In this document: one piece after another, positions 1-64,000 of the stretch | Position numbering within the stretch: position 1 is the stretch's first letter | How the letters are laid out: each line of letters begins with the position of its first letter | Notes under the pieces: model-generated | Told to the model about the DNA's origin: nothing | Seen by the model: the letters and a program-made list of their open reading frames with translations, nothing else | The model's database searches: none | Program-made: the position numbers and the translations under genes | Origin: Candidatus Falkowbacteria bacterium | Lineage (GTDB): Bacteria; Patescibacteriota; Patescibacteriia; Patescibacteriales; UBA12465 | Reading direction: 5' to 3' | Length of the DNA: 64,000 bases | Assembly: GCA_037134915.1 (NCBI GenBank) | Contig: JBAXLJ010000001.1 | Span: 229,484 to 293,483, forward strand

Positions 1-97
1 TCAGAACTTTAAAAAATAAGATTAAATTTGGTTAATTGCCAAGATAATCTATAAATAGGTTATTTTAGCAATTAATCAAATTGTTTAATTCTTAAAA
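1..97 (+). promoter_or_regulatory. Conserved structured cassette leader, copy L1 (truncated by window start)
   Basis: TCAGAACTTTAAAAAATAAG...; near-identical flanks to 776-883 and 16281-16389. Outer stem 27-39/68-80 (13 bp) and inner stem 44-50/57-63. Confidence 0.7.
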
Positions 98-106
98 TTG
101 TTAAAA

Positions 107-601
107 ATGGAAAGTAATTATTTAGTTTTGCCAATTGGCAAGATAAAAACCAAAAGTTTGGAGCCATGGTTTAAATGGTTAGGAAGACAGGGGTATGACG
201 CCTTTACCTCTTTTCAGGAAATAGTGGAATATTTTGAGCAACTAACTAAACCGTTGGGTCGCTCAGAAATAGTTTGTTATTCAGAGTCGAGTTATATTGA
301 ATCGCCAGATTTTCTGAAAGAAGAAGTACTCTTTTGTGTGAATTTCAATATTTGCAAATTAGATGACATGAACGCACATTTATTTGTGAAGTTTTTCATT
401 AATGGAACTGTTGAGATCATGGAAATTTATTTAGACGATTCAGTTTTACTTGGTCAAGTTCAAAATAATATAAAAAAACTTGATCATGTTATTGAGCAGC
501 ACCAAGAGACAAGCAAATTGTCGTGGAAAGAGTTCGTTAAACTGCACGGAGAAATTATGTCTGGTGTTTACAATGTAGAATTAGAAATGCCATCATTTTA
601 A
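107..601 (+). CDS. Hypothetical protein (cassette gene). ORF-track start 98 is TTG; first ATG is at 107.
   Basis: Intact ORF between leader L1 and repeat R1; no recognisable motif. Confidence 0.5.
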   Translation: MESNYLVLPIGKIKTKSLEPWFKWLGRQGYDAFTSFQEIVEYFEQLTKPLGRSEIVCYSESSYIESPDFLKEEVLFCVNFNICKLDDMNAHLFVKFFINGTVEIMEIYLDDSVLLGQVQNNIKKLDHVIEQHQETSKLSWKEFVKLHGEIMSGVYNVELEMPSF

Positions 602-705
602 TGCGATTTAGGTTAATGGTAATTTTTTAATTCTCTTTTTTCTTTGGACCTTAATTTATATAATTCAATATTATGTAAATTAGGGTCTTTTTTATTTTCT
701 TAAGA

Positions 706-775
706 CCATTCCAATTATGCCCCCCCTCTCCGCAGATTGACAGGAGTATACTAATATAGTATGCTTTTTTGTTGA
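706..775 (+). repeat. tRNA-Ser 3'-end-like cassette-boundary repeat R1
   Basis: ATTCCAATTATGCCCCCCCTCTCCGCAG + ATTGACA-N17-TATGCT / hairpin + TTTTTTGTTGA. Confidence 0.8.
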
Positions 776-883
776 TCAGAACTTTAAAAAATAGGATTAT
801 ATTTGGTTAATTGCCAAGTTCATCTGAAAAAGGTGTATTTAGTAATTAATCAAATTAGTAATAAACCTTAAAAATAAAAAGCC
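776..883 (+). promoter_or_regulatory. Conserved structured cassette leader, copy L2
   Basis: Outer stem 802-814/842-854 and inner stem 821-825/831-835; abuts R1 and ends at ATG 884. Confidence 0.7.
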
Positions 884-1453
884 ATGAGAATTATATCAAA
901 TGCCGAATTGCAGCAATTAGCTATGGTGATTAGTAAAAATGACATATCAGTTAGTCAGGTATTGGAGCTGATTAAAAAAAGAAATAAAGTGATTGACGTA
1001 ACTTCAATCGACATTGAATTAATTGTCGATTATAGCAAAAGTGTCGAGCAAGCTATTTCTGAAGGGAATTATGATATTAAAGAGAGTGATATTAACGCTA
1101 ATAATTTCCCCGTTGATCCGGAATTAATAGGAAAGACCGTAAAAGTAAAATCAAGATTATTTAATTTTGATGAACCACTCATTTCGCAGCGCGTTATCCG
1201 AGAGATGGACCAAGTCGATTACCGCCCCGCTAATTTAATGGAAATTCTTGCTTTTGGTGCAGCCCGTCCCGAGCTTCAAAGAGTAATTACAATTATAGCT
1301 TTTGGGTCACGTTGGGAAGACCATGATGGTTATTACTGTTTACCCGCTTTGCATGTTTGTAATAATAAGCGCTATCTAAATACAGCCCTTTTTGCCGAAA
1401 TGTTTACGTCTAGCTTATTCGCTCTTGGTATTCCCAAAGAATCGCCTAAGTAA
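884..1453 (+). CDS. Hypothetical protein (cassette gene)
   Basis: Intact 189-aa ORF directly after leader L2; no motif recognised. Confidence 0.5.
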   Translation: MRIISNAELQQLAMVISKNDISVSQVLELIKKRNKVIDVTSIDIELIVDYSKSVEQAISEGNYDIKESDINANNFPVDPELIGKTVKVKSRLFNFDEPLISQRVIREMDQVDYRPANLMEILAFGAARPELQRVITIIAFGSRWEDHDGYYCLPALHVCNNKRYLNTALFAEMFTSSLFALGIPKESPK

Positions 1454-1490
1454 TTAATTTTTTTTATTATTTTAATCTTTATATATAAAA

Positions 1491-2030
1491 ATGGAAACAA
1501 ATAGTGAAAAAAAATGGACGGAAAAAGATGGTATTATATATTTTTCTGTTACTTCCAATGGCGCTACTGGCGGCCAATGGACTAATGATTTAAAAATAAA
1601 AGGAGTTAGAGTAACCAATGACGCCAAAGAGATCCTGCATTCTGAAAATTTTAAGCCTACTAATGGTTATGTTTACAATATAGCTGTTATAAAGGGTGGA
1701 ATTTTCAGTGATAATTATCGCTTTATCGAAAGAATTCGCCAAGAAGCTCTACGTCACAAATTTTTTAATTCTGACGCAGAAGTAGCGTGTCTTATTAGAG
1801 AAAAATTTTTAAACGAAGACTTGGAGGCGATGGGGTTGCTTTGGATAATAGTAATGCATGAACCAATAAAAATTTCTTCTGATTATAATTTTCCTTCTTC
1901 TTGTCGCGGCAACCTTCTTTGTTCTTCTCATGGCGACCTTGGTCCATTATTGGAAACAGCCACTGATAAATCATTTATTAAGTGGAACAGTCTTCATGGA
2001 TTTGCTTTCTTGGTTTCGAAAACTTTATAA
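1491..2030 (+). CDS. Hypothetical protein (second gene of the same cassette)
   Basis: 179-aa ORF 37 nt after the previous stop with no repeat between them; followed by hairpin AGGGAG..CTCCCT + T-run and R2. Confidence 0.5.
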   Translation: METNSEKKWTEKDGIIYFSVTSNGATGGQWTNDLKIKGVRVTNDAKEILHSENFKPTNGYVYNIAVIKGGIFSDNYRFIERIRQEALRHKFFNSDAEVACLIREKFLNEDLEAMGLLWIIVMHEPIKISSDYNFPSSCRGNLLCSSHGDLGPLLETATDKSFIKWNSLHGFAFLVSKTL

Positions 2031-2119
2031 AAAAAATGACTCAGGGTTTATGATCTTAAAAATATTCGTGTAAAAGTATAGGGAGCTAGTAATAGTCTCC
2101 CTTTTATTTATATAAAACC

Positions 2120-2182
2120 GTTCCAACTTAAGTCCCGCTCTCCCCGCAGATTTAAATAGCCCAATTTTGTGGCTATTTTTTG
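2120..2182 (+). repeat. tRNA-Ser 3'-end-like cassette-boundary repeat R2
   Basis: GTTCCAACTTAAGTCCCGCTCTCCCCGCAG followed by hairpin ATAGCC..GGCTAT + T-run. Confidence 0.75.
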
Positions 2183-2223
2183 ATGGAGAGTTTATCGCTT
2201 TAGAGTGGCGTGCTATAATTTAA

Positions 2224-2493
2224 AATATCAATACCAATAAGATAAGTGAAATTCCTGATAATTTTTATAGGACCAGTATTAAAGCAATTATTTTCGATAA
2301 CAAACATTGACTATTATTTATTCAGGAGAATAATGGCTTGTGGGAGATGCCTGGAGGTGGTTTGGATTATGGCGAAACGCCGCAGGATTGTTTGGCTAGA
2401 GAAATCAAAGAGGAAATGGGGTCGGAAGCAATATATGTAAGCCGGCAGCCATTATACTTTGCTTCGGCTCTAAATATTGATGGCCGCTTTTAA
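2224..2493 (+). pseudogene. Nudix hydrolase remnant (no start codon, in-frame TGA at 2308-2310, C-terminally short)
   Basis: The frame of 2251 reads EIPDNFYRTSIKAIIFDNKH*LLFIQENNGLWEMPGGGLDYGETPQDCLAREIKEEMG. This holds a full Nudix box GX5EX7REUXEEXG. The ORF-track ORF 2246..2440 is a different frame of the same DNA. Confidence 0.75.
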
Positions 2494-2507
2494 TAATTTA
2501 TAATAAT

Positions 2508-2825
2508 ATGAAAAATTCAACCTTAGTTAAATGGGGCGCCACTCACGCTCTTGGGGTGTTGGCTTACATCTTTCTCTTGGCCACCTTTTTTAGTAAAGCC
2601 AACGATTTTTTTGGCAAAGCTGATCACAGCATAGTTAGTCCTATGGCCGCTTTAATGCTCTTTGTCTTTTCGTCTTTAGTAACTGGTGGACTAGTTTTAG
2701 GAAAACCAATTATGCTCTATCTGGATGGTCAAAAAAAAGAAGGAGTAAAATTATTATTTTTTACCGGCGCCAGTATATTCATTTTTATGCTTCTAACTTT
2801 TACAGTTTTATTATTACTAAAATAA
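2508..2825 (+). CDS. Small integral membrane protein (about 3 TM), hypothetical
   Basis: Hydrophobic segments throughout; hairpin AAGACTTC..GAAGTCTT + T-run follows. Confidence 0.55.
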   Translation: MKNSTLVKWGATHALGVLAYIFLLATFFSKANDFFGKADHSIVSPMAALMLFVFSSLVTGGLVLGKPIMLYLDGQKKEGVKLLFFTGASIFIFMLLTFTVLLLLK

Positions 2826-2897
2826 AAGGCCAGAATCATCTAAAAGACTTCGAAAAAGAAGTCTTTTTTGTTTATGTTAGTTTGGGTGTTGACATAA

Positions 2898-2944
2898 TTG
2901 TTAGAATAATATAACATATAGTATATGTTAATTAATTCTAACAA
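2898..2944. promoter_or_regulatory. 47-bp nested palindrome (candidate operator) overlapping a TTGACA promoter
   Basis: TTGTTAGAAT(2898-2907)/ATTCTAACAA(2935-2944) plus the perfect inner palindrome TAACATATA-G-TATATGTTA (2912-2930). Both are centred on 2921. TTGACA lies at 2889-2894. Confidence 0.6.
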
Positions 2945-3494
2945 ATTTATGACTCTAAAAAATTATCAAAAAATTAAACTCGTTTTTGTTTTTTTTCTGG
3001 CACTTATTTTTAGCCAGACAATCTATTACAAGAATTACCTTATTCCCATCGCGCTTATGATTGTTAGTTCCTTGATTCTGATGTGGCTTCGCCGTCGTGT
3101 TAAGGGGGTGGTGGCTGACGAAAGGGATTATGCAACCGGAGGCAAATCAGCTCTTTTAACTATTCAGGTCTATGCTTGGATAGCCTCAATTTCTATGTTT
3201 ATCCTTTATGCTTTGCGTGATGCAAATCCTAGTTACGAACCGATTGCGATGACGCTCGCTTTTTCAACCTGTATTTTAATGCTTCTATATGCGGTTATTT
3301 TTAGATATTTTGATAATTTTAAATTTTCTGATAAAAAAACCATTTATTCCTTTTTGATTTTTATTCTTTTCTTAGTCTTAGCTGTTTTCTCTATTCGTTT
3401 ATTCTCGGGTGAGGATAATTGGGTGTGTCGAAATGGCGCTTGGCAAAAACATGGGCAACCTTCATTCCCAGCGCCCAGCACTGAATGTAAATAA
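2925..3494 (+). CDS. Multi-pass membrane protein, partner of the downstream XRE regulator (DUF2178-like arrangement). True start may be ATG 2949.
   Basis: 4-5 hydrophobic helices; stop lies 2 nt before the HTH gene. ATG 2925 lies inside the palindrome. Confidence 0.55.
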
Positions 3495-3496
3495 TT

Positions 3497-3688
3497 ATGA
3501 AAAATAACATCCGCGAACTCAGGACCAGTTTAAATTTAACTCAAGAAGAGTTGGCTCAGAAAGCCGGAGTCAGAAGAGAAACTATTGTCTTTCTGGAACA
3601 GGGTAAATATAACCCCTCCTTAAATTTAGCTTACGAAGTTTCTAAAGCCCTCAAGTCTTCAATTGATGAAGTATTTATTTTTGAATAA
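3497..3688 (+). CDS. XRE-family helix-turn-helix transcriptional regulator (63 aa)
   Basis: [39 protein letters not shown] is a classic Cro/CI HTH. Confidence 0.85.
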
Positions 3689-3747
3689 ACTCTCCCTTTA
3701 AAATTTATTAAAATAAAAACGCCCAGTTTTTAAACCGGGCGTGTTTT

Positions 3748-4434
3748 TTATTTTTGGGGAGCGATTAGACCTACGACTGAATGCTTATCCGGATAAATTT
3801 TAAATCCCGGGCGACTAATCCAGAGACCGCCGATAAATTCCGGCGCTTCTTGTGAAGCAGAACAAAAAAATACCAAGCGATAAGTCATCCGCCAATAAGA
3901 CGCTCCAATAGAAGCTAGCGGCATGTGAAATTTCTGTAAATAGGTGGTTTCTTCGTGGATGGACTTGATGATTGAACCTCTGGTGGCAAAGCCTTTATGA
4001 TTGCTGAAGATTCTCCATTCAGGATACCAAATTTTAGTTAAGTTTTTATCATTTTTTATACAAAACGGCTGACTGAAATCAAGTAATGTCTCGTAGTCGT
4101 TGGCACGGACTCTTCGCCATAGGCCAAGCTTTTCTCCAAGAGGGTAATCGATTTTAAAGTTAGAGTCTCTTGACAGTTCAATTTTATTTTTTAACCAGTG
4201 TTTTTCTGCACCCAAGAGTGAGCCAGCTAAATCAAAAATTATTTCCGCCGATTTTAAACCATTACCATAACTAATTAAATTTAACTGTCCATTAGGGGCG
4301 CAGTCAATTTCGGCCAAAAAATTTTGCTTTTTTTCTGGTTGCAGATTGATTAACAATTCCTTAGCCTGATTTTCATAAGACCTGTCCAACTCTAATATTT
4401 CATTAGAGTTTTTAAATAGATTTTTCTTTTCCAT
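3748..4434 (-). CDS. Hypothetical protein
   Basis: Intact 228-aa ORF; no motif recognised. Confidence 0.45.
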   Translation of the reverse strand: MEKKNLFKNSNEILELDRSYENQAKELLINLQPEKKQNFLAEIDCAPNGQLNLISYGNGLKSAEIIFDLAGSLLGAEKHWLKNKIELSRDSNFKIDYPLGEKLGLWRRVRANDYETLLDFSQPFCIKNDKNLTKIWYPEWRIFSNHKGFATRGSIIKSIHEETTYLQKFHMPLASIGASYWRMTYRLVFFCSASQEAPEFIGGLWISRPGFKIYPDKHSVVGLIAPQK

Positions 4435-4729
4435 GACACCTAATTTTTAAAATTAAACATTAAACGCTATTTGATGATAAAGTTGTTAAAAAACAAAAAA
4501 TCGGATAATATTCCGATTTGAATTGATTGATAATTTGCTGGCCGCCTTTTAGCGGGCTTCTTTTTTATCAACAAAACCAAACCGGATATTCATCCAGCAA
4601 TTCATATTATTATTTTGGTTGATTTTGTTCGATAATTTAAACATGGGATTATTTTAGCACATTTTAAGTAAAAGACAAGACCTTTTAATTATTATATCCC
4701 CCAAGAAACTTGTGTTATAATATAAAAAT

Positions 4730-5401
4730 ATGGAAAAAAATGTGAAAATTGAACCAGAATGGGCGGCGGTTTTAAGCGAAGTTTTTAAAACCGAACAGTT
4801 TAAACAGCTGGCTGATTTTGTTCGGGGTGAGTATTTAAGTAATAAAATTTTTCCCAAACCGGAACATGTTTTTACTGCCTTTTGGCTTACCCCATTTTCT
4901 AAAGTTAAGGTGGTTATTTTAGGTCAGGATCCTTATCATGGTGATGGTCAAGCTCACGGTTTATGTTTTTCTGTGCCTAGTGGCCTGCCGGTGCCGCCAT
5001 CTTTAAAAAATATTTATAAAGAAATTGAAAGTGATTTAGGCATAAATAAAGATTTTAAATCGGGTAATTTAGAAGCTTGGGCTAGTCAAGGAGTTTTTCT
5101 TTTAAATGCCATCTTAACAGTTGTTGCCCATAATCCCGCTTCCCATCAGAATAAGGGTTGGGAAAAATTTACCGATGCAGTTATTAAAACCATCTCGGAT
5201 AAAAAGGAGCACGTAGTTTTTATTTTATGGGGCAATTATGCTCGCAGTAAGAAAAATTTAATTGATGGCCATAAGCATTTGATTTTAGAAGCGCCGCACC
5301 CCTCGCCTTTATCGGCTTACTCAGGATTTTTTGGCTGCCGTCATTTTTCTAAAAGCAACGATTATTTAGCGGCTTGCGGCCAGGAAAAAATCGCTTGGTA
5401 G
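4730..5401 (+). CDS. ung: Uracil-DNA glycosylase, family 1
   Basis: GQDPYH water-activating loop and HPSPLS motif; length 223 aa. Confidence 0.93.
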   Translation: MEKNVKIEPEWAAVLSEVFKTEQFKQLADFVRGEYLSNKIFPKPEHVFTAFWLTPFSKVKVVILGQDPYHGDGQAHGLCFSVPSGLPVPPSLKNIYKEIESDLGINKDFKSGNLEAWASQGVFLLNAILTVVAHNPASHQNKGWEKFTDAVIKTISDKKEHVVFILWGNYARSKKNLIDGHKHLILEAPHPSPLSAYSGFFGCRHFSKSNDYLAACGQEKIAW

Positions 5402-5460
5402 AAATGCTTTATCTAAAGTAATTTGTTATACTGAAAGTAATAATAATTTATCTTTTGTTT

Positions 5461-6432
5461 ATGAACAAAAAAATAGAAGTTTCTCTTAGTCCACAAACCA
5501 TCAGAACGATTCTTTTAGTAGCGTTGGGAATTTTTTTTATCTGGAAATTATCGGACATTTTTATTCTACTAATTACCGCCATCATGGTGGCCTCCGCTTT
5601 AGATCCGGCAGTTAAATGGTTAAACAAAAAGCTATCTTTGACTTTATCGGCCGCTTTAGTAGTTATCGGCCTTATTCTGCCTTTAATTTATGTCGTGGGC
5701 GCGGTGATCCCTGATTTTATCAGCCAATTTCCGGCCATCTCTGAAAGAATCACTGGCACTTTAAGTGCTGCTAGTTTCTTACCGCCATTTTTGCGTCAAT
5801 TAGATTTTTCTCAATATTTTCAAAATGGCAGTTCTTATATTTTAGAATCAACTAAAATGATTGGTGATTTCTTTTTTCAAGCCATCACTTTTATTTTTTT
5901 AGTTTTTTATTTACTAATCGACGGCAAAGATTTGCACCGTTTAGTCGCTTTATCAATCTCTAGCGGTAAACGTAAACAAGTAGAAAAAATATCAGCCGAA
6001 CTCGGCCGAATTAGTGGTCAATATATTAGAGGCAACTTACTGATTTCCTTAATTTGTACTTTAGTAACTCTTGCCGGTTTACTACTTTTAAATATTCCTT
6101 ATGCTTTACCTCTGGCTATTTTTGCTGGAGTCTTGGATTTGTTACCGCTTATTGGGAGTACCATCGGCGCTATTCCGGCAGTCATTCTTGGTTTTACAAT
6201 TTCGCCACTGACCGGGTTGCTGACTATTGTTTTGTTTGGCACTTATCAGGCGATTGAAAACGATATCTTGGCGCCTAATATTTATAATAAGGTTTTAAAC
6301 TTATTACCATTCCTAAGTTTTATCGCCGTTATTGTCGGTTCAATTATTTTTGGTGTCGCCGGCGCTTTCTTGGCTTTGCCGATTGCCGCTGGTATCCCGA
6401 CAATTATTAAATACTTTGAAAAAAGTAAATAA
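5461..6432 (+). CDS. AI-2E/PerM (UPF0118) family transporter
   Basis: Topology of about 8 TM; C-terminal LDLLPLIGSTIGAIPA / FLALPIAA pattern typical of the family. ATG at 5461. Confidence 0.75.
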   Translation: MNKKIEVSLSPQTIRTILLVALGIFFIWKLSDIFILLITAIMVASALDPAVKWLNKKLSLTLSAALVVIGLILPLIYVVGAVIPDFISQFPAISERITGTLSAASFLPPFLRQLDFSQYFQNGSSYILESTKMIGDFFFQAITFIFLVFYLLIDGKDLHRLVALSISSGKRKQVEKISAELGRISGQYIRGNLLISLICTLVTLAGLLLLNIPYALPLAIFAGVLDLLPLIGSTIGAIPAVILGFTISPLTGLLTIVLFGTYQAIENDILAPNIYNKVLNLLPFLSFIAVIVGSIIFGVAGAFLALPIAAGIPTIIKYFEKSK

Positions 6433-6442
6433 TTAATTCTCT

Positions 6443-9400
6443 CTATTTATTATTTCCAGTCCTCTTTAATTTATTCCAGCCGTAGTGCCGGCCTTTTATG
6501 ATAGCTAAAATTGATTTATAGGTGATTACATACATAAACTGACGATAGAAAAATCTCTGAATCAGAATTAACCACATTAATTTTTTAGGTTTTTTCTCTA
6601 GGGTAAAAGCCAAGAGGGAGCCGCAGATATCCATGACGGTAAACATAAGATAACCGACGAAGATGGCACCGAAGTCACCACGAATAATTGATAGCAAAAA
6701 GACTAAATCGCCGATAGGGGATAAGACGGGGAAGATGATTTGGAAAAATAGCATATTAGGCAGAGCGACCCAGCCTAAGTTACCTTTAAAGAATAATTTA
6801 CGATTTTTATATAGACATTGATAAGTGCCATAACTCCAACGGAAGCGTTGTTTGGCTAGGCCACTAATAGTTTCCGGGGCTTCCGTTCGGCTTCTGGCTT
6901 CAGGGGCGTAAACAATCACGCCGCCGTTAGCTAGCAGTCTTAAAGTTAAGTCAGCGTCTTCAGTTAAAGTATCGGTGCCGTAACCGCCTACTGCTAAAAC
7001 TTTATCACGTCGCCAAGCGCCGGTCGCACCCGGAACTACACTAATGCAATTAAGTTCATCAAAAGCTCGGCGATCAAAATTTTGGGTGGTAATATATTCC
7101 AAGGCCTGGAAACCGGTGATTAAATTACGCACATTACCCACCTCTACATTACCGCAAACGGCATCAACTTTGGCATCGGCAAAAGGTTTAGTCAGTTCGT
7201 TGATGGTTTCTGGTAAAAGAATGGTATCACCATCAATTGTGATAATTAAATCATATTTTGCTTCCGTAAAACCTAAGTTTAAAGCTGATGATTTACCGCC
7301 ATTAGGTTTTTTAATTAATCTAATGCGCTCATCTTGCTTCATGAATTTTTCAACTTCAGCGCTAGTGTTGTCAGTTGAGCCATCGTCAATGACTAAAATC
7401 TCTAAGTTTTTCTTGGTACTTTTTTGAAGGGCGACTAAAGTGTAGGCAACGGTTTTTTCTTCGTTATAACAAGGAACGATAACGGTGACTGGTTCAGTAA
7501 AATCTTTTTCTTGACGCTTGCGGTAGTGCTTAGCCGATCTAATTACCATCGCACCTAGAAATAAGATCCGCAAGATGGCAATAACAGTTGTTAAAATAAA
7601 TAACCACGAAATAATTATCCAGCCCCAACGCAAACTGAAATTCCAAATAGAAGTTATTTCCACAAAAAATAATTCACCTCCAGAAAGTGGGGGGTTGATT
7701 TGGTCCCGACTTAAACCGGCAGCGGTATCAAAATTTACAAAAGTATAACCTTCAGCTTTTAATTTAGGAATTAGAATTTTTAGAGCAGCCACGGTTTGGG
7801 AGCGGTCTCCGCCGGCATCGTGCATTACAATGACGTGGTTTTGGGAGTCAGATACTTGATCTAAAACGTTACTGATAATTTTATCGACGCCTGGTTTTTG
7901 CCAATCTTCAGAGTCAATATTAGCACCGGCAATTATATAACCAAGCTTATTAACCGAAGAGATGGCTTTTAGCTGCTCGGGGGTACTTGGAGTTGAGTCG
8001 GTGTCGTAAGGCGGTCTAAAAAGAATGGTTCGTTTATTAGTTTCCGATTCAATTACTCTTTGGGTTTGGTTTAACTCTAAATCTAAACGACCGCGGGAGA
8101 TAGTGGAAATGTCGGGATGCAGATACGTGTGATTACCAAACATAAATCCGTCTTTAGCCATTTGACTAACCACATTAGGATTTCTTTGAGCCTGATCACC
8201 GACTAAGAAGAAGGTGGCTGGAATATTATTATCTTTTAAAACTTTGGTAATTTGCGGCGTCCAAATTTCATCAGGGCCATCATCAAAAGTTAAAATTATT
8301 TGTTTGTCAGGAAAAACTTGACCGACAGCGCCTAAATCGTAACCCGCGGGAATCTTATCGTAGAGAGCGTAATCAATACTGCCGTCGGAATCAGTGGTAA
8401 TTTGGAGGTGACCATTGGCTCGATCACGTTCTAATTTAAATAATTCACTTTGATTTTCAAAAGTAATGGAATTTAACTTGGGGGAATCGGTAAAACTTTG
8501 ACCAGTGGCCTGTTTGTTAAATACCTGCCAATAGGATTCATCTTCATTGCCTAAACGCCACAGGGCAACGCCGGCTACCTGACTTTTTTTGGCAATTAAA
8601 ACTTCATTCCAGGCTGTAGTCCCGTTTAAAAACCAAACTTGGTGTTCGTTGTCGCTGTCATCTTTGTAGCTAAAGTACATATTAAAACCGGAATCAGAAT
8701 TCATTTCTGGTTCGGCTCCCGCTTCACTGGCCAAAGACATGACTTCGTTAAATTTTAAAGATTCGGCTGACGTAGTGGTGCCAATAGTCCAGTCATAACC
8801 GTAAGCTCCTAGAGAAATAATTAGTTTACTTTTGGGTACTGAGTTAATGCCTTGATCAACCACATCTTTGAACCAGTCAGTACTGGCAATCGGCCCGGGG
8901 TCACCGCCAGGGTAGTGCTCGTCATAAGCCATGAGCACGACGTAATCAACTATTTGTCCGATATACTCAAAGTCGTAAGCCGGATCGTTAGCGGTCACAT
9001 CAACGGTTACAAGTTTATTATTTTTATGCAGGATTTCGGTTAGAGTTTTAAGAAATTCCAGATAAGCGTCTCTATCTTCAGGTTTTAAATCTTCTAAGTC
9101 GACATTAATGCCGGCCGCCTTTGACTTTATAACTAAGTCAGCTAAGGCTCCGGCTAAGCAAGAGCTAGTTTCGGAGTTGTGCAAAATAATGCTAGTTTCG
9201 GGACCATACCAGCGGCCTAAATAACCATTAGTAAATCGGGGAATAATCGCCGCCTTGCTAGATGAGCTGATAGCCTTGGTAATATTTGAATCTTCTTTTT
9301 CTAAAACGGAACAACTGGCACTATTTAAAAAATACCAATCAGGAAAAACAATATCCGTGTCGCTAGCGTGTCTTTCAAATGATTGCAGACTAGACGGATC

Positions 9401-9730
9401 GTCTTGAATTAAAAAAGCACTTGATAAGAAGTTAGTTGAACTGGCTAGATTTTGATTATTAATAACAGTCAGCGGAGTCGAAGTGGCCAAATTAGTCTTA
9501 GTTACCTTTTTTGTTTTTGGGGCTAATTTTTTTTCCTGAGCAATAATATTAGCTTTAATGTGTGAGGCTCTTTTGATATTATCTTGCCTTTCTTGAACAC
9601 TAGCTAGGGGCGGATTAACCATTAAACTGGCAATCATACCTCCTAAAAGGATGGCTAGGATGAGGGGAATGCCAATGAAGACCCATTTGGCTCTTTTCCA
9701 ACGTTTTTGTGAGAAATCTTCGAATATCAT
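6443..9730 (-). CDS. Triple-fusion exopolysaccharide enzyme: TM - GH18-like domain - NodB polysaccharide deacetylase - TM - family-2 processive glycosyltransferase (PgaC/IcaA/MatB-like)
   Basis: GINVDLEDL (GH18 DxxDxDxE-like); TFDDGP and HTYLHPD (NodB); VIVPCYNEE, DDGSTDNT, DGDT and QRFRWSYG (GT2 Q(R/Q)xRW). Confidence 0.85.
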   Translation of the reverse strand: MIFEDFSQKRWKRAKWVFIGIPLILAILLGGMIASLMVNPPLASVQERQDNIKRASHIKANIIAQEKKLAPKTKKVTKTNLATSTPLTVINNQNLASSTNFLSSAFLIQDDPSSLQSFERHASDTDIVFPDWYFLNSASCSVLEKEDSNITKAISSSSKAAIIPRFTNGYLGRWYGPETSIILHNSETSSCLAGALADLVIKSKAAGINVDLEDLKPEDRDAYLEFLKTLTEILHKNNKLVTVDVTANDPAYDFEYIGQIVDYVVLMAYDEHYPGGDPGPIASTDWFKDVVDQGINSVPKSKLIISLGAYGYDWTIGTTTSAESLKFNEVMSLASEAGAEPEMNSDSGFNMYFSYKDDSDNEHQVWFLNGTTAWNEVLIAKKSQVAGVALWRLGNEDESYWQVFNKQATGQSFTDSPKLNSITFENQSELFKLERDRANGHLQITTDSDGSIDYALYDKIPAGYDLGAVGQVFPDKQIILTFDDGPDEIWTPQITKVLKDNNIPATFFLVGDQAQRNPNVVSQMAKDGFMFGNHTYLHPDISTISRGRLDLELNQTQRVIESETNKRTILFRPPYDTDSTPSTPEQLKAISSVNKLGYIIAGANIDSEDWQKPGVDKIISNVLDQVSDSQNHVIVMHDAGGDRSQTVAALKILIPKLKAEGYTFVNFDTAAGLSRDQINPPLSGGELFFVEITSIWNFSLRWGWIIISWLFILTTVIAILRILFLGAMVIRSAKHYRKRQEKDFTEPVTVIVPCYNEEKTVAYTLVALQKSTKKNLEILVIDDGSTDNTSAEVEKFMKQDERIRLIKKPNGGKSSALNLGFTEAKYDLIITIDGDTILLPETINELTKPFADAKVDAVCGNVEVGNVRNLITGFQALEYITTQNFDRRAFDELNCISVVPGATGAWRRDKVLAVGGYGTDTLTEDADLTLRLLANGGVIVYAPEARSRTEAPETISGLAKQRFRWSYGTYQCLYKNRKLFFKGNLGWVALPNMLFFQIIFPVLSPIGDLVFLLSIIRGDFGAIFVGYLMFTVMDICGSLLAFTLEKKPKKLMWLILIQRFFYRQFMYVITYKSILAIIKGRHYGWNKLKRTGNNK

Positions 9731-9890
9731 AAGAGTTTAATTGATTAAATTAGCTTACATTATTATATATTATATATAGGGGGTAGCTAAAAAGCAATAT
9801 GAAATTAAAAATCTTTTTAAACAAAAAAAGCCTCTTTATTCGCCAAAAGGCGGAGAGACTTTTTATAATACTTAGTATTTTTTGTTATTT

Positions 9891-10415
9891 TTAGGCGTGA
9901 CCTAAAGTTTTTTCGCCTTCCTGCCAGTCTAAAGGGCATAAATCGCCGCTTTGAATAGCTTTTAAGACGCGTAGGGTTTCAGTGACAGAACGTCCAACTG
10001 AACCAGTCGACACGACAATATATTTGATCAGACCTTCGGGGTCAATAATAAATAAACCTCTTTCGGCTGAACCATCGTTTTCATTAAGAACTCCATAAGC
10101 TTTAGCTAAAGCTTGGGTCGTGTCAGCGAGGACGGGATATTTTATTTCCGGCAGATCTTTTTCTAACCAATTCTTGTGTGACCACTCTGAATCGGTGGAA
10201 GCGGCCAAAATTTCACAATTTAAATCTTTAAAATCAGCTTCATGTTTAGCAAATCCTCGGAGCTCCGTCGGGCAGACGAAAGTAAAGTCGCGAGGGTAAA
10301 AAAAGAGCACTAGCCATTTTCCGGAATAATCCGCTAAGCTGAGGTCTTTGAATTCGCCTTGATGATAGGATTTTATTTTAGTAAAATCTGGGGCCTTGGT
10401 ATTAGTGTTTAACAT
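9891..10415 (-). CDS. Peroxiredoxin (AhpC/Prx1 type)
   Basis: FTFVCPTE peroxidatic Cys motif; C-terminal resolving Cys (DLCPLDW). Confidence 0.9.
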   Translation of the reverse strand: MLNTNTKAPDFTKIKSYHQGEFKDLSLADYSGKWLVLFFYPRDFTFVCPTELRGFAKHEADFKDLNCEILAASTDSEWSHKNWLEKDLPEIKYPVLADTTQALAKAYGVLNENDGSAERGLFIIDPEGLIKYIVVSTGSVGRSVTETLRVLKAIQSGDLCPLDWQEGEKTLGHA

Positions 10416-10427
10416 ATCGTTAGGGGT

Positions 10428-10841
10428 TTATAAATAATAGATGATATCAGTTTTTTTAATTTTCTGGCCCATTATTTTAGTGGGTAATTTCAGTTTTTGG
10501 TTTCCTCCTAAATCATAGACTTTGCCTTGTTTCGTATCAACGACATGGCAATGAGTTTCTAACTTAGCGTCATAGCGATTAGGAGCTCCTGCGAGGGGGA
10601 TTTCGATTATCAAACCGAGTTTCTGAAATTGAATCAGATTTTTATAGACAGTAGCCAGGGAAATATTTGTAAATTTGTTTTTCACTTGTTCGTAAATATC
10701 CTGAGCTTGGGGATGACTGCAAGAAGAAGCGACAATTCGGAAGATTTCTAGCTTCTGTGGCGTTAAGGGTAGACCCTGATTACGAACAGCTTGCCGAAAA
10801 TTATCTAAGCGCTGGGTTATTTCTTGCTGACTGATAGTCAT
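10428..10841 (-). CDS. Fur-family transcriptional regulator (PerR-like by context)
   Basis: Winged-helix region ...SLATVYKNL... and a His/Cys cluster ETHCHVVD. Lies 12 nt upstream of the peroxiredoxin on the same strand. Lacks C-terminal CxxC pairs. Confidence 0.7.
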   Translation of the reverse strand: MTISQQEITQRLDNFRQAVRNQGLPLTPQKLEIFRIVASSCSHPQAQDIYEQVKNKFTNISLATVYKNLIQFQKLGLIIEIPLAGAPNRYDAKLETHCHVVDTKQGKVYDLGGNQKLKLPTKIMGQKIKKTDIIYYL

Positions 10842-10988
10842 ATTTATTTAGATGATAATTAATATCAATTAATAACTATTCTCCATTATATAGTAAGCGC
10901 CAAACTTTGTCAAGCCTTTAGTATTAGATATAAAAAAGCTGATAATTAATTATCAGCTTTTTTAAGCCAAGCCTTCATTTAAAACGTC

Positions 10989-11606
10989 TTAAACAGCGGC
11001 TCGGTGGAATTCTCTAATTATTTTAACAACAATTCCTCTAACTTCCACTTCTTTGCGGAAGATTGGAGAAAAGGTCGGATTAGCCGGTTGCAGCCTTATT
11101 TGATCCTTCTCCCGATAGAATCGTTTTAAGGTTGCCTCGTTATCGTCTATTACCGCCACGACGGTGTCGCCGTTGTCAGCATAATTTTGTTTTTTAATGA
11201 TGGCAAAGTCGCCATCAAAAATACCATCACCAATCATTGAGTTACCGTGAACTTTTAGAGCGTAAAGTTCGCCGTCTTGAAAGCGCCGGTCTTTGGCGAT
11301 TTCAATAACTTCATCGGGAATCTCAATGGCTTCAATCGGTTTGCCAGCGGTAATAATTCCCACTAGCGGCACCGCCATCATGTCGGTCATTCTTTTTCCC
11401 ACTAACTCCAAACTCCGAGAAACATTCTTCGCTCTTTTGAGAACGCCTTTGGAGATTAAAGTTTTTAGATGTTCATGAACTGTGGAAACAGCTGATATTT
11501 GAAAATGGTCGCGGATCTCGGGTAGAGATGGGGCATAACCATTCTCGCTAATACAGCTGGCTACATAGTCATAAACCTCTTTTTGTTTTTTGGTTAGTGT
11601 TGGCAT
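10989..11606 (-). CDS. lexA: LexA repressor
   Basis: N-terminal wHTH, Ala-Gly cleavage site (IITAGKP), catalytic Ser (GNSM) and Lys (ATLKRF). Confidence 0.9.
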   Translation of the reverse strand: MPTLTKKQKEVYDYVASCISENGYAPSLPEIRDHFQISAVSTVHEHLKTLISKGVLKRAKNVSRSLELVGKRMTDMMAVPLVGIITAGKPIEAIEIPDEVIEIAKDRRFQDGELYALKVHGNSMIGDGIFDGDFAIIKKQNYADNGDTVVAVIDDNEATLKRFYREKDQIRLQPANPTFSPIFRKEVEVRGIVVKIIREFHRAAV

Positions 11607-11722
11607 AGGGGTTAAATGTTTATTACTTTTATATTATACCGAAACAAAACCGAATGCGCAAGCCCCCTCGCAAAAACTGTTAAATATTGTATAATATAAG
11701 TATAAGTAATTAGTAAAAATAT

Positions 11723-12211
11723 ATGGCTGAAGTCACAATTTTTCATAAAATTATTAGCGGCGAAGTACCTTGTTATAAAGTTTGGGAGGATACTGATCAT
11801 TTAGCCTTTTTGTCGATTTTCCCTAATACCGTTGGCGTCACCGTGGTGATTCCTAAAAATTATGAGCCAAGTTATTTTGCGGACGCACCCGACGCCGCTC
11901 TTAGCGCTTTAATTTTGGCGGCCAAAACCGTCGCCAAACTCTTAGACGAAAAACTACCGGATGTCGGCCGGGTTGCTTTAGTTTTTGAAGGTTTTGGTGT
12001 TAATTATTTGCACGCTAAATTATTCCCGATGCATGGCACGGATAATCCTGATTGGCGGCCGATTAAATCATCGGACCATGAAGAAATTATTTATGATAAA
12101 TATCCTGGATATATTTCCTCTCATGATGCCAAATTAGAAGATAGCGATTACTTATCTAATTTAGCGGCGTATCTGCGCGGCGAAGTTAATGAATATCCAG
12201 TTAGAGCTTAA
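11723..12211 (+). CDS. HIT-family protein with degenerate histidine triad
   Basis: N-terminus FHKIISGEVPCYKVWEDTDHLAFLSIFP is Hint-like; the triad position reads NYLHAKLFP. Confidence 0.7.
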   Translation: MAEVTIFHKIISGEVPCYKVWEDTDHLAFLSIFPNTVGVTVVIPKNYEPSYFADAPDAALSALILAAKTVAKLLDEKLPDVGRVALVFEGFGVNYLHAKLFPMHGTDNPDWRPIKSSDHEEIIYDKYPGYISSHDAKLEDSDYLSNLAAYLRGEVNEYPVRA

Positions 12212-12249
12212 TTTGTTTTTTTTAATTAATCATTAAATTTTAAAAATGT

Positions 12250-12909
12250 ATGTTAAGAGTCTCTGAGAAATATTTGCCCATTGATAAAAGCACGCCTAGG
12301 GACGAAGAGAAATATCTGCCGATTGATAGGAGTCCGCAATTTGATGAACCAGATGATTTAGATAACGAAGAGTTTGTCCACGCTAACGATCCGAAGCGGA
12401 AATTTTTGACCGCCGATAAAGTGCCAAATACTGAAGACGATGAAGAAAATGAGGTTGAAATCAGCACCGAAGATGATGAAGAAAATGAAATAGAACCGAG
12501 TCGGGAAGATGATGAAGAAGATTATTATGATACTGAAAAAGCTTTGCACGAGGTTCGCGGTGATATTAAAAATTACGATTACCAGCATCGTGGTCCAAAA
12601 GATGTTGGTAATCTAGAATCTTTTCATATTGATCATGACACTGAAAGTATAACGGCGGTTGTGGGTGATGGTCCCGTTGTTAAAGAAGGCAAGCTAGATG
12701 ATTCGTTGATAAATGAAGAGGGGCAACAAGATAAACCTTTAAGACGCGGCGTTAATATGCAGTTTATTCCTCAAGCTAGAAAGATGTACGATCAGCGCCA
12801 ATATATTAAGCAAACTGAGAACTTAAAAACTCTGCCCGATAACAAAGTTCAAAGGAGTAACCGGGGTCTGATTAGAAAATTTTTCGATAATTTCGCTGGT
12901 AAAAATTAA
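12250..12909 (+). CDS. Acidic low-complexity hypothetical protein
   Basis: Repeated EKYLPID(K/R)S and EDDEENE(V/I)E motifs; strong terminator follows. Confidence 0.45.
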   Translation: MLRVSEKYLPIDKSTPRDEEKYLPIDRSPQFDEPDDLDNEEFVHANDPKRKFLTADKVPNTEDDEENEVEISTEDDEENEIEPSREDDEEDYYDTEKALHEVRGDIKNYDYQHRGPKDVGNLESFHIDHDTESITAVVGDGPVVKEGKLDDSLINEEGQQDKPLRRGVNMQFIPQARKMYDQRQYIKQTENLKTLPDNKVQRSNRGLIRKFFDNFAGKN

Positions 12910-12921
12910 TTATTTTTCCAT

Positions 12922-12949
12922 AAAAACGAGCGGTAACCGCTCGTTTTTG
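12922..12949 (+). terminator. Intrinsic terminator
   Basis: CGAGCGG-TAA-CCGCTCG followed by TTTTT. Confidence 0.8.
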
Positions 12950-13038
12950 TTTGGTTAAACCTTGACATATTGCATTTAAAAGGGTAAAATTATTCTTATC
13001 GTAAATTAACAATAAACTAAAAAATAGGAGAGGAAGCT

Positions 13039-13512
13039 ATGGAGGGACAAGTGACCGAAGTGAAAAAAAATGTCTTTAAAATTGTAATGAAAACTGAGCT
13101 GATTATCAACTATGACCAGCCAGTAAGTGAGATTGCTTTACCAAAAAAAGTGCGAGATGTTAATCGCGGCCTTTACAAGGTAAAGATTGAAGAAACTGGT
13201 GAAAAACCAGTCGTCGTCGTTCTAATTGATCTTGGACCGGAGGTCTGTCATAAAACCGCTAAAATGGCTATGGAAAAAGCGGGCATTAGTCAGGCCGGGG
13301 TTCACGAAATTGTCCATTTTGCTTCGGTTTTACCGGATTTACCGGAAACTAAATTTTATATTTCCTCACTCAGAGAGGAGTCTAAACACGGTCCGTTGGA
13401 ACTAGTTCCGACGATCTGTGTGTATGGCAAAAATTCGGTAAACATTTCCCTAGGATTAAGGGATGATTTACCACTACTAAAAACATATTTTCTCGGCATC
13501 GAGGATAACTAA
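13039..13512 (+). CDS. Hypothetical protein
   Basis: 157-aa ORF with AGGAGAGG Shine-Dalgarno sequence upstream; no motif recognised. Confidence 0.45.
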   Translation: MEGQVTEVKKNVFKIVMKTELIINYDQPVSEIALPKKVRDVNRGLYKVKIEETGEKPVVVVLIDLGPEVCHKTAKMAMEKAGISQAGVHEIVHFASVLPDLPETKFYISSLREESKHGPLELVPTICVYGKNSVNISLGLRDDLPLLKTYFLGIEDN

Positions 13513-13521
13513 TAAGCGTTA

Positions 13522-13567
13522 CCCCATCTTTCAAGCAATTAAGCTTTGAAAGGTGGGGTTTTGTTTT
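13522..13567 (+). terminator. Intrinsic terminator
   Basis: CCCCATCTTTCAAGC / GCTTTGAAAGGTGGGG stem followed by TTTTGTTTT. Confidence 0.8.
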
Positions 13568-13623
13568 ATAGTGATTAAAAGTGTTGATTAGCTAATAATC
13601 TTATGCTAATCTATATTCGACCA

Positions 13624-13710
13624 GGAGAGGTGCCAGAGCGGTCGAATGGAACAGTCTTGAAAACTGTCGTACCTGAAAGGGTACCGAGGGTTCGAATCCC
13701 TCCCTCTCCG
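13624..13710 (+). tRNA. tRNA-Ser (anticodon UGA), CCA not encoded
   Basis: Acceptor GGAGAGG/CCTCTCC; anticodon stem ACAGT/ACTGT with loop CTTGAAA; long variable arm; T-arm GAGGG-TTCGAAT-CCCTC. Confidence 0.92.
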
Positions 13711-13721
13711 CAATCACATTG

Positions 13722-13746
13722 AACAAGGCTAAAACCTTGTTTTTTG
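13722..13746 (+). terminator. tRNA terminator hairpin
   Basis: ACAAGG-CTAAAA-CCTTGT followed by TTTTT. Confidence 0.75.
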
Positions 13747-13765
13747 GTGCCTTTTTTAAGTTTTT

Positions 13766-13806
13766 CAGTTCGAACCTGGCACAGGGAGTGCGGGACTGTT
13801 TTTGGT
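13766..13806 (+). repeat. Degenerate T-loop-containing repeat R3 (weakest copy)
   Basis: CAGTTCGAACCTGGCACAGGGAGTGCGGGACTG + TTTTT. GTTCGAA is shared with the other copies, but the rest is G-rich rather than C-rich. Confidence 0.4.
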
Positions 13807-13942
13807 AAAATGCTTATTTTTTAGCCATTTTAAGGTAAAATTCTCTGGTTCGAATACAAAAAATTTATTGATTCATATTATTTGTTTTATTTTGTTTGTG
13901 GTAAAATATATAAATCAAATTAATTTAAGTTTATTAAATTTT

Positions 13943-14284
13943 ATGCAAGAAATTACAATAAAAGAAGCACAAACAAGAGTAGATGATTGGATTAAAACAA
14001 TTGGCGTTCGTTATTTTTCAGAGTTAACTAATCTGGGTCAATTGACCGAGGAAGTTGGCGAGGTCGCCCGTATTATAACTCGAACATATGGAGATCAAAG
14101 TTTTAAAAAATCAGATGAAGGCCATAATCTAGGGGATGAATTAGCTGATGTTTTGTTTGTTGTTATCTGTCTTGCTAATCAAACAGGGGTTGATTTAACT
14201 GAAGCTCTGCAAAAAAATCTTGATAAAAAAACGAAACGAGATTCCGATAGGCATCAAAATAATGAAAAATTAAAAAATAACTAA
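13943..14284 (+). CDS. MazG-like nucleoside triphosphate pyrophosphohydrolase (cassette gene). ORF-track start 13802 is unlikely.
   Basis: EEVGEVARII ... GDELADVLFVVICLAN, the paired EExxE/ExxD helices of small all-alpha MazG/YpjD proteins. Confidence 0.72.
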   Translation: MQEITIKEAQTRVDDWIKTIGVRYFSELTNLGQLTEEVGEVARIITRTYGDQSFKKSDEGHNLGDELADVLFVVICLANQTGVDLTEALQKNLDKKTKRDSDRHQNNEKLKNN

Positions 14285-14328
14285 TACAGTGTAAAAATAG
14301 TGTTTAATTGGTATTTTCGCAAATTCCA

Positions 14329-14394
14329 GTTCGAACAAAGTCCCTCACTCCCCGCAGACAGGAAAAAGCAGCTTTAATTAGCTGTTTTTTTGTT
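14329..14394 (+). repeat. tRNA-Ser 3'-end-like cassette-boundary repeat R4
   Basis: GTTCGAACAAAGTCCCTCACTCCCCGCAG followed by hairpin AGCAGC..GCTGT + TTTTTTTGTT. Confidence 0.8.
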
Positions 14395-14414
14395 ATGTAT
14401 AAGCTTAAATATTG

Positions 14415-14445
14415 AGTTCCAAAGTGGTTCGAATTGACTTAGAGT
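14415..14445 (+). repeat. Extra tandem T-loop-like fragments (R4b)
   Basis: GTTCCAAAGTGGTTCGAATTGAC. GGTTCGAAT is identical to the tRNA T-loop region. Confidence 0.45.
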
Positions 14446-14591
14446 AGTAGGAATGGATATCGTTAAAAAGGTATTATTAAATTTAATATTAGGGAAAATT
14501 ATTTAGTTCTAACTTAAAACCTTGTTTATAAAAATATGCTAAATTCGGAGAAGTTTTAATACTTTGTAGCGGTATGATATAATATGTATAT

Positions 14592-15272
14592 ATGAAAAAA
14601 ATTATTATATTAGGTGCTAGTGATGGGCTCGGTAAGGCAATCGCTAGTTTATGCCTAAAAGAAAAAATAGAAGTGATTAATGTAAGTAGGACAGCTTGCG
14701 ACTTACCAGGCGTTGTTAATCTTACTTGCGATTTATCTATAGAAGAAGATATCAATAATACGAGTAATTTAATAAAAGAAAAGTATAATAATTTTGATGC
14801 TATTATCAATTGTGTTGCTATTGTAGCTATGGAGAAAATTAATGAAATTACATATTCTAAATTTGAAAGAGCATTTAAAATTAATACTATCGCTCCATTG
14901 TATTTATTATCTCTACTATTTGATAACATTGTAAAAAATGAAGCCGATATATTAAATATTGGCACGACAGCAGATTTAAAAGCTGGATTCAATGATCAAT
15001 TAGCATATACCTCAACTAAATATGGCCTAAGAGGCGGATCGTATAATATTGGATTAGAATTAGCAAAAACAAAAAGTAGAATGATATATGTTCACTGCGG
15101 TGGTATGAATACCAAAATGCACGAAAAGGATTATGGATTGAAAATAGATAATCCAGAAGAATGGATGAACCCACTCGATGTAGCTGATATAATTTTGTAT
15201 TTACTCAAATTGCCAAAACAAATAGAAATAACAGAAATTACTATTAGTCGTAAAAAAAGAAGATTGGGATAA
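14592..15272 (+). CDS. Short-chain dehydrogenase/reductase (SDR) family oxidoreductase (cassette gene)
   Basis: N-terminal ILGASDGLGKAIA (TGxxxGxG-type) and catalytic YTSTK (YxxxK). Confidence 0.8.
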   Translation: MKKIIILGASDGLGKAIASLCLKEKIEVINVSRTACDLPGVVNLTCDLSIEEDINNTSNLIKEKYNNFDAIINCVAIVAMEKINEITYSKFERAFKINTIAPLYLLSLLFDNIVKNEADILNIGTTADLKAGFNDQLAYTSTKYGLRGGSYNIGLELAKTKSRMIYVHCGGMNTKMHEKDYGLKIDNPEEWMNPLDVADIILYLLKLPKQIEITEITISRKKRRLG

Positions 15273-15388
15273 AATTTAGTTTTATAGCTTTATTATAAAA
15301 ACGTTTCAACTATCTGTCTTGCCTTCAAGCATTTTTAATAAAAACCAAACTACATATTTAGCTAATCATACAAATAATTTATCAAATT

Positions 15389-15456
15389 AGTTCGAATAGC
15401 GTCCCTAACACCCCGCCAATTGACAAAAGTATACCAAGATGGTATGCTTTTTTGTT
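15389..15456 (+). repeat. tRNA-Ser 3'-end-like cassette-boundary repeat R5
   Basis: GTTCGAATAGCGTCCCTAACACCCCGCC; TTGACA(15420-15425)-N17-TATGCT; hairpin AGTATACCA/TGGTATGCT; TTTTTTGTT. Confidence 0.85.
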
Positions 15457-15505
15457 ATTTTAATAATTAGTATAAAAACTATTTAATCCTTAAAATAAAC
15501 TAATA

Positions 15506-15760
15506 ATGAGTAAATTAAAAAAATGTCAGGATTGTGGCGCAGCTCCAGGTCAACCCCATAAAGATGGTTGCGATATCGAACGTTGTAGTGTTTGTGGAAA
15601 ACAACATATACAGTGTGGATGCGAGGGGCACGATAAAGCTTTTGCTAGATGGACTGGTTTTTGGCCTGGTTCTATTGAATCGGAAAATCTAGGCATAGAT
15701 TTAAACGAGTTTTACAGACAGGGTTTTCACAAAATATTTTTTGTAAAACCGGAAGTTTGA
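15506..15760 (+). CDS. Cys-rich small protein, probable zinc-binding (cassette gene)
   Basis: CQDCG..C..CSVCG..CGC pattern in 84 aa. Confidence 0.5.
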   Translation: MSKLKKCQDCGAAPGQPHKDGCDIERCSVCGKQHIQCGCEGHDKAFARWTGFWPGSIESENLGIDLNEFYRQGFHKIFFVKPEV

Positions 15761-15821
15761 AAAAACTATTAATTAGGGGGGGGGTGTTCAGTAATGAACA
15801 CCTTTTTTATTTGTTAAAACC

Positions 15822-15887
15822 GTTCTAACTACGTCCCACTCTTTCCGCACATTGACAAAAGTATACTAATGTGGTATACTTCTTGTT
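15822..15887 (+). repeat. tRNA-Ser 3'-end-like cassette-boundary repeat R6
   Basis: GTTCTAACTACGTCCCACTCTTTCCGCAC; ATTGACA-N17-TATACT; ..CTTGTT. Confidence 0.85.
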
Positions 15888-15927
15888 AAGAAAGATATTT
15901 AACATTAACATAAAAAAACCATAAGTC

Positions 15928-16131
15928 ATGATTCAAACAGTTCTTCTTTCGTTTTTGTATGGTGCGGTTGTATTTGGGGCCACTGCTTTATTCCTAGGAA
16001 AGAAAAAAGCTAGTAAATTACCTGGTGGTGCTATTTTAGCAGCCTTTATTTTAGCTCCATGGTGGGCTGCTTTAATTGGCGCTTTAGTAGGGCACTTTGG
16101 CGCTGCTTATTTAGTTAATAAATTTCTTTAA
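15928..16131 (+). CDS. Small 2-TM membrane protein (cassette gene)
   Basis: 67 aa with two Gly/Ala-rich hydrophobic helices. Confidence 0.45.
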   Translation: MIQTVLLSFLYGAVVFGATALFLGKKKASKLPGGAILAAFILAPWWAALIGALVGHFGAAYLVNKFL

Positions 16132-16209
16132 TTGAACCTTGGTTCATAAAAGGAGGTCTTAAAAATAGATCTCCTTTTTTCTTTTTAATTAACACTTTTA
16201 TATATCACT

Positions 16210-16280
16210 GTTCCAGTTACACCCCCCTCCCTCTCCGCTTATTGACAAAAGTATGCCAAGATGGTATGCTTTTTTGTTGA
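16210..16280 (+). repeat. tRNA-Ser 3'-end-like cassette-boundary repeat R7 (best match to the tRNA)
   Basis: GTTCCAGTTACACCCCCCTCCCTCTCCGCT (tRNA: ATCCCTCCCTCTCCGCA); ATTGACA-N17-TATGCT; TTTTTTGTTGA. Confidence 0.88.
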
Positions 16281-16389
16281 TCAGAACTTTAAAAAATAAG
16301 GTTAAATTTGGTTAATTGCCGAGTTCGTCTCAAATTTAGGCGGGTTTAGTAATTAATCAAATTAGTAATAACTTCAAAAATAAAATGTC
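16281..16389 (+). promoter_or_regulatory. Conserved structured cassette leader, copy L3
   Basis: Outer stem 16307-16319/16349-16361 and inner stem 16326-16330/16338-16342; ends at ATG 16390. Confidence 0.7.
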
Positions 16390-16821
16390 ATGAAAAAAAT
16401 GCTTGTTTTATTATTCTGTTTATTGATTTCTTTCGGTATTAAGGCTCAGACACCAGCCAAAGGGGAAATTCAAAAAATTTACAAAAAAGTTGTCACAAAA
16501 ATTTCATCTGAAGGCCGGGATACCGTAGAATTCAGGGTATTTCGTGTGGACACTTTTTCTGTAACCAATTTAGTTTACGAAAAAAAGCATGATTGTCCAT
16601 GTAGCAACAAGCAATGTCACGGCTCAAGGCTTACCCTATCTGCTAATTTTGGGAAAACAAAGATTTTTATTTTTCCTAATGGTGATTGTTTCTCTGAAAC
16701 AAATCATTCCAGTCCTGGTGTTGAAATTGTAGAAGTTAACCTAAAAGAAGAAAAAAAGTACGAGGCCAAATTTAAAAATGAGGCCAAAGTAGTTTTGTTA
16801 AACTATCTAAAATATTATTGA
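16390..16821 (+). CDS. Secreted hypothetical protein (cassette gene)
   Basis: N-terminal signal peptide MKKMLVLLFCLLISFGIKA|Q; no other motif. Confidence 0.5.
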   Translation: MKKMLVLLFCLLISFGIKAQTPAKGEIQKIYKKVVTKISSEGRDTVEFRVFRVDTFSVTNLVYEKKHDCPCSNKQCHGSRLTLSANFGKTKIFIFPNGDCFSETNHSSPGVEIVEVNLKEEKKYEAKFKNEAKVVLLNYLKYY

Positions 16822-16894
16822 TAGCCAAAATTTTGCAAGGAAGTCTAGCAATAGTCTTCCTTTTTTCTTTTTAAAGATCATTTTTATTACTAAC

Positions 16895-16965
16895 TGTTTT
16901 CCCAATATAGCGCCGATCTCCACGCCGATTGACAAAATTATACTAATATGTTATATTTTTTGTTG
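16895..16965 (+). repeat. tRNA-Ser 3'-end-like cassette-boundary repeat R8
   Basis: GTTTTCCCAATATAGCGCCGATCTCCACGCCG; ATTGACA-N17-TATATT; TTTTTGTT. Confidence 0.75.
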
Positions 16966-17029
16966 TCAAGAATATATTCTAGATTTTGCACTAAAATAAT
17001 AAAATTATTAATAAATTTAGTTTTAATAT

Positions 17030-17758
17030 ATGTTACCCCTAAGTAGGCAAAAAATTATTACAGAAGCTACAAATATTTTAGCTGATATTTTTAAGAAATA
17101 TCATGACCGTGGTATTGAAGCAATATATTTATGGGGGTCAGTTTTGTCTTCTAAGGATTTTAATCAAATATCTAGCGACATCGATTCCATTGCCATTGTA
17201 AAGGATAGTCTCGATTTTGCGGTAGAAAAAGAGTTAAATGACTATATTAAAATACAAAATAAAGGAATTGATCTGAAAATAAGATTTCTTTATATTAGTG
17301 AATTAAATGGCGGTCCGTCAAAAGGATTCACCACAAAGTATATTAATTATAAAATATTGTTATTTGATTTAAAATTTTGGCACCATGTTGTTGGTCAAAA
17401 GTATAGTGAAAAAGATTTCTCTTTAAAAAAAATAACAAATAATGAAGTTGCTATATTAAAACTTAAGGAAATTAGTAAATTGCACTTGCCGGCAAGGACT
17501 TATCCGTATACTGATTATAAATATTTTCTTAAAGCTTTGGCTAGATTTTGTTATTTCATCCAGGGGGCTAGTTGTACTTTCTCATATAACGATACTCTAA
17601 ATAGTGCCGATAAGGAATGTCAGTTTATTATGAAAAAAATAATAAAAATAAAAGAAAATGATTGGGATTTAAAAATGTTCACAAAAGAATTGCCTATATT
17701 TATAAACTTCTTAAACAAGAAAGAATTTGAACTCACATGTCGTAACGATGTTTTATGA
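17030..17758 (+). CDS. Minimal nucleotidyltransferase-fold protein (ANT/MNT-like) (cassette gene)
   Basis: hG[GS]x9-13DhD signature: LWGSVLSSKDFNQISSDIDSIAIV. Size of 242 aa is similar to aminoglycoside adenylyltransferases; substrate unknown. Confidence 0.55.
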   Translation: MLPLSRQKIITEATNILADIFKKYHDRGIEAIYLWGSVLSSKDFNQISSDIDSIAIVKDSLDFAVEKELNDYIKIQNKGIDLKIRFLYISELNGGPSKGFTTKYINYKILLFDLKFWHHVVGQKYSEKDFSLKKITNNEVAILKLKEISKLHLPARTYPYTDYKYFLKALARFCYFIQGASCTFSYNDTLNSADKECQFIMKKIIKIKENDWDLKMFTKELPIFINFLNKKEFELTCRNDVL

Positions 17759-17881
17759 AACACGTTATTTGTAACCATTAATTATATTTACCGCTTGTTT
17801 CATATTAAGATGATAAAATATCTGATGTTTCGTTTTTAAGATAAACGTGTCTCAACGCCATTTAGATAATTAAAATTTTTA

Positions 17882-17944
17882 TTTCAAATACATCCCGCCC
17901 TCCCCGAATTAAGACAAAAATAAGGTTAAGCCTTATTTTTTTTA
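17882..17944 (+). repeat. tRNA-Ser 3'-end-like cassette-boundary repeat R9 (last, degenerate)
   Basis: TTTCAAATACATCCCGCCCTCCCCG followed by hairpin ATAAGG..CCTTAT + T8. Confidence 0.65.
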
Positions 17945-18016
17945 TCAAATTGATAAAAAACAGAAGTTATTATATTATGATAAGCCACTCTTATTAATAA
18001 AATTATACTTAATTAT

Positions 18017-18559
18017 ATGATTATAGTTCCCATTGAAATATCTTCTAGACATGTTCACTTAAGCCAAGAAGATTTAGATGTCTTGTTTGATTTAGATTAT
18101 AAGTTAGCGCCGCTAAAAAATATTTCACAAACTGGCCAATATGCGGCGCAAGAAACAGTGACGCTTAAAAACGGTAATAGTGAAATAAAGAATGTGAGAA
18201 TTATCGGCCCCGTTCGCCAGTCTACAGTTGTGGAATTAGCGGCTTCTGATTCTAGAAAATTGGGCCTTAAATTAGCGGTTAATAATTCAGTCACGATTAT
18301 TGGCCCTAATAATTCTCTTACTAGAGACTGTGCTGTTATCCCGCAAAGGCATATCCACGCTTCTAACGAGGATGCTAAAAAATATAAACTCCATGACAAG
18401 CAAATTGTTTCAGTTGAATGTGGACAAAAAAGAAAGGTTATTTTTGCCAACGTTATTGTTCGTGTCGACCAAGACTTTGTTTGGAACTTTCACGTCGACA
18501 TCGACGAGGCTAATGCCGCTGGTTTAGCAGAGAACGAGTTTGGCACAGTCATCGTTTAA
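18017..18559 (+). CDS. pduL: PduL-type phosphate acyltransferase (phosphotransacylase)
   Basis: Duplicated SxRHVHLS / RHIHAS motifs and C-terminal HVDIDEANAAG, as in PduL. Confidence 0.85.
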   Translation: MIIVPIEISSRHVHLSQEDLDVLFDLDYKLAPLKNISQTGQYAAQETVTLKNGNSEIKNVRIIGPVRQSTVVELAASDSRKLGLKLAVNNSVTIIGPNNSLTRDCAVIPQRHIHASNEDAKKYKLHDKQIVSVECGQKRKVIFANVIVRVDQDFVWNFHVDIDEANAAGLAENEFGTVIV

Positions 18560-18602
18560 TCTAAGTATCTCGCTTCAAAATGATATGTTATAATTTAAGT
18601 AT

Positions 18603-19184
18603 ATGAAAAAAATCTCTATTTATATCGCCGGTAGCGTTAAAAAAGATGCTGGTGACGGTAATGCTATTTTTGCCTCTGACGATATTAAAAGCGAACTCAC
18701 TAAAGATATCGACAACTTTGAGGTGGTAATTTTTGATCCCAATGAGAGTAAGATTTTTGGTAACGGAAAAAGCAATCGATTCGGTCAGGATTGTTTGCAA
18801 GTAACTTCCAGTAACTTTTTGGTTATTGATTTGAGGGAAAAAAGAGGTTTAGGTGTCGGCGCGGAAATGATGCTCGCTAAAGAAAAGGGAATTCCGGTAA
18901 TTTCAGTCTGTCCAACCGGTAGTCATTATAAAAGAAGCATGGTTTTTCACAGTGGTGTTGAAAATCCGAATTGGGTCCACCCTTTTGTGGAGTCACTAAG
19001 TGACGCTGTGGTAGAAGATTTTGGTCAGGCGGGGCAGTGGATCAAAGCATTTATTCAAAACCCTATTAAAATAAAATCCAGCTCCATTGTTGAGGAGTCA
19101 GTTAAAGATTATTTGGATAACTTTCTAGATAATGATTTGGATTTTAAGAAAAAATATTTAGATTCACTAGTGGATAAAATATAA
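18603..19184 (+). CDS. Hypothetical; nucleoside 2-deoxyribosyltransferase-like Rossmann pattern
   Basis: KISIYIAGS near the N-terminus and D..RGLGVGAEMMLAKEKGIPVI resemble the NDT-like superfamily; weak. Confidence 0.35.
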   Translation: MKKISIYIAGSVKKDAGDGNAIFASDDIKSELTKDIDNFEVVIFDPNESKIFGNGKSNRFGQDCLQVTSSNFLVIDLREKRGLGVGAEMMLAKEKGIPVISVCPTGSHYKRSMVFHSGVENPNWVHPFVESLSDAVVEDFGQAGQWIKAFIQNPIKIKSSSIVEESVKDYLDNFLDNDLDFKKKYLDSLVDKI

Positions 19185-19188
19185 AAAT

Positions 19189-19548
19189 ATGACAAAGCAA
19201 TTTTACAAAGATGCTTTTGGTTGGGGTTTTATTCTTTGGTTAATTGGTTATCTGCTTGGTATATTATTGTTTTTTGTGGCGCCACCTTCGGCGATTGGGT
19301 GGATTATTATGCCAATTGGTTTGGTTATTACTCTTTGGGTGCTGCTTAAAAAAATAAAACCGGAATCATTTAAAAATTATATTGCACTGGCGTTTATTTG
19401 GGCGCTAACGGCTATTATTTGTGATTATTTATTCTTGGTTTTAGTATTTAAACCCAGTGGTGGTTATTATAAGCTGGATGTCTATATCTATTATTTTTTA
19501 ACTTTTATCTTGCCGTTTATTATTGGTTTTAAAAAGAAAAATATATGA
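19189..19548 (+). CDS. Integral membrane protein, hypothetical
   Basis: Four hydrophobic helices in 119 aa. Confidence 0.5.
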   Translation: MTKQFYKDAFGWGFILWLIGYLLGILLFFVAPPSAIGWIIMPIGLVITLWVLLKKIKPESFKNYIALAFIWALTAIICDYLFLVLVFKPSGGYYKLDVYIYYFLTFILPFIIGFKKKNI

Positions 19549-20081
19549 TAATCAAAAATATAGTCCAAATTGGCAATCCTATTTTAAGTCGTAAGTCGGA
19601 GCTAGTTAAGGATATAAAATCTAAAGAAACTAAAAAAGTAATCAAAAATTTAACTGACTCGGTTCGCTATCACGGACTAATCGGCATGGCCGCTTCACAG
19701 ATTGGTGAAAAATTAAGAATCTTTGTGACCGAGGTTAGAAGTACTAAATATCGAGAGCTTAAGACCGATAAGCTAAGAGTTTATATTAATCCCAAAATTA
19801 TTTGGTCGTCAAAAAGAAAAGTAATAATCTACGAAGGTTGTGGTAGCGTGGCTTATGCCAAATTATTCGCTCCGGTTAGCCGACCGGAAAAAATAATGAT
19901 TGAGGCTTTAGACGAAAATGGTCAGACATTTACACTTAAAGCTGATGGCATGCTAAGCCGCGTCATTTTGCATGAATATGATCATTTAGATGGCATTGAA
20001 TTTACGGAAAAAATCACTGATATGCGCAAGATTATGAGTTCAGAGGAGTATCAAAAGTGGAATTTGTCTAAAAAGAGCTAA
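19545..20081 (+). CDS. def: Peptide deformylase
   Basis: GMAASQIG, EGCGS and HEYDHLDG motifs. Confidence 0.92.
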   Translation: MIIKNIVQIGNPILSRKSELVKDIKSKETKKVIKNLTDSVRYHGLIGMAASQIGEKLRIFVTEVRSTKYRELKTDKLRVYINPKIIWSSKRKVIIYEGCGSVAYAKLFAPVSRPEKIMIEALDENGQTFTLKADGMLSRVILHEYDHLDGIEFTEKITDMRKIMSSEEYQKWNLSKKS

Positions 20082-20159
20082 TTATTGACTAAAATATTTA
20101 TATATATTAGGCTTTAGATACAGTTAACTTAAGTTCCTAAACAACAAAAAAATAAAACC

Positions 20160-20660
20160 ATGAAAAAGATCGTCGCTTTATCGTTGCTTCTGTTTGGGTT
20201 TTTTATGTTTGGGTTTGCTCAGTCAGAATCTATTAAAACCCATTTCTCCAGTAAGAGTTTTTATCAGAAAAATCACACTGCCTACTACGATATGTGGGCT
20301 TGGGGCTCTGGTCTTAAAAAAGACGGCACAAAATTTATGTGGATTGCTTCTACTAATACTAATGCCACCTTTCAGATTACCTGCACGGAGCTTTTAACGA
20401 AAAACGAAATAGCCGCTATTTCTAACCAGAAAGATTTTTTAAAAAGGAATTATGAGGCTCGTAATGTGACTCGGGATAAAAAAAGCTACATTACAGCTAG
20501 TAATGATTGGTCATTTATTCAGAATAAAGAAACAGCCAATTTTATAGGTCAGCCTTATAATGAATTTAAGCCCAATAAAAAAGGAATTGTCGGGTATTAC
20601 ATTAAGATAATTTTAAACACCGGCGCTTTTAAAAGTATTGAAGTTCAGGGGTATTTATAA
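20160..20660 (+). CDS. Secreted hypothetical protein
   Basis: Signal peptide MKKIVALSLLLFGFFMFGFA|Q. Confidence 0.5.
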   Translation: MKKIVALSLLLFGFFMFGFAQSESIKTHFSSKSFYQKNHTAYYDMWAWGSGLKKDGTKFMWIASTNTNATFQITCTELLTKNEIAAISNQKDFLKRNYEARNVTRDKKSYITASNDWSFIQNKETANFIGQPYNEFKPNKKGIVGYYIKIILNTGAFKSIEVQGYL

Positions 20661-20670
20661 AAAATTTGGG

Positions 20671-20703
20671 GCCCGTTACTGTAATAGTAACGGGTCTTTT
20701 TTT
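20671..20703 (+). terminator. Intrinsic terminator
   Basis: CCCGTTACT-GTAAT-AGTAACGGG followed by a T-run. Confidence 0.8.
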
Positions 20704-20782
20704 GTACCCACTTGACTTACAAATAGATACAAGATAATATCTAGATACCCCTAGGGGGTATATTAAAGTAATAGCACTATTT

Positions 20783-22063
20783 ATGAACATAAGCTATTTA
20801 AAATCGACTGATGAATTTGAGGAATTAAAGAAAACTAATTCTTTTTTGGTTTTGGATTTTTATTCTCAGGATTGTCCGCCTTGTGAAAGATTAGCGCCGC
20901 TCTATGAAAAAATGGCCCAGTCTTTTCCTGAGGTTAAATTTGTAAAAATATTTCGCCAAGAACATCGGGTTTTAGCCGAGTCACTGGGCGTTAGCGGCTC
21001 GCCGACCCTTTTATTTTTTAAAGATAATCTTTTATTAGAAGCTCGTCTTTCTGGCTATATTGAAGAAGCAGAGTTTACCGCGGTTCTAGAAAAGATGACG
21101 GGGACAAAAGGATTTGGCAGCAATCAGGCGGAGTTTACGACCGATTTTTATGATTTGTGTATTATTGGTAACGGTCCGGCCGGACTCACAGCCGCTGTTT
21201 ATGGCACTCGCTATAAAATAAATCAAATACTAGTTGGTGATTTACCGGGCGGGCTCATGACTTCATCACATAAGATTTGTAATTTTCCTTCCGAGCTAGA
21301 AATCTCTGGATCGGATTTGACCAAGAAAATGTTTGATCAAGTAACGGCCCTTGAAGTGCCGCAAAAATTTGCCCGAGTTGATTCGATTAAGAAAACTGGC
21401 GACTTATATAATTTAATTTTATCTGATGGTGAAATTATTAAAGCCAAAACTATTTTACTCGCCACCGGCACTAAGCATCGCCATTTGAATTTAGAAAACG
21501 AAAAAGCTTTAACCGGTCGCGGCGTTTCTTATTGCGCCACGTGCGATGCGATGTTTTTTGCTGATAAAGTTGTGGCGGTTATCGGGGGTAGTGATAGCGC
21601 TAATACAGCCGCTTTGCATTTAGCACAGATCGCTAAACATGTTTATCAAATTTATCGCGGCGATAAATTACGCGGTGAAGTGGTCTGGATCGATCAGATT
21701 AAAGATAATTCTAAAATTGAAGTTATTTATGGTGCGCAAGTTACAGAAATAATTGGCGACAAGAAAGTTACTGGTTTGAAGTTAAGTCAGCAGGGTGGCG
21801 GTGAAAAAGAAATCGAAGTCGATGGTGTTTTTGTGGAAATCGGTTCTGAGCCAGAGACCACTTTAATTGAGGAGTTATCTCTGGAAACGGCCGCCGGCAA
21901 TTTTATAATTACTAAAGCGGATCAGTCTACTAGCCAAGCCGGTGTCTGGGCCGCTGGCGATATCACCACTAACTCTAATTATTTTCAGCAAATAATTACG
22001 GCTTGCTCCGAAGGGGCGATTGCCATTGACGGCATCTTTAAATATTTGCAGGCTAAAAAATAA
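20783..22063 (+). CDS. Thioredoxin - thioredoxin-reductase fusion protein (N-terminal Trx fold, C-terminal low-Mr TrxR)
   Basis: DCPPC (Trx active site); IIGNGPAG (FAD); CATCD (redox disulfide); GGSDSA. The canonical HRRDxxRA is replaced by IYRGDKLRG. Confidence 0.88.
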   Translation: MNISYLKSTDEFEELKKTNSFLVLDFYSQDCPPCERLAPLYEKMAQSFPEVKFVKIFRQEHRVLAESLGVSGSPTLLFFKDNLLLEARLSGYIEEAEFTAVLEKMTGTKGFGSNQAEFTTDFYDLCIIGNGPAGLTAAVYGTRYKINQILVGDLPGGLMTSSHKICNFPSELEISGSDLTKKMFDQVTALEVPQKFARVDSIKKTGDLYNLILSDGEIIKAKTILLATGTKHRHLNLENEKALTGRGVSYCATCDAMFFADKVVAVIGGSDSANTAALHLAQIAKHVYQIYRGDKLRGEVVWIDQIKDNSKIEVIYGAQVTEIIGDKKVTGLKLSQQGGGEKEIEVDGVFVEIGSEPETTLIEELSLETAAGNFIITKADQSTSQAGVWAAGDITTNSNYFQQIITACSEGAIAIDGIFKYLQAKK

Positions 22064-22130
22064 TTTTTGGCTAGTAGCTATTAATTAATTTGAAGCTGTC
22101 AGTTAGGAGTGATTCTGGGGCTTTAATATA

Positions 22131-22159
22131 TTGACATTTATAAAAATATGTGATATATT
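22131..22159 (+). promoter_or_regulatory. Sigma-70-type promoter of the NAD cluster
   Basis: TTGACA (22131-22136), 17 nt spacer, TATATT (22154-22159). Confidence 0.6.
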
Positions 22160-22161
22160 TT

Positions 22162-22198
22162 ATAGTTAGTCTCATTTTTGGGATTAACTATTTTTTTA
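22162..22198 (+). promoter_or_regulatory. Inverted repeat / hairpin + T7 immediately after the promoter (operator or attenuator candidate)
   Basis: ATAGTTAGTCTC-ATTTTT-GGGATTAACTAT followed by TTTTTTT. Confidence 0.4.
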
Positions 22199-22251
22199 AG
22201 CTTTAACTAGCTAAAATATTAATGTTCTTTGTAAATTTAATAAATTTTATC

Positions 22252-22932
22252 ATGAAAAAGGAAAAAGCTAAGAAAACTGTTGTTTTGGGTGGCCGGACTG
22301 TTTATTGTTATGAAACGGCCTCGCTTGATGTCGATCCGCAATGTGGTTTTTCAGAACTGTGTCCGCAAGAATTACCGGTTCCCGGAGCCTTGGAAATTGT
22401 TCCAGAGCTTAACCGTCAATCGGAGATTGCTGGCATAAGGATTGCCTCTAAAGATGCTCATCCTTATGACGCTCCTTGGGTGGCCACGGAAAAGAAACCG
22501 CAGTTAACCAAAATTTCGGGGTTTAAGGATTTGGATCTTCACTGGAATCGCCATTGTGTTCCCGGAACTAATGGGTTTGAATTTTTGCCCGGACTAGACT
22601 CAGAGGCTTACGCCTTTGTAGCTTACAAGGGAATCGAACCTAACAAGCACCCCTATGGCGCCTGCTATCATGATTTGGCCAATACCGAATCAACTGGGCT
22701 AATTGAATTTTTGATTATGAATCATATCAAAAATGTCATTGTCGGTGGTTTAGCAACCAGTTTCTGTGTTAAAAACACCGTGGTTCAATTATGCACTTCC
22801 GGATATTTTCAGGTCTTTGTAAACCTGGCCGCTTGCCGGGATATTACCGGTGTTAATACTGATGAGGCTATAACTGAAATGGAATCAGCCGGTGCGATTA
22901 TTGTTCAAAACTTAAAAGGAGGTAAAAAATGA
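22252..22932 (+). CDS. pncA: Isochorismatase-family nicotinamidase
   Basis: D (LDVDPQCGF), K (ASKDAHP) and C (ATSFCVKNT) triad pattern. Overlaps pncB by 4 nt. Confidence 0.72.
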   Translation: MKKEKAKKTVVLGGRTVYCYETASLDVDPQCGFSELCPQELPVPGALEIVPELNRQSEIAGIRIASKDAHPYDAPWVATEKKPQLTKISGFKDLDLHWNRHCVPGTNGFEFLPGLDSEAYAFVAYKGIEPNKHPYGACYHDLANTESTGLIEFLIMNHIKNVIVGGLATSFCVKNTVVQLCTSGYFQVFVNLAACRDITGVNTDEAITEMESAGAIIVQNLKGGKK

Positions 22933-24176
22933 TGAAAATTCAGGATGAACCAATTATCCAGTCACTGCTGGATATTGATTTCTACAAATTCACGATGGGA
23001 CAGCTGATTTTTAAGAAGCATAAAGATGTTCCGGTGCGTTTTAAATTAACTAACCGCACCAGCTCTGTGTCTTTGTCAAAAATGATTCCCCTTGAGCAAC
23101 TTAAAGAGCAACTGGATCACGTTCGGACGCTGCGCTTTAACAATAGTGAACTTCATTATTTACGCGGCACCAATGAATACCAGGAGCGAATGTTTCAGGA
23201 AGATTATTTACAGTTCTTAAAAAACATGCAAGTTCCACAGTATCAGTTGGAGTATGAGGGCGACGATTTAATTTTGGAAATCCTCGGTTCATGGTCAGAA
23301 GCGACTTATTGGGAGACAATCTGCCTGTCAATTATCAACGAACTCTACTATCGCAATTTGATGCTACAAAAAAGCCGATTGGCGCAGGATGCAATTTTTG
23401 CTACCGGTGTCAAAAATCTTTTGGATAAAGTCAGGCTACTTCGCAAATGTCCGGGGCTAACTTTTACTGATTTTGGAACGCGGCGGCGCTTTAGTCGGTC
23501 GTGGCAAAAGTATGTTGTCGAAATCATGATGGATGAACTACCGCATCAGCTTAAGGGAACCTCAAACACCAAATTGGCGATGGATCTGGGACTCATGCCT
23601 ACTGGTACCGCGGCCCACGAAATGGATATGGGCTATAGCGGAATCTATCATAGTAGCGATGAAGAAATTTATGGCTCTCATAAAAGATTTTTGCATGATT
23701 GGCGCGAGATGTATGGTTGGGGCTTATCAATTGATTTAACTGATACTTATGGCAGCGACTTCTTTTTTAAAGAATTTACTCATGAGGAAGCGGTCTTTGA
23801 TAAAGGTTTGCGCCAAGATTCTGGTGATCCCATGGAATTCGGTTTAAAGGCCTTAGAATTTTACATCAAAGAAGGTATCAATCCGAAAGAAAAAATGCTG
23901 ATTTTCAGTGATGGTTTGTGGGCTCAGAAGATGATTGATATTTACCGCTACTTTCACAAAGATATCATGACGACCTTTGGCTGGGGCACGGACTTAACTA
24001 ACGATTTGTGTTTAAAACCCTTGTATTTAGTAATTAAGCTCGTCGAGGCCAACGGCTATGGTACCGTTAAATTATCGGACAATCTGAGTAAAGCTATTGG
24101 CCGGTCAGAAGATGTCGAAAGATTCAAAAAGATTTTTGGTTATAAAAATAATTTTTCTGAAACCTGTAAATACTAA
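22929..24176 (+). CDS. pncB: Nicotinate phosphoribosyltransferase
   Basis: LLDIDFYKFTMGQ N-terminus and PTGTAAHEM motif. Confidence 0.88.
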   Translation: MMKIQDEPIIQSLLDIDFYKFTMGQLIFKKHKDVPVRFKLTNRTSSVSLSKMIPLEQLKEQLDHVRTLRFNNSELHYLRGTNEYQERMFQEDYLQFLKNMQVPQYQLEYEGDDLILEILGSWSEATYWETICLSIINELYYRNLMLQKSRLAQDAIFATGVKNLLDKVRLLRKCPGLTFTDFGTRRRFSRSWQKYVVEIMMDELPHQLKGTSNTKLAMDLGLMPTGTAAHEMDMGYSGIYHSSDEEIYGSHKRFLHDWREMYGWGLSIDLTDTYGSDFFFKEFTHEEAVFDKGLRQDSGDPMEFGLKALEFYIKEGINPKEKMLIFSDGLWAQKMIDIYRYFHKDIMTTFGWGTDLTNDLCLKPLYLVIKLVEANGYGTVKLSDNLSKAIGRSEDVERFKKIFGYKNNFSETCKY

Positions 24177-24181
24177 AGAAG

Positions 24182-25051
24182 ATGATTACGAAACAACTAT
24201 TTTTATTCGGACGCGATGGCGAAATCAAACATCTAATTGAGCCACCTTTTAGGAGGCCCGTAATTGAACTGGATGCAGATTTGTTTGAAGAAGAGGCTCT
24301 GGTTATTAATCCAGATTTGTCCCCCTTTGAACAGTTAAAAAATTATCTGCAGCCGATTTATCAGGCTTGGGGACGTTTCGGCTATTTGGGGGATATTATT
24401 GCCTTTAAAGTAATTTGTTTAGGAGGCGTTGATTACTGCTCCTTAAGTTATATCGGCCGCTTATCTGTTATTAAAGCTAATTTAGCGGTTGATTTGATGA
24501 TGATTGTTCGAGTTAAAACGGGCAATTACTTTATTGGCATTAAACGCAAAAATAATCCTGGCCAAGGAAAACTGGCTTTTCCTGGAGGATTTATTGATGT
24601 TAACGGTTATCATCTGGATACGCCGCTACAAACTATTATTCACGAAGCAGAAGAGGAAATTGGTTTAACAATTAAAGTGGTTAATCAAGCCAATCTGGAT
24701 AAATATGAACCCGCTAAAACGCTGGTGAAAATTGATTTTGATGGCGAGGCGTTAGACGGAGAATTAATTCCCTTGGGCATTATTCCTACTGGTGAAGATG
24801 AGTGTCTACCAACCACTGGCTTAAAAAGAGTTTACCATTCGACTGCTTTTGCTCTTTTGCTGGATGCTTCCAGTACAGACTTGGATGAAGCCGGCATTAA
24901 TAATTGGCTGATAGCGGGCGACGATGCTTCAGATTTGGTAGTGATTTGTCTCAATGATAAACCAAAACTGGAATTTGGCATCAGTCATCATCAAAAAATG
25001 TATGATGACCTGATAAAAACTCTCACTGAGTCCGAGCACCATTTTCTGTAG
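24182..25051 (+). CDS. Divergent Nudix-domain protein with an unassigned ~100-aa N-terminal domain
   Basis: GKLAFPGGFIDVNG...TIIHEAEEEIGL, a Nudix-box-like region with an insertion and H in place of R. Confidence 0.6.
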   Translation: MITKQLFLFGRDGEIKHLIEPPFRRPVIELDADLFEEEALVINPDLSPFEQLKNYLQPIYQAWGRFGYLGDIIAFKVICLGGVDYCSLSYIGRLSVIKANLAVDLMMIVRVKTGNYFIGIKRKNNPGQGKLAFPGGFIDVNGYHLDTPLQTIIHEAEEEIGLTIKVVNQANLDKYEPAKTLVKIDFDGEALDGELIPLGIIPTGEDECLPTTGLKRVYHSTAFALLLDASSTDLDEAGINNWLIAGDDASDLVVICLNDKPKLEFGISHHQKMYDDLIKTLTESEHHFL

Positions 25052-25184
25052 ATAAAATTTATTAAAAACCTGGGCAATGACTGATACAAATTAGTCATTG
25101 CCCCTTTTCTAGAAATCCTTATTTTTATTGATAAGGATTTCTAAAGAAGGTTTTGTAGCTTAACAACTTAAAAATAAATAGGAA

Positions 25185-26138
25185 ATGAAAAAGAGAAAAA
25201 AAGTTTTGTTTGCTTGTCCGAGTCATGAAATTCTGGCGAAGGATCTCTCGATTATGAATCCAGAAATTATTCTTGGCCGGATTGATTGGGGTAAATTTGA
25301 TGACGGCTTCCCGAATTTAAAGGTTTTAAATGTTTTGGAGCTAAATGATGCGGATGTTATTTTTTTAGCGGATTTTTACAACGCTGAAGAAATTTTTAGG
25401 CAATTAGCCGTGCTTTACTCGCTGGCAGCGCACAGTATTAATTCGCTCAAAGTGTTTCTACCTTTTTTCTCAACCGGTACTATGGATCGTATTATGGAGG
25501 AAGGTCAAGTAGTAACGGCTAAAACTTTAGCCCGGATGCTCTCGATTATTCCGCCGGCGGCTCATCCCGCTCAGATTATCATTTTTGATATTCACGCCTT
25601 ACAGGAACAATTTTATTTTTCTGATCAGGTGCGGGTGCGTCACATTAGTGCGATTAGTCTGTTGTTGCATCAACTTAGACTGGAAGGCAAAACCAAAGAT
25701 TCTTTTGCGGTCGCTTTTCCCGATGAAGGCGCTTATAAAAGATTTGGTCAATATTTTAAAGAGTATGATCAAATCGTTTGTGAAAAAAGGCGTCAAATTG
25801 GCGGCGGTCGTTTCATTACCATTAAAGAAGGCACGGTTAAAGGCAAGGAAATTTTAATTGTTGATGACATTATTCTTTCCGGCAACACTTTGTTAGAATG
25901 CGCCAAATTATTAGTTAAAGAGGGGGCTACGTTTATCAGCACCTATGCAACTCATGGCGTTTTCCCCAAAAAGAACTGGAACAGTTTTTTTGATTCAGGT
26001 ATTGATTTATATTTATCTGATTCTTGTCCGAAAACGGTTAATGATATTACGACTCACGTGGCTTATAGCCCGGCACCAGGAACTTTTAAATTAATTTCTC
26101 TGGCCCCGATAATTATGAAAGAAATAAACAGTATTTAG
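25185..26138 (+). CDS. prs: Ribose-phosphate pyrophosphokinase family protein (divergent)
   Basis: Two PRT-type halves. PRPP/ribose-5-P loop ILIVDDIILSGNTL. The canonical PYxxYARQDR is replaced by PFFSTGTMDR. Confidence 0.72.
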   Translation: MKKRKKVLFACPSHEILAKDLSIMNPEIILGRIDWGKFDDGFPNLKVLNVLELNDADVIFLADFYNAEEIFRQLAVLYSLAAHSINSLKVFLPFFSTGTMDRIMEEGQVVTAKTLARMLSIIPPAAHPAQIIIFDIHALQEQFYFSDQVRVRHISAISLLLHQLRLEGKTKDSFAVAFPDEGAYKRFGQYFKEYDQIVCEKRRQIGGGRFITIKEGTVKGKEILIVDDIILSGNTLLECAKLLVKEGATFISTYATHGVFPKKNWNSFFDSGIDLYLSDSCPKTVNDITTHVAYSPAPGTFKLISLAPIIMKEINSI

Positions 26139-26165
26139 TTTTAGTAGAACCAAAAAGAAAAGAAA

Positions 26166-28016
26166 ATGAAAAATTTGAAAGGACTGAAAGTGTCACTGGA
26201 TCAAATGCCTGTTATTCCGGGTCGCCCGGATCTTAATACGGAATATATCTTAAGAAGCATCGACCGGGCGGCTAAAAATAAAATTGATATTTTAGTCTTT
26301 CCGGAATTATGCGTTTCTGGATATTTGATTGGGGATCTGTTTGAGGATGATAGTTTCGTACGCGAGGTCGATCGCTGCAATGATTTAATTATTGAAGCGG
26401 TCCCAGAAAATTTAATTGTAATTTTTGGTACTTTGGCTTTTAGCAGTCATCATAAAAATGAAGATGACCGAATACGCAAATCTAATTGTGCGGTCGTGGC
26501 CGGCAATGGTTTGGCACAGTATTTTATTATTAAGACTCTACAGCCAAATTATTCAATTTTCGATGACGATCGCCATTTCTATAGCAATCGTAAACTAGCC
26601 GAGTCTTCTGGGTTTGATGCCTCTGATTATTTAAAACCGGTTAGAATTAAAACCCAAATTGGTTCGTTTTCAATCGGAGTAATTCTATGCGAGGATATGT
26701 GGCACGAAAACTATCCTCATAATCCAACTGAAGTTTTAGTAAATCGGGGGGCGGAATTAATTTTCAACTTATCCGCTTCACCTTGGAGCTGGCATAAAAA
26801 TCGTAAACGCCACCAAATCGTTCGAGACTTGCTTAAGAAGTCATCAGTGCCCTTTATTTATGTTAATAATACAGGCATGCAGAACAATGGCAAGAATATT
26901 ATTGTCTTCGATGGCAGTTCAACGGTTTATGATAGTTTTGGTGAAATTATGTTTGCGGTGCCGCCATATCACGAAGGCGCTTATGATTTTACTTTCGCCA
27001 GGCCGGCCGGTGATTTGGTTTTACCAAATGATTTACCACTTCTTAGCTTGGCTGAGCAGATTAGACGTGACGCCGACGAACTTTATGTCGGCTGGGAATA
27101 TGGTGTTAGGCAGGCTTTTAATCTGTTACCACCTTCAGCTCGTAAAGCGGTTATTGGTTTAAGTGGCGGAATTGATTCCGCCGTTGATGCTGTTCTGATG
27201 GCTAAAATTTTGGGGCCGGAAAATGTTTACGCAATTAATATGCCGTCGCAATACAATAGTGAGGTGACTAAAAATTTAGCCAAACAGTTGGCGGATAACT
27301 TAGGTATTCATTATGAGGTGCGGCCGATTAATAAAATTGTCGGTGCCATCTGTGAAGCGACTGGTACGGAAGTTGACAGCTTAAGTTATGAAAATGTTCA
27401 AGCCAGGGCGCGCCAGGAAATTTTAGCGGCCCGGAGTCAGGATTTGGGGGCTGTTTTTATCTGCAATTCGAATAAGATTGAAATGGCTTTCGGTTATGGC
27501 ACTTTGTATGGAGACATTGCTGGCTTTATCGCTCCTCTAGGCGACTTGTTAAAATATGAAGTCTATCAAATGGCTGATTATCTTAATCGGGTCGTCTACC
27601 AAAAGGAAGTGATTCCTCGAGAATGCTTTAAATTAGCGCCCTCGGCTGAGCTTAAAGACAAGCAAAAAGACCCGTTTCATTACGGGAATTTGGAGCGTCG
27701 CGGTTATCATGATGAACTGGTGCGAGCTTTTATTGAGTTCCGTCTTAATCCAGATTGGGTCTTGGAAAAATACTTAAACCAAACTTTGGAAAAAGAATTT
27801 GGGTTGGAACCAGGAACTTTGAAAAAACTCTTTAAGACGGCTGCTGATTTTACGGCTGACTTGGAGTTAAATTACCGCCGTTTTATGAATTCTTATTTTA
27901 AAAGAATTCAGTGCCCGCCGATTAATAAGTTATCGCGCCGAGCCTTCGGTTATGACTTGCGCGAATCAATGTTAACCCCGCTCTTTACCAAGCGTTATGT
28001 AGATTTAAAAAAATAA
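26166..28016 (+). CDS. nadE: Glutamine-dependent NAD+ synthetase (nitrilase domain + NAD synthetase domain)
   Basis: CN-hydrolase E/K/C (FPELCVSGY ... ILCEDMW) and PP-loop GLSGGIDSA. Confidence 0.9.
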   Translation: MKNLKGLKVSLDQMPVIPGRPDLNTEYILRSIDRAAKNKIDILVFPELCVSGYLIGDLFEDDSFVREVDRCNDLIIEAVPENLIVIFGTLAFSSHHKNEDDRIRKSNCAVVAGNGLAQYFIIKTLQPNYSIFDDDRHFYSNRKLAESSGFDASDYLKPVRIKTQIGSFSIGVILCEDMWHENYPHNPTEVLVNRGAELIFNLSASPWSWHKNRKRHQIVRDLLKKSSVPFIYVNNTGMQNNGKNIIVFDGSSTVYDSFGEIMFAVPPYHEGAYDFTFARPAGDLVLPNDLPLLSLAEQIRRDADELYVGWEYGVRQAFNLLPPSARKAVIGLSGGIDSAVDAVLMAKILGPENVYAINMPSQYNSEVTKNLAKQLADNLGIHYEVRPINKIVGAICEATGTEVDSLSYENVQARARQEILAARSQDLGAVFICNSNKIEMAFGYGTLYGDIAGFIAPLGDLLKYEVYQMADYLNRVVYQKEVIPRECFKLAPSAELKDKQKDPFHYGNLERRGYHDELVRAFIEFRLNPDWVLEKYLNQTLEKEFGLEPGTLKKLFKTAADFTADLELNYRRFMNSYFKRIQCPPINKLSRRAFGYDLRESMLTPLFTKRYVDLKK

Positions 28017-28032
28017 CTGGTGAAAAACCAGG

Positions 28033-28066
28033 GACCCGGTAAGCAAATTTATCGGGTCTTTTTTTG
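28033..28066 (+). terminator. Intrinsic terminator
   Basis: GACCCG...CGGGTC followed by TTTTTTT. Confidence 0.7.
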
Positions 28067-28079
28067 TTTAAAATTAATC

Positions 28080-28125
28080 TTGACAATCTCTGATTTTTAA
28101 AATATAATTAGATATATATCTAATT
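28080..28125 (+). promoter_or_regulatory. Consensus promoter with overlapping perfect 20-bp palindrome (candidate ArsR/SdpR operator)
   Basis: TTGACA (28080-28085), 17 nt spacer, TATAAT (28103-28108). AATTAGATATATATCTAATT (28106-28125) equals its own reverse complement. Confidence 0.75.
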
Positions 28126-28143
28126 ATCGAATTATAAAAATCT

Positions 28144-28413
28144 ATGTCCATTAGTCAGACTTTAGCCGCTTTAGCTGACCCTAATCGCCAAAAAATTTTG
28201 GCGGCTCTTCAAAAGTCAGAATTGCCAGTTAGCGCCATTGCTAAAAATTTAAATATTACTTTAGCCACTCTGTCGCATCATTTGGATATTTTGCGCCGCG
28301 CCGGTTTAGTTAGTTCACGCCGTGAAGGCCGTCAGATTTTTTACGAACTTAATTTAAGCGTGGCCGACGAAATGATTGCCGCCCTTACTAAAATGTTTAA
28401 GAAAAGTAAATAA
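28144..28413 (+). CDS. ArsR/SmtB-family transcriptional repressor (SdpR-like by context)
   Basis: ALADPNRQKILAAL ... SHHLDILRRAGLV wHTH pattern. Confidence 0.85.
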   Translation: MSISQTLAALADPNRQKILAALQKSELPVSAIAKNLNITLATLSHHLDILRRAGLVSSRREGRQIFYELNLSVADEMIAALTKMFKKSK

Positions 28414-28428
28414 TTTTTTAAAAAATTT

Positions 28429-29097
28429 ATGAAAAATCCTATCCAGTATTCTTTAAAGACCGAAATTTGGCCTTTAATTATTTTGCTCACCACGGTTATC
28501 TTAAGTCTTTGGTCTTATCCGCAGCTGCCAGCTCAAGTGGTAACCCATTGGAATTTTTATGGCCAACCCAATGGTTGGAGTAGTCGGGAATTTCAGGCGA
28601 TTTTCTTTCCGGCGCTACTTATGGCTATTTATGCTTTGTTTAGCTTGATGCCTAAATTTGATCCCCGCGGCGAGCGTTATTTAGAATTTGCTAGTGTTTA
28701 TCTGCTGATGCGCAATGCGATTTTGTTAGTTTTGGCGGTTGTTTTTGGTGCCGCCACTTTGGCTAATTTAGGTTATGCCATTAATATTGGCACGACGGTA
28801 GCGGGTGTTATTGGACTATTGATGATTATTCTTGGCAATAATTTTGGGAAGTTAAAACGTAATTTTTTTGTCGGTATCCGTACTCCTTGGACGCTGTCAT
28901 CGGACAATGTTTGGAATAAAACTCATCGTTTAGGCGGTCGCTTATTTATTATCTGGGGTTTTTTACTAATTTTAGCCCCCTGGTTAGAGGCCACTTTCGC
29001 CCTAGTTATTCTTTTAGGCGGCCTAGTTGTTATAATTTCCTGGCTTACTATCTATTCCTATCTTTTGTTTCGTCAGGAAAAGGCCACTAAAAAATAA
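28429..29097 (+). CDS. SdpI/YhfL-family membrane protein (DUF1648 + SdpI)
   Basis: THWNFYGQPNGW and GIRTPWTLSSDNVWNKTHR motifs; 6 TM. Confidence 0.8.
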   Translation: MKNPIQYSLKTEIWPLIILLTTVILSLWSYPQLPAQVVTHWNFYGQPNGWSSREFQAIFFPALLMAIYALFSLMPKFDPRGERYLEFASVYLLMRNAILLVLAVVFGAATLANLGYAINIGTTVAGVIGLLMIILGNNFGKLKRNFFVGIRTPWTLSSDNVWNKTHRLGGRLFIIWGFLLILAPWLEATFALVILLGGLVVIISWLTIYSYLLFRQEKATKK

Positions 29098-29187
29098 GCG
29101 CTGGTAATATTGACATATATCTAGTTTTTTGATATAAAGAAATGATTAATATGAACATTAATAACTTAAATATTGGAGGGAATATTT

Positions 29188-29616
29188 ATGAAGTCAGAAG
29201 ATGCGAAGTTGTTAGAGGTCTTAAAATCATTTTTTAATTTTGTTGATTTGGATGCCGATCCGCTGCTACCTAAGGGTTGCACAGTTAAGGAACACGTTAA
29301 GGGCGGTTTAAAAGAAATCGAAGAAGTGGCTCTTTATTTTCCGGAGGAAACTAAAACTGTAAAACAGGTTTTGGAGGAAAATAGGCAGGAGTTTTTGGCT
29401 AACGCCAATTTTCTAGATCACTTAGTGGCTCATAAAAGTACTATTTACAAAGAGTGGGAAGAGTATAAACTCATTTTCGGGGCAACTGTTTACCAAAATA
29501 TTAAGGGCGAATTATTTGTGCGCTATTTGTTTTGGGATAATGTGTCCTGGGAGTGGAGCTTTATGGCTCTATCTTCAATTTTTTGTAAGAGATGTGCTTT
29601 AGTTCTGTTAAACTAA
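29188..29616 (+). CDS. Hypothetical protein
   Basis: ATG 29188 lies 8 nt after GGAGGG. TTGACA-N17-TATAAA promoter upstream; terminator follows. Confidence 0.4.
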   Translation: MKSEDAKLLEVLKSFFNFVDLDADPLLPKGCTVKEHVKGGLKEIEEVALYFPEETKTVKQVLEENRQEFLANANFLDHLVAHKSTIYKEWEEYKLIFGATVYQNIKGELFVRYLFWDNVSWEWSFMALSSIFCKRCALVLLN

Positions 29617-29723
29617 TCTTAAACCCCGAATTGTCTAAAAGGCAATCCGGGGCTTTTTTTTGAGTCTTGACTTTTAGGTCTTAGAGTAATATTCTAATTT
29701 TGTTGAACCAAAAAATAAATAGT

Positions 29724-30059
29724 ATGACGCAGAAGGAGGGGTTATATCACCTGCTAGTAAGTAGGGTGATAGAGTTATCAAGCCAAAAAGGGCTTAAATT
29801 TATTTTGGGTAAGCCGGTCTTAAAAGACGGTAAAATGTTGATTGATATTACCGGCAAGGTGAAGACAAGCTTTGTTGTTAGTAACGAGGGTGAAGAGTTC
29901 TTTCTTTGGGAAAAAGGTGCGAAAATAGCCTTTTTAAAGGAGGATCTGGTGGACCACATGCTAATTGAGGCTAACAATGGACCAAAACTTGGCGAACTAA
30001 TGCCCAAAGATTGGGCCAAAAGACATTTTAGCCATTTAGAGGTCCCAATAATTACCTAA
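29724..30059 (+). CDS. Hypothetical protein (ORF-track TTG start at 29700)
   Basis: TTGACT-N17-TATTCT promoter at 29667-29695; no motif recognised. Confidence 0.4.
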   Translation: MTQKEGLYHLLVSRVIELSSQKGLKFILGKPVLKDGKMLIDITGKVKTSFVVSNEGEEFFLWEKGAKIAFLKEDLVDHMLIEANNGPKLGELMPKDWAKRHFSHLEVPIIT

Positions 30060-30162
30060 AATGGTCAAAAGATTAAAAAAAGTCATCTGTAACGGGTGGC
30101 TTTTTCTCTTTTTTATGGCTATAATGAGCTTGATAGGCGCTTAAATATTTAAATAATTTTTT

Positions 30163-30825
30163 ATGGAACAGAATCCTTATCTGAATATGATTCCTCGATC
30201 AGGGGTAGATAATAAACCTAAAGATCCTAGTATTTTTCTTAAATCCCTTGACCGCGAAGATGTTCGTGAAGATATTTATCAAGCTAGTCATAATCTGGCT
30301 GATTATTTGCAAACAGAAAAGATTCCTAGTGTTATGTTCTTAGATAATAGTGCGCGGCAAGCTTACGTTGGTCTCAAAGAAGTTTGGAAAAAAGAACAGC
30401 GGGAATCGCCGGAACCCCATATTTATTTTATTAATCCGAAAGCGATTCTCGATGAATCGGATTTTCCGGATTTAGAAAAAGAATTTTTTAAGAAATATAA
30501 AAATATTAATTTAGCCGAACCGATTCTTTTGTACGATGTTTGTATTCATAGCGGCGCCACTATTTTAAAAATAAAAGATTTTTTTAAGTATTTAGGTTTT
30601 ACCGATGTCCGTTTAGCTATTACTTCAGTCGATGAAAATTTTTCGGACGAAAAAAAAGATGAACTAGATTTAGTTTGTTTACCTAATCGTGCTAGTTTAG
30701 GCTGCAATCCTTTTAGTCGACCAAACTATGTTAAAAACAGTAATCATTTAGTCTCGGACGTCAGCCCGGCTGGACGCGTCTTAGGTGCTAGTGAACATCA
30801 AAAAATAAAAGAGGTATTTAAATAA
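30163..30825 (+). CDS. Hypothetical; phosphoribosyltransferase-like loop
   Basis: ILLYDVCIHSGATI resembles the PRT PRPP-binding loop; weak. Confidence 0.35.
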   Translation: MEQNPYLNMIPRSGVDNKPKDPSIFLKSLDREDVREDIYQASHNLADYLQTEKIPSVMFLDNSARQAYVGLKEVWKKEQRESPEPHIYFINPKAILDESDFPDLEKEFFKKYKNINLAEPILLYDVCIHSGATILKIKDFFKYLGFTDVRLAITSVDENFSDEKKDELDLVCLPNRASLGCNPFSRPNYVKNSNHLVSDVSPAGRVLGASEHQKIKEVFK

Positions 30826-30843
30826 AAAATAATCATTAATTAG

Positions 30844-31809
30844 ATGTTTTATCCTTTAGAATTGGTCGCTAGCTGGTTAACTTATTCGGTTTTACGCATC
30901 AGTCCTCAAACACTGCTCGCTAGTTCGGTTAATTTTTTTGTGGCCGATGTCTTAAAAATATTTATTTTGCTGCTGGTGATAATTTTTGTCATTTCCTTTA
31001 TCCGCACTTATCTGCCGCCTCAAAAAGTGCGCGCGTTTCTGGCTAAAAAAAATAAATTAGTTGGCCACTTGCTAGCTTCTTTATTGGGTATTGTGACGCC
31101 TTTTTGTTCTTGCTCGGCCGTACCACTATTCTTAGGTTTAGTGGAAGCGGGGGTACCCTTAGGAGTCACCTTTTCTTTTTTAATTGCTTCGCCAATGATC
31201 AATGAAGTGGCTGTAGTTTTGCTTTTTGGTTTATTCGGTTGGAAAATTGCCGGCCTTTATATTTTGAGCGGACTGATAATCGCCATAGTTTCCGGTTTGA
31301 TTATCGGCCGTCTAAAAATTGAAAATTTAGTGGCGGATTTTGTCTGGCAACATAAAATCCAGGAGGCGTCTGGGGCTGAAGTAAAAATGACCTGGCAAGC
31401 ACGCATCAAGTATTCTTTAAATTACACCCTAGATATAATTAACCGAGTTTGGTTTTTTATTATCATCGGCGTTGGTTTAGGGGCCTGGATTCATGGTTAT
31501 GTGCCAGCTGATTTTTTAGTACGCTATGCCGGAGCGGGTAATTGGTATGCCGTGCCACTTGCAACTTTAATTGGCATTCCTCTATATTCTAACGCCGCGG
31601 GAATTGTGCCTCTAATTCAAGCTCTAACTGAAAAAGGCTTAGCGCTGGGTACGACTTTGGCTTTTATGATGGCGGTCACCGCGCTGTCTCTGCCGGAATT
31701 TTTAATTTTAAAAAAAGTCATGAAGACCAAATTAATTATAATCTTTGCATCTATTGTTGGTTCCGGAATAATTTTAACCGGATATTTATTTAATCTAATT
31801 TTAAAATAA
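30844..31809 (+). CDS. UPF0718/DUF318-family permease
   Basis: TPFCSCSAVPLF motif and about 8 TM. Confidence 0.72.
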   Translation: MFYPLELVASWLTYSVLRISPQTLLASSVNFFVADVLKIFILLLVIIFVISFIRTYLPPQKVRAFLAKKNKLVGHLLASLLGIVTPFCSCSAVPLFLGLVEAGVPLGVTFSFLIASPMINEVAVVLLFGLFGWKIAGLYILSGLIIAIVSGLIIGRLKIENLVADFVWQHKIQEASGAEVKMTWQARIKYSLNYTLDIINRVWFFIIIGVGLGAWIHGYVPADFLVRYAGAGNWYAVPLATLIGIPLYSNAAGIVPLIQALTEKGLALGTTLAFMMAVTALSLPEFLILKKVMKTKLIIIFASIVGSGIILTGYLFNLILK

Positions 31810-32382
31810 ATGAAAATAATTTCGGCTAAATTTATAAAAACGGTTGTCGGCGAGGACAGAATCTTAGAAGATGGTGTGCCTCAAATTGCTTTTATCGGTC
31901 GCTCTAACGTGGGTAAATCCAGTACGATTAATGCCTTGGTTAAGCAAAAAGGACTGGCGATTGTTAGTGCTTTACCGGGCCGCACTCAAGGCGTTAACGT
32001 CTTTCTGATTAATGAAAAATTCTATCTAGTGGACTTACCGGGCTATGGTTTTGCTAAACTATCTAAAACCGATCGAGCTTGGCTGCATGAACTGATTAAT
32101 TGGTATTTATTTAATCAGAAATTTGTTCAGAAAAAAATCGTTTTAATTATTGATGCTAATGTTGGCCCGACCAAAGATGATTTAGAGCTCTTACGTGAGT
32201 TAGAGGCGCAGAATAAAAATATCTTAGTGATTGCTAATAAAATTGATAAGATAAAAAAAATAGACTACTTTAGAAAGTGCCAAAAAATTAAAGATTTAAT
32301 CGGTTATCACGAAATTATTTTCTATTCATCTAAGACTGGAACTGGAGTGCCGGAAATAATTGATCAAATCATAGTAGAATAA
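31810..32382 (+). CDS. engB: Ribosome-biogenesis GTPase YsxC/EngB
   Basis: GRSNVGKSS (G1), DLPGYG (G3), NKID (G4). Confidence 0.9.
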   Translation: MKIISAKFIKTVVGEDRILEDGVPQIAFIGRSNVGKSSTINALVKQKGLAIVSALPGRTQGVNVFLINEKFYLVDLPGYGFAKLSKTDRAWLHELINWYLFNQKFVQKKIVLIIDANVGPTKDDLELLRELEAQNKNILVIANKIDKIKKIDYFRKCQKIKDLIGYHEIIFYSSKTGTGVPEIIDQIIVE

Positions 32383-32392
32383 ATTTAAATGT

Positions 32393-33730
32393 ATGAAGAT
32401 TATTAAACCCACAATCTTAGTTATCGTTGGTATTTCTGGTGATTTAGCTAAACGTAAATTACTACCAGCTATTTCACAAATGTCTATTGCTGGAGTTTTG
32501 CCGACTGATTTTAAAATTTTAGGAATTACACGGCAAACTGATATAGACATTCCTGGCTTATTTGCCTTTGCTGAAGATTCAAAATATCTTGAAGCTAATC
32601 TGGACTTATTTTCCATGGATCTATTGCTTTTAGAGGATTATGAAAAATTAGCTTTAAAACTTCAAGAAACGGAAAAAAACTTTTCTGCTCCGGCTCAATA
32701 TTTATTTTATCTCTCAATTCCGCCGCAAGTGTCGCGGCCAATTATTGAATCTATTGGTAAATCTAGCCTGGCTAAAAAAGCGGATCTTAAGTTGTTGCTG
32801 GAAAAACCTTTTGGCGTTGATCTAGATAGTGCCACGGAACTCGCCAGCCATATCGATAAGTATTTTAAGGCTGATCAAGTTTATCGCATTGATCACTACT
32901 TAGCCAAGGAAACAGTGCAAAATCTTTTGGTTTTTCGTGCTGACAACTCACTGTTTAAACAAACCTGGAATCAGAAATTTATTTCGCGGATCGAGATTAT
33001 TGCTAGTGAGTCGCTGGGGATTGAGGGTCGGGCGGATTTTTATGAACAAACCGGGGCGCTACGTGATTTAGTGCAAAGCCATTTATTGCAGCTAGCCGCT
33101 TTAACTTTAATGGATTCCTGCTCGGATAATTGCTTAGGTGACGTCCCGGCTTGTCGGCTTAAAGCTCTAAAAAATCTTTATTTACCGACTGATAAGCCGC
33201 TGACAGATTATGTAAAGCGCGGCCAATATGTCGGTTACCAAGATGAAGTTAAAAATTCCGGTAGTGCGGTCGAAACTTTTGTTTCAGTTACTTTAAGCTC
33301 CAAAGATCCAAATTGGGCCGGGGTACCGATTGTTCTTAGCACCGGTAAGGCTCTGGCTGAAAAATTTACTGGTATTAAAATTTCTTATAAAAAAGACAAA
33401 GATAATGAAGCCAATGAATTAATTCTGAAATTACAGCCGGATGAAGGCGTTGAGCTGGGATTGTGGACCAAGAGTCCTGGTTATGAATATGAAGTGATTA
33501 AAAAATCTTTACGGTTTAACTTTGCGGAGCATTATCTTAAACTGCCCGAGGCCTATGAACAGGTTTTGTTTAACGCGATTAATTCTGATCATAGTTTATT
33601 TACTTCCAGTGCGGAAGTTTTGGAAACCTGGAGAATCTTAAATGTAATTCAAACTGCCTGGGAGATGTCCGCTGATGATTTGATTTATTATCAGTCGGGT
33701 AGTGATATTTCTCAGGTCCTTAATTTATAA
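32393..33730 (+). CDS. zwf: Glucose-6-phosphate 1-dehydrogenase
   Basis: GISGDLAKRKLLPA and RIDHYLAKE active-site motif. Confidence 0.9.
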   Translation: MKIIKPTILVIVGISGDLAKRKLLPAISQMSIAGVLPTDFKILGITRQTDIDIPGLFAFAEDSKYLEANLDLFSMDLLLLEDYEKLALKLQETEKNFSAPAQYLFYLSIPPQVSRPIIESIGKSSLAKKADLKLLLEKPFGVDLDSATELASHIDKYFKADQVYRIDHYLAKETVQNLLVFRADNSLFKQTWNQKFISRIEIIASESLGIEGRADFYEQTGALRDLVQSHLLQLAALTLMDSCSDNCLGDVPACRLKALKNLYLPTDKPLTDYVKRGQYVGYQDEVKNSGSAVETFVSVTLSSKDPNWAGVPIVLSTGKALAEKFTGIKISYKKDKDNEANELILKLQPDEGVELGLWTKSPGYEYEVIKKSLRFNFAEHYLKLPEAYEQVLFNAINSDHSLFTSSAEVLETWRILNVIQTAWEMSADDLIYYQSGSDISQVLNL

Positions 33731-33734
33731 GGTT

Positions 33735-34352
33735 ATGTTAAAAATATATCTAGCAAGACACGGTCAAGATGAAGATAATCGGGCCGGAATTTTAAATGGT
33801 CATCGCAATCAGCCTCTGACTGAACTGGGACGCGCTCAGGCTCAAGAACTGGCAGCTTACGTTGTAAGCCATGATTTAAAATTTACTAAAATTTATAGCT
33901 CGCCGCTTCAGCGGGCTTATGAAACGGCTCGCTGCGTTTCTCAAGCCTTAGATTTACCTGATCCGGAACTTATTCCGGAATTAATCGAAAGAGATTTTGG
34001 TGTTATGACTGGACAGCCAATTTCTGATATTGCTAAAATGTGTGCCCCAGATATTATCCAAGCAGACGTTATTACTTATTTTTTAAATCCGGAAGGGGCG
34101 GAGACTTTTCCTGATTTAATTATTCGAGCTAAAAAATTGTTGACTGAAATTCAGGCTCGGTACACGGATGGTGATATTTTGCTGGTCGGCCACGGTGATT
34201 TTGGTAAAATGGTTTACGCCGCTTATTATAATTTAGATTGGCGCGAAGTCTTACTGAGCTTTCATTTTGGTAATTCAGAATTAGTGCTGCTAGCCCCTGA
34301 TATTAACCCTAAAGAGGCAGAAATTTTTAAAGCGCCACAACACAACCACTAA
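33735..34352 (+). CDS. Histidine phosphatase (phosphoglycerate-mutase-like) family protein
   Basis: LARHGQ (RHG motif) and a later GHGD. ATG 33735 follows the zwf stop. Confidence 0.85.
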   Translation: MLKIYLARHGQDEDNRAGILNGHRNQPLTELGRAQAQELAAYVVSHDLKFTKIYSSPLQRAYETARCVSQALDLPDPELIPELIERDFGVMTGQPISDIAKMCAPDIIQADVITYFLNPEGAETFPDLIIRAKKLLTEIQARYTDGDILLVGHGDFGKMVYAAYYNLDWREVLLSFHFGNSELVLLAPDINPKEAEIFKAPQHNH

Positions 34353-34461
34353 TAATTATCTAATATTAAATAATAAACACCGTATAGACAAAAAATATTC
34401 TAAGAACTAGAATACTTTTATGTTGTTTAATAATTAAATTTTTTTTAAGGAGGGGAAAAAA

Positions 34462-35124
34462 ATGGAAGGACATCAGTTAAATTTTTGTAAGAATTTTTCG
34501 ACGCAAGTTATCGGGCGTGTTAATGTTCCTAATTTGAAATCTGGGGACAAAGTACAAATTTATCCTTTTTCAATAAAGGGTGAAGAGATAAGTGTCAGAA
34601 AAATAAAAAAAGGCCAGCCGGTGGGTCAGTTTATCACCGTCAATCTAATGTATCTTTGCCTGGAAGAAAATCAGAAGCAAGAAATTGCCTTTGTAAAAGA
34701 TCTTGAAAAAAATCCTTGCCAAGATTTTTCTTTGGTGAGAGTTAATGAATCACTTTGCGCTGGTTTACTAAGCGTCAATCCTGGCGACCAAGTAAAAATC
34801 TGGTTTTATACTCTTGAGGCTTCGGTTGGCATTAAAAAGAAGAAAGGTTTATATACTTTCTATTTTCACTTTCCGATTACCGTGGCGATTGAAAAGCTGG
34901 GGGCAGGGGAAATTTTAATGGTTGATTTAAACGACCTCATTCTGGGGGTCAAACAAAAGGAAAAAATCAAAGAAATTCTGAGTCAGGGCATTAAATCCCT
35001 GATGAAGAGTTTGCGGTTCACTAAAAAAGAGACGGAATTTGTGGATCATCGCTTGCCCAAAATTTTGGAGCACGCTTTTATGTCCGAAGAAGCCGTCTTA
35101 GCTTTTTCAGAAAACTACAATTAA
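34462..35124 (+). CDS. Hypothetical protein
   Basis: AGGAGGGG Shine-Dalgarno sequence upstream; no motif recognised. Confidence 0.4.
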   Translation: MEGHQLNFCKNFSTQVIGRVNVPNLKSGDKVQIYPFSIKGEEISVRKIKKGQPVGQFITVNLMYLCLEENQKQEIAFVKDLEKNPCQDFSLVRVNESLCAGLLSVNPGDQVKIWFYTLEASVGIKKKKGLYTFYFHFPITVAIEKLGAGEILMVDLNDLILGVKQKEKIKEILSQGIKSLMKSLRFTKKETEFVDHRLPKILEHAFMSEEAVLAFSENYN

Positions 35125-35133
35125 AAATTTGTG

Positions 35134-35165
35134 GAGGTTTGCCAGCTGGCAAACCTCTTTTTTTA
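35134..35165 (+). terminator. Intrinsic terminator
   Basis: GAGGTTTGCC-AGCT-GGCAAACCTC followed by T7. A second, bidirectional hairpin lies at 35174-35198. Confidence 0.85.
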
Positions 35166-35224
35166 TAAAAAAATAAGTCCGGATTCCGTCGGACTTATTT
35201 TTATAATATTTTAATTTTAAATAT

Positions 35225-35755
35225 TTATTCCAAGCAGCAATTAACTACTTTTTTAACTAAACCGCCGAGCTTACCGGCGAAACCTTGTTTTTCGGTGTCT
35301 TTATTATCTAAGGCGTTGTCATCAATCTTTTTAATCTCACCCACGCCAATGAGCTTCATATTTAAGCCCCAAAATAGGGAATATAAATCGTAAGATTTTT
35401 GGAACATGTCTTTTGCTTCTTCTTTGTTGTTTCGCCCTTGGGCTTTGGTGCCAACTTCCATTAAACGGTAGGAAGCGGCTAGTAAATGTTTGGAGATGCA
35501 CCAGACTTCGCCTTCGTAGTCTTTAATTATTTTTTTAAGCAGCTCTTTGCGCATTTCCCGAACCTCGTTTAATAAGTCATAATATTCCGGTTTACCGGTT
35601 TTAGCGCCAGTAAAGAAAAAATGTTCTTCAATTGAGACTAGATTCATGATGGCAATTGAAAGATCTTGGTCGCTGGATAAATCCAGTTTATTATCTTTTT
35701 TAAGATCATCAAACTTCTTAATCATTTCATCGAGTCCCATTAATTTTTCAGTCAT
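35225..35755 (-). CDS. Hypothetical protein
   Basis: 176-aa helical-looking ORF ending ..NCCLE. Confidence 0.4.
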   Translation of the reverse strand: MTEKLMGLDEMIKKFDDLKKDNKLDLSSDQDLSIAIMNLVSIEEHFFFTGAKTGKPEYYDLLNEVREMRKELLKKIIKDYEGEVWCISKHLLAASYRLMEVGTKAQGRNNKEEAKDMFQKSYDLYSLFWGLNMKLIGVGEIKKIDDNALDNKDTEKQGFAGKLGGLVKKVVNCCLE

Positions 35756-35759
35756 ATTT

Positions 35760-36272
35760 TTAGCGAGTGAGTAAATAAAAGATTAGACTAAAGAAAGCTA
35801 AAGCCACAAAAGGCATTACCACTTTTTGAAACGGGAAATAAGCGTGGCCGTTATTATTCTTCTTAAGCCATAAATAAAATTCACTTGTGGCTAAGAAGAC
35901 TAAGCTGCCTAAAGTAATACCTAGAATTATTTTATCAATGCCCCACATCTTATTTAGTGGGTGGCCGATAAAATTTTGAGTGGTTAGTGGCCAAGCGACC
36001 ATGGCGTAGTAAGCGAGGATAATTAGAGTATTCCACCAGATAACAGTTTTTTCTTTTTTGATGTGAGGCTTAGCCCAGTTAATAGTCCACATAATCATCG
36101 AAACGGTTAGTCCACCAATCCATAGTCCGGTAATGGTATCATCGATTCCTAGATAACGAGACAATCCGAGGCCGGCGCCAACTGCAATAATGCAGACCGG
36201 ACAAACGGCCTGAGCGGGCCAAGCCATTAAAGTAGCGGTTAAAGCTAGAGTAGGGACAATTATTTTTTTCAT
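35760..36272 (-). CDS. Integral membrane protein with N-terminal CPVC motif
   Basis: Signal/TM then AVCPVCIIAVG; about 5 TM. Adjacent to the Trx-like protein. Confidence 0.45.
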   Translation of the reverse strand: MKKIIVPTLALTATLMAWPAQAVCPVCIIAVGAGLGLSRYLGIDDTITGLWIGGLTVSMIMWTINWAKPHIKKEKTVIWWNTLIILAYYAMVAWPLTTQNFIGHPLNKMWGIDKIILGITLGSLVFLATSEFYLWLKKNNNGHAYFPFQKVVMPFVALAFFSLIFYLLTR

Positions 36273-36273
36273 T

Positions 36274-36621
36274 TTATTTTTTGTTTGAAAAATAATTTAT
36301 AATATCTTGGTCGCCGATTAAACAATTTTTACCGTCAAAGAAAAAGGGAACACTTAAATTATCGGTCGGTAGTCCGCAGCTGGCTGCTTTTTTTGCTAGC
36401 AGTTGAGCGTTACCAGGATTAGTCGAAACCTCTAATTGGCGGAAGACTAGATAATTTTTCACATTATTATCGCTAATATATTGTTCCACAATTTTGCAGT
36501 GAGGACAAGTGTCGCTATAAAATAAAATTTGGGTGGGCTGCTTTTTAATAAAAGCATAAGTTAAACCAGCAATCATTAAGATGGCGATGGCTATTATAGA
36601 AATTTTAGCCGCTTTGTTCAT
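36274..36621 (-). CDS. Membrane-anchored thioredoxin/glutaredoxin-like protein
   Basis: N-terminal TM anchor then a CPHC active site in a Trx-fold-sized domain. Confidence 0.6.
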   Translation of the reverse strand: MNKAAKISIIAIAILMIAGLTYAFIKKQPTQILFYSDTCPHCKIVEQYISDNNVKNYLVFRQLEVSTNPGNAQLLAKKAASCGLPTDNLSVPFFFDGKNCLIGDQDIINYFSNKK

Positions 36622-36709
36622 AGTGTTTTGAAGCTTAGGTAAGTAACATAAGCTATAATATCATAAAAAGGCCGCATCGGAAATAGTTATTAGATGCGGC
36701 CTTTTAAGG

Positions 36710-38470
36710 TTATAAGTAATTTTTAATAGTCTCTTGGATTTCTTTAAAGAAATCGGGTTTGCTTATTTCCCGGGCATCTCTAGAGCCGCGATCGCGGACC
36801 GATAAAACTGGGGCCCCCACTTCTTTGTCGCCAATAACCAGCATATAAGGCACTTTTTCGTTAACGGCTTTGCGGATTTTGTTACCGACGGTTTCGTTAT
36901 CTTCGTCAATTTCGACGCGAATTCCGGCCGCTTTAAATTCAGCGGCTAAAGTCTGGCAGTAGGGTAAATGGTTTTCGGAAACAGACACCAATTTTACTTG
37001 AACCGGGGAAAGCCAAACGGGAAAGGCCCCGGCGTAGTGCTCGATAATCACGCCCAAGAATCTTTCCATTGAACCAAGCAGGGCTCGATGAATCGCAATT
37101 GGAGTTTTACCTTGGCCGTCGCTATCAGTATATTTAAGATCGAAGCGCTGCGGTAATTGATAATCTAACTGAATCGTGGCTAGCTGCCATTGGCGGCCAA
37201 TGGCGTCTTTAACTTTGACATCAATTTTTGGTCCATAAAAAGCGCCGTCACCTTCATTTACTTTGTAAGATAGCTCGGCTGATTCTAAGGCTCGTTTCAA
37301 ATTAGCTTCGGCTTCATCCCAGGTCGCTTTTTCACCAAGAAAATGTTCCGGTCGAGTCGATAAATGGATTTCATCAATCTCCAAGTTAAAGATTTTATAA
37401 ATCTTTTTTATCTTAGAGAGTAATGCCGAGATTTCACTAAAAATCTGATCAGGGCTGATAAAAATATGAGTATCATCTTGAGATAATGATCTAACGCGAG
37501 TAAGGCCGTGTAGTGTGCCTGATTTTTCATTACGATACAGAGTAGTTACTTCAGCAATTCTCAGCGGCAGATCTCGATATGACCGGATGCTATTTTTAAA
37601 GACTAACATATGAGCCGGGCAGTTCATGGGTTTAAGTCCCATATCGATGTTATCTTCGTTGTGATGCAGGCAGAACATATCCTCTTGATAATGATCCCAG
37701 TGTCCTGACATTTTCCAAAGATCAGCGTTAAGTAGCTGCGGGGTTCTTACTTCTTGGTAGCCTTCGCCATATGAATGGGCACGCACAAATTTGGTCAGCT
37801 CCTGTAAAATAATCATTCCTTTAGGTAAAAAGAAAGGCATGCCAGGGGCAAATTCATGATTCATGAAGATATCCAATTCTTTGCCTAATTTTCGGTGATC
37901 TCTTTTTTCAGCTTCGGCCATCATATTTAAATAAGCGTCTAATTCCTCTTTGGTGTCATAAGCTAAACCGTAGATACGGGTTAACATTTTATTTTTCTCA
38001 TCACCGCGCCAATAAGCGCCCGCTAGCTTGTCTAATTTAAAACTCCCGGGTTTTATTTTGCTGGTATTTTCCACGTGCGGTCCGCGGCACAAATCAGTGA
38101 AAGCACCAACATTATAAAAACTAACCACGGTTTCACCCTTAGTTTTTAAATCAGCAATCAGTTCGGCTTTATAGGTGTCGTGATTTTTTTGGGCTTCTTC
38201 TAAAGCCTCATCGATATTCTTTTCACTTCGTTCAAATTTTAAATTTTGTTTTACTAAGTGGGCCATGCGTTTTTCAAAATCCCGCAGGACACTTTCGGTA
38301 ATTTTTTCTTCACCAAAATCAACGTCGTAGTAGAAACCATTAGCAATTGACGGTCCAATGGCTAATTTGGCTTCCGGGTATTTTTCGGTAATAGCGGTGG
38401 CTAGCAGGTGGGCCAAAGAATGGCGTTTTACTTCTAGGCCGTTTAGTTCGTGTTCGTGTTCGTGTGACAT
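36710..38470 (-). CDS. thrS: Threonyl-tRNA synthetase (lacks the N-terminal TGS domain)
   Basis: SAD motif RHSLAHLLA; class II core (FRNE.. LHGLTRVR); C-terminal anticodon-binding domain. Confidence 0.93.
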   Translation of the reverse strand: MSHEHEHELNGLEVKRHSLAHLLATAITEKYPEAKLAIGPSIANGFYYDVDFGEEKITESVLRDFEKRMAHLVKQNLKFERSEKNIDEALEEAQKNHDTYKAELIADLKTKGETVVSFYNVGAFTDLCRGPHVENTSKIKPGSFKLDKLAGAYWRGDEKNKMLTRIYGLAYDTKEELDAYLNMMAEAEKRDHRKLGKELDIFMNHEFAPGMPFFLPKGMIILQELTKFVRAHSYGEGYQEVRTPQLLNADLWKMSGHWDHYQEDMFCLHHNEDNIDMGLKPMNCPAHMLVFKNSIRSYRDLPLRIAEVTTLYRNEKSGTLHGLTRVRSLSQDDTHIFISPDQIFSEISALLSKIKKIYKIFNLEIDEIHLSTRPEHFLGEKATWDEAEANLKRALESAELSYKVNEGDGAFYGPKIDVKVKDAIGRQWQLATIQLDYQLPQRFDLKYTDSDGQGKTPIAIHRALLGSMERFLGVIIEHYAGAFPVWLSPVQVKLVSVSENHLPYCQTLAAEFKAAGIRVEIDEDNETVGNKIRKAVNEKVPYMLVIGDKEVGAPVLSVRDRGSRDAREISKPDFFKEIQETIKNYL

Positions 38471-38722
38471 ATTTTTAGAGTTAACCGTATAAATTATTTA
38501 TTTAAGTGTTACCAGGGGAAAATTAAAAACCCGCCTCGGTAACAGCACAAACACTAATTTATGCAGTGACCGGGACGGGATTTATTATCTCGCGGTTCCA
38601 CCCGATTTTTTTCTGGCGCCTTAAGACGTGAGAAAACTCTTTTGTAGATTGTTTTGACTCTTAGGAGTTTTTTAAACTCTAGCTTTTTAGCTAATTAGCT
38701 TGGTGGGCTAATCAATTGAGTT
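38471..38722 (-). promoter_or_regulatory. T-box riboswitch leader of thrS
   Basis: The minus strand reads AAUCGGGUGGAACCGCGAG (plus 38591-38603 core), then ...CGUCCCGG completing the canonical antiterminator (GGG/CCC, GCG/CGU). An overlapping terminator CCCGUCCCGG...CCGAGGCGGG + U5 lies at 38525-38580. Promoter TTGAAT-N16-TATACT at 38756-38729. Candidate ACC specifier at 38704-38702. Confidence 0.82.
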
Positions 38723-38757
38723 GCTCTTAGTATAACAGAATTAATAGATAATTCAAG

Positions 38758-39414
38758 CTAGCCTTTAGCTAGGGCTAGTTTGACAACTTGACCGGCGCCC
38801 GCCACTTTTAGTACTTTAGCCGCCTCATTTATAGTCGCGCCGCTAGTTATAATATCATCGACTAGAATAATATCGTGGCCCGTTAAATCGAATCCGTGCC
38901 ACGAGAAAACACCAGTTTGATTAAGCGGTCGCGCTTCTTCCTTAAGGTCGGCTTGGATGGCGCTCTTTTTATTTTTAGCTAGAGCTAAACTTAGCGGCCA
39001 GCCGTAATAATTACTAATTTCTTGAGCTAGTAATTCGCTCTGGTTGAAGCCGCGCCATTTTTTTCGGGCTTTATGTAAAGGGATGGGGACTACTAAAATA
39101 TTTTGCCAGTTCTTACCGCTTAAATTATTAAGCAAAATTTTCTTATCGAGCGCTTTTTTTAAAAAAATAAAAAGAGGTAAGCTGAGTTCTTGGTTAAAAT
39201 TAAATTTAAAAGCTTTAATTAGATTATTTAAAAGAGGATCTTTATATTCACCAGCAATTACTAAATTTTTGGTATTTAGCAATGCTCGCGGCACTTCGCC
39301 TTGATAATCTGAGAGCGACTCAAAGCATTCTTTACATAGCCAGATATTGGGGGCGCCGCAGCCGTAACATTGTTTTGGAAAAAAACAATCAAGCAAGAAA
39401 TTTTTTAAAGACAT
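38758..39414 (-). CDS. comFC: ComF-family competence protein (ComFC, PRT-like)
   Basis: N-terminal CxxC..CxxC zinc finger and C-terminal ILVDDIITSGATI. Confidence 0.85.
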   Translation of the reverse strand: MSLKNFLLDCFFPKQCYGCGAPNIWLCKECFESLSDYQGEVPRALLNTKNLVIAGEYKDPLLNNLIKAFKFNFNQELSLPLFIFLKKALDKKILLNNLSGKNWQNILVVPIPLHKARKKWRGFNQSELLAQEISNYYGWPLSLALAKNKKSAIQADLKEEARPLNQTGVFSWHGFDLTGHDIILVDDIITSGATINEAAKVLKVAGAGQVVKLALAKG

Positions 39415-39472
39415 AAAAAAACGCCACTCGCTTAGAACCGAGGGGTGTTTTTAAGCGCGTCTAAATTAAATT

Positions 39473-40744
39473 TTATTTAAGTTTGACTTTGTAAAGTAGG
39501 CCGGTATTTTTGTCGGAAAAAACTAATTGATTTTGAGCGCTGTTGACCATCAGATTACTGACATTAAAATTACCATTCGGCACCGCTACTAGTTGTTTTA
39601 CTCCGGTTTCTAAGTTTATTTTATAAAGTTCGTCATTACTTTTATCGGCAATTTCTCGAACCAGTCCGGCGCCTGATGGTAAATCAACTGGTACGGCACA
39701 ATAAATTTCGGTGTTGGAGGCGAAGGTGCATTTATCTGCCCAAGTATTTATTTCCAAGCTGTGACGGTTTTCATTAATGGTGTTACCCTGAGCGTCAACG
39801 ATCCAGAGTTTCGGTTTCATATCGCTGTTAGCGTTATAGACACTATAGAGCAGGCGGTCGCCAGTGGTTGACCAGGTGTAATTTAGGCCGCGTCCTTCAA
39901 CGATGGTAGATTTAAAATTTTCACCATTTAAGCCAACAAAGAAAACTTCTTGCCGATCAAAATCCAAACCCTTGCTGTAAGTGGCGACGATTTGATTATT
40001 AGGTGACCAGGAAGCTTGCACGGTTTCATTAGTGCCAATAGGGGTAACATTTACCGCTCTTGATCCATCTTCAGAGGAAACGGTTAAGAAGCGATTACTG
40101 GGATCAAGTCCAATGCTTTTAGCCACAACCTGATCGCTTTGTGGCGAGAAAGAAAAATTTTCCCAATATTTTGGGTAAGTAACTTGTTTTTTGGTGTCAA
40201 AATTATAGAGAATTTTTGAACCGTCAGGATATTCTAGAATCGCTTTATTTTTACTTGGAGCCCAAACAATATTGCTGACATCATGAAAAACTCGATCACT
40301 CATTTTAGTTACTTGTCCGCTGGTATCAATTTTGTAAAAATAACCATCATCTTTGTTGTAATATTGAACGCCGCCGGCAGCAGATAAAGTTGAACCGATA
40401 CCCGGAGAAGTAGTTAGTGTTTCCACTTTAGTTAAGCCGCCTAAAGCTAGATTAGAAGGGGCATTATTATCTGGTTGATTGCTCACTAAAGGATTATTTG
40501 GGTTACTGGTGCTATTATCGGCGTTACCCGGAATTGTTCCGGGGGCAGTGCTGGTAACTATTTGGCTACCGCCGTTGTCTGAAGAAGGCAATCCGCCGCG
40601 ATTCGGGGTGCTCGTGGATATTTCTGGAGAAATCGCCAAATTAGTTTGGAAAAAAGTCTTATAGAGAATCCAGCCCAGGAAAATTGTAATGGCTATAAAA
40701 CCAAAAACCAAAAAAAGTTTTTTATATTTTATAAATAGATTCAT
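39473..40744 (-). CDS. Membrane-anchored beta-propeller (PD40/TolB-like) protein
   Basis: N-terminal TM, Ser/Pro/Asn-rich linker, then repeated ..SPxxxxxVA/..DG..LLYS.. blades. Confidence 0.5.
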   Translation of the reverse strand: MNLFIKYKKLFLVFGFIAITIFLGWILYKTFFQTNLAISPEISTSTPNRGGLPSSDNGGSQIVTSTAPGTIPGNADNSTSNPNNPLVSNQPDNNAPSNLALGGLTKVETLTTSPGIGSTLSAAGGVQYYNKDDGYFYKIDTSGQVTKMSDRVFHDVSNIVWAPSKNKAILEYPDGSKILYNFDTKKQVTYPKYWENFSFSPQSDQVVAKSIGLDPSNRFLTVSSEDGSRAVNVTPIGTNETVQASWSPNNQIVATYSKGLDFDRQEVFFVGLNGENFKSTIVEGRGLNYTWSTTGDRLLYSVYNANSDMKPKLWIVDAQGNTINENRHSLEINTWADKCTFASNTEIYCAVPVDLPSGAGLVREIADKSNDELYKINLETGVKQLVAVPNGNFNVSNLMVNSAQNQLVFSDKNTGLLYKVKLK

Positions 40745-40890
40745 AGGGGGATTTTTATTTTGCCGATTATTTTTATAAGCCGTTTAACTCTTTGCTTTTG
40801 TCTGTAATTATTATATAATATAAACTGATACATATCAAACTAATAAGTCTGCATTTGTCAGTTTTATTTATGGACTTAATTTAAAAATTT

Positions 40891-41940
40891 ATGGGTTTGT
40901 TTTCGAAATCAGACAACTCTTTTTTAGGTGTAGATATCGGTGATTCGTCTTTAAAGATGGTTGAACTTAAAAAAAAGGGCAAAAAAATATATTTGACTAA
41001 TTATGCATTTTCCGAAAACGTTAATGATGTTAAATTCACTAAGATCGATGATAGCGCTTATTTAGCCAAAGCTATTAATAAGGTTCGCGATGAGGCTAAG
41101 ATAAAAGCTAAACGGGTAACTGCCTCACTGCCAACCTTTGCCGTCTTTTCTTCAATTATTACTTTAACTGGAGTCGACAAAAGTAATTTAACTAGCGCTG
41201 TTTTAGAAGAAGCCAAGAAAGTTATTCCGCTGCCACTAGAAGAGATGAAGATTGATTTTAGGGTGATTCCGGAACCAGCGGCGAGTAAAAATGTTGTTAA
41301 ATCTAACGTCAGAGTTTTTTTAACTTGTTCACCTCGAAAAATTGTCCGTAAATATATCGAGGTTTTTAATCAGGCTAATTTAGAATTATCGTATCTTGAA
41401 ACCGAAACTTTTTCTCTAGTCAGGTCTTTAATTGGCAATGATAAATCAACCATCATGATGGTAGAAATCGGGGCTAATAGTACCGATATCTCAGTGGTTC
41501 GCGAAAGTATTCCCGTTTTAAATCGGAGTCTGGAAATTTGCGGGACTACGATTACGACCGCTTTAGCGGAAAAGTTGGGGATTAGTTTTGCTCAAGCCGA
41601 ACAATTTAAGATTGATTTATCCTTATCAGAAAAAGTAGCCACGGAAATTCCTGCGATTATTATCAAAACTATCACCCCGATTATTGGTGAAATTAAGTAT
41701 ATGCTAGATTTTTATAACATGGCTAATCAGGGGCAGGTGGAAAAAATTATTTTGTCTGGCGGCTCCTCGCTGCTTTTTAGTTTGTCTAAATATTTAAGCG
41801 ATAAACTAAATTTGCAAGTGATTGTTGGGGATCCGTTTAACCGGATTTTGTACCCTGAAGAGCTTAAGCCGATAATCAGGGAAGTCGGACCAAGACTGGC
41901 GGTGGCCGCTGGTCTTGCTCTACGGGATATTGAAAATTAA
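40891..41940 (+). CDS. pilM: Type IV pilus assembly protein PilM (actin-like ATPase)
   Basis: LGVDIGDSSLKMVEL N-terminus, 349 aa, followed by PilN/O-like genes. Confidence 0.88.
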   Translation: MGLFSKSDNSFLGVDIGDSSLKMVELKKKGKKIYLTNYAFSENVNDVKFTKIDDSAYLAKAINKVRDEAKIKAKRVTASLPTFAVFSSIITLTGVDKSNLTSAVLEEAKKVIPLPLEEMKIDFRVIPEPAASKNVVKSNVRVFLTCSPRKIVRKYIEVFNQANLELSYLETETFSLVRSLIGNDKSTIMMVEIGANSTDISVVRESIPVLNRSLEICGTTITTALAEKLGISFAQAEQFKIDLSLSEKVATEIPAIIIKTITPIIGEIKYMLDFYNMANQGQVEKIILSGGSSLLFSLSKYLSDKLNLQVIVGDPFNRILYPEELKPIIREVGPRLAVAAGLALRDIEN

Positions 41941-41948
41941 TTTTAAAA

Positions 41949-42602
41949 ATGAAACTTTTTAATCAAAAAATAAATACGGGGGCGACTTATCAAAAGGATA
42001 ACTTGATTAATCCTAAAATTTTGGAAGTCAATTTGATTAAAGATGAGATGGGGGTTGAATTTAATGTTAGTAAACATTTATTATCCTTATTTTTAACGTT
42101 GTTAGTGGCCTCTTTGCTGGTGGCGGAAATTTATTACGGACTGGATTGGTGGCAAAAACAAGAAGAGCAAAAAACTTTAGTGATTAATGCGGAATATGAA
42201 GATGTTAGCCGCCAAGTTAAAAATATTAATCTTAATGCTAAAGATTTTACTGCTTTTAGAGATAAATTAGCGCTGACTAAAAACATGGCCGATAGCCATA
42301 TTTATTGGACCGATTTTTTTAATTGGCTAGAACAGAACACCCTTAATTCAGTTGCTTATGGCGGATTCGCTGGCGATACTAGCGGTAAGTATTCTTTAAA
42401 CGCTACGGCTAAAACTTTTAGTGATATCAGTTGGCAGGTTAAAGCTTTTCGCGATAATAAGTTTGTTGATTACGTGCGTGTTGATTCTGGTTCGGCTGCC
42501 GGCCGCGATGATAAGAGTATAACTAAGGCCACGAGCACAGATGTTAATTTTTCTTTAGATTTGAAAGTTAAGCCGGATATATTTTATCGTCAAGCTCAGT
42601 AA
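41949..42602 (+). CDS. PilN-like bitopic pilus alignment protein
   Basis: Single TM after a short cytoplasmic N-terminus; position after pilM. Confidence 0.5.
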   Translation: MKLFNQKINTGATYQKDNLINPKILEVNLIKDEMGVEFNVSKHLLSLFLTLLVASLLVAEIYYGLDWWQKQEEQKTLVINAEYEDVSRQVKNINLNAKDFTAFRDKLALTKNMADSHIYWTDFFNWLEQNTLNSVAYGGFAGDTSGKYSLNATAKTFSDISWQVKAFRDNKFVDYVRVDSGSAAGRDDKSITKATSTDVNFSLDLKVKPDIFYRQAQ

Positions 42603-42604
42603 TT

Positions 42605-43225
42605 ATGATTTATAATAATTTAGCCAAGAAAAACAGCCTTAATACTTTTTTAAACAAATATTTTAATTTGTTTGTGGTTGTTTTTGTGTCTTTTTTATTA
42701 TTCATTGCCTATTTATTAATTCTGCAACCTAAAGTTAGCAGCACTGCGGCGGCGATTTCGGAAAACATCAGCTCTCATCAAAAATTATTGCAAGCGGAAA
42801 AAATTAAATTGGCCAACCTAAAAGAGGCTATTAGTAATTATGACAATATTGATACCGTTGATTTAGATCGCATCAACCACATCTTGCCTAATGACTATGA
42901 TAAAGAATTGCTTTATGGAGAAATTGAAGAACTTATTACTAAAAATGGTTTTACACCGTTATCAATTACCTTGGCTAAGGAAGGTGAGACCAGTGCCGGA
43001 GCAGCTAATGCGTCCGCTGGCGACGATAAGGGTGAGGCTAAAGATAGTAGCAAAATTGGTGTGATTAATATTTCATTAAACATTGCTTCGGTTGATTATG
43101 CTGGTCTAAAAAATCTTTTAACTATTCTGGAGAGCAATTTAAGACTGCTAGATGTTAAAAAACTTAGTTTAGACGGTGGGCATTCGGGTAGCTTGGAAAT
43201 TTCTACTTATTACTACAAAAAATGA
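42605..43225 (+). CDS. PilO-like bitopic pilus alignment protein
   Basis: Single TM plus coiled-coil segment; position in the operon. Confidence 0.5.
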   Translation: MIYNNLAKKNSLNTFLNKYFNLFVVVFVSFLLFIAYLLILQPKVSSTAAAISENISSHQKLLQAEKIKLANLKEAISNYDNIDTVDLDRINHILPNDYDKELLYGEIEELITKNGFTPLSITLAKEGETSAGAANASAGDDKGEAKDSSKIGVINISLNIASVDYAGLKNLLTILESNLRLLDVKKLSLDGGHSGSLEISTYYYKK

Positions 43226-43620
43226 GACAAAGTAAGTCGACAATCTTATATTTATTTATTCTGCTAATGCTTCTAGCCGGTTTAAGTTTGTTTATTTTTA
43301 AAGATAATTTGGCTGGGCGTTTTTTAAACCCAGGTGATAGTAATAATGTTTTGCCGGTCAAGCCGACGGCGGGTTCTTTTAACTTAAATATTTTACGCGA
43401 TAGTCGGGTTAAAGAGCTTAAAAATTATGTGGGGGTTTTTAGCTATGAGGATTTAAATAAAAGTCAGGATGCTTTAGAAGCGGCTCTTAAAGCTCAACAA
43501 GAAGTAATTATCAGTAACCCCAGCGAAGCTTCGAGCTCGGCTGTTTATAGCCCTAGTAATTTTGTTAGAGTTAGGGTGGGGAATCCCAACCCGTTTATTG
43601 TTAATAAAGTAGTTAAGTAA
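43222..43620 (+). CDS. Membrane-anchored hypothetical protein in the pilus operon
   Basis: ATGA overlap with the previous gene; one N-terminal TM. Confidence 0.35.
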   Translation: MRQSKSTILYLFILLMLLAGLSLFIFKDNLAGRFLNPGDSNNVLPVKPTAGSFNLNILRDSRVKELKNYVGVFSYEDLNKSQDALEAALKAQQEVIISNPSEASSSAVYSPSNFVRVRVGNPNPFIVNKVVK

Positions 43621-43623
43621 TCT

Positions 43624-45384
43624 ATGGAAAAAAATGAAAAACTGCTTCAAACCTTGATTGATAAGGGTTTAATATCGGCTGAACAATTAGATGATTTGAA
43701 AAAACGTGGTGATGACGCCAAGGGTGACTTAGCTTCTTTAATTATACACGCCGGCTTAGTTGATGAAGAAGAGCTGGCTAAAGTAAGAGCGGAGCTGGCC
43801 GGGTTACCTTATTATAATATTCAAGACGAGGAACTGGCTGAAGGCGTTTTAAATTTTTTATCAGAAGAGATTGCCAGGACTTATAAGATAATTTGTTTTA
43901 GCCGAGAAGAGAAGGCCGTAAATATTGGTTTAGTGGAACCAGATTTAAGAGCTATGGAAGCGGTCAACTTTTTGGCGGCTGAAGATCATTTGCGTCCGGT
44001 CTTCTATTTAATTTCTGAGAGCAGCTGGCAAAAAGGGATTAAACAATATCAAAAAATTGAAGAAGAAATTTCCAGTGCTCTGGAGGTTAAAGCGAAAGAA
44101 GAAGGCGAAGAGTTAGTTCAAGTTAAAACCGATTCAGATGAAGGCGTCAATGATGAAGATATAAACAGCGCGCCGGTTTCTAAAATTGTGTCCGTTATTA
44201 TCCGTCACGCGGTTGAAGCCAGGGCCTCAGATATTCATATTGAGCCTTTTGCTAAAGAGAGTCGAGTTAGATATCGTATTGACGGTATTTTGCATACTTC
44301 ACTGACTTTACCTAAAAGTATTCACGCGGCGATTATCGCTCGTATTAAAGTGCTAGCTAAACTTAAATTAGATGAGACTCGGGTGCCTCAAGATGGTCGT
44401 ATCCGTTTAATTATTAACGGTCGCGAGATCGATTTTCGTGTCTCCACTTTGCCACTGGCTTCAATGGAAAAAGTGGTAATGAGAATCTTGGACAGTAATC
44501 GCGGGACGCCAACGCTGGAGTCTTTAGGTTTTAACGCTAACACTTCGGCTTGTATTCGGCGCGGTATGAAAAAAACTAGTGGTATCTTGCTGGTTACCGG
44601 TCCGACTGGGTCAGGAAAAACTACCACGCTTTATTCGGTTCTGACGGTTTTAAATCAAGAGAATGTTAACATCTCCACTCTGGAAGATCCGGTTGAATAT
44701 GAAATTAAAGGGGTTAATCAGGCCCAAATCAGACCTAATGTCGGTTTTACTTTTGCGACTGGTTTGCGTTCATTGCTGCGTCAAGATCCTAATATTATCA
44801 TGGTGGGAGAAATTCGTGATGAGGAAACGGCTGAACTGGCTATTAACGCCGCTTTAACCGGTCACTTAGTGTTGTCTACCTTGCATACTAATGATGCCTT
44901 AGGCACCATCTTCCGTTTGCTTGATATGAAGGTGGAATTTTTCTTACTAGCCTCAACTTTAAAAACTGTGGTCGCTCAGCGTTTAGCCCGGCAGCTCTGT
45001 AATAATTGCAAACAGCCAATGGAATTATCAGCGGAAGAATTGGTGGAAATTACTCGGGAGCTCAGACTGATTCCTGAGGCAATTTTAAAGATGGAAGTGG
45101 CCAATTTTACTACTGTAGATGATTTTTTGAAAAATATGGTTTTTTATAAAGCCGTGGGCTGTTCGCATTGCGAAAGCACCGGTTATCTAAGCCGAACTTC
45201 AGTTTCTGAGGCAATCGAAATTAATGATGCTTTACGAGAGAGTATTAATAATGGGAGCAAAGATTTAACTTTAGAAGCCATTAAGAAAAGCCAAGATTTT
45301 ATTTCAATTAAACAAGACGGTTTCTTAAAAGCCGCTAAAGGAGTAACTACAGTTGAAGAAATTTTAAGAGTTATTGAAAGTTAA
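43624..45384 (+). CDS. pilB: Type IV pilus assembly ATPase PilB (GspE family)
   Basis: Walker A GPTGSGKTT, Asp/His boxes, tetracysteine CNNC..CSHC. Confidence 0.93.
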   Translation: MEKNEKLLQTLIDKGLISAEQLDDLKKRGDDAKGDLASLIIHAGLVDEEELAKVRAELAGLPYYNIQDEELAEGVLNFLSEEIARTYKIICFSREEKAVNIGLVEPDLRAMEAVNFLAAEDHLRPVFYLISESSWQKGIKQYQKIEEEISSALEVKAKEEGEELVQVKTDSDEGVNDEDINSAPVSKIVSVIIRHAVEARASDIHIEPFAKESRVRYRIDGILHTSLTLPKSIHAAIIARIKVLAKLKLDETRVPQDGRIRLIINGREIDFRVSTLPLASMEKVVMRILDSNRGTPTLESLGFNANTSACIRRGMKKTSGILLVTGPTGSGKTTTLYSVLTVLNQENVNISTLEDPVEYEIKGVNQAQIRPNVGFTFATGLRSLLRQDPNIIMVGEIRDEETAELAINAALTGHLVLSTLHTNDALGTIFRLLDMKVEFFLLASTLKTVVAQRLARQLCNNCKQPMELSAEELVEITRELRLIPEAILKMEVANFTTVDDFLKNMVFYKAVGCSHCESTGYLSRTSVSEAIEINDALRESINNGSKDLTLEAIKKSQDFISIKQDGFLKAAKGVTTVEEILRVIES

Positions 45385-45397
45385 TTTAAATTTATTT

Positions 45398-46603
45398 ATG
45401 CCAATTTTTCGCTATAAAGCTCACACCAAAAAAGGTAAGGTTAAATCCGGAATTGATATCGGCTTAAATGAAGCTGATTTAGTCGCTCGTTTTCGGCGCA
45501 AAGAGCTGGAAATTTTTTCTTTGGTGCCTGCTGAAGATGATTTAGAAACCAAAATAAAATTATTTGTCGAGCGTTCTAACACTAAAGATTTAGTAATTTT
45601 TTCGCGCCAATTCTCAGTGATGATTTCGGCTAATGTGCCGGTAGTGGAGTCCCTTCTTATTTTAATTGAGCAAACCGAAAATTTTTCACTCAAGAACATG
45701 ATTGCCGATATTGCATTTGAAGTCGATGCTGGTTCGCTGCTCTCCGATTCTTTTGAAAAAAGACCAGAGGTCTTTTCTAATTTTTTCGTCAACATTATTC
45801 GGTCTGGGGAAACTTCTGGTAAATTAGATGAAGTGCTTAATTATTTAGCCGATGAAATGGAGAAAAGTTATGATATGGCCTCGAAGGTTAAGGGGGCGAT
45901 GATTTATCCAATTTTTATCTTAGTCGGACTAATTGGCGTGGCGATTGTTTTGATGGTTTATGTAATTCCTAATTTGACTTCGGTGCTGACAGAGTCGGGC
46001 GCCGAATTACCCTTTGCCACTCGCGTGGTTATTGGCACTTCTAATTTTTTAACTAAATATTTATTATTGTTATTTTTGGCCTGTGTTGGTTTAGCTTTCT
46101 TGGCCCGTTTATATCTTAAGACTTATAACGGTCAGCGTAATTTAGATATTGTTAAGTTGCGGATGCCAATTTTTGGCACACTCTTTAAATATATTTATCT
46201 GATGCGTTTTACCCGTTCGCTCTCTACCTTACTTAAAGGTGGCGTGACTATTACTAAGAGTTTAGAGATTGTGGCTGATGTGGTCAGTAACGTTATTTAT
46301 AAGGAAATTATTTTAGCTACTTTAGAATCGATCAATGATGGTAATCCATTATCTACGGTTATGGAAAACGAACCAACAATTCCGAAAATGGTGCCACAAA
46401 TGTTAGCGGTTGGTGAACGTACCGGTAAGATTGATGTGGTTCTGGATAAAATTACCGAATTTTATAGTCGGGAAGCGGATAAAATGCTGGCTAATTTAAG
46501 TACCTTGATGGAGCCAGTGATTATGACCGTAATGGGTATCGGCGTCGGAATTATGGTGGCGGCGGTTATTATGCCGATGTATAACATGGCTAGCCAGTTC
46601 TAA
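45398..46603 (+). CDS. pilC: Type IV pilus platform protein PilC (GspF family), intact copy
   Basis: Two GspF-type repeats with 3 TM. ATG 45398 follows the pilB stop; ORF-track TTG 45374 is unlikely. Confidence 0.9.
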   Translation: MPIFRYKAHTKKGKVKSGIDIGLNEADLVARFRRKELEIFSLVPAEDDLETKIKLFVERSNTKDLVIFSRQFSVMISANVPVVESLLILIEQTENFSLKNMIADIAFEVDAGSLLSDSFEKRPEVFSNFFVNIIRSGETSGKLDEVLNYLADEMEKSYDMASKVKGAMIYPIFILVGLIGVAIVLMVYVIPNLTSVLTESGAELPFATRVVIGTSNFLTKYLLLLFLACVGLAFLARLYLKTYNGQRNLDIVKLRMPIFGTLFKYIYLMRFTRSLSTLLKGGVTITKSLEIVADVVSNVIYKEIILATLESINDGNPLSTVMENEPTIPKMVPQMLAVGERTGKIDVVLDKITEFYSREADKMLANLSTLMEPVIMTVMGIGVGIMVAAVIMPMYNMASQF

Positions 46604-46685
46604 CTCTTGTAGTGTTTATTGATTATGATATAATATTAAGGTATTATAATTTATATACTAAAATAAATAGTTTAAAAAAAATTTT

Positions 46686-47099
46686 ATGAAGAAGAAAGGT
46701 TTTACCTTGATTGAATTACTCGTCGTTGTGGCCATTATCGGATTGCTGGCGACCCTATCAATCGTGGCTTTAAATAACGCTCGTGCCCGGGCTCGTGATG
46801 CTAAGCGGGTGGCCGATGTTAAACAAGTTCAAACCGCTCTAGAGCTTTATTATAACGATCAAGGTTCTTACCCAACCTCAATTCCAACCTCCGGAGTAAT
46901 GATTGCTAGCGGAACAACAGTTTACATGAATCAGATTCCTGTTGCCCCAACTCCATTTGATGGTGGTTGCACCGCCGCTAACAACTCTTATGTTTATGCC
47001 GGCACCTCTCAGACTTACACTTTAACTTACTGTTTAGGTAACGCCACTGGTGGCATTGTCGCCGGTTACGGCACCGCCACTCCAGCGGGTATCAGATAA
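46686..47099 (+). CDS. Type IV pilin paralog 1
   Basis: Prepilin leader MKKKG|FTLIELLVVVAIIG; C-terminal TATPAGI. Confidence 0.9.
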   Translation: MKKKGFTLIELLVVVAIIGLLATLSIVALNNARARARDAKRVADVKQVQTALELYYNDQGSYPTSIPTSGVMIASGTTVYMNQIPVAPTPFDGGCTAANNSYVYAGTSQTYTLTYCLGNATGGIVAGYGTATPAGIR

Positions 47100-47120
47100 A
47101 TATCTAGCTTTATTATAAGA

Positions 47121-47157
47121 ATCAAGTATTTCTAAAAAAGATACTTGATTTTTTTAT
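47121..47157 (+). terminator. Intrinsic terminator after pilin 1
   Basis: ATCAAGTAT...ATACTTGAT followed by T7. Confidence 0.8.
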
Positions 47158-47231
47158 TTTGGTGATATTTATTTGCTATAGATTATAAAAAGTTGTATAC
47201 TTTTAGCGTAATATTTTTTTAGTAAAACAGT

Positions 47232-47657
47232 ATGCACAAGAAAGGTTTCACCTTGATCGAGTTGTTAGTGGTCGTGGCTATTATCGGGCTTCTAGCTACA
47301 CTGTCTATGGTAGCGTTAAATAATGCCCGAGCTCGATCGCGTGACGCTAAAAGAGTGGCTGATGTCAAACAAATGCAAACTGCTCTCGAACTTTATTTTA
47401 ATGATCAGGGAACTTATCCTTCAGCGGTGCCTACTTCCGGAACGACCATTGCTAGCGGCACGGTTGTTTATATGAATAAGGTGCCTGTGCCGCCGCTGCC
47501 CGTTGATGGCACTTCTTGCCCCGCGAATCCGACGGCCTATACTTACGGTCAAACTGATTCGGGCAGATCTTACACTATCGCTTATTGTTTAGGAAATACC
47601 ACCGGCGGAATTGCGGGTAACGTGGTGTCGACGGCTACCCCAGCTGGCATAAAATAA
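47232..47657 (+). CDS. Type IV pilin paralog 2
   Basis: MHKKG|FTLIELLVVVAIIG; C-terminal TATPAGI. Confidence 0.9.
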   Translation: MHKKGFTLIELLVVVAIIGLLATLSMVALNNARARSRDAKRVADVKQMQTALELYFNDQGTYPSAVPTSGTTIASGTVVYMNKVPVPPLPVDGTSCPANPTAYTYGQTDSGRSYTIAYCLGNTTGGIAGNVVSTATPAGIK

Positions 47658-47714
47658 TTTATTTAAAAACTTTAAAACATTTAAAATATTTGTTTTAATC
47701 TAATTTATCTCAAT

Positions 47715-48146
47715 ATGAACAAGAAAAAAGGTTTTACCTTAATTGAATTGCTGGTGGTAGTCGCTATCATCGGCTTGCTAGCCACTTTATCAATTGTGGC
47801 CTTAAATAATGCTCGTGCTCGGGCTCGTGACGCTAAAAGAATCGCTGATATCAAGCAGATTCAAACCGCTTTAGAGCTTTATTACAATGATTGGGCAACT
47901 TACCCTGGCTCTATAAGCTCAGGAAGTGCAATTGCTAGCGGTACTGTCTATATGAATCAGGTACCAAACGCTCCAACTCCATTTGATAACAGTGGAACAG
48001 CTAATTGTACTGCCGCTAACAATCTTTATACTTATGCGGTTACTGGCGGAGCTTCACAAACTTACACTTTGACTTACTGTCTCGGTAATGCCACTGGTGG
48101 CGTTGCGGCTGGTTTAGGAACAGCGACTCCGGCCGGTATTAAATAA
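47715..48146 (+). CDS. Type IV pilin paralog 3
   Basis: MNKKKG|FTLIELLVVVAIIG; C-terminal TATPAGI. Confidence 0.9.
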   Translation: MNKKKGFTLIELLVVVAIIGLLATLSIVALNNARARARDAKRIADIKQIQTALELYYNDWATYPGSISSGSAIASGTVYMNQVPNAPTPFDNSGTANCTAANNLYTYAVTGGASQTYTLTYCLGNATGGVAAGLGTATPAGIK

Positions 48147-48165
48147 AAAATTGTTTAGTTTAAAA

Positions 48166-48195
48166 ATCAAGCGCCTAAAAACGCTTGATTTTTTG
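48166..48195 (+). terminator. Intrinsic terminator after pilin 3
   Basis: ATCAAGCG-CCTAAAAA-CGCTTGAT followed by T-run. It lies inside the ORF-track N-terminal extension of the next gene. Confidence 0.8.
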
Positions 48196-48255
48196 TTGCC
48201 ACTAAGAGAAAAAAGTTGTATAGTTTTATTTATAATTACTTTTTATTTAAAAAAT

Positions 48256-48678
48256 ATGAGAAAAAAAGGTTTTACCTTGATTGAATTACTAGTCGTGGTG
48301 GCCATTATCGGCTTACTGGCGACCCTATCGATCGTGGCCCTAAACAATGCCCGAGCTCGATCGCGCGACGCTAAACGAGTAGCCGATGTGAAGCAGATGC
48401 AAACGGCTTTGGAGCTTTATTTTAATGATAACGCCTCTTATCCAAGTAGCGTGACCCCCGGTGGCGTCATTAGTGTCACCAGCACAGTTTATATGAATCG
48501 GGTTCCAGTGCCACCACTGCCAGCTGATGGCGGCGCGCTTTGTCCGGCTAACCCGACGGCTTATACTTACGGTCAAACTGATTCCGGCCGTTCTTACACG
48601 ATTTCTTATTGTTTAGGTTTCACCACCGGAACGATTTTGCCTGGCGTCGGCACGGCGACACCAGCTGGTATTGATTAG
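48256..48678 (+). CDS. Type IV pilin paralog 4 (true start ATG 48256)
   Basis: MRKKG|FTLIELLVVVAIIG; C-terminal TATPAGI. Confidence 0.88.
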   Translation: MRKKGFTLIELLVVVAIIGLLATLSIVALNNARARSRDAKRVADVKQMQTALELYFNDNASYPSSVTPGGVISVTSTVYMNRVPVPPLPADGGALCPANPTAYTYGQTDSGRSYTISYCLGFTTGTILPGVGTATPAGID

Positions 48679-48764
48679 AATTTTCAAATTTTTGGCCTTA
48701 ATCCCGACTCGTAATCCTGCGAGCCGGGATTTTCTTTTGCCAGAAAAATCGGTATAATGAAAGT

Positions 48765-49733
48765 ATGAAAATTTTGCCTTTACTGAATACAAAAGTTGTT
48801 CAGGATTTTTTAGTCAAAGCCGCACCTAATTCGGGGGCGGAGTTTTTGGCGTCTCTTGAGTGGGCGGAAATTTTAAAAACTGAAGGGGCCAAAGTCGAAA
48901 CTCTAGGCGTTTATAATGACAATCAAGAACTAGTGGCCGTTTTTAATTTAATTTACCAGCGTCTATCCGTGGTTTATTCGCCACGCGGTCCGGTTTTTAA
49001 TCGGGGTTTATCCCAAGGCGAGCAAGTGGAAATCCTACAATTTTTAATCACTTATTTAAGAAATAAAAAGATAATTTTTTGGCGGGTTGAGCCTCGGGAA
49101 ATTTTACCCCCAGGTTTAAGCTTTAAAAAAGTTAAAAATTTACAGCCTCAAAAAACTTTAATGCTGAATTTAGAAGTTAGTGAGACGGAGTTGTTAAATA
49201 GTTTTCATCCAAAAACACGCTACAACATTAAATTAGCTGACAAGAAAGGCGTGGTTATTCGTGAGGGGGTAAATGCTACCGATTTTGAAGACTTTTGGTC
49301 TTTGATGGGTGAGACGGGTCGTCGCGATGCTTTTAAAATCCATAACAAAAATCATTATTTAAAACTGGCGACCGCTAAACCGGAATTTATTAAATTACTT
49401 TTGGCCCAAGTTAATCATCAGACGGTAGCCGCTGGTTTGTTTGCTTTCTATGGTAATAAAGTAACTTATTTACACGGCGCCTCTTCATATCAAAATCGGC
49501 AATTAATGGCGCCCTATCTTCTGCAGTGGACTTTAATTAAAATGGCGCGGGCGAGTCATTATAAGTACTATGATTTCTACGGCGTGGACGGACTTAAATG
49601 GCCGGGAGTGACTCGTTTTAAATTAGGCTTTTCTGGTTTTTCGGTTTCCTATGCGGGCACCTACGATTTAATTTTAAATCCAATAAAATATTATTTATAT
49701 AACCTGCTTAAAAAAGTTAAACGTTTTTTATGA
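48765..49733 (+). CDS. FemAB-family peptidoglycan interpeptide-bridge aminoacyltransferase
   Basis: ~320 aa with the family pattern KTRYNIKLADKKGV and ...YLHGASS... Confidence 0.78.
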   Translation: MKILPLLNTKVVQDFLVKAAPNSGAEFLASLEWAEILKTEGAKVETLGVYNDNQELVAVFNLIYQRLSVVYSPRGPVFNRGLSQGEQVEILQFLITYLRNKKIIFWRVEPREILPPGLSFKKVKNLQPQKTLMLNLEVSETELLNSFHPKTRYNIKLADKKGVVIREGVNATDFEDFWSLMGETGRRDAFKIHNKNHYLKLATAKPEFIKLLLAQVNHQTVAAGLFAFYGNKVTYLHGASSYQNRQLMAPYLLQWTLIKMARASHYKYYDFYGVDGLKWPGVTRFKLGFSGFSVSYAGTYDLILNPIKYYLYNLLKKVKRFL

Positions 49734-50191
49734 TTGAAATTACCAACACCACCAAACTTAAAATAAATAAAAAACAGCTGACTAATTTGAGTGAAGCCTT
49801 TTTGCAGACTTTTAAAAAAAGCCGCGTGGATGTTTCAATCGCTATTGTCGGCGACTTACAGATTAAAAGGCTTAATGATAAATATCGCGGACACAACACC
49901 ACAACAGACGTCTTGTCTTTTGCGGGAGCGGAGTGGGAAGGGAATCTGCTTGGCGAACTGATTATTAATCCCCGAGAAATAAAGCGCTTACATAAATATC
50001 GCGAGATTTTGGAATTTGTTGGATTAAAATATCCGCCAGTTAAGCTTAAATCAGCGGAGACTTATTTATTTTATTTTATTTTGATTCACGGACTCTTGCA
50101 TCTAATCGGTTATAACGATGAAACTGAAGAAGATCGTTTGCAAATGCTGCAAATCGGTCGCGATTTTTTGGACAAACATGGTATAATTTAA
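49730..50191 (+). CDS. ybeY: rRNA maturation endoribonuclease YbeY
   Basis: HGLLHLIGYNDE metal-binding motif (HGxLHLxGYD-type); 153 aa. Confidence 0.86.
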   Translation: MIEITNTTKLKINKKQLTNLSEAFLQTFKKSRVDVSIAIVGDLQIKRLNDKYRGHNTTTDVLSFAGAEWEGNLLGELIINPREIKRLHKYREILEFVGLKYPPVKLKSAETYLFYFILIHGLLHLIGYNDETEEDRLQMLQIGRDFLDKHGII

Positions 50192-50193
50192 TT

Positions 50194-51522
50194 ATGGTTA
50201 AATCTTTTTTAAAAATAATAATCCTATTTTCCTTAGTGGCTACGGTTTTTTTATTACAACCAGTAAAGCCCGCTCAGGCCTCAACCGCGGATAATATCCG
50301 AGGCTTAGCTTATAATAGTTTATATGGTTATATTAGTTTTAATTGCTTGGATGATGATTTTTCTGGTCGTTTTCCGTTCACTTTTCCCTTTACTTTTAAC
50401 ATCATTGCGTGCGCCAATAATAATCACGGCGTTAATTTAAGTGCTGACAATAATTTCTCCGGCGACGCTTGGAATACTTTTTTAGGACTAATTACTTTTA
50501 CTAGCACTTCGACGCCGCCTGACGGCGGTGCTTTTAGAGCCAACTGTGAAAATAGTGTGGCCACTAGCACAGCTTGCTATCGGGAACTTGACCGTAAAAT
50601 TTATGGTTATATGCGGGTAGTTTCAACTGGCGATTGGATTAACTTAAATGATTCTTCGATAACGCCGACAGCGGGGATTACTAATTATAACGATCCGGCG
50701 CCGGGTATTTTTTCTGGTTATGCCAGTTCGAGTTTTGGCGCTATTAGTTTTAACTGCACTAATGATGGTTCTTGTGCTACCAATAATTACAGCGTGGAAA
50801 TCGGCCCCACAGAAATTAGGCAGATGACCGCTCCGAATTGGGATAGCGTTTCAGCTTGTGCTAATGGGGCCGCTCACGCCTTTCTAAAGTGGAGTCGGCG
50901 CAGTGGTACGCAAACGGCTTATCAGTTGATTGTGAGTACGGCTAATAGCACCAGCAGTGGCGTGGTGGTTGATACTGGTAAAGTTAGTAACAGTGCGACG
51001 CAATACTCTTTTACGCCGCCAACAACTGATACGGCTTATTATTGGTTTTTAAGATTGTGGGACATCACCGATACCGTTACTCCTTGGCGGCAATTTAACA
51101 CCAGTGGTACCAAAGATTGGATCACCGATAATTATAACCGTAATTTACAGCGAGGTAATTCGGCCACTTTTACTAGTTATAAACACGAATTTCCACTGCC
51201 GCAGTTCACTTGGAATCCCATCGAAATTGTGGTGGCCACTACTAGTAATAGTTTTATCAGTAACTCTTCCTATTACACCGACGCCAATGTTATGCAAACT
51301 TGTAGTAGCGGTTCAGTCTGTTCTTATCTTTGGTCGGTGAGCGACGCAGGGGCGGTCGTTAGTAACCCAACCTCACCATCAACTTCCATTATGTTTACTC
51401 GAGCGACTAATACGGTGGTGACTTTATCTTCAACGGATGATGATATTTATACTTGTTCCACCTCGACGATGTTAAATGTTAATTTCTTACTACCAACTTG
51501 GAAAGAGGTTAAAGCTCAATAA
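50194..51522 (+). CDS. Secreted hypothetical protein with FN3-like module, inside the pilus locus
   Basis: Signal peptide ..VKPAQA|S. The segment LKWSRRSGTQTAYQLIVS...YYWFLRLWD resembles an FN3-like beta-sandwich. Confidence 0.5.
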   Translation: MVKSFLKIIILFSLVATVFLLQPVKPAQASTADNIRGLAYNSLYGYISFNCLDDDFSGRFPFTFPFTFNIIACANNNHGVNLSADNNFSGDAWNTFLGLITFTSTSTPPDGGAFRANCENSVATSTACYRELDRKIYGYMRVVSTGDWINLNDSSITPTAGITNYNDPAPGIFSGYASSSFGAISFNCTNDGSCATNNYSVEIGPTEIRQMTAPNWDSVSACANGAAHAFLKWSRRSGTQTAYQLIVSTANSTSSGVVVDTGKVSNSATQYSFTPPTTDTAYYWFLRLWDITDTVTPWRQFNTSGTKDWITDNYNRNLQRGNSATFTSYKHEFPLPQFTWNPIEIVVATTSNSFISNSSYYTDANVMQTCSSGSVCSYLWSVSDAGAVVSNPTSPSTSIMFTRATNTVVTLSSTDDDIYTCSTSTMLNVNFLLPTWKEVKAQ

Positions 51523-51528
51523 TTTTTT

Positions 51529-52077
51529 ATGAAAAAATCCGGCTTTACGTTAATTGAACTCATTGTTTCGGTCACTATTATTGCTTTAGTAACGGGAATT
51601 TTTTTGGCAAATTATAGCTCGGCTAATCGCCGTTCGGATTTAACCATGACAGCACAGAAAATGGTGACTGATATTCGAACGGCTCAAAATTATGCCTTAG
51701 GCTTAACTCGCTACGGTACTAGTGGTTCGACTAATGTTCCTTTTGGTGGCTGGGGGCTTCACTTCGATTTGCAAAATTATGGCGTTAATAAGTATGTAAT
51801 TTTTGCTGATGATGATGGTGATAAAATTTATGATAGTGGCGAGGATCTGGTTTCTAAGGGGGCGCAAGTGACAACTTTACCTAACAACATTAGTATTAGT
51901 TCACTGTCAACGGGGAATAAGGCGGATATAACTTTTTTGCCACCCGATCCAGTTACTACCATTACCGGTTCATCAGCGACCAGTTCGCAGCTAAATATTA
52001 TTCTCAAAGATAACAAAACTAACGCAATTAAAACGGTGCGCGTTAATTTTTTGGGTTTAGTTGAAGTCATTGATTAG
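51529..52077 (+). CDS. Minor pilin / pseudopilin (GspH/FimT-like)
   Basis: MKKSG|FTLIELIVSVTIIA prepilin N-terminus. Confidence 0.8.
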   Translation: MKKSGFTLIELIVSVTIIALVTGIFLANYSSANRRSDLTMTAQKMVTDIRTAQNYALGLTRYGTSGSTNVPFGGWGLHFDLQNYGVNKYVIFADDDGDKIYDSGEDLVSKGAQVTTLPNNISISSLSTGNKADITFLPPDPVTTITGSSATSSQLNIILKDNKTNAIKTVRVNFLGLVEVID

Positions 52078-52078
52078 T

Positions 52079-52597
52079 ATGAAATTATTTAAGAAACTAC
52101 AAACTAAAGCCGGCTTTTCGCTAATTGAAATTTTAGCCGTTTTGTTTGTAGTGTCTACTTCGCTTTTAGGTATTTTGTCGCTCATTAATCAAAATATTCA
52201 AGTTCAAAGCATCAACCGTAATAATTTAATTGCTTCCAGTCTGGCTCAGGAAGGAGTCGAACTGATTCGGCAAACCAGGGACTCCAATTGGCGGGCCGGA
52301 GTGGCATATGGCACTAATTTAGGGACCGGTTCTTATCGCATTGATTATCGTCAAGACGCGCCGACGCCGGTTAGCACGCTGTCGGAAGCGCAAATTTATT
52401 TGAAAAATGGTTTTTATGTAAATAATAGTGGCGGTGAAACCGGCCTGACACCGACTATTTTTTACCGACAAGTTTTTTTAAATAAACCCAGTGGTTATTT
52501 AGGGGCGCCACTGCAAGTCAGGGTGCTGATTTCTTGGACAGACCGTAAGCATCCGTATAATTATGAACTAAGAACTTTACTTTTTGATTGGCGCTAA
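52079..52597 (+). CDS. Minor pilin / pseudopilin (PilV/GspI-like)
   Basis: ..TKAG|FSLIEILAVLFVV prepilin N-terminus. ATG 52079 follows the upstream stop. Confidence 0.75.
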   Translation: MKLFKKLQTKAGFSLIEILAVLFVVSTSLLGILSLINQNIQVQSINRNNLIASSLAQEGVELIRQTRDSNWRAGVAYGTNLGTGSYRIDYRQDAPTPVSTLSEAQIYLKNGFYVNNSGGETGLTPTIFYRQVFLNKPSGYLGAPLQVRVLISWTDRKHPYNYELRTLLFDWR

Positions 52598-52602
52598 AAA
52601 AT

Positions 52603-53154
52603 ATGAATGGATTGAAAAATAAAACTGGTTTTTCTTTGATTGAGGTGCTAGTGGCCACTTCGCTGTTTGTGATAATTGTCACCGCCTCTTTGGGTGTTTT
52701 TAAAATGGTGATTGACAGTCAAAGAAGTGCGATTGCCACCCAGAATGTGGAGGAGAGTTTGAAATATTTTTTAGAGGTTACTGGCAAGGAAATTAGAATG
52801 GCCAAACGTAATAACGGTTTGTGCAGCGGTCCTAGCAGTACCGATATTTATTATTCCGTTGATAATACTTTAACTTTTCGCAATTATCATGATCAGTGTG
52901 TGACTTATTCTTTGAGTTCTTTTCAGGGAATCAGCCGTTTTACAATTACCAGGGATGGTTTAACTGATTTTATTACCCCAGCCAAAATTAATTTGGATGA
53001 ACTAAATTTTGTGTTACGCCCTGAGGGTGGAACCAATAATAATCAGCCCACGGTGACGATGGAACTAGTGGCACACGCCTTAGGTTTGTACAGCGCTAAA
53101 TCAGAAATCAGGATTCAAACGACTTTAACTTCCAGATATTATTTATTAAATTAA
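52603..53154 (+). CDS. Minor pilin / pseudopilin (PilW/GspJ-like)
   Basis: ..NKTG|FSLIEVLVATSLFV prepilin N-terminus. Confidence 0.72.
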   Translation: MNGLKNKTGFSLIEVLVATSLFVIIVTASLGVFKMVIDSQRSAIATQNVEESLKYFLEVTGKEIRMAKRNNGLCSGPSSTDIYYSVDNTLTFRNYHDQCVTYSLSSFQGISRFTITRDGLTDFITPAKINLDELNFVLRPEGGTNNNQPTVTMELVAHALGLYSAKSEIRIQTTLTSRYYLLN

Positions 53155-53157
53155 TTT

Positions 53158-53571
53158 ATGATCTCCAAGAAAAATAATAAAAATATTTTACAAAGGGGCA
53201 GCGCTTTACTGCTAACTTTATTTTTAGTGTCCGGGATTATGATTGTCGCTTTTGCTGGTTCTTATATTATTGTCTCTGGACTCAGATCAGGCGGTCTGCA
53301 ATATGATTCTTCACGGGCTTATTATACCGCCGAAAGCGGGGCCGAGTACTCTTTAATGCGAGTTCGGAAAATGGCCGATTTTGATATTAGAGATTTCTCA
53401 ATTCAGGATTTGTTAGATATTATTTTAGGATTTTTAGGCGGATCATCGAAAGCAATGCCTGATTCTTATCCGTCCTCGTTTAAGATTGATTATAAATCTT
53501 GGACGCCGATCGTTTTAACTTCCACTGGGACTTATGGCACGACTCAGCGAGGGGTGGAGATAAGTTTTTAA
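53158..53571 (+). CDS. PilX/GspK-like pilus-associated protein
   Basis: N-terminal hydrophobic helix RGSALLLTLFLVSGIMIVA; last gene of the minor-pilin set. Confidence 0.4.
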   Translation: MISKKNNKNILQRGSALLLTLFLVSGIMIVAFAGSYIIVSGLRSGGLQYDSSRAYYTAESGAEYSLMRVRKMADFDIRDFSIQDLLDIILGFLGGSSKAMPDSYPSSFKIDYKSWTPIVLTSTGTYGTTQRGVEISF

Positions 53572-53862
53572 TTTAAGAGTCTCTGGTGATATTTTGTGAG
53601 CTCGCTTCTCACTTTTTCTTCCATTTTTTGTCGAGTGATGGCGCCGGCACTATTTAAAATTTTTCTTTTTCTTGATTCTAATTCTTGAAAATAACTTTTT
53701 TCAGTTTACCTCTTTGTTGCCCTCTTTTTGAACTATCCAGTAATCCTGGATAGTTTGATTTTCGTTAAGTTCAGACTCATTATACACATTTTGTAAATGT
53801 AAACTAATGGTTCTGATATCTTTTTTTAAAAGACTATCCAGAGGATAGTCTTTTAGAACTAA

Positions 53863-54468
53863 TTAGATTATTGAAAACTTTTTAAGTCCGTCTTTGATTT
53901 CTTTTTCAGGGGTTATGTTCCCTGGGAGATAAACGACTTCTTCGCTATAATCGATATCTTTGAAATAGGCTAAAGCCTCTCTAAAGGCCCTGACATTGAA
54001 TTCTTCGCCGAATATTTGTTTTGCTTTGGCGGCTATTTTTTTAACGGAGTAGTGTTTAGAAATTATAAAATATAAATCAACATAATCTTTCCATTTATTG
54101 CGACGGCTTAAGGCATAAGCTTTCATCGCCGCTAAGGTTAGTAAATCTGGCATTTTTATCAACTCGGACGATACTTTTATTTTAAAAGGGTATTCTAAAA
54201 AGGTAAATTGCACTCCTTTAATGTAAAAAGTAAATTGTCCAGCTTCATCAAGAGCAACCTTGCTTATTTTTTCGCCCGCTTCGTTAATTATTTTTTTTAT
54301 CTTAGCGTTGCTAAATTTTTTAGAAGTAAATAAATCAAAATCAATCGATTCACGATGTCCTAAATAAAGAGCGATAGCTGTACCGCCGACCAAGAAGAAA
54401 TCTTTAGAAAATTTATTGACCAGCGGAAGAAGTCTGGTTTGTTCGGCACTTAAAATTTCTTTATGCAT
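53863..54468 (-). CDS. Nucleotidyltransferase AbiEii/AbiGii-family toxin (start at internal ATG 54468)
   Basis: FFLVGGTAIALYLGHRESIDFDLF signature. The start overlaps the upstream gene stop in ATGCATAA. Confidence 0.78.
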   Translation of the reverse strand: MHKEILSAEQTRLLPLVNKFSKDFFLVGGTAIALYLGHRESIDFDLFTSKKFSNAKIKKIINEAGEKISKVALDEAGQFTFYIKGVQFTFLEYPFKIKVSSELIKMPDLLTLAAMKAYALSRRNKWKDYVDLYFIISKHYSVKKIAAKAKQIFGEEFNVRAFREALAYFKDIDYSEEVVYLPGNITPEKEIKDGLKKFSII

Positions 54469-54727
54469 ACTGTTTAAAATAGAGAGTAAAATAATTTTTA
54501 GTTTTATCGCGGTAATTGTTTCTTTTTTGTTTAATTTGCTTTTTGAAAATAAGCGCTGTCTTTTGTGTTCCCAAGATTTTGAGTAAAAGCAAAACGTCAT
54601 CCCAATCGCCGTAATTAAGAGTCGCTTCAACAATAGCCTCGTCGGATAAACGCTGATAGTTTTTAACCCACCAAATTAAATGGGGGCGTTTTTTGATAAA
54701 ATTTATGATTTTTTGTCGTTCTAGCAT
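54461..54727 (-). CDS. Small protein translationally coupled to the AbiEii toxin (putative antitoxin)
   Basis: 88 aa; 8-nt overlap with the toxin start. Family not recognised. Confidence 0.45.
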   Translation of the reverse strand: MLERQKIINFIKKRPHLIWWVKNYQRLSDEAIVEATLNYGDWDDVLLLLKILGTQKTALIFKKQIKQKRNNYRDKTKNYFTLYFKQYA

Positions 54728-54963
54728 AGCTTTATTTTAACATATTTAGTCGGTATTTTCAAGGTGGTCGGTATTTATTTTTTCAGTAATAAAATTAATT
54801 ATTAGATGGCTATAAATAATTGTTGGCGAGTAAAATTTAAATAATTTACTAACTACTTCAAGACCTTTTAAAATAAGGCTGAAAATCACTTCTAAAACCT
54901 TTGCGCGACCGCCTAAAAATTGGTATAATTTACTTAGTTGTAAGAGGCGGATTAGAAGAGCCT

Positions 54964-57900
54964 ATGCTTAAAGAAAACAACAAGAAAAAAACAATCAGAC
55001 GCCTGACTAAGGTCTGTCTTTTTGTTTTACTCTTAGCTGGTTCTTTTTTGTTTGGGGCTAATTCTCGGGCCGCTAATAATGACTATAATAAAATCGCCAC
55101 TAGCACCCTAACGGCGGTGGAGTGGAATAATTTAATTAATGATTTTGTAAATACTTGGAAGTCGGATTCAATGGTTGGTCCTTTGGGAATTGGAACAACT
55201 AATCCTTTGTATTCTTTGGATGTCAACGGCACTGGTTCTTTTAACCAACCTTTAATTGTGGGGACGCCAACGGCCTCTAATCACGCGGCGACTAAAAATT
55301 ATGTCGACTCGATTATTGGTGGCGGCTCTGGTTCAACGGTTGGTTATTGGACGATGAACGGTATAAATATAAATAATTCTAATGCGGGTAATGTGGGGAT
55401 TGGAACAGCTTCGCCAGCTAGTAAACTTGATGTCGTGGGCAATGCGGCTATTTCCGGAACACTGACGGTGCCAACAATTAATGGATTAAGTATCTCTAAT
55501 TTCTACGGACCTAATAACGCTATTACTTGGAATGTGACAGCGCCGGCTTCTTATACTAACAATAATGTGGTCGCTCCGGATTTTACCACCACGGCGGCGA
55601 CTCTTAATTTTACAGCTGGTAATGGTAGTCACTGGGATTTATACAATGCTATGTCTGGCTTGACTCCGGGCGCTTCTTACACGGTGTCGCTTTATGTGAA
55701 ATTAGGAACTTCAACTAACTTTTCTTTAGTCGTAAACAACGCGGCAGCTTGGAATACGATTGGCGGTCGAGTATTTACGGCAGCTGATGGTTTAAGCACT
55801 TCAGCTTGGAAACAAATTTCTTATACTTTTACAGAGCCAGTTGGAAAAACGACTGCCAATATCCATATCGGAGCTAATCAAGAAACGGCTTTAACGGGAA
55901 CACCGCAGGTAGTTGGCTCGGTTTATGTTTGGGGATTTCAAGTAGTGCAAAATAACGCTGGAACCTTGGCTCTACAGCCAACAGTTGGAAACGTGGGAAT
56001 TGGTGTCTCGGCGCCAGGAAGCAAATTATCAATCAGGGGGGCTTCCGGAAGTAATGCTCTGGAAATCCAAAGAGCCAGTGATGGTGCTTCAATGATCACT
56101 GTTGATGATTGGGGGCAATTAAATGCTAGTCATGGTTTTATGATCAGTGCTGGTGGTGGTTATAGTGGTAATTCTGTTTTAGATGTTAGGTCATCATCGG
56201 CCGGTCATATTCCGTTTTCGGTTTTAGGTTATAGCGGTCAGACTGGTAATTTAGTAAACATCACTAGCAATGGCGGCACTCAAGGTAATTTATTTAATAT
56301 TCAGGCTAATGGAAATGTCGGGATTGGGACGACTAATCCTTTGGCTCCATTAGCAATTGTAACCCCGAGTAGCGGTAATTATGAGGCTATTAGAATAAAC
56401 AGGGATGCTACTGGGGCGACATATTGGAGTTTAGGATCTGTATATAATAATACAAATCCAGATTTGATTTTTAAAGTTAATGGAGGCGAAAAAATTAGAT
56501 TTGATGTAAATGGCAACGTCGGTATTGGAACAACGAGCCCACTTTTCAAATTAGATGTAAACGGTACCGGTTCCTTTAATCAACCAGTTGTTGTTGGTAC
56601 GCCAACTATCGCTAGTCACGCGGCGACTAAAAATTATGTTGACTCGGCTATCGGCGGTGGCTCTGGTTCAACGGTTGGTTATTGGGCAATGAATGGAACT
56701 AATATTAATAATTCTAATGCTGGAAACGTTGGAGTCGGGACTACGACTCCTGGTTTTAAGTTAGATGTTAATGGTAATGCCAGATTTACTGATATCTACA
56801 ACTCGGGAACAGTTTTAAAAAAATCTCCATATGAATATTACGGCAGTGTTTATTTAAGTAACACTCTTGATAGTACTAATAATACGGCCTATGTTAATAT
56901 TGGAACTTTTCAAGATGGCTTTACTCATATAAACGTAGAAGTTGAGCTTGTTCCTTGGTTATTTAGCACTGGTAATATAGGTAGCTATCAAAAGTCTTAT
57001 ACGATTAGAATGACGGCTGCTAGTCCTGGGATAGTAAATGTCTATGATTCACGGGTTATTAAAGATGTTGGTCAGACTGGAGACAGATATCAGATTGGGA
57101 CACCCGAAGCTGATGCCAATAATTTACTAAGAATTCCTATTAAATATATTGGTGCTGGCGGTGGCAATCAAATTCAAGCTTTTGTTCGTGTTACTGGCAC
57201 TATGTCGGGAAATATTGACGATGTCAGTCTTTCGGCTGTCGCCGCCACTCCAGTTTCGGCCGGAACACAGGAGTATATGAGTTTCAGAAATAGGTTGGGG
57301 ATTGGAATTACAAATCCTTTAGGAACTCTTCATGTTTCAAACGCTTCTTCTACTAATGCGTTGGTTGTATCTTCTGGAGGACAAATAGGTGTAGGAATCG
57401 CTACGCCACAATCAATAGGAACTAATTATGGAACTATAGATGTGCGAGGCCCTAGTGGTGGTGGCTTTTTCTTTGGTCCGTCTGCTGGCCCATCCGGTTT
57501 ATTTTATTCTAACGGTTCTCAATTATACATGGGTTCGTATACAAACATACCACTTAATCTTCAAACAAATAATTTAGTAAGAGCCACAATAGATGGTGGT
57601 GGCAATGTTGGTATCGGTACTACCTCCCCATTGTATAAACTAGACGTTAATGGCACCGGCTCCTTCAACCAACCAGTGATTGTAGGCACACCAACCATCG
57701 CTAGCCACGCGGCCACTAAAAATTATGTTGATTCAGCTTTAAGTGGTGGTTCTGGTTCCACTGTTGGTTATTGGGTGATGAATGGAACTAATATTAATAA
57801 TTCTAATGCAGGAAATGTGGGCATTGGAACAACAAATCCTGGAGGGGTGCTGCAAGTTACTGGCACAGAAAATAGTCGAGTGATATTAAGTCAATCTACT

Positions 57901-59283
57901 TTTGATTATGCTAAAAAAAGTCCAAAATTATCATTTTTCGCATACGGAGATAATGGCTTGATTACAGGTCCTTCAATTCAAAAAACAAGCACTGGTTCTT
58001 ATGGGGCTGGTAATTTAGGATTTATTCAACATCCTACGGGTGATTACACAACAGAAGTTGAGGTCATGACTATAACCCCAACCGGTAACGTCGGGATTGG
58101 GACGACCTTGCCGAATGGAAAGTTAGATATTAGAGATGCTAATAATGCCGCAATATACCTTTCATCAAGTGCGGCTGATGCCACTTCAGCTACCTCAAAG
58201 ATATATAGTGGTTATGGTGGCTCTGGCGGATGGGCGAATACATATTTAAGATTTGCTACTTCGCCTGCATCTGGCACTTTTAATGATTCGATGACAATTT
58301 TGGGAAACGGTAATATTGGGGTTGGAACGACTAATCCATTACAATTATTAGATGTGCGCTCGGCTAATGCTACCGCTCCTATTATAGCCGCTGGGTCAAC
58401 GCTTTCTTCTTATTCTGCTAATTCAGTAGTATCGACAATTTCTTTGGGGTCATATTATACAACTGGTTTGCAATTCTATTCAGCTGGGCAAATTTCTGGT
58501 AAATTAGATGAAGTGCTTAATTATTTAGCCGATGAAATGGAGAAAAGTTATGATATGGCCTCGAAGGTTAAGGGGGCGATGATTTATCCAATTTTTATCT
58601 TAGTCGGACTAATTGGCGTGGCGATTGTTTTGATGGTTTATGTAATTCCTAATTTGACTTCGGTGCTGACAGAGTCGGGCGCCGAATTACCCTTTGCCAC
58701 TCGCGTGGTTATTGGCACTTCTAATTTTTTAACTAAATATTTATTATTGTTATTTTTGGCCTGTGTTGGTTTAGCTTTCTTGGCCCGTTTATATCTTAAG
58801 ACTTATAACGGTCAGCGTAATTTAGATATTGTTAAGTTGCGGATGCCAATTTTTGGCACACTCTTTAAATATATTTATCTGATGCGTTTTACCCGTTCGC
58901 TCTCTACCTTACTTAAAGGTGGCGTGACTATTACTAAGAGTTTAGAGATTGTGGCTGATGTGGTCAGTAACGTTATTTATAAGGAAATTATTTTAGCTAC
59001 TTTAGAATCGATCAATGATGGTAATCCATTATCTACGGTTATGGAAAACGAACCAACAATTCCGAAAATGGTGCCACAAATGTTAGCGGTTGGTGAACGT
59101 ACCGGTAAGATTGATGTGGTTCTGGATAAAATTACCGAATTTTATAGTCGGGAAGCGGATAAAATGCTGGCTAATTTAAGTACCTTGATGGAGCCAGTGA
59201 TTATGACCGTAATGGGTATCGGCGTCGGAATTATGGTGGCGGCGGTTATTATGCCGATGTATAACATGGCTAGCCAGTTCTAA
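54964..59283 (+). CDS. Chimeric ORF: ~1,177-aa tail-fibre-like repeat surface protein fused in frame at nt 58494 to PilC residues ~140-401
   Basis: Signal/TM MLKENNKKKTIRRLTKVCLFVLLLAGS. Three copies of GIGTT.P..KLDVNGTGSFNQP..VGTPT..SHAATKNYVDS..GGGSGSTVGYW.MNG.NINNSNAGNVG. The C-terminal 262 aa are identical to the pilC product. Confidence 0.7.
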   Translation: MLKENNKKKTIRRLTKVCLFVLLLAGSFLFGANSRAANNDYNKIATSTLTAVEWNNLINDFVNTWKSDSMVGPLGIGTTNPLYSLDVNGTGSFNQPLIVGTPTASNHAATKNYVDSIIGGGSGSTVGYWTMNGININNSNAGNVGIGTASPASKLDVVGNAAISGTLTVPTINGLSISNFYGPNNAITWNVTAPASYTNNNVVAPDFTTTAATLNFTAGNGSHWDLYNAMSGLTPGASYTVSLYVKLGTSTNFSLVVNNAAAWNTIGGRVFTAADGLSTSAWKQISYTFTEPVGKTTANIHIGANQETALTGTPQVVGSVYVWGFQVVQNNAGTLALQPTVGNVGIGVSAPGSKLSIRGASGSNALEIQRASDGASMITVDDWGQLNASHGFMISAGGGYSGNSVLDVRSSSAGHIPFSVLGYSGQTGNLVNITSNGGTQGNLFNIQANGNVGIGTTNPLAPLAIVTPSSGNYEAIRINRDATGATYWSLGSVYNNTNPDLIFKVNGGEKIRFDVNGNVGIGTTSPLFKLDVNGTGSFNQPVVVGTPTIASHAATKNYVDSAIGGGSGSTVGYWAMNGTNINNSNAGNVGVGTTTPGFKLDVNGNARFTDIYNSGTVLKKSPYEYYGSVYLSNTLDSTNNTAYVNIGTFQDGFTHINVEVELVPWLFSTGNIGSYQKSYTIRMTAASPGIVNVYDSRVIKDVGQTGDRYQIGTPEADANNLLRIPIKYIGAGGGNQIQAFVRVTGTMSGNIDDVSLSAVAATPVSAGTQEYMSFRNRLGIGITNPLGTLHVSNASSTNALVVSSGGQIGVGIATPQSIGTNYGTIDVRGPSGGGFFFGPSAGPSGLFYSNGSQLYMGSYTNIPLNLQTNNLVRATIDGGGNVGIGTTSPLYKLDVNGTGSFNQPVIVGTPTIASHAATKNYVDSALSGGSGSTVGYWVMNGTNINNSNAGNVGIGTTNPGGVLQVTGTENSRVILSQSTFDYAKKSPKLSFFAYGDNGLITGPSIQKTSTGSYGAGNLGFIQHPTGDYTTEVEVMTITPTGNVGIGTTLPNGKLDIRDANNAAIYLSSSAADATSATSKIYSGYGGSGGWANTYLRFATSPASGTFNDSMTILGNGNIGVGTTNPLQLLDVRSANATAPIIAAGSTLSSYSANSVVSTISLGSYYTTGLQFYSAGQISGKLDEVLNYLADEMEKSYDMASKVKGAMIYPIFILVGLIGVAIVLMVYVIPNLTSVLTESGAELPFATRVVIGTSNFLTKYLLLLFLACVGLAFLARLYLKTYNGQRNLDIVKLRMPIFGTLFKYIYLMRFTRSLSTLLKGGVTITKSLEIVADVVSNVIYKEIILATLESINDGNPLSTVMENEPTIPKMVPQMLAVGERTGKIDVVLDKITEFYSREADKMLANLSTLMEPVIMTVMGIGVGIMVAAVIMPMYNMASQF
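55184..55410 (+). repeat. Internal coding repeat A of the large surface protein
   Basis: ~75-aa module; see repeats B and C. Confidence 0.8.
56518..56750 (+). repeat. Internal coding repeat B
   Basis: Same module; DNA diverged mostly at synonymous positions. Confidence 0.8.
57607..57840 (+). repeat. Internal coding repeat C
   Basis: Same module. Confidence 0.8.
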
Positions 59284-59365
59284 CTCTTGTAGTGTTTATT
59301 GATTATGATATAATATTAAGGTATTATAATTTATATACTAAAATAAATAGTTTAAAAAAAATTTT

Positions 59366-59779
59366 ATGAAGAAGAAAGGTTTTACCTTGATTGAATTACT
59401 CGTCGTTGTGGCCATTATCGGATTGCTGGCGACCCTATCAATCGTGGCTTTAAATAACGCTCGTGCCCGGGCTCGTGATGCTAAGCGGGTGGCCGATGTT
59501 AAACAAGTTCAAACCGCTCTAGAGCTTTATTATAACGATCAAGGTTCTTACCCAACCTCAATTCCAACCTCCGGAGTAATGATTGCTAGCGGAACAACAG
59601 TTTACATGAATCAGATTCCTGTTGCCCCAACTCCATTTGATGGTGGTTGCACCGCCGCTAACAACTCTTATGTTTATGCCGGCACCTCTCAGACTTACAC
59701 TTTAACTTACTGTTTAGGTAACGCCACTGGTGGCATTGTCGCCGGTTACGGCACCGCCACTCCAGCGGGTATCAGATAA
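59366..59779 (+). CDS. Type IV pilin paralog 1, duplicate copy
   Basis: Protein identical to 46686..47099. Confidence 0.9.
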   Translation: MKKKGFTLIELLVVVAIIGLLATLSIVALNNARARARDAKRVADVKQVQTALELYYNDQGSYPTSIPTSGVMIASGTTVYMNQIPVAPTPFDGGCTAANNSYVYAGTSQTYTLTYCLGNATGGIVAGYGTATPAGIR

Positions 59780-59911
59780 ATATCTAGCTTTATTATAAGA
59801 ATCAAGTATTTCTAAAAAAGATACTTGATTTTTTTATTTTGGTGATATTTATTTGCTATAGATTATAAAAAGTTGTATACTTTTAGCGTAATATTTTTTT
59901 AGTAAAACAGT

Positions 59912-60337
59912 ATGCACAAGAAAGGTTTCACCTTGATCGAGTTGTTAGTGGTCGTGGCTATTATCGGGCTTCTAGCTACACTGTCTATGGTAGCGTTAAA
60001 TAATGCCCGAGCTCGATCGCGTGACGCTAAAAGAGTGGCTGATGTCAAACAAATGCAAACTGCTCTCGAACTTTATTTTAATGATCAGGGAACTTATCCT
60101 TCAGCGGTGCCTACTTCCGGAACGACCATTGCTAGCGGCACGGTTGTTTATATGAATAAGGTGCCTGTGCCGCCGCTGCCCGTTGATGGCACTTCTTGCC
60201 CCGCGAATCCGACGGCCTATACTTACGGTCAAACTGATTCGGGCAGATCTTACACTATCGCTTATTGTTTAGGAAATACCACCGGCGGAATTGCGGGTAA
60301 CGTGGTGTCGACGGCTACCCCAGCTGGCATAAAATAA
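59912..60337 (+). CDS. Type IV pilin paralog 2, duplicate copy
   Basis: Protein identical to 47232..47657. Confidence 0.9.
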   Translation: MHKKGFTLIELLVVVAIIGLLATLSMVALNNARARSRDAKRVADVKQMQTALELYFNDQGTYPSAVPTSGTTIASGTVVYMNKVPVPPLPVDGTSCPANPTAYTYGQTDSGRSYTIAYCLGNTTGGIAGNVVSTATPAGIK

Positions 60338-60394
60338 TTTATTTAAAAACTTTAAAACATTTAAAATATTTGTTTTAATCTAATTTATCTCAAT

Positions 60395-60826
60395 ATGAAC
60401 AAGAAAAAAGGTTTTACCTTAATTGAATTGCTGGTGGTAGTCGCTATCATCGGCTTGCTAGCCACTTTATCAATTGTGGCCTTAAATAATGCTCGTGCTC
60501 GGGCTCGTGACGCTAAAAGAATCGCTGATATCAAGCAGATTCAAACCGCTTTAGAGCTTTATTACAATGATTGGGCAACTTACCCTGGCTCTATAAGCTC
60601 AGGAAGTGCAATTGCTAGCGGTACTGTCTATATGAATCAGGTACCAAACGCTCCAACTCCATTTGATAACAGTGGAACAGCTAATTGTACTGCCGCTAAC
60701 AATCTTTATACTTATGCGGTTACTGGCGGAGCTTCACAAACTTACACTTTGACTTACTGTCTCGGTAATGCCACTGGTGGCGTTGCGGCTGGTTTAGGAA
60801 CAGCGACTCCGGCCGGTATTAAATAA
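60395..60826 (+). CDS. Type IV pilin paralog 3, duplicate copy
   Basis: Protein identical to 47715..48146. Confidence 0.9.
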   Translation: MNKKKGFTLIELLVVVAIIGLLATLSIVALNNARARARDAKRIADIKQIQTALELYYNDWATYPGSISSGSAIASGTVYMNQVPNAPTPFDNSGTANCTAANNLYTYAVTGGASQTYTLTYCLGNATGGVAAGLGTATPAGIK

Positions 60827-60935
60827 AAAATTGTTTAGTTTAAAAATCAAGCGCCTAAAAACGCTTGATTTTTTGTTGCCACTAAGAGAAAAAAGTTGTA
60901 TAGTTTTATTTATAATTACTTTTTATTTAAAAAAT

Positions 60936-61358
60936 ATGAGAAAAAAAGGTTTTACCTTGATTGAATTACTAGTCGTGGTGGCCATTATCGGCTTACTGGC
61001 GACCCTATCGATCGTGGCCCTAAACAATGCCCGAGCTCGATCGCGCGACGCTAAACGAGTAGCCGATGTGAAGCAGATGCAAACGGCTTTGGAGCTTTAT
61101 TTTAATGATAACGCCTCTTATCCAAGTAGCGTGACCCCCGGTGGCGTCATTAGTGTCACCAGCACAGTTTATATGAATCGGGTTCCAGTGCCACCACTGC
61201 CAGCTGATGGCGGCGCGCTTTGTCCGGCTAACCCGACGGCTTATACTTACGGTCAAACTGATTCCGGCCGTTCTTACACGATTTCTTATTGTTTAGGTTT
61301 CACCACCGGAACGATTTTGCCTGGCGTCGGCACGGCGACACCAGCTGGTATTGATTAG
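60936..61358 (+). CDS. Type IV pilin paralog 4, duplicate copy
   Basis: Protein identical to 48256..48678. Confidence 0.88.
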   Translation: MRKKGFTLIELLVVVAIIGLLATLSIVALNNARARSRDAKRVADVKQMQTALELYFNDNASYPSSVTPGGVISVTSTVYMNRVPVPPLPADGGALCPANPTAYTYGQTDSGRSYTISYCLGFTTGTILPGVGTATPAGID

Positions 61359-61444
61359 AATTTTCAAATTTTTGGCCTTAATCCCGACTCGTAATCCTGC
61401 GAGCCGGGATTTTCTTTTGCCAGAAAAATCGGTATAATGAAAGT

Positions 61445-62413
61445 ATGAAAATTTTGCCTTTACTGAATACAAAAGTTGTTCAGGATTTTTTAGTCAAAGC
61501 CGCACCTAATTCGGGGGCGGAGTTTTTGGCGTCTCTTGAGTGGGCGGAAATTTTAAAAACTGAAGGGGCCAAAGTCGAAACTCTAGGCGTTTATAATGAC
61601 AATCAAGAACTAGTGGCCGTTTTTAATTTAATTTACCAGCGTCTATCCGTGGTTTATTCGCCACGCGGTCCGGTTTTTAATCGGGGTTTATCCCAAGGCG
61701 AGCAAGTGGAAATCCTACAATTTTTAATCACTTATTTAAGAAATAAAAAGATAATTTTTTGGCGGGTTGAGCCTCGGGAAATTTTACCCCCAGGTTTAAG
61801 CTTTAAAAAAGTTAAAAATTTACAGCCTCAAAAAACTTTAATGCTGAATTTAGAAGTTAGTGAGACGGAGTTGTTAAATAGTTTTCATCCAAAAACACGC
61901 TACAACATTAAATTAGCTGACAAGAAAGGCGTGGTTATTCGTGAGGGGGTAAATGCTACCGATTTTGAAGACTTTTGGTCTTTGATGGGTGAGACGGGTC
62001 GTCGCGATGCTTTTAAAATCCATAACAAAAATCATTATTTAAAACTGGCGACCGCTAAACCGGAATTTATTAAATTACTTTTGGCCCAAGTTAATCATCA
62101 GACGGTAGCCGCTGGTTTGTTTGCTTTCTATGGTAATAAAGTAACTTATTTACACGGCGCCTCTTCATATCAAAATCGGCAATTAATGGCGCCCTATCTT
62201 CTGCAGTGGACTTTAATTAAAATGGCGCGGGCGAGTCATTATAAGTACTATGATTTCTACGGCGTGGACGGACTTAAATGGCCGGGAGTGACTCGTTTTA
62301 AATTAGGCTTTTCTGGTTTTTCGGTTTCCTATGCGGGCACCTACGATTTAATTTTAAATCCAATAAAATATTATTTATATAACCTGCTTAAAAAAGTTAA
62401 ACGTTTTTTATGA
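61445..62413 (+). CDS. FemAB-family aminoacyltransferase, duplicate copy
   Basis: Protein identical to 48765..49733. Confidence 0.78.
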   Translation: MKILPLLNTKVVQDFLVKAAPNSGAEFLASLEWAEILKTEGAKVETLGVYNDNQELVAVFNLIYQRLSVVYSPRGPVFNRGLSQGEQVEILQFLITYLRNKKIIFWRVEPREILPPGLSFKKVKNLQPQKTLMLNLEVSETELLNSFHPKTRYNIKLADKKGVVIREGVNATDFEDFWSLMGETGRRDAFKIHNKNHYLKLATAKPEFIKLLLAQVNHQTVAAGLFAFYGNKVTYLHGASSYQNRQLMAPYLLQWTLIKMARASHYKYYDFYGVDGLKWPGVTRFKLGFSGFSVSYAGTYDLILNPIKYYLYNLLKKVKRFL

Positions 62414-62871
62414 TTGAAATTACCAACACCACCAAACTTAAAATAAATAAAAAACAGCTGACTAATTTGAGTGAAGCCTTTTTGCAGACTTTTAAAAAAA
62501 GCCGCGTGGATGTTTCAATCGCTATTGTCGGCGACTTACAGATTAAAAGGCTTAATGATAAATATCGCGGACACAACACCACAACAGACGTCTTGTCTTT
62601 TGCGGGAGCGGAGTGGGAAGGGAATCTGCTTGGCGAACTGATTATTAATCCCCGAGAAATAAAGCGCTTACATAAATATCGCGAGATTTTGGAATTTGTT
62701 GGATTAAAATATCCGCCAGTTAAGCTTAAATCAGCGGAGACTTATTTATTTTATTTTATTTTGATTCACGGACTCTTGCATCTAATCGGTTATAACGATG
62801 AAACTGAAGAAGATCGTTTGCAAATGCTGCAAATCGGTCGCGATTTTTTGGACAAACATGGTATAATTTAA
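62410..62871 (+). CDS. ybeY: YbeY endoribonuclease, duplicate copy
   Basis: Protein identical to 49730..50191. Confidence 0.86.
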   Translation: MIEITNTTKLKINKKQLTNLSEAFLQTFKKSRVDVSIAIVGDLQIKRLNDKYRGHNTTTDVLSFAGAEWEGNLLGELIINPREIKRLHKYREILEFVGLKYPPVKLKSAETYLFYFILIHGLLHLIGYNDETEEDRLQMLQIGRDFLDKHGII

Positions 62872-62873
62872 TT

Positions 62874-64000
62874 ATGGTTAAATCTTTTTTAAAAATAATA
62901 ATCCTATTTTCCTTAGTGGCTACGGTTTTTTTATTACAACCAGTAAAGCCCGCTCAGGCCTCAACCGCGGATAATATCCGAGGCTTAGCTTATAATAGTT
63001 TATATGGTTATATTAGTTTTAATTGCTTGGATGATGATTTTTCTGGTCGTTTTCCGTTCACTTTTCCCTTTACTTTTAACATCATTGCGTGCGCCAATAA
63101 TAATCACGGCGTTAATTTAAGTGCTGACAATAATTTCTCCGGCGACGCTTGGAATACTTTTTTAGGACTAATTACTTTTACTAGCACTTCGACGCCGCCT
63201 GACGGCGGTGCTTTTAGAGCCAACTGTGAAAATAGTGTGGCCACTAGCACAGCTTGCTATCGGGAACTTGACCGTAAAATTTATGGTTATATGCGGGTAG
63301 TTTCAACTGGCGATTGGATTAACTTAAATGATTCTTCGATAACGCCGACAGCGGGGATTACTAATTATAACGATCCGGCGCCGGGTATTTTTTCTGGTTA
63401 TGCCAGTTCGAGTTTTGGCGCTATTAGTTTTAACTGCACTAATGATGGTTCTTGTGCTACCAATAATTACAGCGTGGAAATCGGCCCCACAGAAATTAGG
63501 CAGATGACCGCTCCGAATTGGGATAGCGTTTCAGCTTGTGCTAATGGGGCCGCTCACGCCTTTCTAAAGTGGAGTCGGCGCAGTGGTACGCAAACGGCTT
63601 ATCAGTTGATTGTGAGTACGGCTAATAGCACCAGCAGTGGCGTGGTGGTTGATACTGGTAAAGTTAGTAACAGTGCGACGCAATACTCTTTTACGCCGCC
63701 AACAACTGATACGGCTTATTATTGGTTTTTAAGATTGTGGGACATCACCGATACCGTTACTCCTTGGCGGCAATTTAACACCAGTGGTACCAAAGATTGG
63801 ATCACCGATAATTATAACCGTAATTTACAGCGAGGTAATTCGGCCACTTTTACTAGTTATAAACACGAATTTCCACTGCCGCAGTTCACTTGGAATCCCA
63901 TCGAAATTGTGGTGGCCACTACTAGTAATAGTTTTATCAGTAACTCTTCCTATTACACCGACGCCAATGTTATGCAAACTTGTAGTAGCGGTTCAGTCTG
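62874..64000 (+). CDS. Secreted FN3-like protein, duplicate copy (3' end cut by the window)
   Basis: DNA identical to 50194-51320 where checked. Confidence 0.5.
   Translation, partial: MVKSFLKIIILFSLVATVFLLQPVKPAQASTADNIRGLAYNSLYGYISFNCLDDDFSGRFPFTFPFTFNIIACANNNHGVNLSADNNFSGDAWNTFLGLITFTSTSTPPDGGAFRANCENSVATSTACYRELDRKIYGYMRVVSTGDWINLNDSSITPTAGITNYNDPAPGIFSGYASSSFGAISFNCTNDGSCATNNYSVEIGPTEIRQMTAPNWDSVSACANGAAHAFLKWSRRSGTQTAYQLIVSTANSTSSGVVVDTGKVSNSATQYSFTPPTTDTAYYWFLRLWDITDTVTPWRQFNTSGTKDWITDNYNRNLQRGNSATFTSYKHEFPLPQFTWNPIEIVVATTSNSFISNSSYYTDANVMQTCSSGSV

Follow-up and report, generated by a model that had tools for sequence, protein, structure and literature searches.

The window, a stretch of 64,000 nucleotides from Candidatus Falkowbacteria bacterium, begins with two small cassettes in tandem (array 1; units 1–775 and 776–2181), and five further units of the same kind make up a second array (array 2). 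All of these units are recombinase-less and bounded by putative att repeats. Each repeat (R) consists of two parts, a left half that forms a pseudo-tRNA-Ser 3' end and a right half that forms a sigma70-like promoter or a hairpin. A leader of ~100 nt (L) follows the repeat in part of the cassettes and precedes the cargo gene. The GC content is 0.30–0.33 in the cassette regions and ~0.34–0.42 in most of the remaining window. The features are as follows:

1–106, + strand: L copy 1, the structured 5' UTR of ORF1 (pattern and profile matches; fold −27.7 kcal/mol, z = −6.8; included in the 59-copy alignment)
107–601, + strand: ORF1, 164 aa, cargo, WCK59_01185 (100% identical to P0001)
646–698, + strand: intrinsic terminator of the ORF1 cassette, a 19-bp hairpin with a T-run (terminator scan; fold z = −6.65)
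708–733, + strand: R1 left half, pseudo-tRNA-Ser 3' end (ATTCCAATTATGCCCCCCCTCTCCGC), a putative P-type half-site with 26 nt from GTTC to CCGC
737–775, + strand: R1 right half, a TTGACA-17-TATGCT promoter overlapping a hairpin and T-run (best promoter match of the region, 10/12; hairpin z = −4.7)
776–883, + strand: L copy 2 (pattern and profile matches, covariation; sense z = −4.7, antisense z = −0.07)
884–1453, + strand: ORF2, 189 aa, cargo, WCK59_01190 (100% identical to P0006)
1491–2030, + strand: ORF3, 179 aa, an open reading frame and the second gene of the ORF2-ORF3 unit
2081–2108, + strand: terminator hairpin of the ORF2-ORF3 unit (GGGAGCTAGTAATAGTCTCCC and a T-run; fold z = −3.5)
2120–2147, + strand: R2 left half, pseudo-tRNA-Ser 3' end (GTTCCAACTTAAGTCCCGCTCTCCCCGC), putative P-type, spacing 28 nt
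2148–2219, + strand: R2 right flank, a AGATTTAAATAGCCC..GGCTATTTTTT hairpin or terminator followed by an extended −10 (TGCTATAAT; fold z = −4.0)
13624–13711, + strand: tRNA-Ser(UGA), the sole tRNA of the window, with the genuine 22-nt spacing and its own terminator after it
14329–17945, + strand: array 2, with junctions at 14329–14398, 15390–15456, 15822–15887, 16210–16280, 16896–16965 and ~17891–17945 and cargo ORFs between them

An earlier note on this DNA placed R1 and R2 in one family with the repeats of array 2, and our profile search agrees: R1 (708–775) and R2 (2120–2181) belong with the repeats at 14329, 15390, 15822, 16210, 16896 and ~17891. A model built solely from four array-2 repeats (15377–16967), with R1 and R2 left out, matched R1 at 697–773 (E = 8.6e-15, 50 bits) and R2 at 2109–2165 (E = 9.9e-6, 21 bits, in the left, tRNA-like part only). 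The consensus patterns of R and of L each gave three matches in the window versus 0.00 expected from 100 shuffles, and the R and L at 720–887 share 85% identity with those at 16224–16393. Every junction in the window carries a TTGACA-N17-TATRCT or an extended −10 promoter, and the −35 and −10 elements of the R1 right half, with the same spacing, stand ahead of nearly all listed L copies; the R1 promoter is predicted to drive L, ORF2 and ORF3. With a promoter as the right half of R and a transcribed structured leader in L, the repeats double as expression modules, a role that the earlier note had missed. R1 may be read as the junction that joins two cassettes, and R2 as the terminal junction that closes the array, fused to a terminator/promoter flank leading into ordinary genes. 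Homologues of this R2-type right flank follow pseudo-tRNA fragments in L003, L051, L061 and L011 (such codes denote related metagenome contigs or loci, none of which derives from the window's strain). Scans of viral contigs for R and for L found nothing, and the R/L DNA had no match among phage records.

The unit at 776–2181 holds two ORFs (884–1453 and 1491–2030) with no repeat between them, as had already been noticed. ORF1 has homologues of 55–80% identity in four other genomes, always behind the promoter and L, and the terminator of its cassette is conserved in L003, L004 and L064. Homologues of ORF2 occur in L046 (33% identity) and in L063 (66%), where the cassette array is composed differently and the ORF2 homologue is followed by an ORF other than ORF3. 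Hairpins like the terminator at 2081–2108 stand before the repeats at 15822, 16210 and 16896, where they end other cassettes. Searches of ORF1–3 against Pfam, PADLOC and PHROGs returned no informative family, and the AlphaFold models of the cargo proteins are poor (pLDDT 47 and 35). Exact look-ups of ORF1, with two start codons, and of the ORF at 16390–16821 gave no match, and the DUF2178 protein, searched against genome contigs, found a single distant Shapirobacteria locus without synteny.

Three copies of L lie in the window (1–106, 776–883 and 16281–16389), and a profile of 59 L sequences found no fourth copy there. In the alignment of the 59 distinct copies, 97% of the cells are paired, compared with 22–53% in slid controls, and compensatory changes occur in 10 of the 27 pairs; the observed values were reached by none of the 500 shuffles. 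The L copy in L063, found independently, shows a triple compensatory change. The structure has many G-U pairs, with fold z-scores of −4.7 to −6.8 on the sense strand and −0.07 on the antisense strand. An ATG lies 26–35 nt downstream of L in 64 of 65 copies, i.e., in all those where an ORF could be called, and the 64 proteins encoded behind L fall into 40 unrelated families. By its covariation, its strand-specific folding and its fixed place between promoter and start codon, L has the properties of a structured cis-acting 5' leader. In a search of Rfam 15, no family reached its gathering score for L, and the tRNA was the one feature of the window to do so; at a relaxed threshold the best matches for 1–950 were far under the gathering scores, e.g., throat-1 with 24.7 versus 124.4 bits. 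We regard L as a real RNA structure that is well supported by the alignment and as an apparently undescribed motif, which may act as an mRNA-stabilising or expression leader.

The window had been said to begin exactly at the first base of L. The continuity of the R-L unit stands, and the coincidence with the first base is partly circular, since the L boundary was defined from the window start. Transcription is predicted to start a few bases before position 1, which places the promoter of the ORF1 cassette outside the window; the head of array 1 likewise lies beyond position 1. A further R-type element is very probably present just upstream of position 1, as had been proposed: a TTGACA-N17-TATAYT promoter precedes L in each of the four ORF1 cassette orthologues that could be retrieved (L003, L004, L047 and L064), in L003 directly after an intact tRNA-Ser(UGA), with no tRNA seen at the cassette in L047 and L064. 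A Logan contig of the same strain, the sole match of an exact look-up with ORF2, has 100% identity to 764–10960 and ends within R1 at a 31-mer common to the R-L copies, so repeats of this kind break assemblies; the window start is probably such an assembly break.

Between the two arrays lie genes encoding UDG, an AI-2E transporter, a GT2/GH18 protein, Prx, Fur, LexA and HIT, in agreement with the earlier note. This 11-kb spacer has no synteny with L038 or L044, which also carry arrays upstream of tRNA-Ser(UGA). Because tRNA-Ser(UGA) in the window is followed by its own terminator, not by a cassette junction, array 2 departs from the textbook picture of head insertion; within it, L at 16281–16389 directly follows the junction at 16210–16280. 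The suggestion that the platform is multi-locus or was rearranged fits the data, since the close relatives L011, L063 and L064 carry arrays elsewhere and the junction flanks are typical of different tRNA-Ser loci. R/L cassettes stand in other positions or combinations in L011 (70–90% amino acid identity), L063, L064 and L030, which suggests that the arrays move and reshuffle among relatives.

The distance from GTTC to CCGC is 22 nt in all 11 genuine tRNAs and exactly 27 nt in 20 fragments, which represent at least nine sequence types on 14 contigs. The copies in the window measure 26, 27, 27, 27, 28, 29 and 30 nt; all of them have an insertion of +4 to +8 relative to the tRNA, with a mode of +5. 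No true partial copies of the target tRNA were found between the cassettes, where the fragments carry a constant 5-nt insertion compared with every genuine tRNA; a true partial copy was seen only at the tyrosine-integrase element of L004. The R repeats, formerly described as copies of the tRNA-Ser(UGA) 3' end, instead make up a class of their own, set apart by a constant spacing of +5 nt. This spacing argues that the pseudo-tRNA pieces are not decayed tRNA copies, and the +5 shift points to serine-recombinase attP-type half-sites, not to classical partial-tRNA scars. R1 (26 nt) and R2 (28 nt) are each one base off the modal 27 nt and may therefore be decayed sites. Between the right halves of the window repeats (ATTGACAAAAGTATAC...) and the P' arm proximal to the large serine recombinase (LSR) gene (ATTGTCAATATCG...), similarity extends over just ~12 nt. 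The assignment of R1 and R2 to one tRNA-Ser isoacceptor was dropped, because the isoacceptors UGA, GGA, GCU and CGA all have the core CTCYCCGCA, and a comparison of which tRNA is closest does not discriminate between them. The reading of R as a full dyad-symmetric LSR site was not used as evidence either: a mirrored CAGAAC lies 23–28 nt right of the centre in the attP-like site of L038 and ~42 nt in R1, at the start of L.

Neither an LSR nor a tyrosine recombinase turned up among the window ORFs tested by Pfam or when tblastn was run with the LSR of L006 and the integrase of L004, and neither the cassette ORFs nor the other window ORFs tested contain integrase or replication hallmark Pfam domains. 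Among the relatives, an LSR of ~490 aa with Resolvase, Recombinase and Zn_ribbon_recom domains is encoded on 21 of the 58 L-bearing metagenome contigs as a single gene. Wherever a contig includes the 3' end of the LSR gene, this end meets the 3' end of a tRNA (Tyr, Val, Ala or Ser) or a pseudo-tRNA, with the gene divergent from the promoter-L-ORF. This LSR has 25–27% identity to known phage serine integrases and, in a search with the Ser-group protein, 3515 relatives at E ≤ 1e-30, the named ones mostly from Patescibacteria; none of the best 120 of these 3515 lies on a contig of 314 kb, the size of the MAG contig (314,016 bp). In the Ser group, the LSR adjoins a genuine tRNA-Ser(GGA) in L022 and a 27-nt pseudo-tRNA in L038, the core of which (CTCTCCGCAGATT) is common to R1 and R2. 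L003 has the order intact tRNA-Ser(UGA), ATTGACA hairpin, L, ORF1 homologue, terminator, 27-nt pseudo-tRNA and R2-type flank. The pseudo-tRNA of L003 forms an exact 20-nt direct repeat with tRNA-Ser(UGA), and the ORF1 cassette lies between the two; L053 and L055 show an L003-like arrangement at tRNA-Ser(GGA).

In serine integrases, the ZD motif is 5 bp closer to the centre in attB than in attP; in the model of the Listeria A118-type LI integrase, both types of site contain the outer motif, and that of attB is the closer one to the crossover by 5 bp (PMC3783163). The parallel here is GTTCNAA: measured from the end of the common inner motif, it is 22 nt away in the tRNA (B-type) and 27 nt away in P-type sites. 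The Tyr/Val LSR group, which is independent, shows the same difference of 22 versus 27 nt and provides all four site types: attB in L026, attP in L020, attL in nine contigs, and attR in L006 and L018. The Ser group provides attL in L022, an attP-like site in L038 and attR-like sites in L051 and L003, with 13624–13760 of the window as the presumed unoccupied attB. In contrast to classical LSR sites, the identical core here is much longer, at 14–20 nt, and the right half shows little dyad symmetry; the att sites and their crossover position are predicted from sequence.

We read positions 1–2200 as the distal end of a recombinase-less cassette island that belongs to an integrative-element family widespread in CPR/Patescibacteria, with a probability of roughly 0.6. 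A unit amounts to a complete expression cassette and runs from the sigma70-type promoter in the right half of R through the ~100-nt L, one or two cargo ORFs and an intrinsic terminator to the ~27-nt pseudo-tRNA-Ser 3' end, which is the left half of the next R. For LSRs with tRNA 3' ends as their attB, the pseudo-tRNA would be the attP-type (P) half-site, the T-loop motif GTTCNAA serving as the outer (zinc-ribbon-domain) motif and the acceptor 3' strand CTCYCCGCA as the inner motif, with the outer motif of P-type sites placed 5 bp further out than in the tRNA. The window junctions were probably made by an LSR, not by another enzyme. An LSR supplied in trans would probably add cassettes at the tRNA-proximal head, and the source of this LSR would be an autonomous ~3-kb element with the order tRNA, LSR, promoter-L-cargo, terminator and P-site. 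Such insertions, or a later att-att rearrangement, may have put array 1 ~11 kb upstream of tRNA-Ser(UGA). Canonical LSRs recombine attP with attB only, and attB is lost in the process, so that a tandem array could form only through relaxed site choice, as in SCC/Ccr, or by another route. A more far-reaching proposal, which we advance tentatively and with more doubt than confidence, is that CPR bacteria perform an integron-like gene capture by a different chemistry. A large LSR family would read the universal tRNA T-loop and acceptor strand as attB and insert circles of 0.4–3 kb with a '+5' pseudo-tRNA site, single-gene recombinase-less cassettes would ride the same reaction at the regenerated tRNA-proximal head, a portable promoter and L would express each ORF, and 1–2200 would be the oldest end of the array.

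The SCC of staphylococci (SCCmec, pseudo-SCC, ACME and tandem defence cassettes) include many cassettes without a recombinase, which are moved by the Ccr LSR of a neighbouring cassette (PMC11470126). The window islands resemble them in that accessory-gene cassettes follow one another behind a single conserved chromosomal site, with att repeats between them, but there are clear differences. Here a tRNA 3' end (T-loop and acceptor strand) takes the place of rlmH as the target, and the cassettes are far smaller (0.4–1.4 kb, one or two ORFs), each with a conserved promoter and many with a structured leader RNA. Moreover, we infer the mobility of the cassettes here, with no recombinase found in the window.

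In T4-type phages, a composite terminator/promoter motif beside small unassigned ORFs, termed PeSL (promoter-early stem-loop), marks points of modular shuffling (PMC2839356, PMC4122927). R and L could similarly be conserved terminator/promoter/leader modules that are shuffled by homologous or illegitimate recombination and not site-specifically, the tRNA likeness being incidental or regulatory. The promoter and hairpin of the R right half, and L as well, are conserved ahead of unrelated ORFs, and PeSL (PMC2839356) is a precedent. A 71-aa ORF in L063 is flanked by a 16-nt direct repeat inside the L 3' arm, which looks like recombination within L, and three window cassettes have R without L, so the modules assort independently. 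However, the fixed 27-nt pseudo-tRNA geometry across at least nine sequence variants, the exact tRNA direct repeat in L003 and the physical association of the module with LSR genes and with the 3' ends of tRNAs are left unexplained, and PeSL, which is thought to be homology-driven and belongs to phage genomes, has no tRNA-like site, linked recombinase or long structured leader. We consider this account of the junctions unlikely; module shuffling may well operate alongside site-specific recombination.

Improbable, too, is a tyrosine-integrase island, in which elements would have integrated one after another at tRNA-Ser and then decayed, with the R repeats staying behind as partial copies of tRNA-Ser (att cores). 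This was the implicit model of the earlier note, and it is that of the tycheposons of Prochlorococcus, islands by tRNA genes including tRNA-Ser-UGA, 910 of 937 of which use tyrosine recombinases, for which tandem accretion is natural (10.1101/2020.12.28.424599). L004 provides such a case, a 7.7-kb element with Phage_integrase and Rep genes in tRNA-Ser(UGA), with a 19-nt direct repeat and the ORF1 cassette 2 kb further, and shared cores of 14–20 nt are typical of tyrosine-integrase att sites. However, the attR of L004 keeps the genuine tRNA spacing and sequence (TTCGAATCCCTCCCTCTCC), whereas the window repeats deviate by +4 to +8. By tblastn, a tyrosine-integrase homologue is present in none of the 58 L-bearing contigs, compared with 21 that have the LSR, and no integrase fragments lie between the window cassettes. 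In their position beside tRNA genes of a streamlined host genome, in the tRNA pieces that part adjacent elements and in their integrase-less remnants, tycheposon islands recall the putatively tRNA-anchored islands here, and in tycheposons new elements push older ones further in. In contrast, the partial tRNAs of tycheposons are true copies, whereas the tRNA-like pieces here have the fixed 5-nt insertion; tycheposons carry replication modules, whereas no replication genes were seen in the ~3-kb autonomous element; and the associated enzyme here is an LSR, with a conserved promoter and leader before the cargo.

An integron or integron-like platform (IntI, attI and attC hairpins, with L or R as attC) is effectively refuted already: the small, mostly single-ORF cassettes of one orientation and unassigned function, parted by repeats of 150–250 nt, the persistence of arrays without a recombinase (CALIN-like), the possible head-insertion logic and the long imperfect hairpin of L, which folds on one strand only, do recall integrons, but no integrase or Phage_integrase match was found in the window, no IntI, attI or attC was found there, no RYYYAAC...GTTRRRY pair frames R or L on reading the sequence, three junctions are without L, L takes a 5' UTR position at a fixed distance after the promoter and 26–35 nt before the ATG, and each cassette comes with a promoter and a terminator of its own and with tRNA-like junctions.

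CPR/Patescibacteria have tiny genomes, and to our knowledge, no dedicated gene-capture machinery has been described in them. We judge the islands to be a new variety of tRNA-anchored, SCC/tycheposon-like cassette islands with a new RNA motif. In annotation, the pseudo-tRNA pieces should be kept apart from decayed tRNAs. With the rule of 22 versus 27 nt, nature offers an instance of the attB/attP geometry that had been proposed from a single crystal structure, and the 22-nt and 27-nt sites make up many predicted att pairs that might be of use for genome engineering. L marks presumably mobile cargo genes and could be a probe for such islands. If the proposal is true, LSRs that dock on tRNA tails, together with strings of ready-to-express single-gene cassettes, would be a concrete route for the flexible gene pool of CPR bacteria.

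The first 2200 nucleotides of the window contain the leader L, the repeat R and three cargo genes in the following order.

Features of window positions 1–2200
1–106: L leader, copy 1
107–601: ORF1
646–698: strong terminator hairpin
708–775: repeat R1
776–883: L leader, copy 2
884–1453: ORF2
1491–2030: ORF3
2081–2108: terminator hairpin
2120–2181: repeat R2

Repeat finding and pattern searches recovered the R and L copies where the earlier note had placed them. The R pattern and the L pattern each matched three times in the window, with 0 matches expected by chance for each, and a profile of 59 L sequences found exactly three L copies. A profile of just the four repeats at 15377–16967, which belong to the second array downstream of tRNA-Ser(UGA), matched R1 (E = 8.6e-15) and the left part only of R2 (E = 9.9e-6), so that both are members of the array-2 family, as had been proposed. 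This tRNA-Ser(UGA), at 13624–13711, is the sole tRNA of the window. The two arrays are indeed separated by ordinary genes, namely those for UDG, an AI-2E transporter, a 1095-aa GT2/GH18 protein, Prx, Fur, LexA and HIT. The GC content is 0.30–0.33 in the cassette regions and ~0.34–0.42 in most of the remaining window. ORF1 and ORF2 correspond to the consecutive proteins WCK59_01185 and WCK59_01190 (100% identity). The Logan contig assembled from SRR12676973 matches window positions 764–10960 with 100% identity and ends at a 31-mer common to the R–L copies; assemblies thus do break at this repeat, and the start of the window inside an R–L unit is probably such a break. The gene directly after R2 (2246–2493) looks broken into two short overlapping ORFs, with a NUDIX match only on the 48-aa product of the Logan contig, and may be a pseudogene at the island border.

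The repeat R is made of two halves. The left half resembles the T-loop and the acceptor 3' strand of tRNA-Ser (GTTCNAA...CCC...CTCYCCGCA) and is called a pseudo-tRNA here. The right half, ATTGACA-N17-TATRCT in five window copies including R1, is the best sigma70-type match of the region (10/12), overlaps a hairpin with a T-run (z = -4.7) and is the promoter of L. In R2 and in the junctions at 14329 and ~17891, a different terminator-like hairpin comes after the tRNA-like half, and behind this hairpin R2 carries an extended -10 element (TGCTATAAT). Isolated GTTCGAA(C/T) motifs also occur downstream of tRNA-Ser(UGA) (~13769 and ~13850, in the stretch 13712–13940) and downstream of the 14329 junction (14405–14450, GAGTTCCAAAGTGGTTCGAAT); the latter type of arrangement recurs in the related contig L030 after tRNA-Ser(GCU) and after each junction, and these motifs might belong to right-hand half-sites. 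Ahead of the 15822 junction, the terminator hairpin has eight consecutive G (15776–15783) as its 5' arm, a slippage-prone homopolymer tract.

We measured the spacing from the T-loop motif GTTC to the acceptor-end CCGC across the window and the sequences of its relatives. All 11 genuine tRNAs have 22 nt, whereas 20 fragments, which represent at least nine sequence types on 14 contigs, have exactly 27 nt, and a hand count gave the difference of 22 versus 27 nt in the Tyr/Val group of elements (see below) too. The window copies have spacings of 26 (R1), 28 (R2), 27, 27, 27, 29 and 30 nt; R1 and R2 each deviate by one base from the modal 27 nt, and both may be inactive. A constant 5-nt insertion amid drifting sequence would not be expected of decayed tRNA ends. 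The spacing of pseudo-tRNAs and tRNAs matches the model of Rutherford et al. for serine integrases, in which one zinc-ribbon-domain motif is present in both attP and attB and lies 5 bp nearer the centre in attB (PMC3783163). Given this shift, the left half of R can be read as a putative P-type (attP-like) half-site with GTTCNAA as the outer and CTCYCCGCA as the inner motif, a reading that draws on the geometry and on the linkage to recombinase genes. Classical tyrosine-integrase scars are the main alternative, and an element of that kind does target the same tRNA, tRNA-Ser(UGA), in the related contig L004; however, the attR of that element copies the tRNA truly and lacks the +5 insertion, and tblastn detected no tyrosine integrase on any of the 58 L-bearing contigs.

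The linkage appears in the relatives. A same-strand tRNA (Tyr, Ser-UGA, Ser-GGA, Val, Ala or His) lies within 3.5 kb upstream of 25 of the 65 L copies, a count taken on contigs many of which end early. Furthermore, 21 of the 58 L-bearing contigs encode a ~490-aa protein with Resolvase, Recombinase and Zn_ribbon_recom domains, which is a large serine recombinase (LSR). On 10 of these 21 contigs the whole recombinase gene, in opposite orientation, fills the interval from the tRNA to L. The last codons of the LSR gene reach right up to the tRNA 3' end. The related contig L006 contains a complete element of ~3 kb, consisting of tRNA-Tyr, the LSR gene, promoter-L-ORF269, a terminator, and a pseudo-tRNA-Tyr with a copy of the terminator hairpin of the tRNA. 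All four att site types are present in the Tyr/Val group of LSRs: attB as an unoccupied tRNA-Val (L026), attP as a pseudo-tRNA adjoining the LSR gene (L020), attL at tRNA-Tyr, Val-TAC, Val-GAC and Ala on nine contigs, and attR in L006 and L018. A second group, the Ser group, has ~60% identity to the first; on L022 its LSR adjoins a genuine tRNA-Ser(GGA), on L038 a pseudo-tRNA-Ser. The core CTCTCCGCAGATT is common to these two sites and is found in R1 and R2 as well. The LSRs have only 25–27% identity to known phage serine integrases and belong to a very large family (~3500 relatives), whose named members are mostly from Patescibacteria. In L026, the unoccupied tRNA-Val(GAC) is followed by a B' flank and an L-led 68-aa gene, and the same flank and gene stand in L006 after the attR of the LSR element with its attL at tRNA-Tyr; either several tRNAs are interchangeable targets of this LSR, or it has joined two tRNA loci. 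Immediately after the attR-like junction of its first element, L044 carries a second, divergent LSR gene (5677–7128, 30% identity to the first), a sign that elements with different recombinases may stand in tandem.

The 58 contigs were obtained by scanning metagenome contigs for the L hairpin, and nearly all of them have TTGACA-N17-TAT(G/A)CTAT(A/T)AT at a fixed distance before L. An ATG follows 26–35 nt after L in 64 of the 65 copies found, that is, in every copy with a callable ORF. The 64 proteins fall into 40 unrelated clusters; they are mostly small and nearly always devoid of Pfam domains, and many have the look of membrane or secreted proteins. The consensus of 59 distinct L copies comprises an outer 5-bp helix and an interrupted inner helix of 22 bp, with 97% of alignment cells paired and compensatory changes in 10 of 27 pairs, the covarying pairs lying outside that part of the inner helix which is invariant only because the search pattern required it. 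None of 500 shuffles reached any of the five measures, and slid controls were 22–53% paired. G-U pairs are frequent, and the fold has z = -4.7 to -6.8 in sense versus -0.07 in antisense. The L copy of contig L063, to which a protein homologue led independently, differs at both partners of three neighbouring pairs. Since promoter spacing and ATG position are conserved, and the fold covaries and is strand-specific, L is a transcribed, structured 5' leader; Rfam 15 contains no matching family. Window position 1 lies a few bases past the predicted transcription start of the ORF1 mRNA. The long 5'-proximal hairpin of L ends just before the ribosome-binding site without sequestering it, which favours the view that L serves as a leader for mRNA stabilisation or expression, or binds a regulator.

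The relatives provide evidence that the recombinase-less cassettes are inserted units. In L003, an ORF1 homologue (80% identity) is part of the order intact tRNA-Ser(UGA), ATTGACA hairpin, L, ORF1 homologue, terminator, 27-nt pseudo-tRNA, in which the pseudo-tRNA contains an exact 20-nt repeat of the tRNA end and flank (CCCACCCTCTCCGCAGATTG) and the flank behind it is homologous to that of R2. Single L cassettes lie directly behind tRNA-Ser(GGA) in L053 and L055, the latter closed by a P-type fragment. The ORF1 cassette is situated behind the tyrosine-integrase element and a protease gene in L004, adjoins mscL in L064 and is without a nearby tRNA in L047. In L063, an L-led homologue of the 67-aa ORF at window 15928–16131 directly precedes an ORF2 homologue, whose next gene is a different partner than in the window. 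In L011, a close relative (70–90% amino acid identity), at least four cassettes form an array flanked by a reverse-transcriptase gene on one side and Prx-Fur-LexA on the other, a site that differs from those of the window arrays, and L030 has three units behind tRNA-Ser(GCU) with the junction type of window repeat 14329. Such varied places and combinations argue that cassettes are gained, lost and recombined among relatives. The L011 reverse transcriptase (12986–14032, minus strand, 348 aa, YADD motif) lies directly upstream of the array, followed by a ~250-nt non-coding stretch; it might belong to a retron, or to some other RT system, at the border of the island.

We propose that window 1–2200 represents two expression cassettes at the distal end of a cassette island whose head would lie beyond the window. 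R1 would be an internal junction, combining a P-type site with a promoter, and R2 the terminal junction, combining a P-type site with a terminator/promoter flank before the ordinary genes. Judging from orthologues, a promoter almost certainly lies immediately upstream of position 1, and a CTCYCCGCA core ahead of it is likely. A genuine tRNA-Ser at the island head within a few kb is less likely than not, and a recombinase gene within 5 kb upstream of position 1 is unlikely. Any genuine head tRNA-Ser is probably not UGA, because tRNA-Ser(UGA) sits at 13624. Neither Pfam searches of the window ORFs tested nor tblastn with the LSR of L006 and the integrase of L004 as queries revealed a recombinase.

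Canonical LSRs recombine attP with attB only and destroy attB in the reaction, so a tandem array needs something more. Mixed cassette sites, with a P left half and a B'-like right half, might regenerate an attB-like head. Alternatively, site choice might be relaxed, as in the Ccr enzymes, which move recombinase-less tandem cassettes (PMC11470126). A third route would be homologous recombination between conserved R/L modules, as proposed for PeSL cassettes (PMC2839356). At L063 1795–1875, the two copies of a 16-nt direct repeat (CGTTAACCAAATTAGT) that belongs to the 3' arm of L flank a 71-aa ORF, and the ORF2 homologue is thereby left with just the 3' portion of its leader; the arrangement suggests that recombination took place within L and hints at the third route. 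A PeSL-like model with recombination only leaves the spacing rule and the tRNA/LSR linkage unexplained, and such recombination may contribute to shuffling. An integron is excluded on every defining feature tested.

Several other features were observed. The segments 45796–51320 and 58477–64000 form a 5.5-kb duplication with 99.93% identity (3 mismatches, 1 gap), the second copy reaching as far as the end of the window. The copies, ~12.7 kb apart, stem either from a recent segmental duplication or from an artefact of assembly. Along with a FemAB-family gene and others, the duplicated stretch carries four genes (137–175 aa) that are paralogues of one another and share weak similarity with a type IV pilin-like (N_methyl) gene of L003. 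Between the copies lies a 1460-aa ORF (54901–59283) with internal DNA repeats of ~170–216 nt and 78–82% identity (55216–55385, 56511–56726 and 57600–57815), and just upstream of it an AbiEii-type toxin gene (53863–54633, minus strand). A perfect 34-nt palindrome between fur and lexA (10931–10964), at which the same-strain Logan contig ends, may be a bidirectional terminator or operator. The 7.7-kb element in tRNA-Ser(UGA) of L004 (1–7712) has a 19-nt direct repeat (TTCGAATCCCTCCCTCTCC), and TTGTGACG repeats near both ends (135–174 and 7539–7578). Its genes encode zinc-ribbon proteins, a tyrosine integrase and a Rep of the rolling-circle type (REP_ORF2-G2P), and the element is possibly an inovirus-like or plasmid-like CPR prophage.

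Islands adjoining tRNA genes with partial tRNA repeats are already known from tycheposons, and LSR-driven tandem cassettes from SCC. Literature searches returned nothing on LSR mini-elements targeting tRNA tails in CPR bacteria, +5 pseudo-tRNA sites, very small recombinase-less cassettes with their own promoters, or the L leader RNA, and all four appear to be undescribed. Two extra repeats and an array running off the window are modest alone; the system behind them is of more interest.

Follow-up and report, generated by a model that had tools for sequence, protein, structure and literature searches.

What could a structured segment of about 105 nt be doing when it recurs, directly ahead of the start codon, in front of genes that are unrelated to one another? 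The question is raised by a 64-kb stretch of Candidatus Falkowbacteria DNA, referred to here in its entirety as the window, in which three copies of such a leader occur. Patescibacteria (the candidate phyla radiation) are uncultured and, to our knowledge, almost nothing is known of how they control gene expression. The genome is nearly free of Shine-Dalgarno sequences and many of its genes are apparently leaderless, so that a structured leader of this length, conserved in several lineages, stands out. A first-pass annotation of the window had offered two readings of the element, as an RNA governing stability or translation and as a folded single-stranded DNA recombination site. We consider it probable that the element is a cis-acting structured RNA of the 5' untranslated region (5' UTR), forming part of a promoter-leader module placed before single accessory genes. 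At the level of the sequence this reading has its basis in structure, compensatory conservation, sense-strand specificity and fixed position. As read from their contigs, the modules of Candidatus Falkowbacteria and related Patescibacteria sit in cassettes that gather by tRNA genes, for the most part those of tRNA-Ser.

Copies of the leader within and beyond the window

Leader copy 1 occupies positions 1-106 (+ strand), the window beginning inside the copy. Its hairpin lies at 17-94, with the second stem (P2) at 25-39/68-82 and the third (P3) at 41-50/57-66, and an A-rich tail then leads to an ATG at 107, which opens a reading frame of 164 aa (W1, 107-601, +). In copy 2 (776-883, +) the hairpin spans 793-868 and the ATG at 884 is the start of W2 (884-1453, +; 189 aa), held at NCBI as WCK59_01190 of Candidatus Falkowbacteria, while copy 3 (16281-16389, +) has its hairpin at 16299-16374 and an ATG at 16390, where W3 begins (16390-16821, +; 143 aa). 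None of the three proteins belongs to a Pfam family and they are mutually unrelated, each being an ORFan; judged by eye, W3 has an apparent N-terminal signal peptide. Pairwise identity among the three leaders is 77-85%, rising to full identity of all three in two blocks, of 18 and 15 nt, and both the 17-mer CAGAACTTTAAAAAATA (the 18-nt block minus its first T) and the 13-mer TTTGGTTAATTGC occur exactly three times in the window with zero mismatches. Searched in full with a covariance model and no filters, the window yielded these three copies only, at 94.8, 94.7 and 104.8 bits respectively; the positions given in the first-pass annotation were borne out, save that copy 1 ends at 106 and not at 97.

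Homologues at other loci, which are denoted by L numbers, were sought by exact-pattern scans of GTDB genomes and JGI metagenomes. Many metagenome pattern matches occurred by chance, had no 3' arm and were discarded; the true homologues lie on contigs of Candidatus Falkowbacteria, Parcubacteria and other Patescibacteria, and one lies on a 2.9-kb contig binned as Gammaproteobacteria, which is probably misbinned. Since the first 12 copies came from exact patterns in P2, they overstated the invariance of this stem; a covariance model (R1) recovered diverged copies on the same contigs (L012b, L012c, L040b and L055b). Few relatives came to light when proteins were searched with the three window ORFs, and the contigs of these carry the leader. 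It is present whole with the W3 orthologue in L055 (76% amino-acid identity) and with the W1 orthologues in L059, L060 and L061 (80, 76 and 55%), and the sole W2 homologue found (L058, 66%) has its 3' half only, the full leader of that locus standing before another gene, ORF71; orthologues of all three window genes at 55-80% identity therefore keep at least part of the leader. In total 20 distinct full copies were obtained, on which the alignment statistics rest. A further three loci (L021, L050 and L054) have 23 nt in common with the 5' arm and no hairpin. The genes downstream of the 20 copies fall into at least 13 unrelated families, and the ORF67 family has the hairpin in L058 and lacks it in the window, which agrees with the earlier proposal that the element travels with the cassette backbone and not with a gene family.

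At the Rfam gathering threshold the whole window yielded tRNA-Ser only, and a permissive scan of 600-1000 returned only sub-threshold models of plant and animal miRNA precursors (12-21 bits against thresholds of 83-230), a generic resemblance among long hairpins. No match to the leader was found in a viral contig scan, among INPHARED phages or among PLSDB plasmids, and literature searches on RNA motifs or cassette arrays of CPR/Patescibacteria gave nothing specific. The leader hairpin is a new, undescribed family of a familiar kind, the structured leader hairpin, in a poorly known phylum; it would merit a family of the Rfam type and could mark the cassettes that bear it.

Pairing, covariation and strand

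Folded as RNA, the + strand of the three window copies reaches -22.6 to -27.7 kcal/mol (z -4.7 to -6.6; copy 1, -27.7 kcal/mol and z -6.6; copies 2 and 3, z -4.7 and -5.4), a stability that none of 200 shuffles equalled. In copies 2 and 3 the fold of the minus strand is at the level of shuffled sequence (z about 0), a consequence of the G.U wobbles in the stems. A minus-strand intrinsic terminator, for which the T-run after the hairpin was considered, was rejected on account of this poor fold, and an upstream ORF within the hairpin (TTG GTT AAT TGC ...) was rejected because the ends of the frame differ and loop indels shift it.

The hairpin comprises three stems, P1 (~7 bp, AAGGUUA paired with UAACCUU), P2 (15 bp) and P3 (10 bp). 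P1 is separated from P2 by a short internal loop in the 3' strand, the position after P2 reads C.A in 13 of the copies and U-A in the other 7, and P3 is capped by a variable, insertion-tolerant loop of 4-7 nt. P2 and P3 together provide 25-26 bp, continuous in seven of the 20 copies and interrupted by a single C.A in the rest; P1 adds its ~7 bp, and the total helix measures 26-33 bp. The outer stem, the inner stems, the conserved U.G wobble and the variable loops that had been described for the three window copies are all present, as are the double changes from A-U to G-C and from A-U to C-G.

Three window sequences alone are weak evidence of covariation, whereas the 20 copies from other contigs give strong statistics. 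In the 20-sequence alignment standard pairs make up 91.7% of pair cells and 11 of 26 pairs have changed on both sides (13 pairs when 17 copies are scored with P1 as well). Covariation scored 0.279, whereas the shuffled alignments averaged 0.171 and none of 500 column shuffles attained the observed value; all five measures beat 500 of 500 shuffles, and sliding the register by 1-3 columns gave covariation of 0.064-0.090, about 3-fold below the observed score. The larger set of copies therefore supports selection on base pairing, in line with the earlier suggestion that structure and not sequence is what is selected. Compensation within P2 is seen in copies that were found without recourse to P2 sequence, through the covariance model or protein orthology: U-A became G-C in L055a, U-A became A-U in L012c and G-C became A-U in L012b, while in L058 the core UUAAUU/AAUUAA is replaced by UUAACG/CGUUAA. 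Among the leaders of W1 orthologues, pair 29/99 forms the series U-A, U.G, C-G. Across all stems the sense strand has 75 G.U cells and 15 A.C cells, an asymmetry that is expected if the transcribed strand is under selection for pairing and unexpected for a palindrome in duplex DNA.

The same asymmetry bears on the idea that the P2 arms are half-sites of a duplex DNA operator, bound by a transcription factor just downstream of the promoter. The arms are highly conserved AT-rich inverted repeats, TTGGTTAATTGC and GCAATTAATCAA, the TTAA at the centre of the P2 stem is invariant in 20/20 copies, their location is about +25 to +100 relative to a strong promoter, and an Xre-type HTH gene is located at 3497-3688 in the first cassette region. 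We nevertheless regard an operator as very unlikely. The arms differ systematically, the 5' arm having G at positions for which the 3' arm would predict A; P3, which lies between them, covaries too; and several P2 variants coexist side by side on one contig, L012. Their spacing, moreover, ranges from about 26 to 45 nt through an extra GC hairpin inserted in the loop of L023 and a duplication in that of L040b (insertions of 12-18 nt), and this favours the hairpin, which tolerates such variation where a double-stranded DNA operator would not.

Placement between promoter and start codon

All 20 copies lie in the sense orientation, each between a promoter, identified by consensus match, and a start codon, and about 260 kb of related contigs contained none in any setting other than a 5' UTR. 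In the window, near-consensus matches to sigma-70-type promoters (TTGACA, 17 nt, TATGCT) occur at 737-765 (+) ahead of cassette 2 and, with TG upstream, at 16242-16270 (+) ahead of cassette 3; promoters of like type precede the leader in L004, L011, L012, L013, L043, L058, L059, L060 and L061. The predicted transcription start of cassette 2 falls a few nucleotides before 776. From the -10 box to P1 the distance is 32-36 nt in most copies, from the 3' end of P2 to the ATG it is 24-32 nt, and the leader as a whole measures 102-110 nt (124 nt with the L023 insertion). Between W3 and L055a, identity is 77.5% in the leader, 81% in the coding sequence, 63% in the 3' flank and 44% in the promoter region, and between L007 and L040b it is 65% in the leader and 58% in the coding sequence. 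Among orthologous pairs, conservation of the leader roughly matches that of the coding sequence and exceeds that of the flanks, which points to purifying selection.

Only 4 of 67 ORF starts in this genome have a Shine-Dalgarno sequence and several genes look leaderless, so that a long structured leader is unusual here; since the genome as a whole is near-devoid of Shine-Dalgarno sequences, the lack of one in the leader is uninformative. The mean unpaired probability is 0.59 in the start region and 0.18 in the hairpin, and neither the AUG nor the 18 nt that precede it are sequestered by pairing. This freedom tells against a riboswitch or RNA thermometer that opens and closes the start site, which would likewise appear as a conserved structured 5' UTR ahead of many genes, but which we find scarcely credible on other grounds also. 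Conservation resides in the helices, while the loops and the tip are variable and accept insertions of 12-18 nt, leaving no ligand pocket; the downstream genes share no function; and a candidate alternative pairing, P0 (GAACNUU with AAGGUU), shows no covariation and was rejected, C7 being unchanged when its partner becomes A and column 8 failing to covary with column 20. The element as an RNA of stability or translation control, the first of the two earlier readings, would fit the sense-only orientation, the G.U strand bias, the constant length of 102-110 nt and the unpaired start; both the placement and the covariation that characterise cis-acting structured 5'-UTR elements in general are found in the 20 copies.

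The placement also bears on the view that the element is a small palindromic DNA insertion, a MITE of Correia, ERIC or RUP type, that landed in a common cassette leader and spread with it, the hairpin in the RNA being a by-product of little or no function. Several features of the DNA do recall such elements. In L055 some leaders lack the hairpin (e.g. 16027-16110) and are homologous to the others in both flanks, the 5' flank being joined directly to the 3' flank, TTATTGTTTAACTAAAAAT; A-rich runs of the TAAAAAAT type on both sides of the hairpin resemble a target duplication; the P2 arms would serve as terminal inverted repeats; in L004, where promoter, flanks and P3 are on the + strand, P2 is inverted exactly relative to the consensus and so contains two A.C pairs; and an orphan 3' half occurs in L058. 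The hairpin-less leaders, the inversion and the orphan half together indicate that the palindrome has been gained, lost and rearranged as DNA. The 20 copies, however, share a single orientation and a single place relative to promoter and ATG, with zero copies outside 5' UTRs and a low copy number; the compensatory changes carry a 5:1 bias of G.U over A.C in the sense strand; and conservation of the leader equals that of coding sequence in orthologues whose amino-acid identity is as low as 55%. The flanking A-runs, for their part, are similar and not exact duplications, and the hairpin-less L055 leader already has the 3' strand of P1, which gives the indel asymmetric ends unlike those of a MITE. 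The rearrangements leave some room for a MITE-like origin, which we judge rather improbable as an account of the element, as it is outweighed by the single orientation, the fixed position and the pairing constraint on the sense strand.

Cassettes, tRNA-derived repeats and points of exchange

The 3' end of the tRNA-Ser(TGA) gene at 13624-13711 (+) is the source of a family of repeats (R), and a cassette island extends downstream of it. Ahead of cassette 2, the R repeat at 694-736 (+) resembles a tRNA-Ser 3' end (...CCCCCCCTCTCCGCAGA) and abuts the promoter; ahead of cassette 3, the repeat at 16199-16241 (+) holds CCCTCCCTCTCCGC, identical to the 3' end of the window tRNA-Ser. According to the first-pass annotation the leader always stands between an R repeat and a start codon, and this is so for copies 2 and 3, which have R with the promoter upstream and the ATG downstream; in the case of copy 1 the upstream side lies beyond the edge of the window. 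Elsewhere the association with tRNA genes is direct: in L059 a real tRNA-Ser(TGA) runs straight into promoter, hairpin leader and W1 orthologue, and in L004, L040, L033 and L055 a tRNA gene is found upstream of the leader, at a distance of about 200 nt at most.

The boundaries of exchange could be mapped at strain level in one case (n=1), the window against L059. Relative to L059 the window has an extra unit of 1.41 kb, consisting of promoter, leader copy 2, two ORFs and a terminator, and its ends are the R repeat at 694-736 on the left and another at 2108-2155 (+) on the right, with the switch point at ...CTCCGCAGATT. Both ends being in R, about 45 nt upstream of the leader, the cassette ends at R, as expected for integration at a tRNA 3' end. 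The first-pass annotation had asked whether cassette boundaries fall at the hairpin; the mapped indel ends in R repeats instead.

This result bears on the second reading of the first-pass annotation, in which the hairpin would be single-stranded DNA folded into a recombination site, comparable to integron attC or an IS200/IS605 end; genes would be exchanged there behind a standard promoter. Homology of the leader as far as the ATG before unrelated genes would suit such a site, and the parts of the hairpin (basal stem, internal loop, conserved stem, variable tip) are arranged in a way that is loosely reminiscent of attC; like attC, the hairpin is an imperfect palindrome on single-gene cassettes, with a conserved base. 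One breakpoint speaks in its favour too. L058 has a 71-codon gene behind a complete hairpin leader; immediately after this gene come the 3' half of another leader and the W2 homologue, in that order, so that one end of a deletion or recombination lies there at a hairpin apex. This is, however, one orphan half-hairpin among the examined loci as against 20 intact copies, and palindromes are deletion hot spots, so that the event in L058 can be explained without a dedicated recombinase. The R repeats are, moreover, the tRNA-Ser 3' end, and tRNA 3' ends are the usual target of tRNA-directed integrases. Most R-bounded cassettes do without the hairpin, which only 3 of about 10 in the window possess, and no integrase or transposase, IntI included, was seen among 20 scanned window ORFs or in the precomputed Pfam annotations (884-10841 and 16390-28016). 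Whereas the motifs of attC are ordered RYYYAAC...GTTRRRY (the R''/R' boxes), here GTTAAAT stands on the 5' side and (A/T)TTAAC on the 3' side, in reverse and outside the basal pairing; the strand that folds is the coding strand; and the cassettes, unlike those of integrons, have their own promoters and terminators and may be divergent, as in L012. For IS200/IS605, no TnpA or TnpB gene adjoins any copy, the downstream ORFs having no Pfam family. We therefore attach very little weight to a DNA recombination site of this kind.

A related suggestion, to which we would give only a slim chance, is that the leader is a docking or assembly site at which ORFs were joined behind the promoter and 5' half-leader by recombination at or near the hairpin apex; the route, also put forward as a long shot, might be folded single-stranded DNA or template switching on RNA. 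It would explain why leader homology extends exactly to the ATG, and also the orphan 3' half-hairpin of L058. If true, docking sites and R repeats would together give the ultra-small Patescibacteria a cassette system with two kinds of site that is not that of integrons.

The hairpin-less L055 leaders and the half-leader of L058 indicate in addition that the hairpin is dispensable in some contexts, an optional module. The tRNA-end-bounded array of cassettes, each repeat fused to the same promoter, is a more unusual feature than the hairpin. Its units are of 0.4-1.4 kb and hold one or two genes with their own promoters and terminators. In tycheposon islands, too, partial tRNAs mark successive integrations, the islands adjoining tRNA genes and the insertions being set apart by tRNA 3' ends in direct repeat (10.1101/2020.12.28.424599); the present units differ from tycheposons in their small size and one or two genes, in having no integrase of their own and in the same promoter abutting the tRNA-end repeat. 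This surrounding array of single-gene cassettes may matter more than the hairpin itself.

Candidate actions of the hairpin on the mRNA

If the element is a structured 5'-UTR RNA, as we favour, we infer that the hairpin would act on the mRNA after transcription. Transcription would start a few nucleotides after the near-consensus promoter, and about 20 A-rich nt would be followed by the folding of P1, the small internal loop on the 3' side, P2, the C.A or U-A position, P3 and the variable loop. The base of the helix would end about 12-18 nt before the AUG, so leaving open an A-rich start region that has no Shine-Dalgarno sequence. Our preferred mechanism is that the hairpin sets the lifetime or maturation of the mRNA, either as a double-stranded RNA processing site for RNase III or as a roadblock to 5'-end-dependent decay, in which latter case it might also shield the zone where ribosomes land from upstream sequence and from the variable coding sequence. 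Specific binding of a protein to the hairpin would be a further option within the RNA reading, and a rather doubtful one.

An RNase III-type processing site is a tentative candidate. Long helices are the classic substrate of RNase III, as in the inter-gene sites of phage T7 and in lambda mRNAs, and P2 with P3 attains the length of about 20 bp or more of continuous double-stranded RNA that is characteristic of such substrates. A match to the signature motif of the RNase III gene (rnc) was not found in the sequences examined, which are small parts of genomes. The T7 R sites, the lambda N leader and the Correia elements are, like the leader hairpin, long near-perfect hairpins of >20 bp with a small internal mismatch, co-transcribed with unrelated genes, repeated per genome and associated with promoters (here predicted), although the leader hairpin has no sequence similarity to them and its cleavage is hypothetical. 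Transcribed Correia elements of Neisseria bind RNase III and are cleaved or protected, altering the expression of neighbouring genes (PMC2649163). Correia elements occur in both orientations, at TA sites and in hundreds per genome, whereas the leader hairpin has one orientation, one position and few copies per genome.

A passive stabiliser or insulator is, in our estimate, an equally tentative candidate. Stem-loops that stabilise the 5' ends of mRNAs are known from the ompA leader of E. coli and the aprE and ermC leaders of B. subtilis, and like these the leader hairpin is a stable and portable 5'-UTR hairpin that lies upstream of the ribosome-binding region and does not overlap it. Classical stabilisers are of 8-15 bp and lie a few nucleotides from the 5' end, whereas the leader hairpin has 26-33 bp and follows the predicted 5' end by about 20 nt. 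These nucleotides would be single-stranded, which is not the textbook layout of a 5'-terminal stabiliser.

On any of these routes, the leader would be a candidate RNA element for the processing, stability or translation of accessory proteins, mostly of the envelope, that are swapped in and out of tRNA-linked islands. Were it a site of RNase III action or decay control, the mobile cassettes of these reduced genomes would carry a portable module of promoter and insulated leader that parallels designs of synthetic biology. Promoters that are mobile or re-used are recognised by homologous upstream regions before non-homologous genes, and the module described here resembles them in that the same promoter and leader stand before unrelated genes, both within and between genomes; it differs from them in that the shared segment includes a structured RNA constrained in its pairing and ends exactly at the start codon.

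A putative cassette array and tRNA-derived repeats

Sequence comparison shows the repeat that precedes cassettes in the window (the R repeat; 694-745, 2108-2160, 14322-14365, 15377-15419, 15809-15851, 16199-16241, 16886-16928 and 17880-17925) to be a copy, in degenerate form, of the tRNA-Ser 3' end, extending from the T-loop to the acceptor end (...CCCTCCCTCTCCGCA); a tRNA-Ser gene is located at 13624-13711. Matches to a consensus promoter (TTGACAAAAGTATAC..TGGTATACT) are joined directly to the R repeat in most cases. The array looks like a run of one- or two-gene cassettes of 0.4-1.4 kb, integrated at a tRNA 3' end, in which every cassette apparently has a promoter and a terminator to itself. 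Neither the 20 scanned ORFs of the window nor the precomputed Pfam annotations yielded an integrase. Behind one R repeat lies a short NUDIX-domain fragment of 48-64 codons (2246-2440), which is probably a decayed cassette gene.

Presence and absence of a cassette is seen when window positions 746-2155 are compared with positions 6496-6740 of L059, a related Patescibacteria locus. There, an orthologue of the first window ORF downstream of a hairpin leader (W1, 107-601; 80% amino-acid identity) lies directly downstream of tRNA-Ser(TGA), and the entire second cassette, a 1.41-kb unit in the window, is missing; the junction falls within R repeats (...CTCCGCAGATT).

Promoters and translation starts

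At 15425-15451 and 16247-16273 (also 742-768), a 12-bp palindrome (AAAAGTATRCC..GGTATGCTTTT) is made up of the promoter spacer and -10 region and has a T-run behind it, so that one stretch of DNA is scored as a terminator-like hairpin as well as a strong promoter. The palindrome may serve as an operator, or as a terminator for read-through from upstream.

Across the window (for example, at the starts at 4730, 14592, 18603, 48765 and 50194), Shine-Dalgarno-like motifs are scarce, being present at only 4 of 67 ORF starts. In several genes a TATAAT box lies 7-10 nt upstream of the ATG, which suggests that their mRNAs are leaderless.

Variants of the hairpin leader in related loci

At 1430-1880 of the related locus L058, an R repeat, a promoter and a full hairpin leader precede the gene for a 71-codon membrane protein, homologous to window ORF 15928-16131, the leader of which lacks the hairpin. 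An orphan 3' half-hairpin follows directly, with the stop codon of the 71-codon gene falling inside its P3 remnant, and then a homologue of window ORF 884-1453. In the leader copy of L004 (5612-5716), the consensus P2 stem appears in exact reverse complement, with flanks and P3 orientation unchanged; both G.U positions thereby become A.C, and the A.C at pair 32/96 is also present in L058.

L055 15735-17014 contains a tRNA with a Trp-like anticodon and then two copies of a GC-rich non-coding unit of ~290 nt, each flanked by the 3' end of the Trp-like tRNA; downstream of each copy come the R-associated promoter type and a form of the leader that lacks the hairpin. Further along (17590-17692), behind a promoter and 10 nt upstream of an HD-domain gene, is a far-diverged leader relative (30 bits), whose predicted hairpin (-31.7 kcal/mol) is just as long and has an almost entirely different stem sequence; hence, the leader family may be much wider than exact-pattern searches show.

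Segmental repeat and toxin gene

The window contains two copies (45801-51320 and 58481-64000; 99.9% identity, 12,680 nt apart) of a segment at least 5.5 kb long, the second copy extending to the window end; the segment includes a T2SS-F/PilC-like gene, four small pilin-like paralogues and a FemAB-family gene. Either a true segmental duplication or an artefact of assembly could account for this repeat. A gene for an AbiEii-family nucleotidyltransferase toxin (53863-54633, - strand), of the type IV toxin-antitoxin or abortive infection kind, has the pilus cluster on one side and a 1460-aa repeat protein on the other.

Follow-up and report, generated by a model that had tools for sequence, protein, structure and literature searches.

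Tandem accretion at island tRNA genes, with partial tRNAs scattered among the inserts, has already been described for tycheposons, and CIMEs are known as non-autonomous elements flanked by att sites. Serine integrases normally recombine attP with attB only, and we know of no earlier record of tRNA-gene targeting by the large serine recombinases (LSRs). Between attP and attB of serine integrases, the recombinase-domain site stays in place, whereas the zinc-ribbon motif sits 5 bp nearer the centre in attB (PMC3783163).

The DNA analysed here, a stretch of 64 kb from Candidatus Falkowbacteria (CPR) that is called the window below, carries a stack of one-gene cassettes 3' of a tRNA-Ser gene. This region is probably an integration hotspot 3' of tRNA-Ser(UGA), made by an LSR family whose attB is the tRNA 3' end. 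An earlier note on this DNA knew of no described system with such an architecture, which was too strong a statement in view of the tycheposons and CIMEs.

The cassette array downstream of tRNA-Ser(UGA)

ARAGORN, Rfam, ORF and repeat analyses bore out the six single-gene units described in the earlier note, all on the + strand 3' of tRNA-Ser and bounded by repeats resembling the tRNA 3' end. This tRNA is the only one within the window. The array comprises the following features:

13624..13711, +, tRNA-Ser(UGA), the anchor (ARAGORN, tga; Rfam RF00005, 57 bits)
13721..13747, +, terminator hairpin immediately 3' of tRNA-Ser (-12.3 kcal/mol, z -2.9)
13766..13797, +, R1, TTCGAAC-led fragment (sequence reading)
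13847..13855, +, R2, exact 9-nt T-loop copy (GGTTCGAAT) without acceptor part (exact match)
13943..14284, +, cassette gene 1, MazG-like NTP pyrophosphohydrolase, 113 aa (Pfam PF03819, 2.5e-15)
14327..14391, +, R4, P-arm mimic (GTTCGAACAAAGTCCCTCACTCCCCGC), span 27 nt (P-arm profile), followed by a terminator-like hairpin at 14362-14391
14426..14434, +, exact T-loop 9-mer fragment (GGTTCGAAT; exact match)
14592..15272, +, cassette gene 2, short-chain dehydrogenase, 226 aa, MEI6835439.1 (adh_short, Pfam PF00106, 1.9e-24), with its own promoter-like site at 14556-14583
15389..15457, +, R5, P-arm mimic 15389-15416 (span 27 nt; profile), TTGACA-N17-TATGCT and hairpin (-14.6 kcal/mol, z -4.4)
15506..15760, +, cassette gene 3, Cys-rich 84-aa protein, Cys84 (ORF; no family), terminator at 15777-15808
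15815..15886, +, R6, canonical P-arm mimic (CCGTTCTAACTACGTCCCACTCTTTCCGC; span 27 nt; profile), TTGACA-N17-TATACT (11/12 promoter positions matched) and hairpin
15928..16131, +, cassette gene 4, hydrophobic 67-aa protein (ORF), terminator at 16148-16178
16204..16279, +, R7, degenerate P arm (span 29 nt), TTGACA-N17-TATGCT and hairpin (repeat family, folding)
16278..16389, +, conserved 5'-UTR leader with a 21-bp hairpin (nhmmer, alignment, RNAalifold; no Rfam match)
16390..16821, +, cassette gene 5, 143-aa protein (ORF), terminator-like hairpin at about 16826-16866
16896..16966, +, R8, decayed left half, TTGACA-N17-TATATT (11/12 promoter positions) and weak hairpin
17030..17758, +, cassette gene 6, putative nucleotidyltransferase, 242 aa, MEI6835442.1 (Polbeta NTase)
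17884..17943, +, R9, degenerate C-rich core (CCCGCCCTCCCCGA) and terminator hairpin (-9 kcal/mol, z -3.8)

The gene identities proposed earlier were supported by Pfam for the MazG-like protein and the short-chain dehydrogenase, whereas the nucleotidyltransferase matched Polbeta weakly (5e-4, below cut-off). The hydrophobic N-terminus of the 143-aa protein reads as signal-peptide-like. Eight terminator-like sites were observed against 1.8 +/- 1.4 expected; the shared CCTTTTTTCTTTTTAA tails noted earlier on two of them constitute repeat family D5, to which the hairpin 3' of cassette gene 5 belongs. The interval between the tRNA and the MazG gene holds repeat fragments only. R9 forms the distal end of the array, has similar units in the related loci L043, L044, L045 and L051, and is directly followed by a PduL gene at 18017.

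R repeats also occur beyond the tRNA-Ser locus, in a second same-strand array at window 1-2200:

1..2182, +, second array, truncated by the window start (repeat and profile searches)
1..106, +, leader; 107..601, +, 164-aa gene; 700..776, +, R unit
773..883, +, leader; 884..1453, +, 189-aa gene; 1491..2030, +, 179-aa gene
2081..2106, +, terminator; 2113..2149, +, P arm, span 28 nt; 2154..2181, +, hairpin

A NUDIX gene fragment follows the last hairpin of this array, and no tRNA belonging to it lies inside the window.

Repeat units and the 5-nt offset

R3-R9 had been presented as one repeat of about 65-70 nt. This held for R5-R8, the only full two-part repeats; R4 and R9 have the left half alone in common with them and differ in the hairpin, and fragments are present near the tRNA. 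Repeat search returned a 76-nt family with four copies (15377, 15809, 16199 and 16886; 63-71% identical), and a 41-nt family linking R4, R5 and R6; a C-rich 14-mer is present six times on one strand, the tRNA end being one of these copies. The nine copies of GTTCGAA in 64 kb match the chance expectation, eight of them falling inside 13690-15396, and the three exact copies of GGTTCGAAT in the window all lie inside 13689-14434. The 30-nt piece R1 resembles the start of a GC-rich element of about 170 nt that follows tRNA-Ser in L027, L028 and L062, and may be a remnant of it. As the earlier note had described for the right halves, the TTGACA-N17-TAT(A/G)(C/T)T motifs of R5-R8, with an upstream TG, were the best promoter-like sites on the + strand of the region, and the hairpins of R5, R6 and R7 (-14 to -15 kcal/mol, z about -4) were strong compared with that of R8 (-5.3 kcal/mol, z -0.7).

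A left-half (P-arm) profile trained exclusively on other genomes, with no sequence from the window, matched R6 (1.2e-6), the copy at 2113 (1.5e-5), R4 (4.8e-4) and R5 (2.8e-3) significantly. R7 and R9 were individually not significant and R8 gave no match.

Among distinct sequences, the distance from GTTC to CCGC was 22 nt in all nine true tRNA-Ser genes, whereas 25 of 32 non-tRNA copies, from many genomes, had 27 nt. In the left half of the repeat, a conserved tRNA mimic, GTTCNAA therefore lies 5 nt farther from the CCGC core than in tRNA-Ser, just as the zinc-ribbon motif is shifted by 5 bp between attP and attB of LSRs. The offset of this putative P arm matches LSR attP/attB half-site geometry, and a tRNA-Val element has the same +5 offset in a different sequence (26 nt versus 21 nt). 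The spacer between CCGC and TTGACA differs by 1-3 nt between genomes, with the bases CA, AC, TT, CG and AG within the window; such variability is at odds with a rigid right half-site, unless the sites have decayed.

The repeats had been interpreted as partial duplications of the tRNA 3' end. This part of the earlier interpretation is not supported: the left half is a mimic carried by the elements themselves, exceeds the tRNA end by 5 nt, is conserved across genomes and lies at the far end of LSR-bearing elements. The wider proposal, of recombination sites linked to tRNA-Ser and of an array as expected from repeated insertion at the tRNA 3' end, is supported.

Related loci and large serine recombinases

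About 20 Patescibacteria loci contain the same units, which with few exceptions lie 0-6 kb downstream of a tRNA-Ser gene (any of four anticodons) and on its strand; consistent with the earlier note, every R copy itself lay 3' of a tRNA-Ser gene and in the same orientation as that gene. In nine loci, the TTGACA hairpin directly follows the true tRNA-Ser. Cassette content, whose comparison among relatives had been proposed, differed between loci, the genomes compared being distant (flanking-gene protein identity 28-59%), more so than strains would be. A DsbA-like gene lies just upstream in eight of eight tRNA-Ser(gga) loci (L018, L033, L041, L047, L049, L056, L073 and L074), GatA (five loci), GatC (four) and LigA (three) are common in their longer upstream flanks, and no downstream gene is common to the eight. 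By these sequence comparisons, the content 3' of tRNA-Ser is hypervariable among relatives. Turnover is also seen in the locus pair L048 and L059, described below, and in the Cys84 cassette, which recurs in L055 (94% protein and 91% DNA identity, core to core) between unrelated neighbours.

The absence of any integrase, whether tyrosine or serine recombinase, from the 64 kb was confirmed by a Pfam scan of the 66 window ORFs together with six spiked controls, in which PF00589 and PF00239 matched the six control sequences only. A recombinase outside the window had been postulated, and candidate LSRs were found in relatives and, by accession order, on the same contig. LSR genes of related Patescibacteria run into the 3' end of a tRNA gene convergent with them, which is tRNA-Ser (gga, overlap 67 nt, L073; gct, 49 nt, L077/L078; tga, L062), tRNA-Val (64 nt, L076) or tRNA-Gln (61 nt, L080), and the LSR C-termini (..L followed by RRGRDSNPRY) are the antisense translation of the tRNA-Ser end. 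Full-length LSRs are present in 2 of 29 R-bearing loci. One element occupies two sites, tRNA-Ser(tga) of L062 and tRNA-Ser(gga) of L073, with LSRs 92% identical, the same left junction (CTCTCCGCAG joined to TTTGTCAATATC) and the same right end (GCGTTCCAATATAATACCAAGCTCTCCGC), beyond which unrelated host DNA begins. The 9-kb element of L077 terminates in a canonical R-type arm. The cargo of the LSR elements consists of promoter, the same leader, one gene and terminator, as in the window cassettes. Site anatomy, the +5 offset, the association of LSRs with tRNAs and attL/attR of LSR elements are documented by these loci.

The source genome encodes the LSR MEI6835414.1 on the same 314,016-bp contig, where its protein accession precedes that of the gene at window 884 by eight; accession order puts it some seven genes to the left of window position 1, next to the second array. 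Its identity is 77% with the tRNA-Ser LSRs (L062, L073), 58% with the tRNA-Val LSR and 50% with the tRNA-Gln LSR. Its C-terminus is ..DIDNLRAN followed by the stop, which speaks against a fusion to an intact tRNA-Ser. Searches for a circular junction or a free attP found none, viral contigs giving zero or chance-level matches. Near the L013 array, a second LSR family was noticed, which targets tRNA-Glu in a relative and has no link to R sites.

Competing explanations

The units could be portable promoter-terminator modules, comparable to the PeSL cassettes of T4-type phages, that are shuffled by homologous recombination only and resemble tRNA by historical accident. Every unit couples a terminator-like hairpin to a near-consensus promoter, and direct repeats of 70-200 bp (hairpin plus leader) suit RecA-type exchange, as in window 720-887 and 16224-16393, which are 85% identical. 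The block of homology between the Cys84 cassettes of the window and L055 stops within the repeats, and the same 30-mer is a promoter-like site in unrelated Clostridia MAGs. However, modules leave unexplained the exclusive position 3' of tRNA-Ser, the single orientation, the +5 geometry and the identity of the left half with LSR-element ends, which makes this explanation unlikely. Homologous exchange may nevertheless contribute to excision and shuffling.

We consider it improbable that the repeats are footprints of tyrosine integrases, i.e. displaced tRNA 3' ends left between surviving genes by repeated integration at tRNA-Ser and decay. Tyrosine elements do use these tRNAs, an integrase-plus-Rep element of L074 lying between tRNA-Ser(gga) and a displaced AAATCCCTCCCTCTCCGCAG copy; tRNA-end copies are exact over 16-17 nt in L027 and L028 and over 14 nt in R7 (CCCTCCCTCTCCGC), and the exact GGTTCGAAT fragments near the tRNA could be scars of such enzymes. 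Against this, the window contains no tyrosine integrase, a search of 29 R-bearing loci (140 ORFs of 150 aa or more) gave none either, and none was associated with R repeats, unrelated elements in L074 and L081 excepted. Moreover, R typically exceeds the tRNA end by 5 nt and keeps one consensus over many genomes, which random decay of local tRNA copies would not yield, and the right ends mapped for LSR elements consist of this R-type arm.

A vertically inherited, immobile local cluster with intergenic regions homogenised by tandem duplication was already disfavoured and is very improbable. The units are adjacent and all in one orientation, and the mutual similarity of R5-R8 is highest in the right half. 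On the other hand, neighbouring cassettes are unrelated in sequence, and across many genomes the same units, with other genes in them, stand behind four different tRNA-Ser genes. The array region has the low G+C of an island (0.30-0.31 versus 0.36-0.42 across most of the window), the only other such stretch being at 1-6 kb (0.33-0.36), which contains the second array. Finally, 5.8 kb of cassettes separate tRNA-Ser(gct) of L059 from a hairpin-plus-gene module that abuts the tRNA in L048; this one pair shows an occupied and an empty site.

It is scarcely credible that the repeats are dispersed elements of a generic REP or MITE kind, or a product of chance similarity in AT-rich DNA, although the short degenerate R7-R9 are compatible with this. 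For R4-R6 and both copies in window 1-2200 the idea is refuted. Full R units score E = 1e-13 to 1e-19 with the R profile, no matches to the repeat pattern are expected in shuffled sequence, and R-profile matches are confined to the + strand and to multi-copy arrays, the R and P-arm profiles finding no copy elsewhere in the 64 kb or on the minus strand.

A model of cassette accretion at tRNA-Ser

The likely explanation is iterative LSR-mediated accretion of cassettes at tRNA-Ser genes, partly fossilised in this array. In this reading, the left half of R is the element-borne P arm of attP, copying the T-loop and the acceptor 3' strand of the tRNA, with the core-proximal C-rich block (..CTCYCCGC) in register with the tRNA and the distal GTTCNAA 5 bp farther out. 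tRNA-Ser(UGA) is proposed as the left half-site of attB (GGTTCGAATCCCTCCCTCTCCGC). With the right half of R the following cassette begins (AGATTGACAAAAGTATACC..GGTATACTTTTTTGTT); this half doubles as terminator-like stem-loop and near-consensus extended -10 promoter, followed in some units by the conserved 5'-UTR hairpin. A cassette accordingly consists of promoter, optional leader, one ORF, terminator and P arm. New elements would enter at the tRNA 3' end and displace older units downstream, giving the order tRNA, cassette, P, cassette, P and so on to a last P and host DNA.

We infer that this particular array was made by this LSR family. The LSR-less cassettes would be former LSR elements that lost the enzyme gene, or would have been mobilised in trans, and may possess an integron-like independent mobility. 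For repeated insertion beside the tRNA, the tRNA and the cassette left end together would still have to act as attB. The most degenerate part of the window array is the tRNA-proximal one, which is opposite to the prediction of simple growth with the newest unit next to the tRNA; several sites (R7-R9 and the fragments near the tRNA) are presumably inactive fossils now. The array would represent a variant of tRNA-anchored integration islands that is new in using a tRNA-targeting LSR.

Organization of the two cassette arrays in the window

The tRNA-Ser(UGA) gene of the window is followed by six ORFs on the same strand, which together with the repeats between them constitute a main array reaching to about 17943.

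Features of the main array
13624-13711, +, tRNA-Ser(UGA), the single tRNA in the 64 kb (ARAGORN, Rfam)
13943-14284, +, MazG-like ORF (Pfam)
14592-15272, +, short-chain dehydrogenase ORF (Pfam)
15506-15760, +, Cys-rich 84-aa ORF
15928-16131, +, hydrophobic 67-aa ORF
16390-16821, +, 143-aa ORF with a signal-like N-terminus
17030-17758, +, 242-aa nucleotidyltransferase ORF of the Polbeta type (weak Pfam match)

In its complete form, the repeat found downstream of the tRNA (copies R1-R9) comprises a left half resembling a tRNA 3' end, termed the P arm, and a right half with a TTGACA hairpin and promoter. R5-R8 are four copies of one 76-nt repeat family, and a 41-nt family is common to R4, R5, and R6. 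A C-rich 14-mer was found in six copies, all on one strand, one of them being the tRNA end itself. The total of GTTCGAA motifs in the window is at chance level, but 8 of the 9 copies lie inside 13690-15396. The best promoter-like sites on the + strand of the region are R5-R8, each with TTGACA-N17-TATNNT and an upstream TG. Eight terminator-like hairpins were observed where 1.8 were expected; those after the 84-aa and 67-aa genes were detected by the scan, and the one after the 143-aa gene by sequence reading. Stable hairpins (z about -4) are formed by R5, R6, and R7 but not by R8. The G+C content of the array falls to 0.30-0.31. When the 66 ORFs of the window were scanned against Pfam together with lambda Int and Mu Gin as controls, no tyrosine or serine recombinase was detected among them. 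The earlier note had described same-strand repeats, six ORFs, promoters, and hairpins, and these were all confirmed; complete two-part repeats, however, are limited to R5-R8, and the stretch between the tRNA and the MazG-like gene contains fragments only.

The picture of a single locus had to be extended, as a second array on the same strand (left-hand array) is present at 1-2200 of the window.

Features of the left-hand array
700-776, +, R unit
2113-2149, +, P arm

Inside the window no tRNA was found near this array. The R copies of the window are confined to the two arrays, all of them on the + strand, and three copies of a conserved leader of 110 nt are located at 1-106, 773-883, and 16278-16389. 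The P arm at 2113-2149 is followed by a TGnTATAAT promoter and a NUDIX sequence of which only a 48-aa fragment is called (2347-2493). It is probably a decayed cassette gene, because in other loci this unit precedes NUDIX genes of full length. Elsewhere in the window, a direct duplication of 5.5 kb was noticed (45796-51320 versus 58477-64000, 99.93% identical, 12,681 bp apart), which extends up to the window end and may be real and recent or an assembly artefact. A PilB gene (43624-45384) and pilin-type ORFs are located in or near the duplicated part.

Distribution of the repeat units in other genomes

The hairpin 30-mer was searched against one genome per species, and the core plus TTGACA against a metagenome collection. 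The two scans together gave about 20 true R-unit loci, all from Patescibacteria or unnamed MAGs. In nearly all of them a tRNA-Ser gene with the anticodon UGA, GGA, GCU, or CGA lies 0-6 kb upstream on the same strand, and in nine loci the true tRNA-Ser is directly followed by the TTGACA hairpin. A search with the unit profile revealed multi-copy arrays on one strand only, with about nine copies in 7 kb in the comparison locus L055 and further arrays in L043, L051, L045, and L059. A dispersed REP or MITE family, the main objection anticipated in the earlier note, is not what was found: the R units are one-stranded and stand in arrays behind tRNA-Ser, and the copies in the window are neither scattered, nor present in both orientations, nor unrelated to gene boundaries.

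The 30-mer TTGACAAAAGTATAC..GTATACTT also occurs in many Clostridia MAGs (L003-L006, L010, L011, L014-L016, L020, L022-L025), at promoter-like positions, with extra half-site copies downstream and no link to a tRNA; its appearance there is that of a palindromic operator overlying a promoter. The tRNA-like half is missing from the matches in MAGs of Clostridia, Sulfurimonas, and ‘Gammaproteobacteria’, which were set aside as promoter or operator look-alikes.

Large serine recombinases at tRNA genes

No tyrosine integrase was detected among the 140 ORFs (at least 150 aa) of the related loci, where PF00589 matched only the spiked lambda Int controls. Large serine recombinases (LSRs, serine integrases) were present among the ORFs of R-bearing loci. 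They belong to a large family, found mainly in Patescibacteria, with the domain set Resolvase, Recombinase, and Zn_ribbon_recom. In the context of L062, L073, L076, L077, and L080, the LSR gene converges on a tRNA gene and overlaps its 3' end.

LSR genes and the tRNA genes on which they converge
L073, tRNA Ser-gga, overlap of 67 nt (9482-9548)
L077/L078, tRNA Ser-gct, overlap of 49 nt (L077, 9479-9527)
L062, tRNA Ser-tga, LSR gene abuts the tRNA, which is cut by the locus edge
L076, tRNA Val, overlap of 64 nt (9476-9539)
L080, tRNA Gln, overlap of 61 nt (9479-9539)

The C-termini of the LSRs, ..L/RRGRDSNPRY (the slash marks the junction here and below), represent the tRNA-Ser end read antisense. 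Since these frames end in antisense tRNA across the junction, their last 13-22 residues must differ between the integrated and the excised form, and the junction-crossing C-terminus could act as a built-in switch.

One element was found in two tRNA-Ser genes, in L062 and L073, with LSRs that are 92% identical and host flanks that are different. Both copies have the left junction CTCTCCGCAG/TTTGTCAATATC and the right end GCGTTCCAATATAATACCAAGCTCTCCGC/, beyond which the host DNA is unrelated, and attL and attR of this element have the common core CTCTCCGC. The shared ends place the crossover at or near CTCTCCGC and assign the tRNA-like arm to the element. The element in L077 spans 9 kb with LSR, Rep, and TraG-like genes and its end, CCGTTCCCAGTGCGTCCCACCCTCTCCGC, is of the canonical R type. 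The smallest LSR elements, of about 3 kb, carry the LSR and one cargo gene. Among viral contigs, the LSR protein matched only serine integrases at 25-26% identity.

The PilB protein of the window is identical to one encoded in a Candidatus Falkowbacteria MAG at NCBI. This source genome of the window encodes an LSR of the same family, MEI6835414.1, on the same contig. The window proteins run from MEI6835422 (gene at 884) to MEI6835474, and the LSR stands eight protein accessions ahead of the first of them. By accession order its gene is a neighbour of the left-hand array, about seven genes before window position 1. MEI6835414.1 is 77% identical to the tRNA-Ser LSRs of L062/L073, 58% to the tRNA-Val enzyme, and 50% to the tRNA-Gln enzyme. 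Its C-terminus, ..DIDNLRAN followed by a stop codon, shows that at present the frame does not continue into an intact tRNA-Ser.

Transfer RNA genes are also targeted by a second LSR family, which has about 30% identity with the first one (L081, L083; relatives of the L013 LSR). In L083 its gene overlaps tRNA-Glu(ttc) by 39 nt, and in L081 the C-terminal coding region corresponds to the antisense 3' half of tRNA-Glu, the full tRNA being absent. The hairpin unit of L013 was considered as the left end of an LSR element and dropped, since the LSR there is of the second family, its relatives target tRNA-Glu, and no clear R junction is seen. In L079 (1700-1930, - strand) an LSR gene abuts an apparent tRNA 5' half. 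The anticodon loop of this half is His-like (GTG), and a structured insert resembling a group I intron interrupts it; ARAGORN reported no tRNA there. In L074 an element with a tyrosine integrase and a rolling-circle Rep (9701-14499) lies between tRNA-Ser(gga) and an older LSR element and has left a displaced copy of AAATCCCTCCCTCTCCGCAG. This insertion indicates that two recombinase classes compete for the same tRNA.

The left half of the repeat mimics the tRNA end with an offset of 5 nt

The consensus of the non-tRNA copies across genomes is C(C/T)GTTCCAACTACGTCCCACTCTCCCCGCAGA. The distance from GTTC to CCGC is 22 nt in all nine distinct true tRNA-Ser sequences and 27 nt in 25 of the 32 distinct non-tRNA copies, including R4, R5, and R6 of the window. 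A P-arm profile built from the other genomes only matched the window at 15815-15849 (1.2e-6), 2113-2149 (1.5e-5), 14327-14357 (4.8e-4), and 15389-15416 (2.8e-3), and in the control one of 20 block-shuffled windows reached 8 bits. With this profile R7 and R9 are too decayed for significance alone and R8 gave no match. Exact copies of the tRNA end are limited to R7 (14 nt) and a few in L027 and L028. If displaced tRNA ends had merely decayed at random, they would not be expected to arrive at a common sequence with an invariable insertion of 5 nt; the left half is a mimic and not a copy.

In serine integrases, the zinc-ribbon motif of attB (the target site) lies 5 bp nearer to the centre than that of attP (the element site), while the site of the recombinase domain is unchanged (PMC3783163). 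By this rule, the left half of the R unit reads as the P arm and the tRNA as the B arm. The tRNA-Val element shows the same geometry with other bases (26 nt versus 21 nt). This comparison refers to the left half-site, and no matching symmetry was seen on the right side.

Turnover and cargo of the cassettes

The loci L048 and L059 have a flank, tRNA-Arg, and tRNA-Ser(gct) in common at 83% identity. In L048 a module of hairpin plus gene lies immediately after tRNA-Ser(gct); in L059 several cassettes intervene, and the same module, with a P arm in front of it, lies 5.8 kb farther downstream. The two loci represent the empty and the occupied state of one site. Tandem accretion is documented by this pair and by the arrays in L043, L051, L055, and L059.

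Eight loci with a tRNA-Ser(gga) (L018, L033, L041, L047, L049, L056, L073, L074) all have a DsbA-like gene just upstream of the tRNA, and those with more flank have GatA (five loci), GatC (four), and LigA (three) in common. No downstream gene was common to the eight; relatives of the genes there turn up sporadically in arrays that follow other tRNA-Ser genes. The cassette of the Cys-rich 84-aa protein is 91% identical at the DNA level to a copy in L055, from the repeat core to the next TTGACA, and so represents a reused cassette; its neighbours in L055 are unrelated. The cargo module, composed of promoter, leader, one gene, terminator, and P arm, is the same in the LSR elements and in the window cassettes. 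The latter have the P arm and leader of the LSR elements but no LSR, which fits a non-autonomous, att-flanked element. PADLOC and PHROGs searches with nine cassette proteins gave nothing decisive.

An array of cassettes of 3.8 kb is 99.97% identical between L062 (oriented 3540-7319) and L042 (8300-12078). It stands behind tRNA-Ser(tga) and an LSR element in L062, and behind tRNA-Ser(gct) in contigs of sister samples. Either the array was moved or duplicated between tRNA-Ser loci very recently, or the assembly is chimeric at a repeated GC-rich element.

A conserved leader and a GC-rich element

The leader, of about 110 nt, lies in the 5'-UTR, where it separates the cassette promoter from the start codon; the small genes that follow it are otherwise unrelated. 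It was also found in L007, L018, L027, L028, L035, L038, L041, L043, L044, L046, L049, L051, L056, L057, L062, L073, and L076. The consensus of 18 aligned copies contains a 21-bp hairpin, TTTGGTTAATTACC..CGTCT-loop-AGGCG..GGTAATTAATCAAA, with compensatory changes in four pairs and G.U wobbles that fit the + strand only. The leader is a candidate for a new cis-regulatory RNA. Rfam searches of the whole window at gathering thresholds and of the region at E ≤ 1 returned the tRNA only, with no match to the repeats, the leader, or the GC-rich element.

Several genomes have this GC-rich element, which is about 170 nt long and surrounded by AT-rich DNA, immediately behind the tRNA terminator (L027, 4340-4528; L028, 5690-5536, - strand; L062, oriented 3560-3715), and a probable remnant is present in the window at 13766-13797 (R1). 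It begins with an inverted T-loop piece, GGGATTCGAAC, and ends in an exact copy of 16-17 nt of the local tRNA-Ser 3' end. Its predicted fold is no better than that of shuffled sequence (z -1.6). The interpretation of R1 (13766-13797) as the 3' end of another tRNA was dropped, because the same TTCGAAC start opens the element in L027, L028, and L062.

Proposed mechanism of array formation

Repeated LSR-mediated insertion at the tRNA 3' end is the best reading of these data. Each insertion would place a new element next to the tRNA, giving the order tRNA, cassette, P, cassette, P ... P, host. Arrays of cassettes without an LSR may have arisen from LSR-bearing elements by either of two routes: the LSR gene would be lost after each insertion, or the junction of P arm and left end would serve as attP for an LSR acting in trans, possibly preceded by homologous excision between repeats of 70-200 bp. 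Every cassette left end begins with AGATT(G/T)NNAA, similar to the LSR-side arm AGATTGTCAATATC, and this likeness hints at a shared right half-site.

Several observations speak against a clean form of the insertion model. CCGC and TTGACA are separated by a spacer whose length varies by 1-3 nt and whose bases differ among the window copies. The part nearest to the tRNA is the most degenerate one of the window array. Moreover, we know of no serine integrase that inserts beside an attL-like site. Searches of the accessible data, viral contigs included, gave no circular junction. In the viral contigs, neither the hairpin 30-mer nor the pattern of P arm plus junction gave a match, and the attL-type junction pattern gave eight chance matches, in coding DNA and without a tRNA. 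Several of the window sites are probably fossils.

A bolder form of repeated LSR insertion would make the array one site of a working, integron-like gene-capture system of Patescibacteria (CPR bacteria). The four tRNA-Ser genes per genome would be its primary sites, the cassettes would be independently mobile with the junction of P arm and left end as a functional attP, and an LSR encoded a few kb away would move them in trans among tRNA-Ser loci and between cells, the newest lying next to the tRNA. We consider this form possible but doubtful.

Comparison with known systems

The array shares with integrons the ordered, co-oriented single-gene cassettes, the repeats as recombination sites, a fixed primary site, and the expectation that the newest unit lies beside it. 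Nevertheless, it is not an integron on any of the three defining features tested. No IntI-type recombinase was detected among the 66 window ORFs or the 140 ORFs of the related loci. The left half of the R unit is a non-palindromic tRNA mimic, only the promoter half being palindromic, and thus the unit is not of the attC type, a bipartite imperfect inverted repeat that folds as a single strand. Integron cassettes mostly lack promoters and are transcribed from a shared Pc, whereas each cassette here has its own promoter and terminator. The primary site is a tRNA gene.

The CIMEs (cis-mobilisable elements) and integrative satellites known from work on Streptococcus ICESt elements are formed by site-specific accretion. 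They are non-autonomous and att-flanked, lack recombination genes, and share a tRNA-type site with an autonomous element, the two being arranged in tandem; mobilisation in trans is possible. CIMEs depend on tyrosine integrases, and a site holds only a few of them. The arrays described here, in contrast, have up to about nine units, which may be mobilisable, and implicate an LSR. The PeSL cassettes of T4-type phages consist of a stem-loop terminator and a sigma-70-type promoter flanking single ORFs in a hyperplastic region; they are found in phage genomes, have neither a tRNA-like arm nor a site-specific recombinase, and are shuffled by homologous recombination. The repeated terminator-promoter module around single ORFs is common to both systems, whereas the tRNA-like arm is particular to the present one.

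Tycheposons of Prochlorococcus integrate at island tRNAs including tRNA-Ser(TGA), and new arrivals push older ones inward; of 937 tycheposon-type elements, 910 rely on tyrosine recombinases, and the repeats are genuine partial tRNAs (bioRxiv 10.1101/2020.12.28.424599). Their islands contain scattered degenerate remnants and partial tRNAs, flexible cargo, and some elements without the full machinery (bioRxiv 10.1101/2020.12.28.424599). Tandem accretion anchored at a tRNA, with older units pushed in, is the same here. However, here an LSR is linked to the units, the repeat is an element-borne mimic that exceeds the tRNA end by 5 nt, and the units carry single genes in 0.4-1 kb with a standard promoter, leader, and terminator in a CPR host. 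A tyrosine-integrase element does sit at the same tRNA in L074. No tyrosine recombinase was detected among the 66 window ORFs or the 140 ORFs of the related loci, and apart from a few exact copies the repeats are not true tRNA 3' copies.

The LSR elements resemble those of A118, phiC31, and Bxb1 in their domain set, the int gene at the element end by the att site, the short core identity, and the 5-bp shift of the distal motif. They differ in their tRNA targets, in the LSR frame running over the junction into antisense tRNA, in their small size, and in having their sites in long arrays of recombinase-less units. Serine integrases were believed to avoid tRNA genes. A large LSR family of Patescibacteria appears to take tRNA-Ser, tRNA-Val, and tRNA-Gln as normal targets. 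In a 2020 survey covering 2168 genomes, only 14 of 297 serine-integrase elements were located at tRNA or tmRNA genes, and its authors noted that no earlier report of such targets existed (PMC7192596). CIMEs, promoter-terminator cassettes of PeSL type, and tandem accretion at island tRNAs are already known; the LSR class at tRNA genes, the tRNA-mimic P arm with its shift of 5 nt, and the very small, self-expressed single-gene units in long CPR arrays are new. In the library that was searched for this recombinase and its setting, such a system was not described.

The att sites of this family can be read from genome comparison, and the exact 5-bp shift is a natural illustration of the structural model for discrimination between attP and attB by these enzymes. 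Small enzymes, short predictable sites, and universally conserved targets make the family attractive for genome engineering. As far as we know, CPR genomes are reduced and host-dependent and have few recognised routes of gene gain. Cassette arrays behind every tRNA-Ser would provide these bacteria with a compact reservoir of flexible genes.
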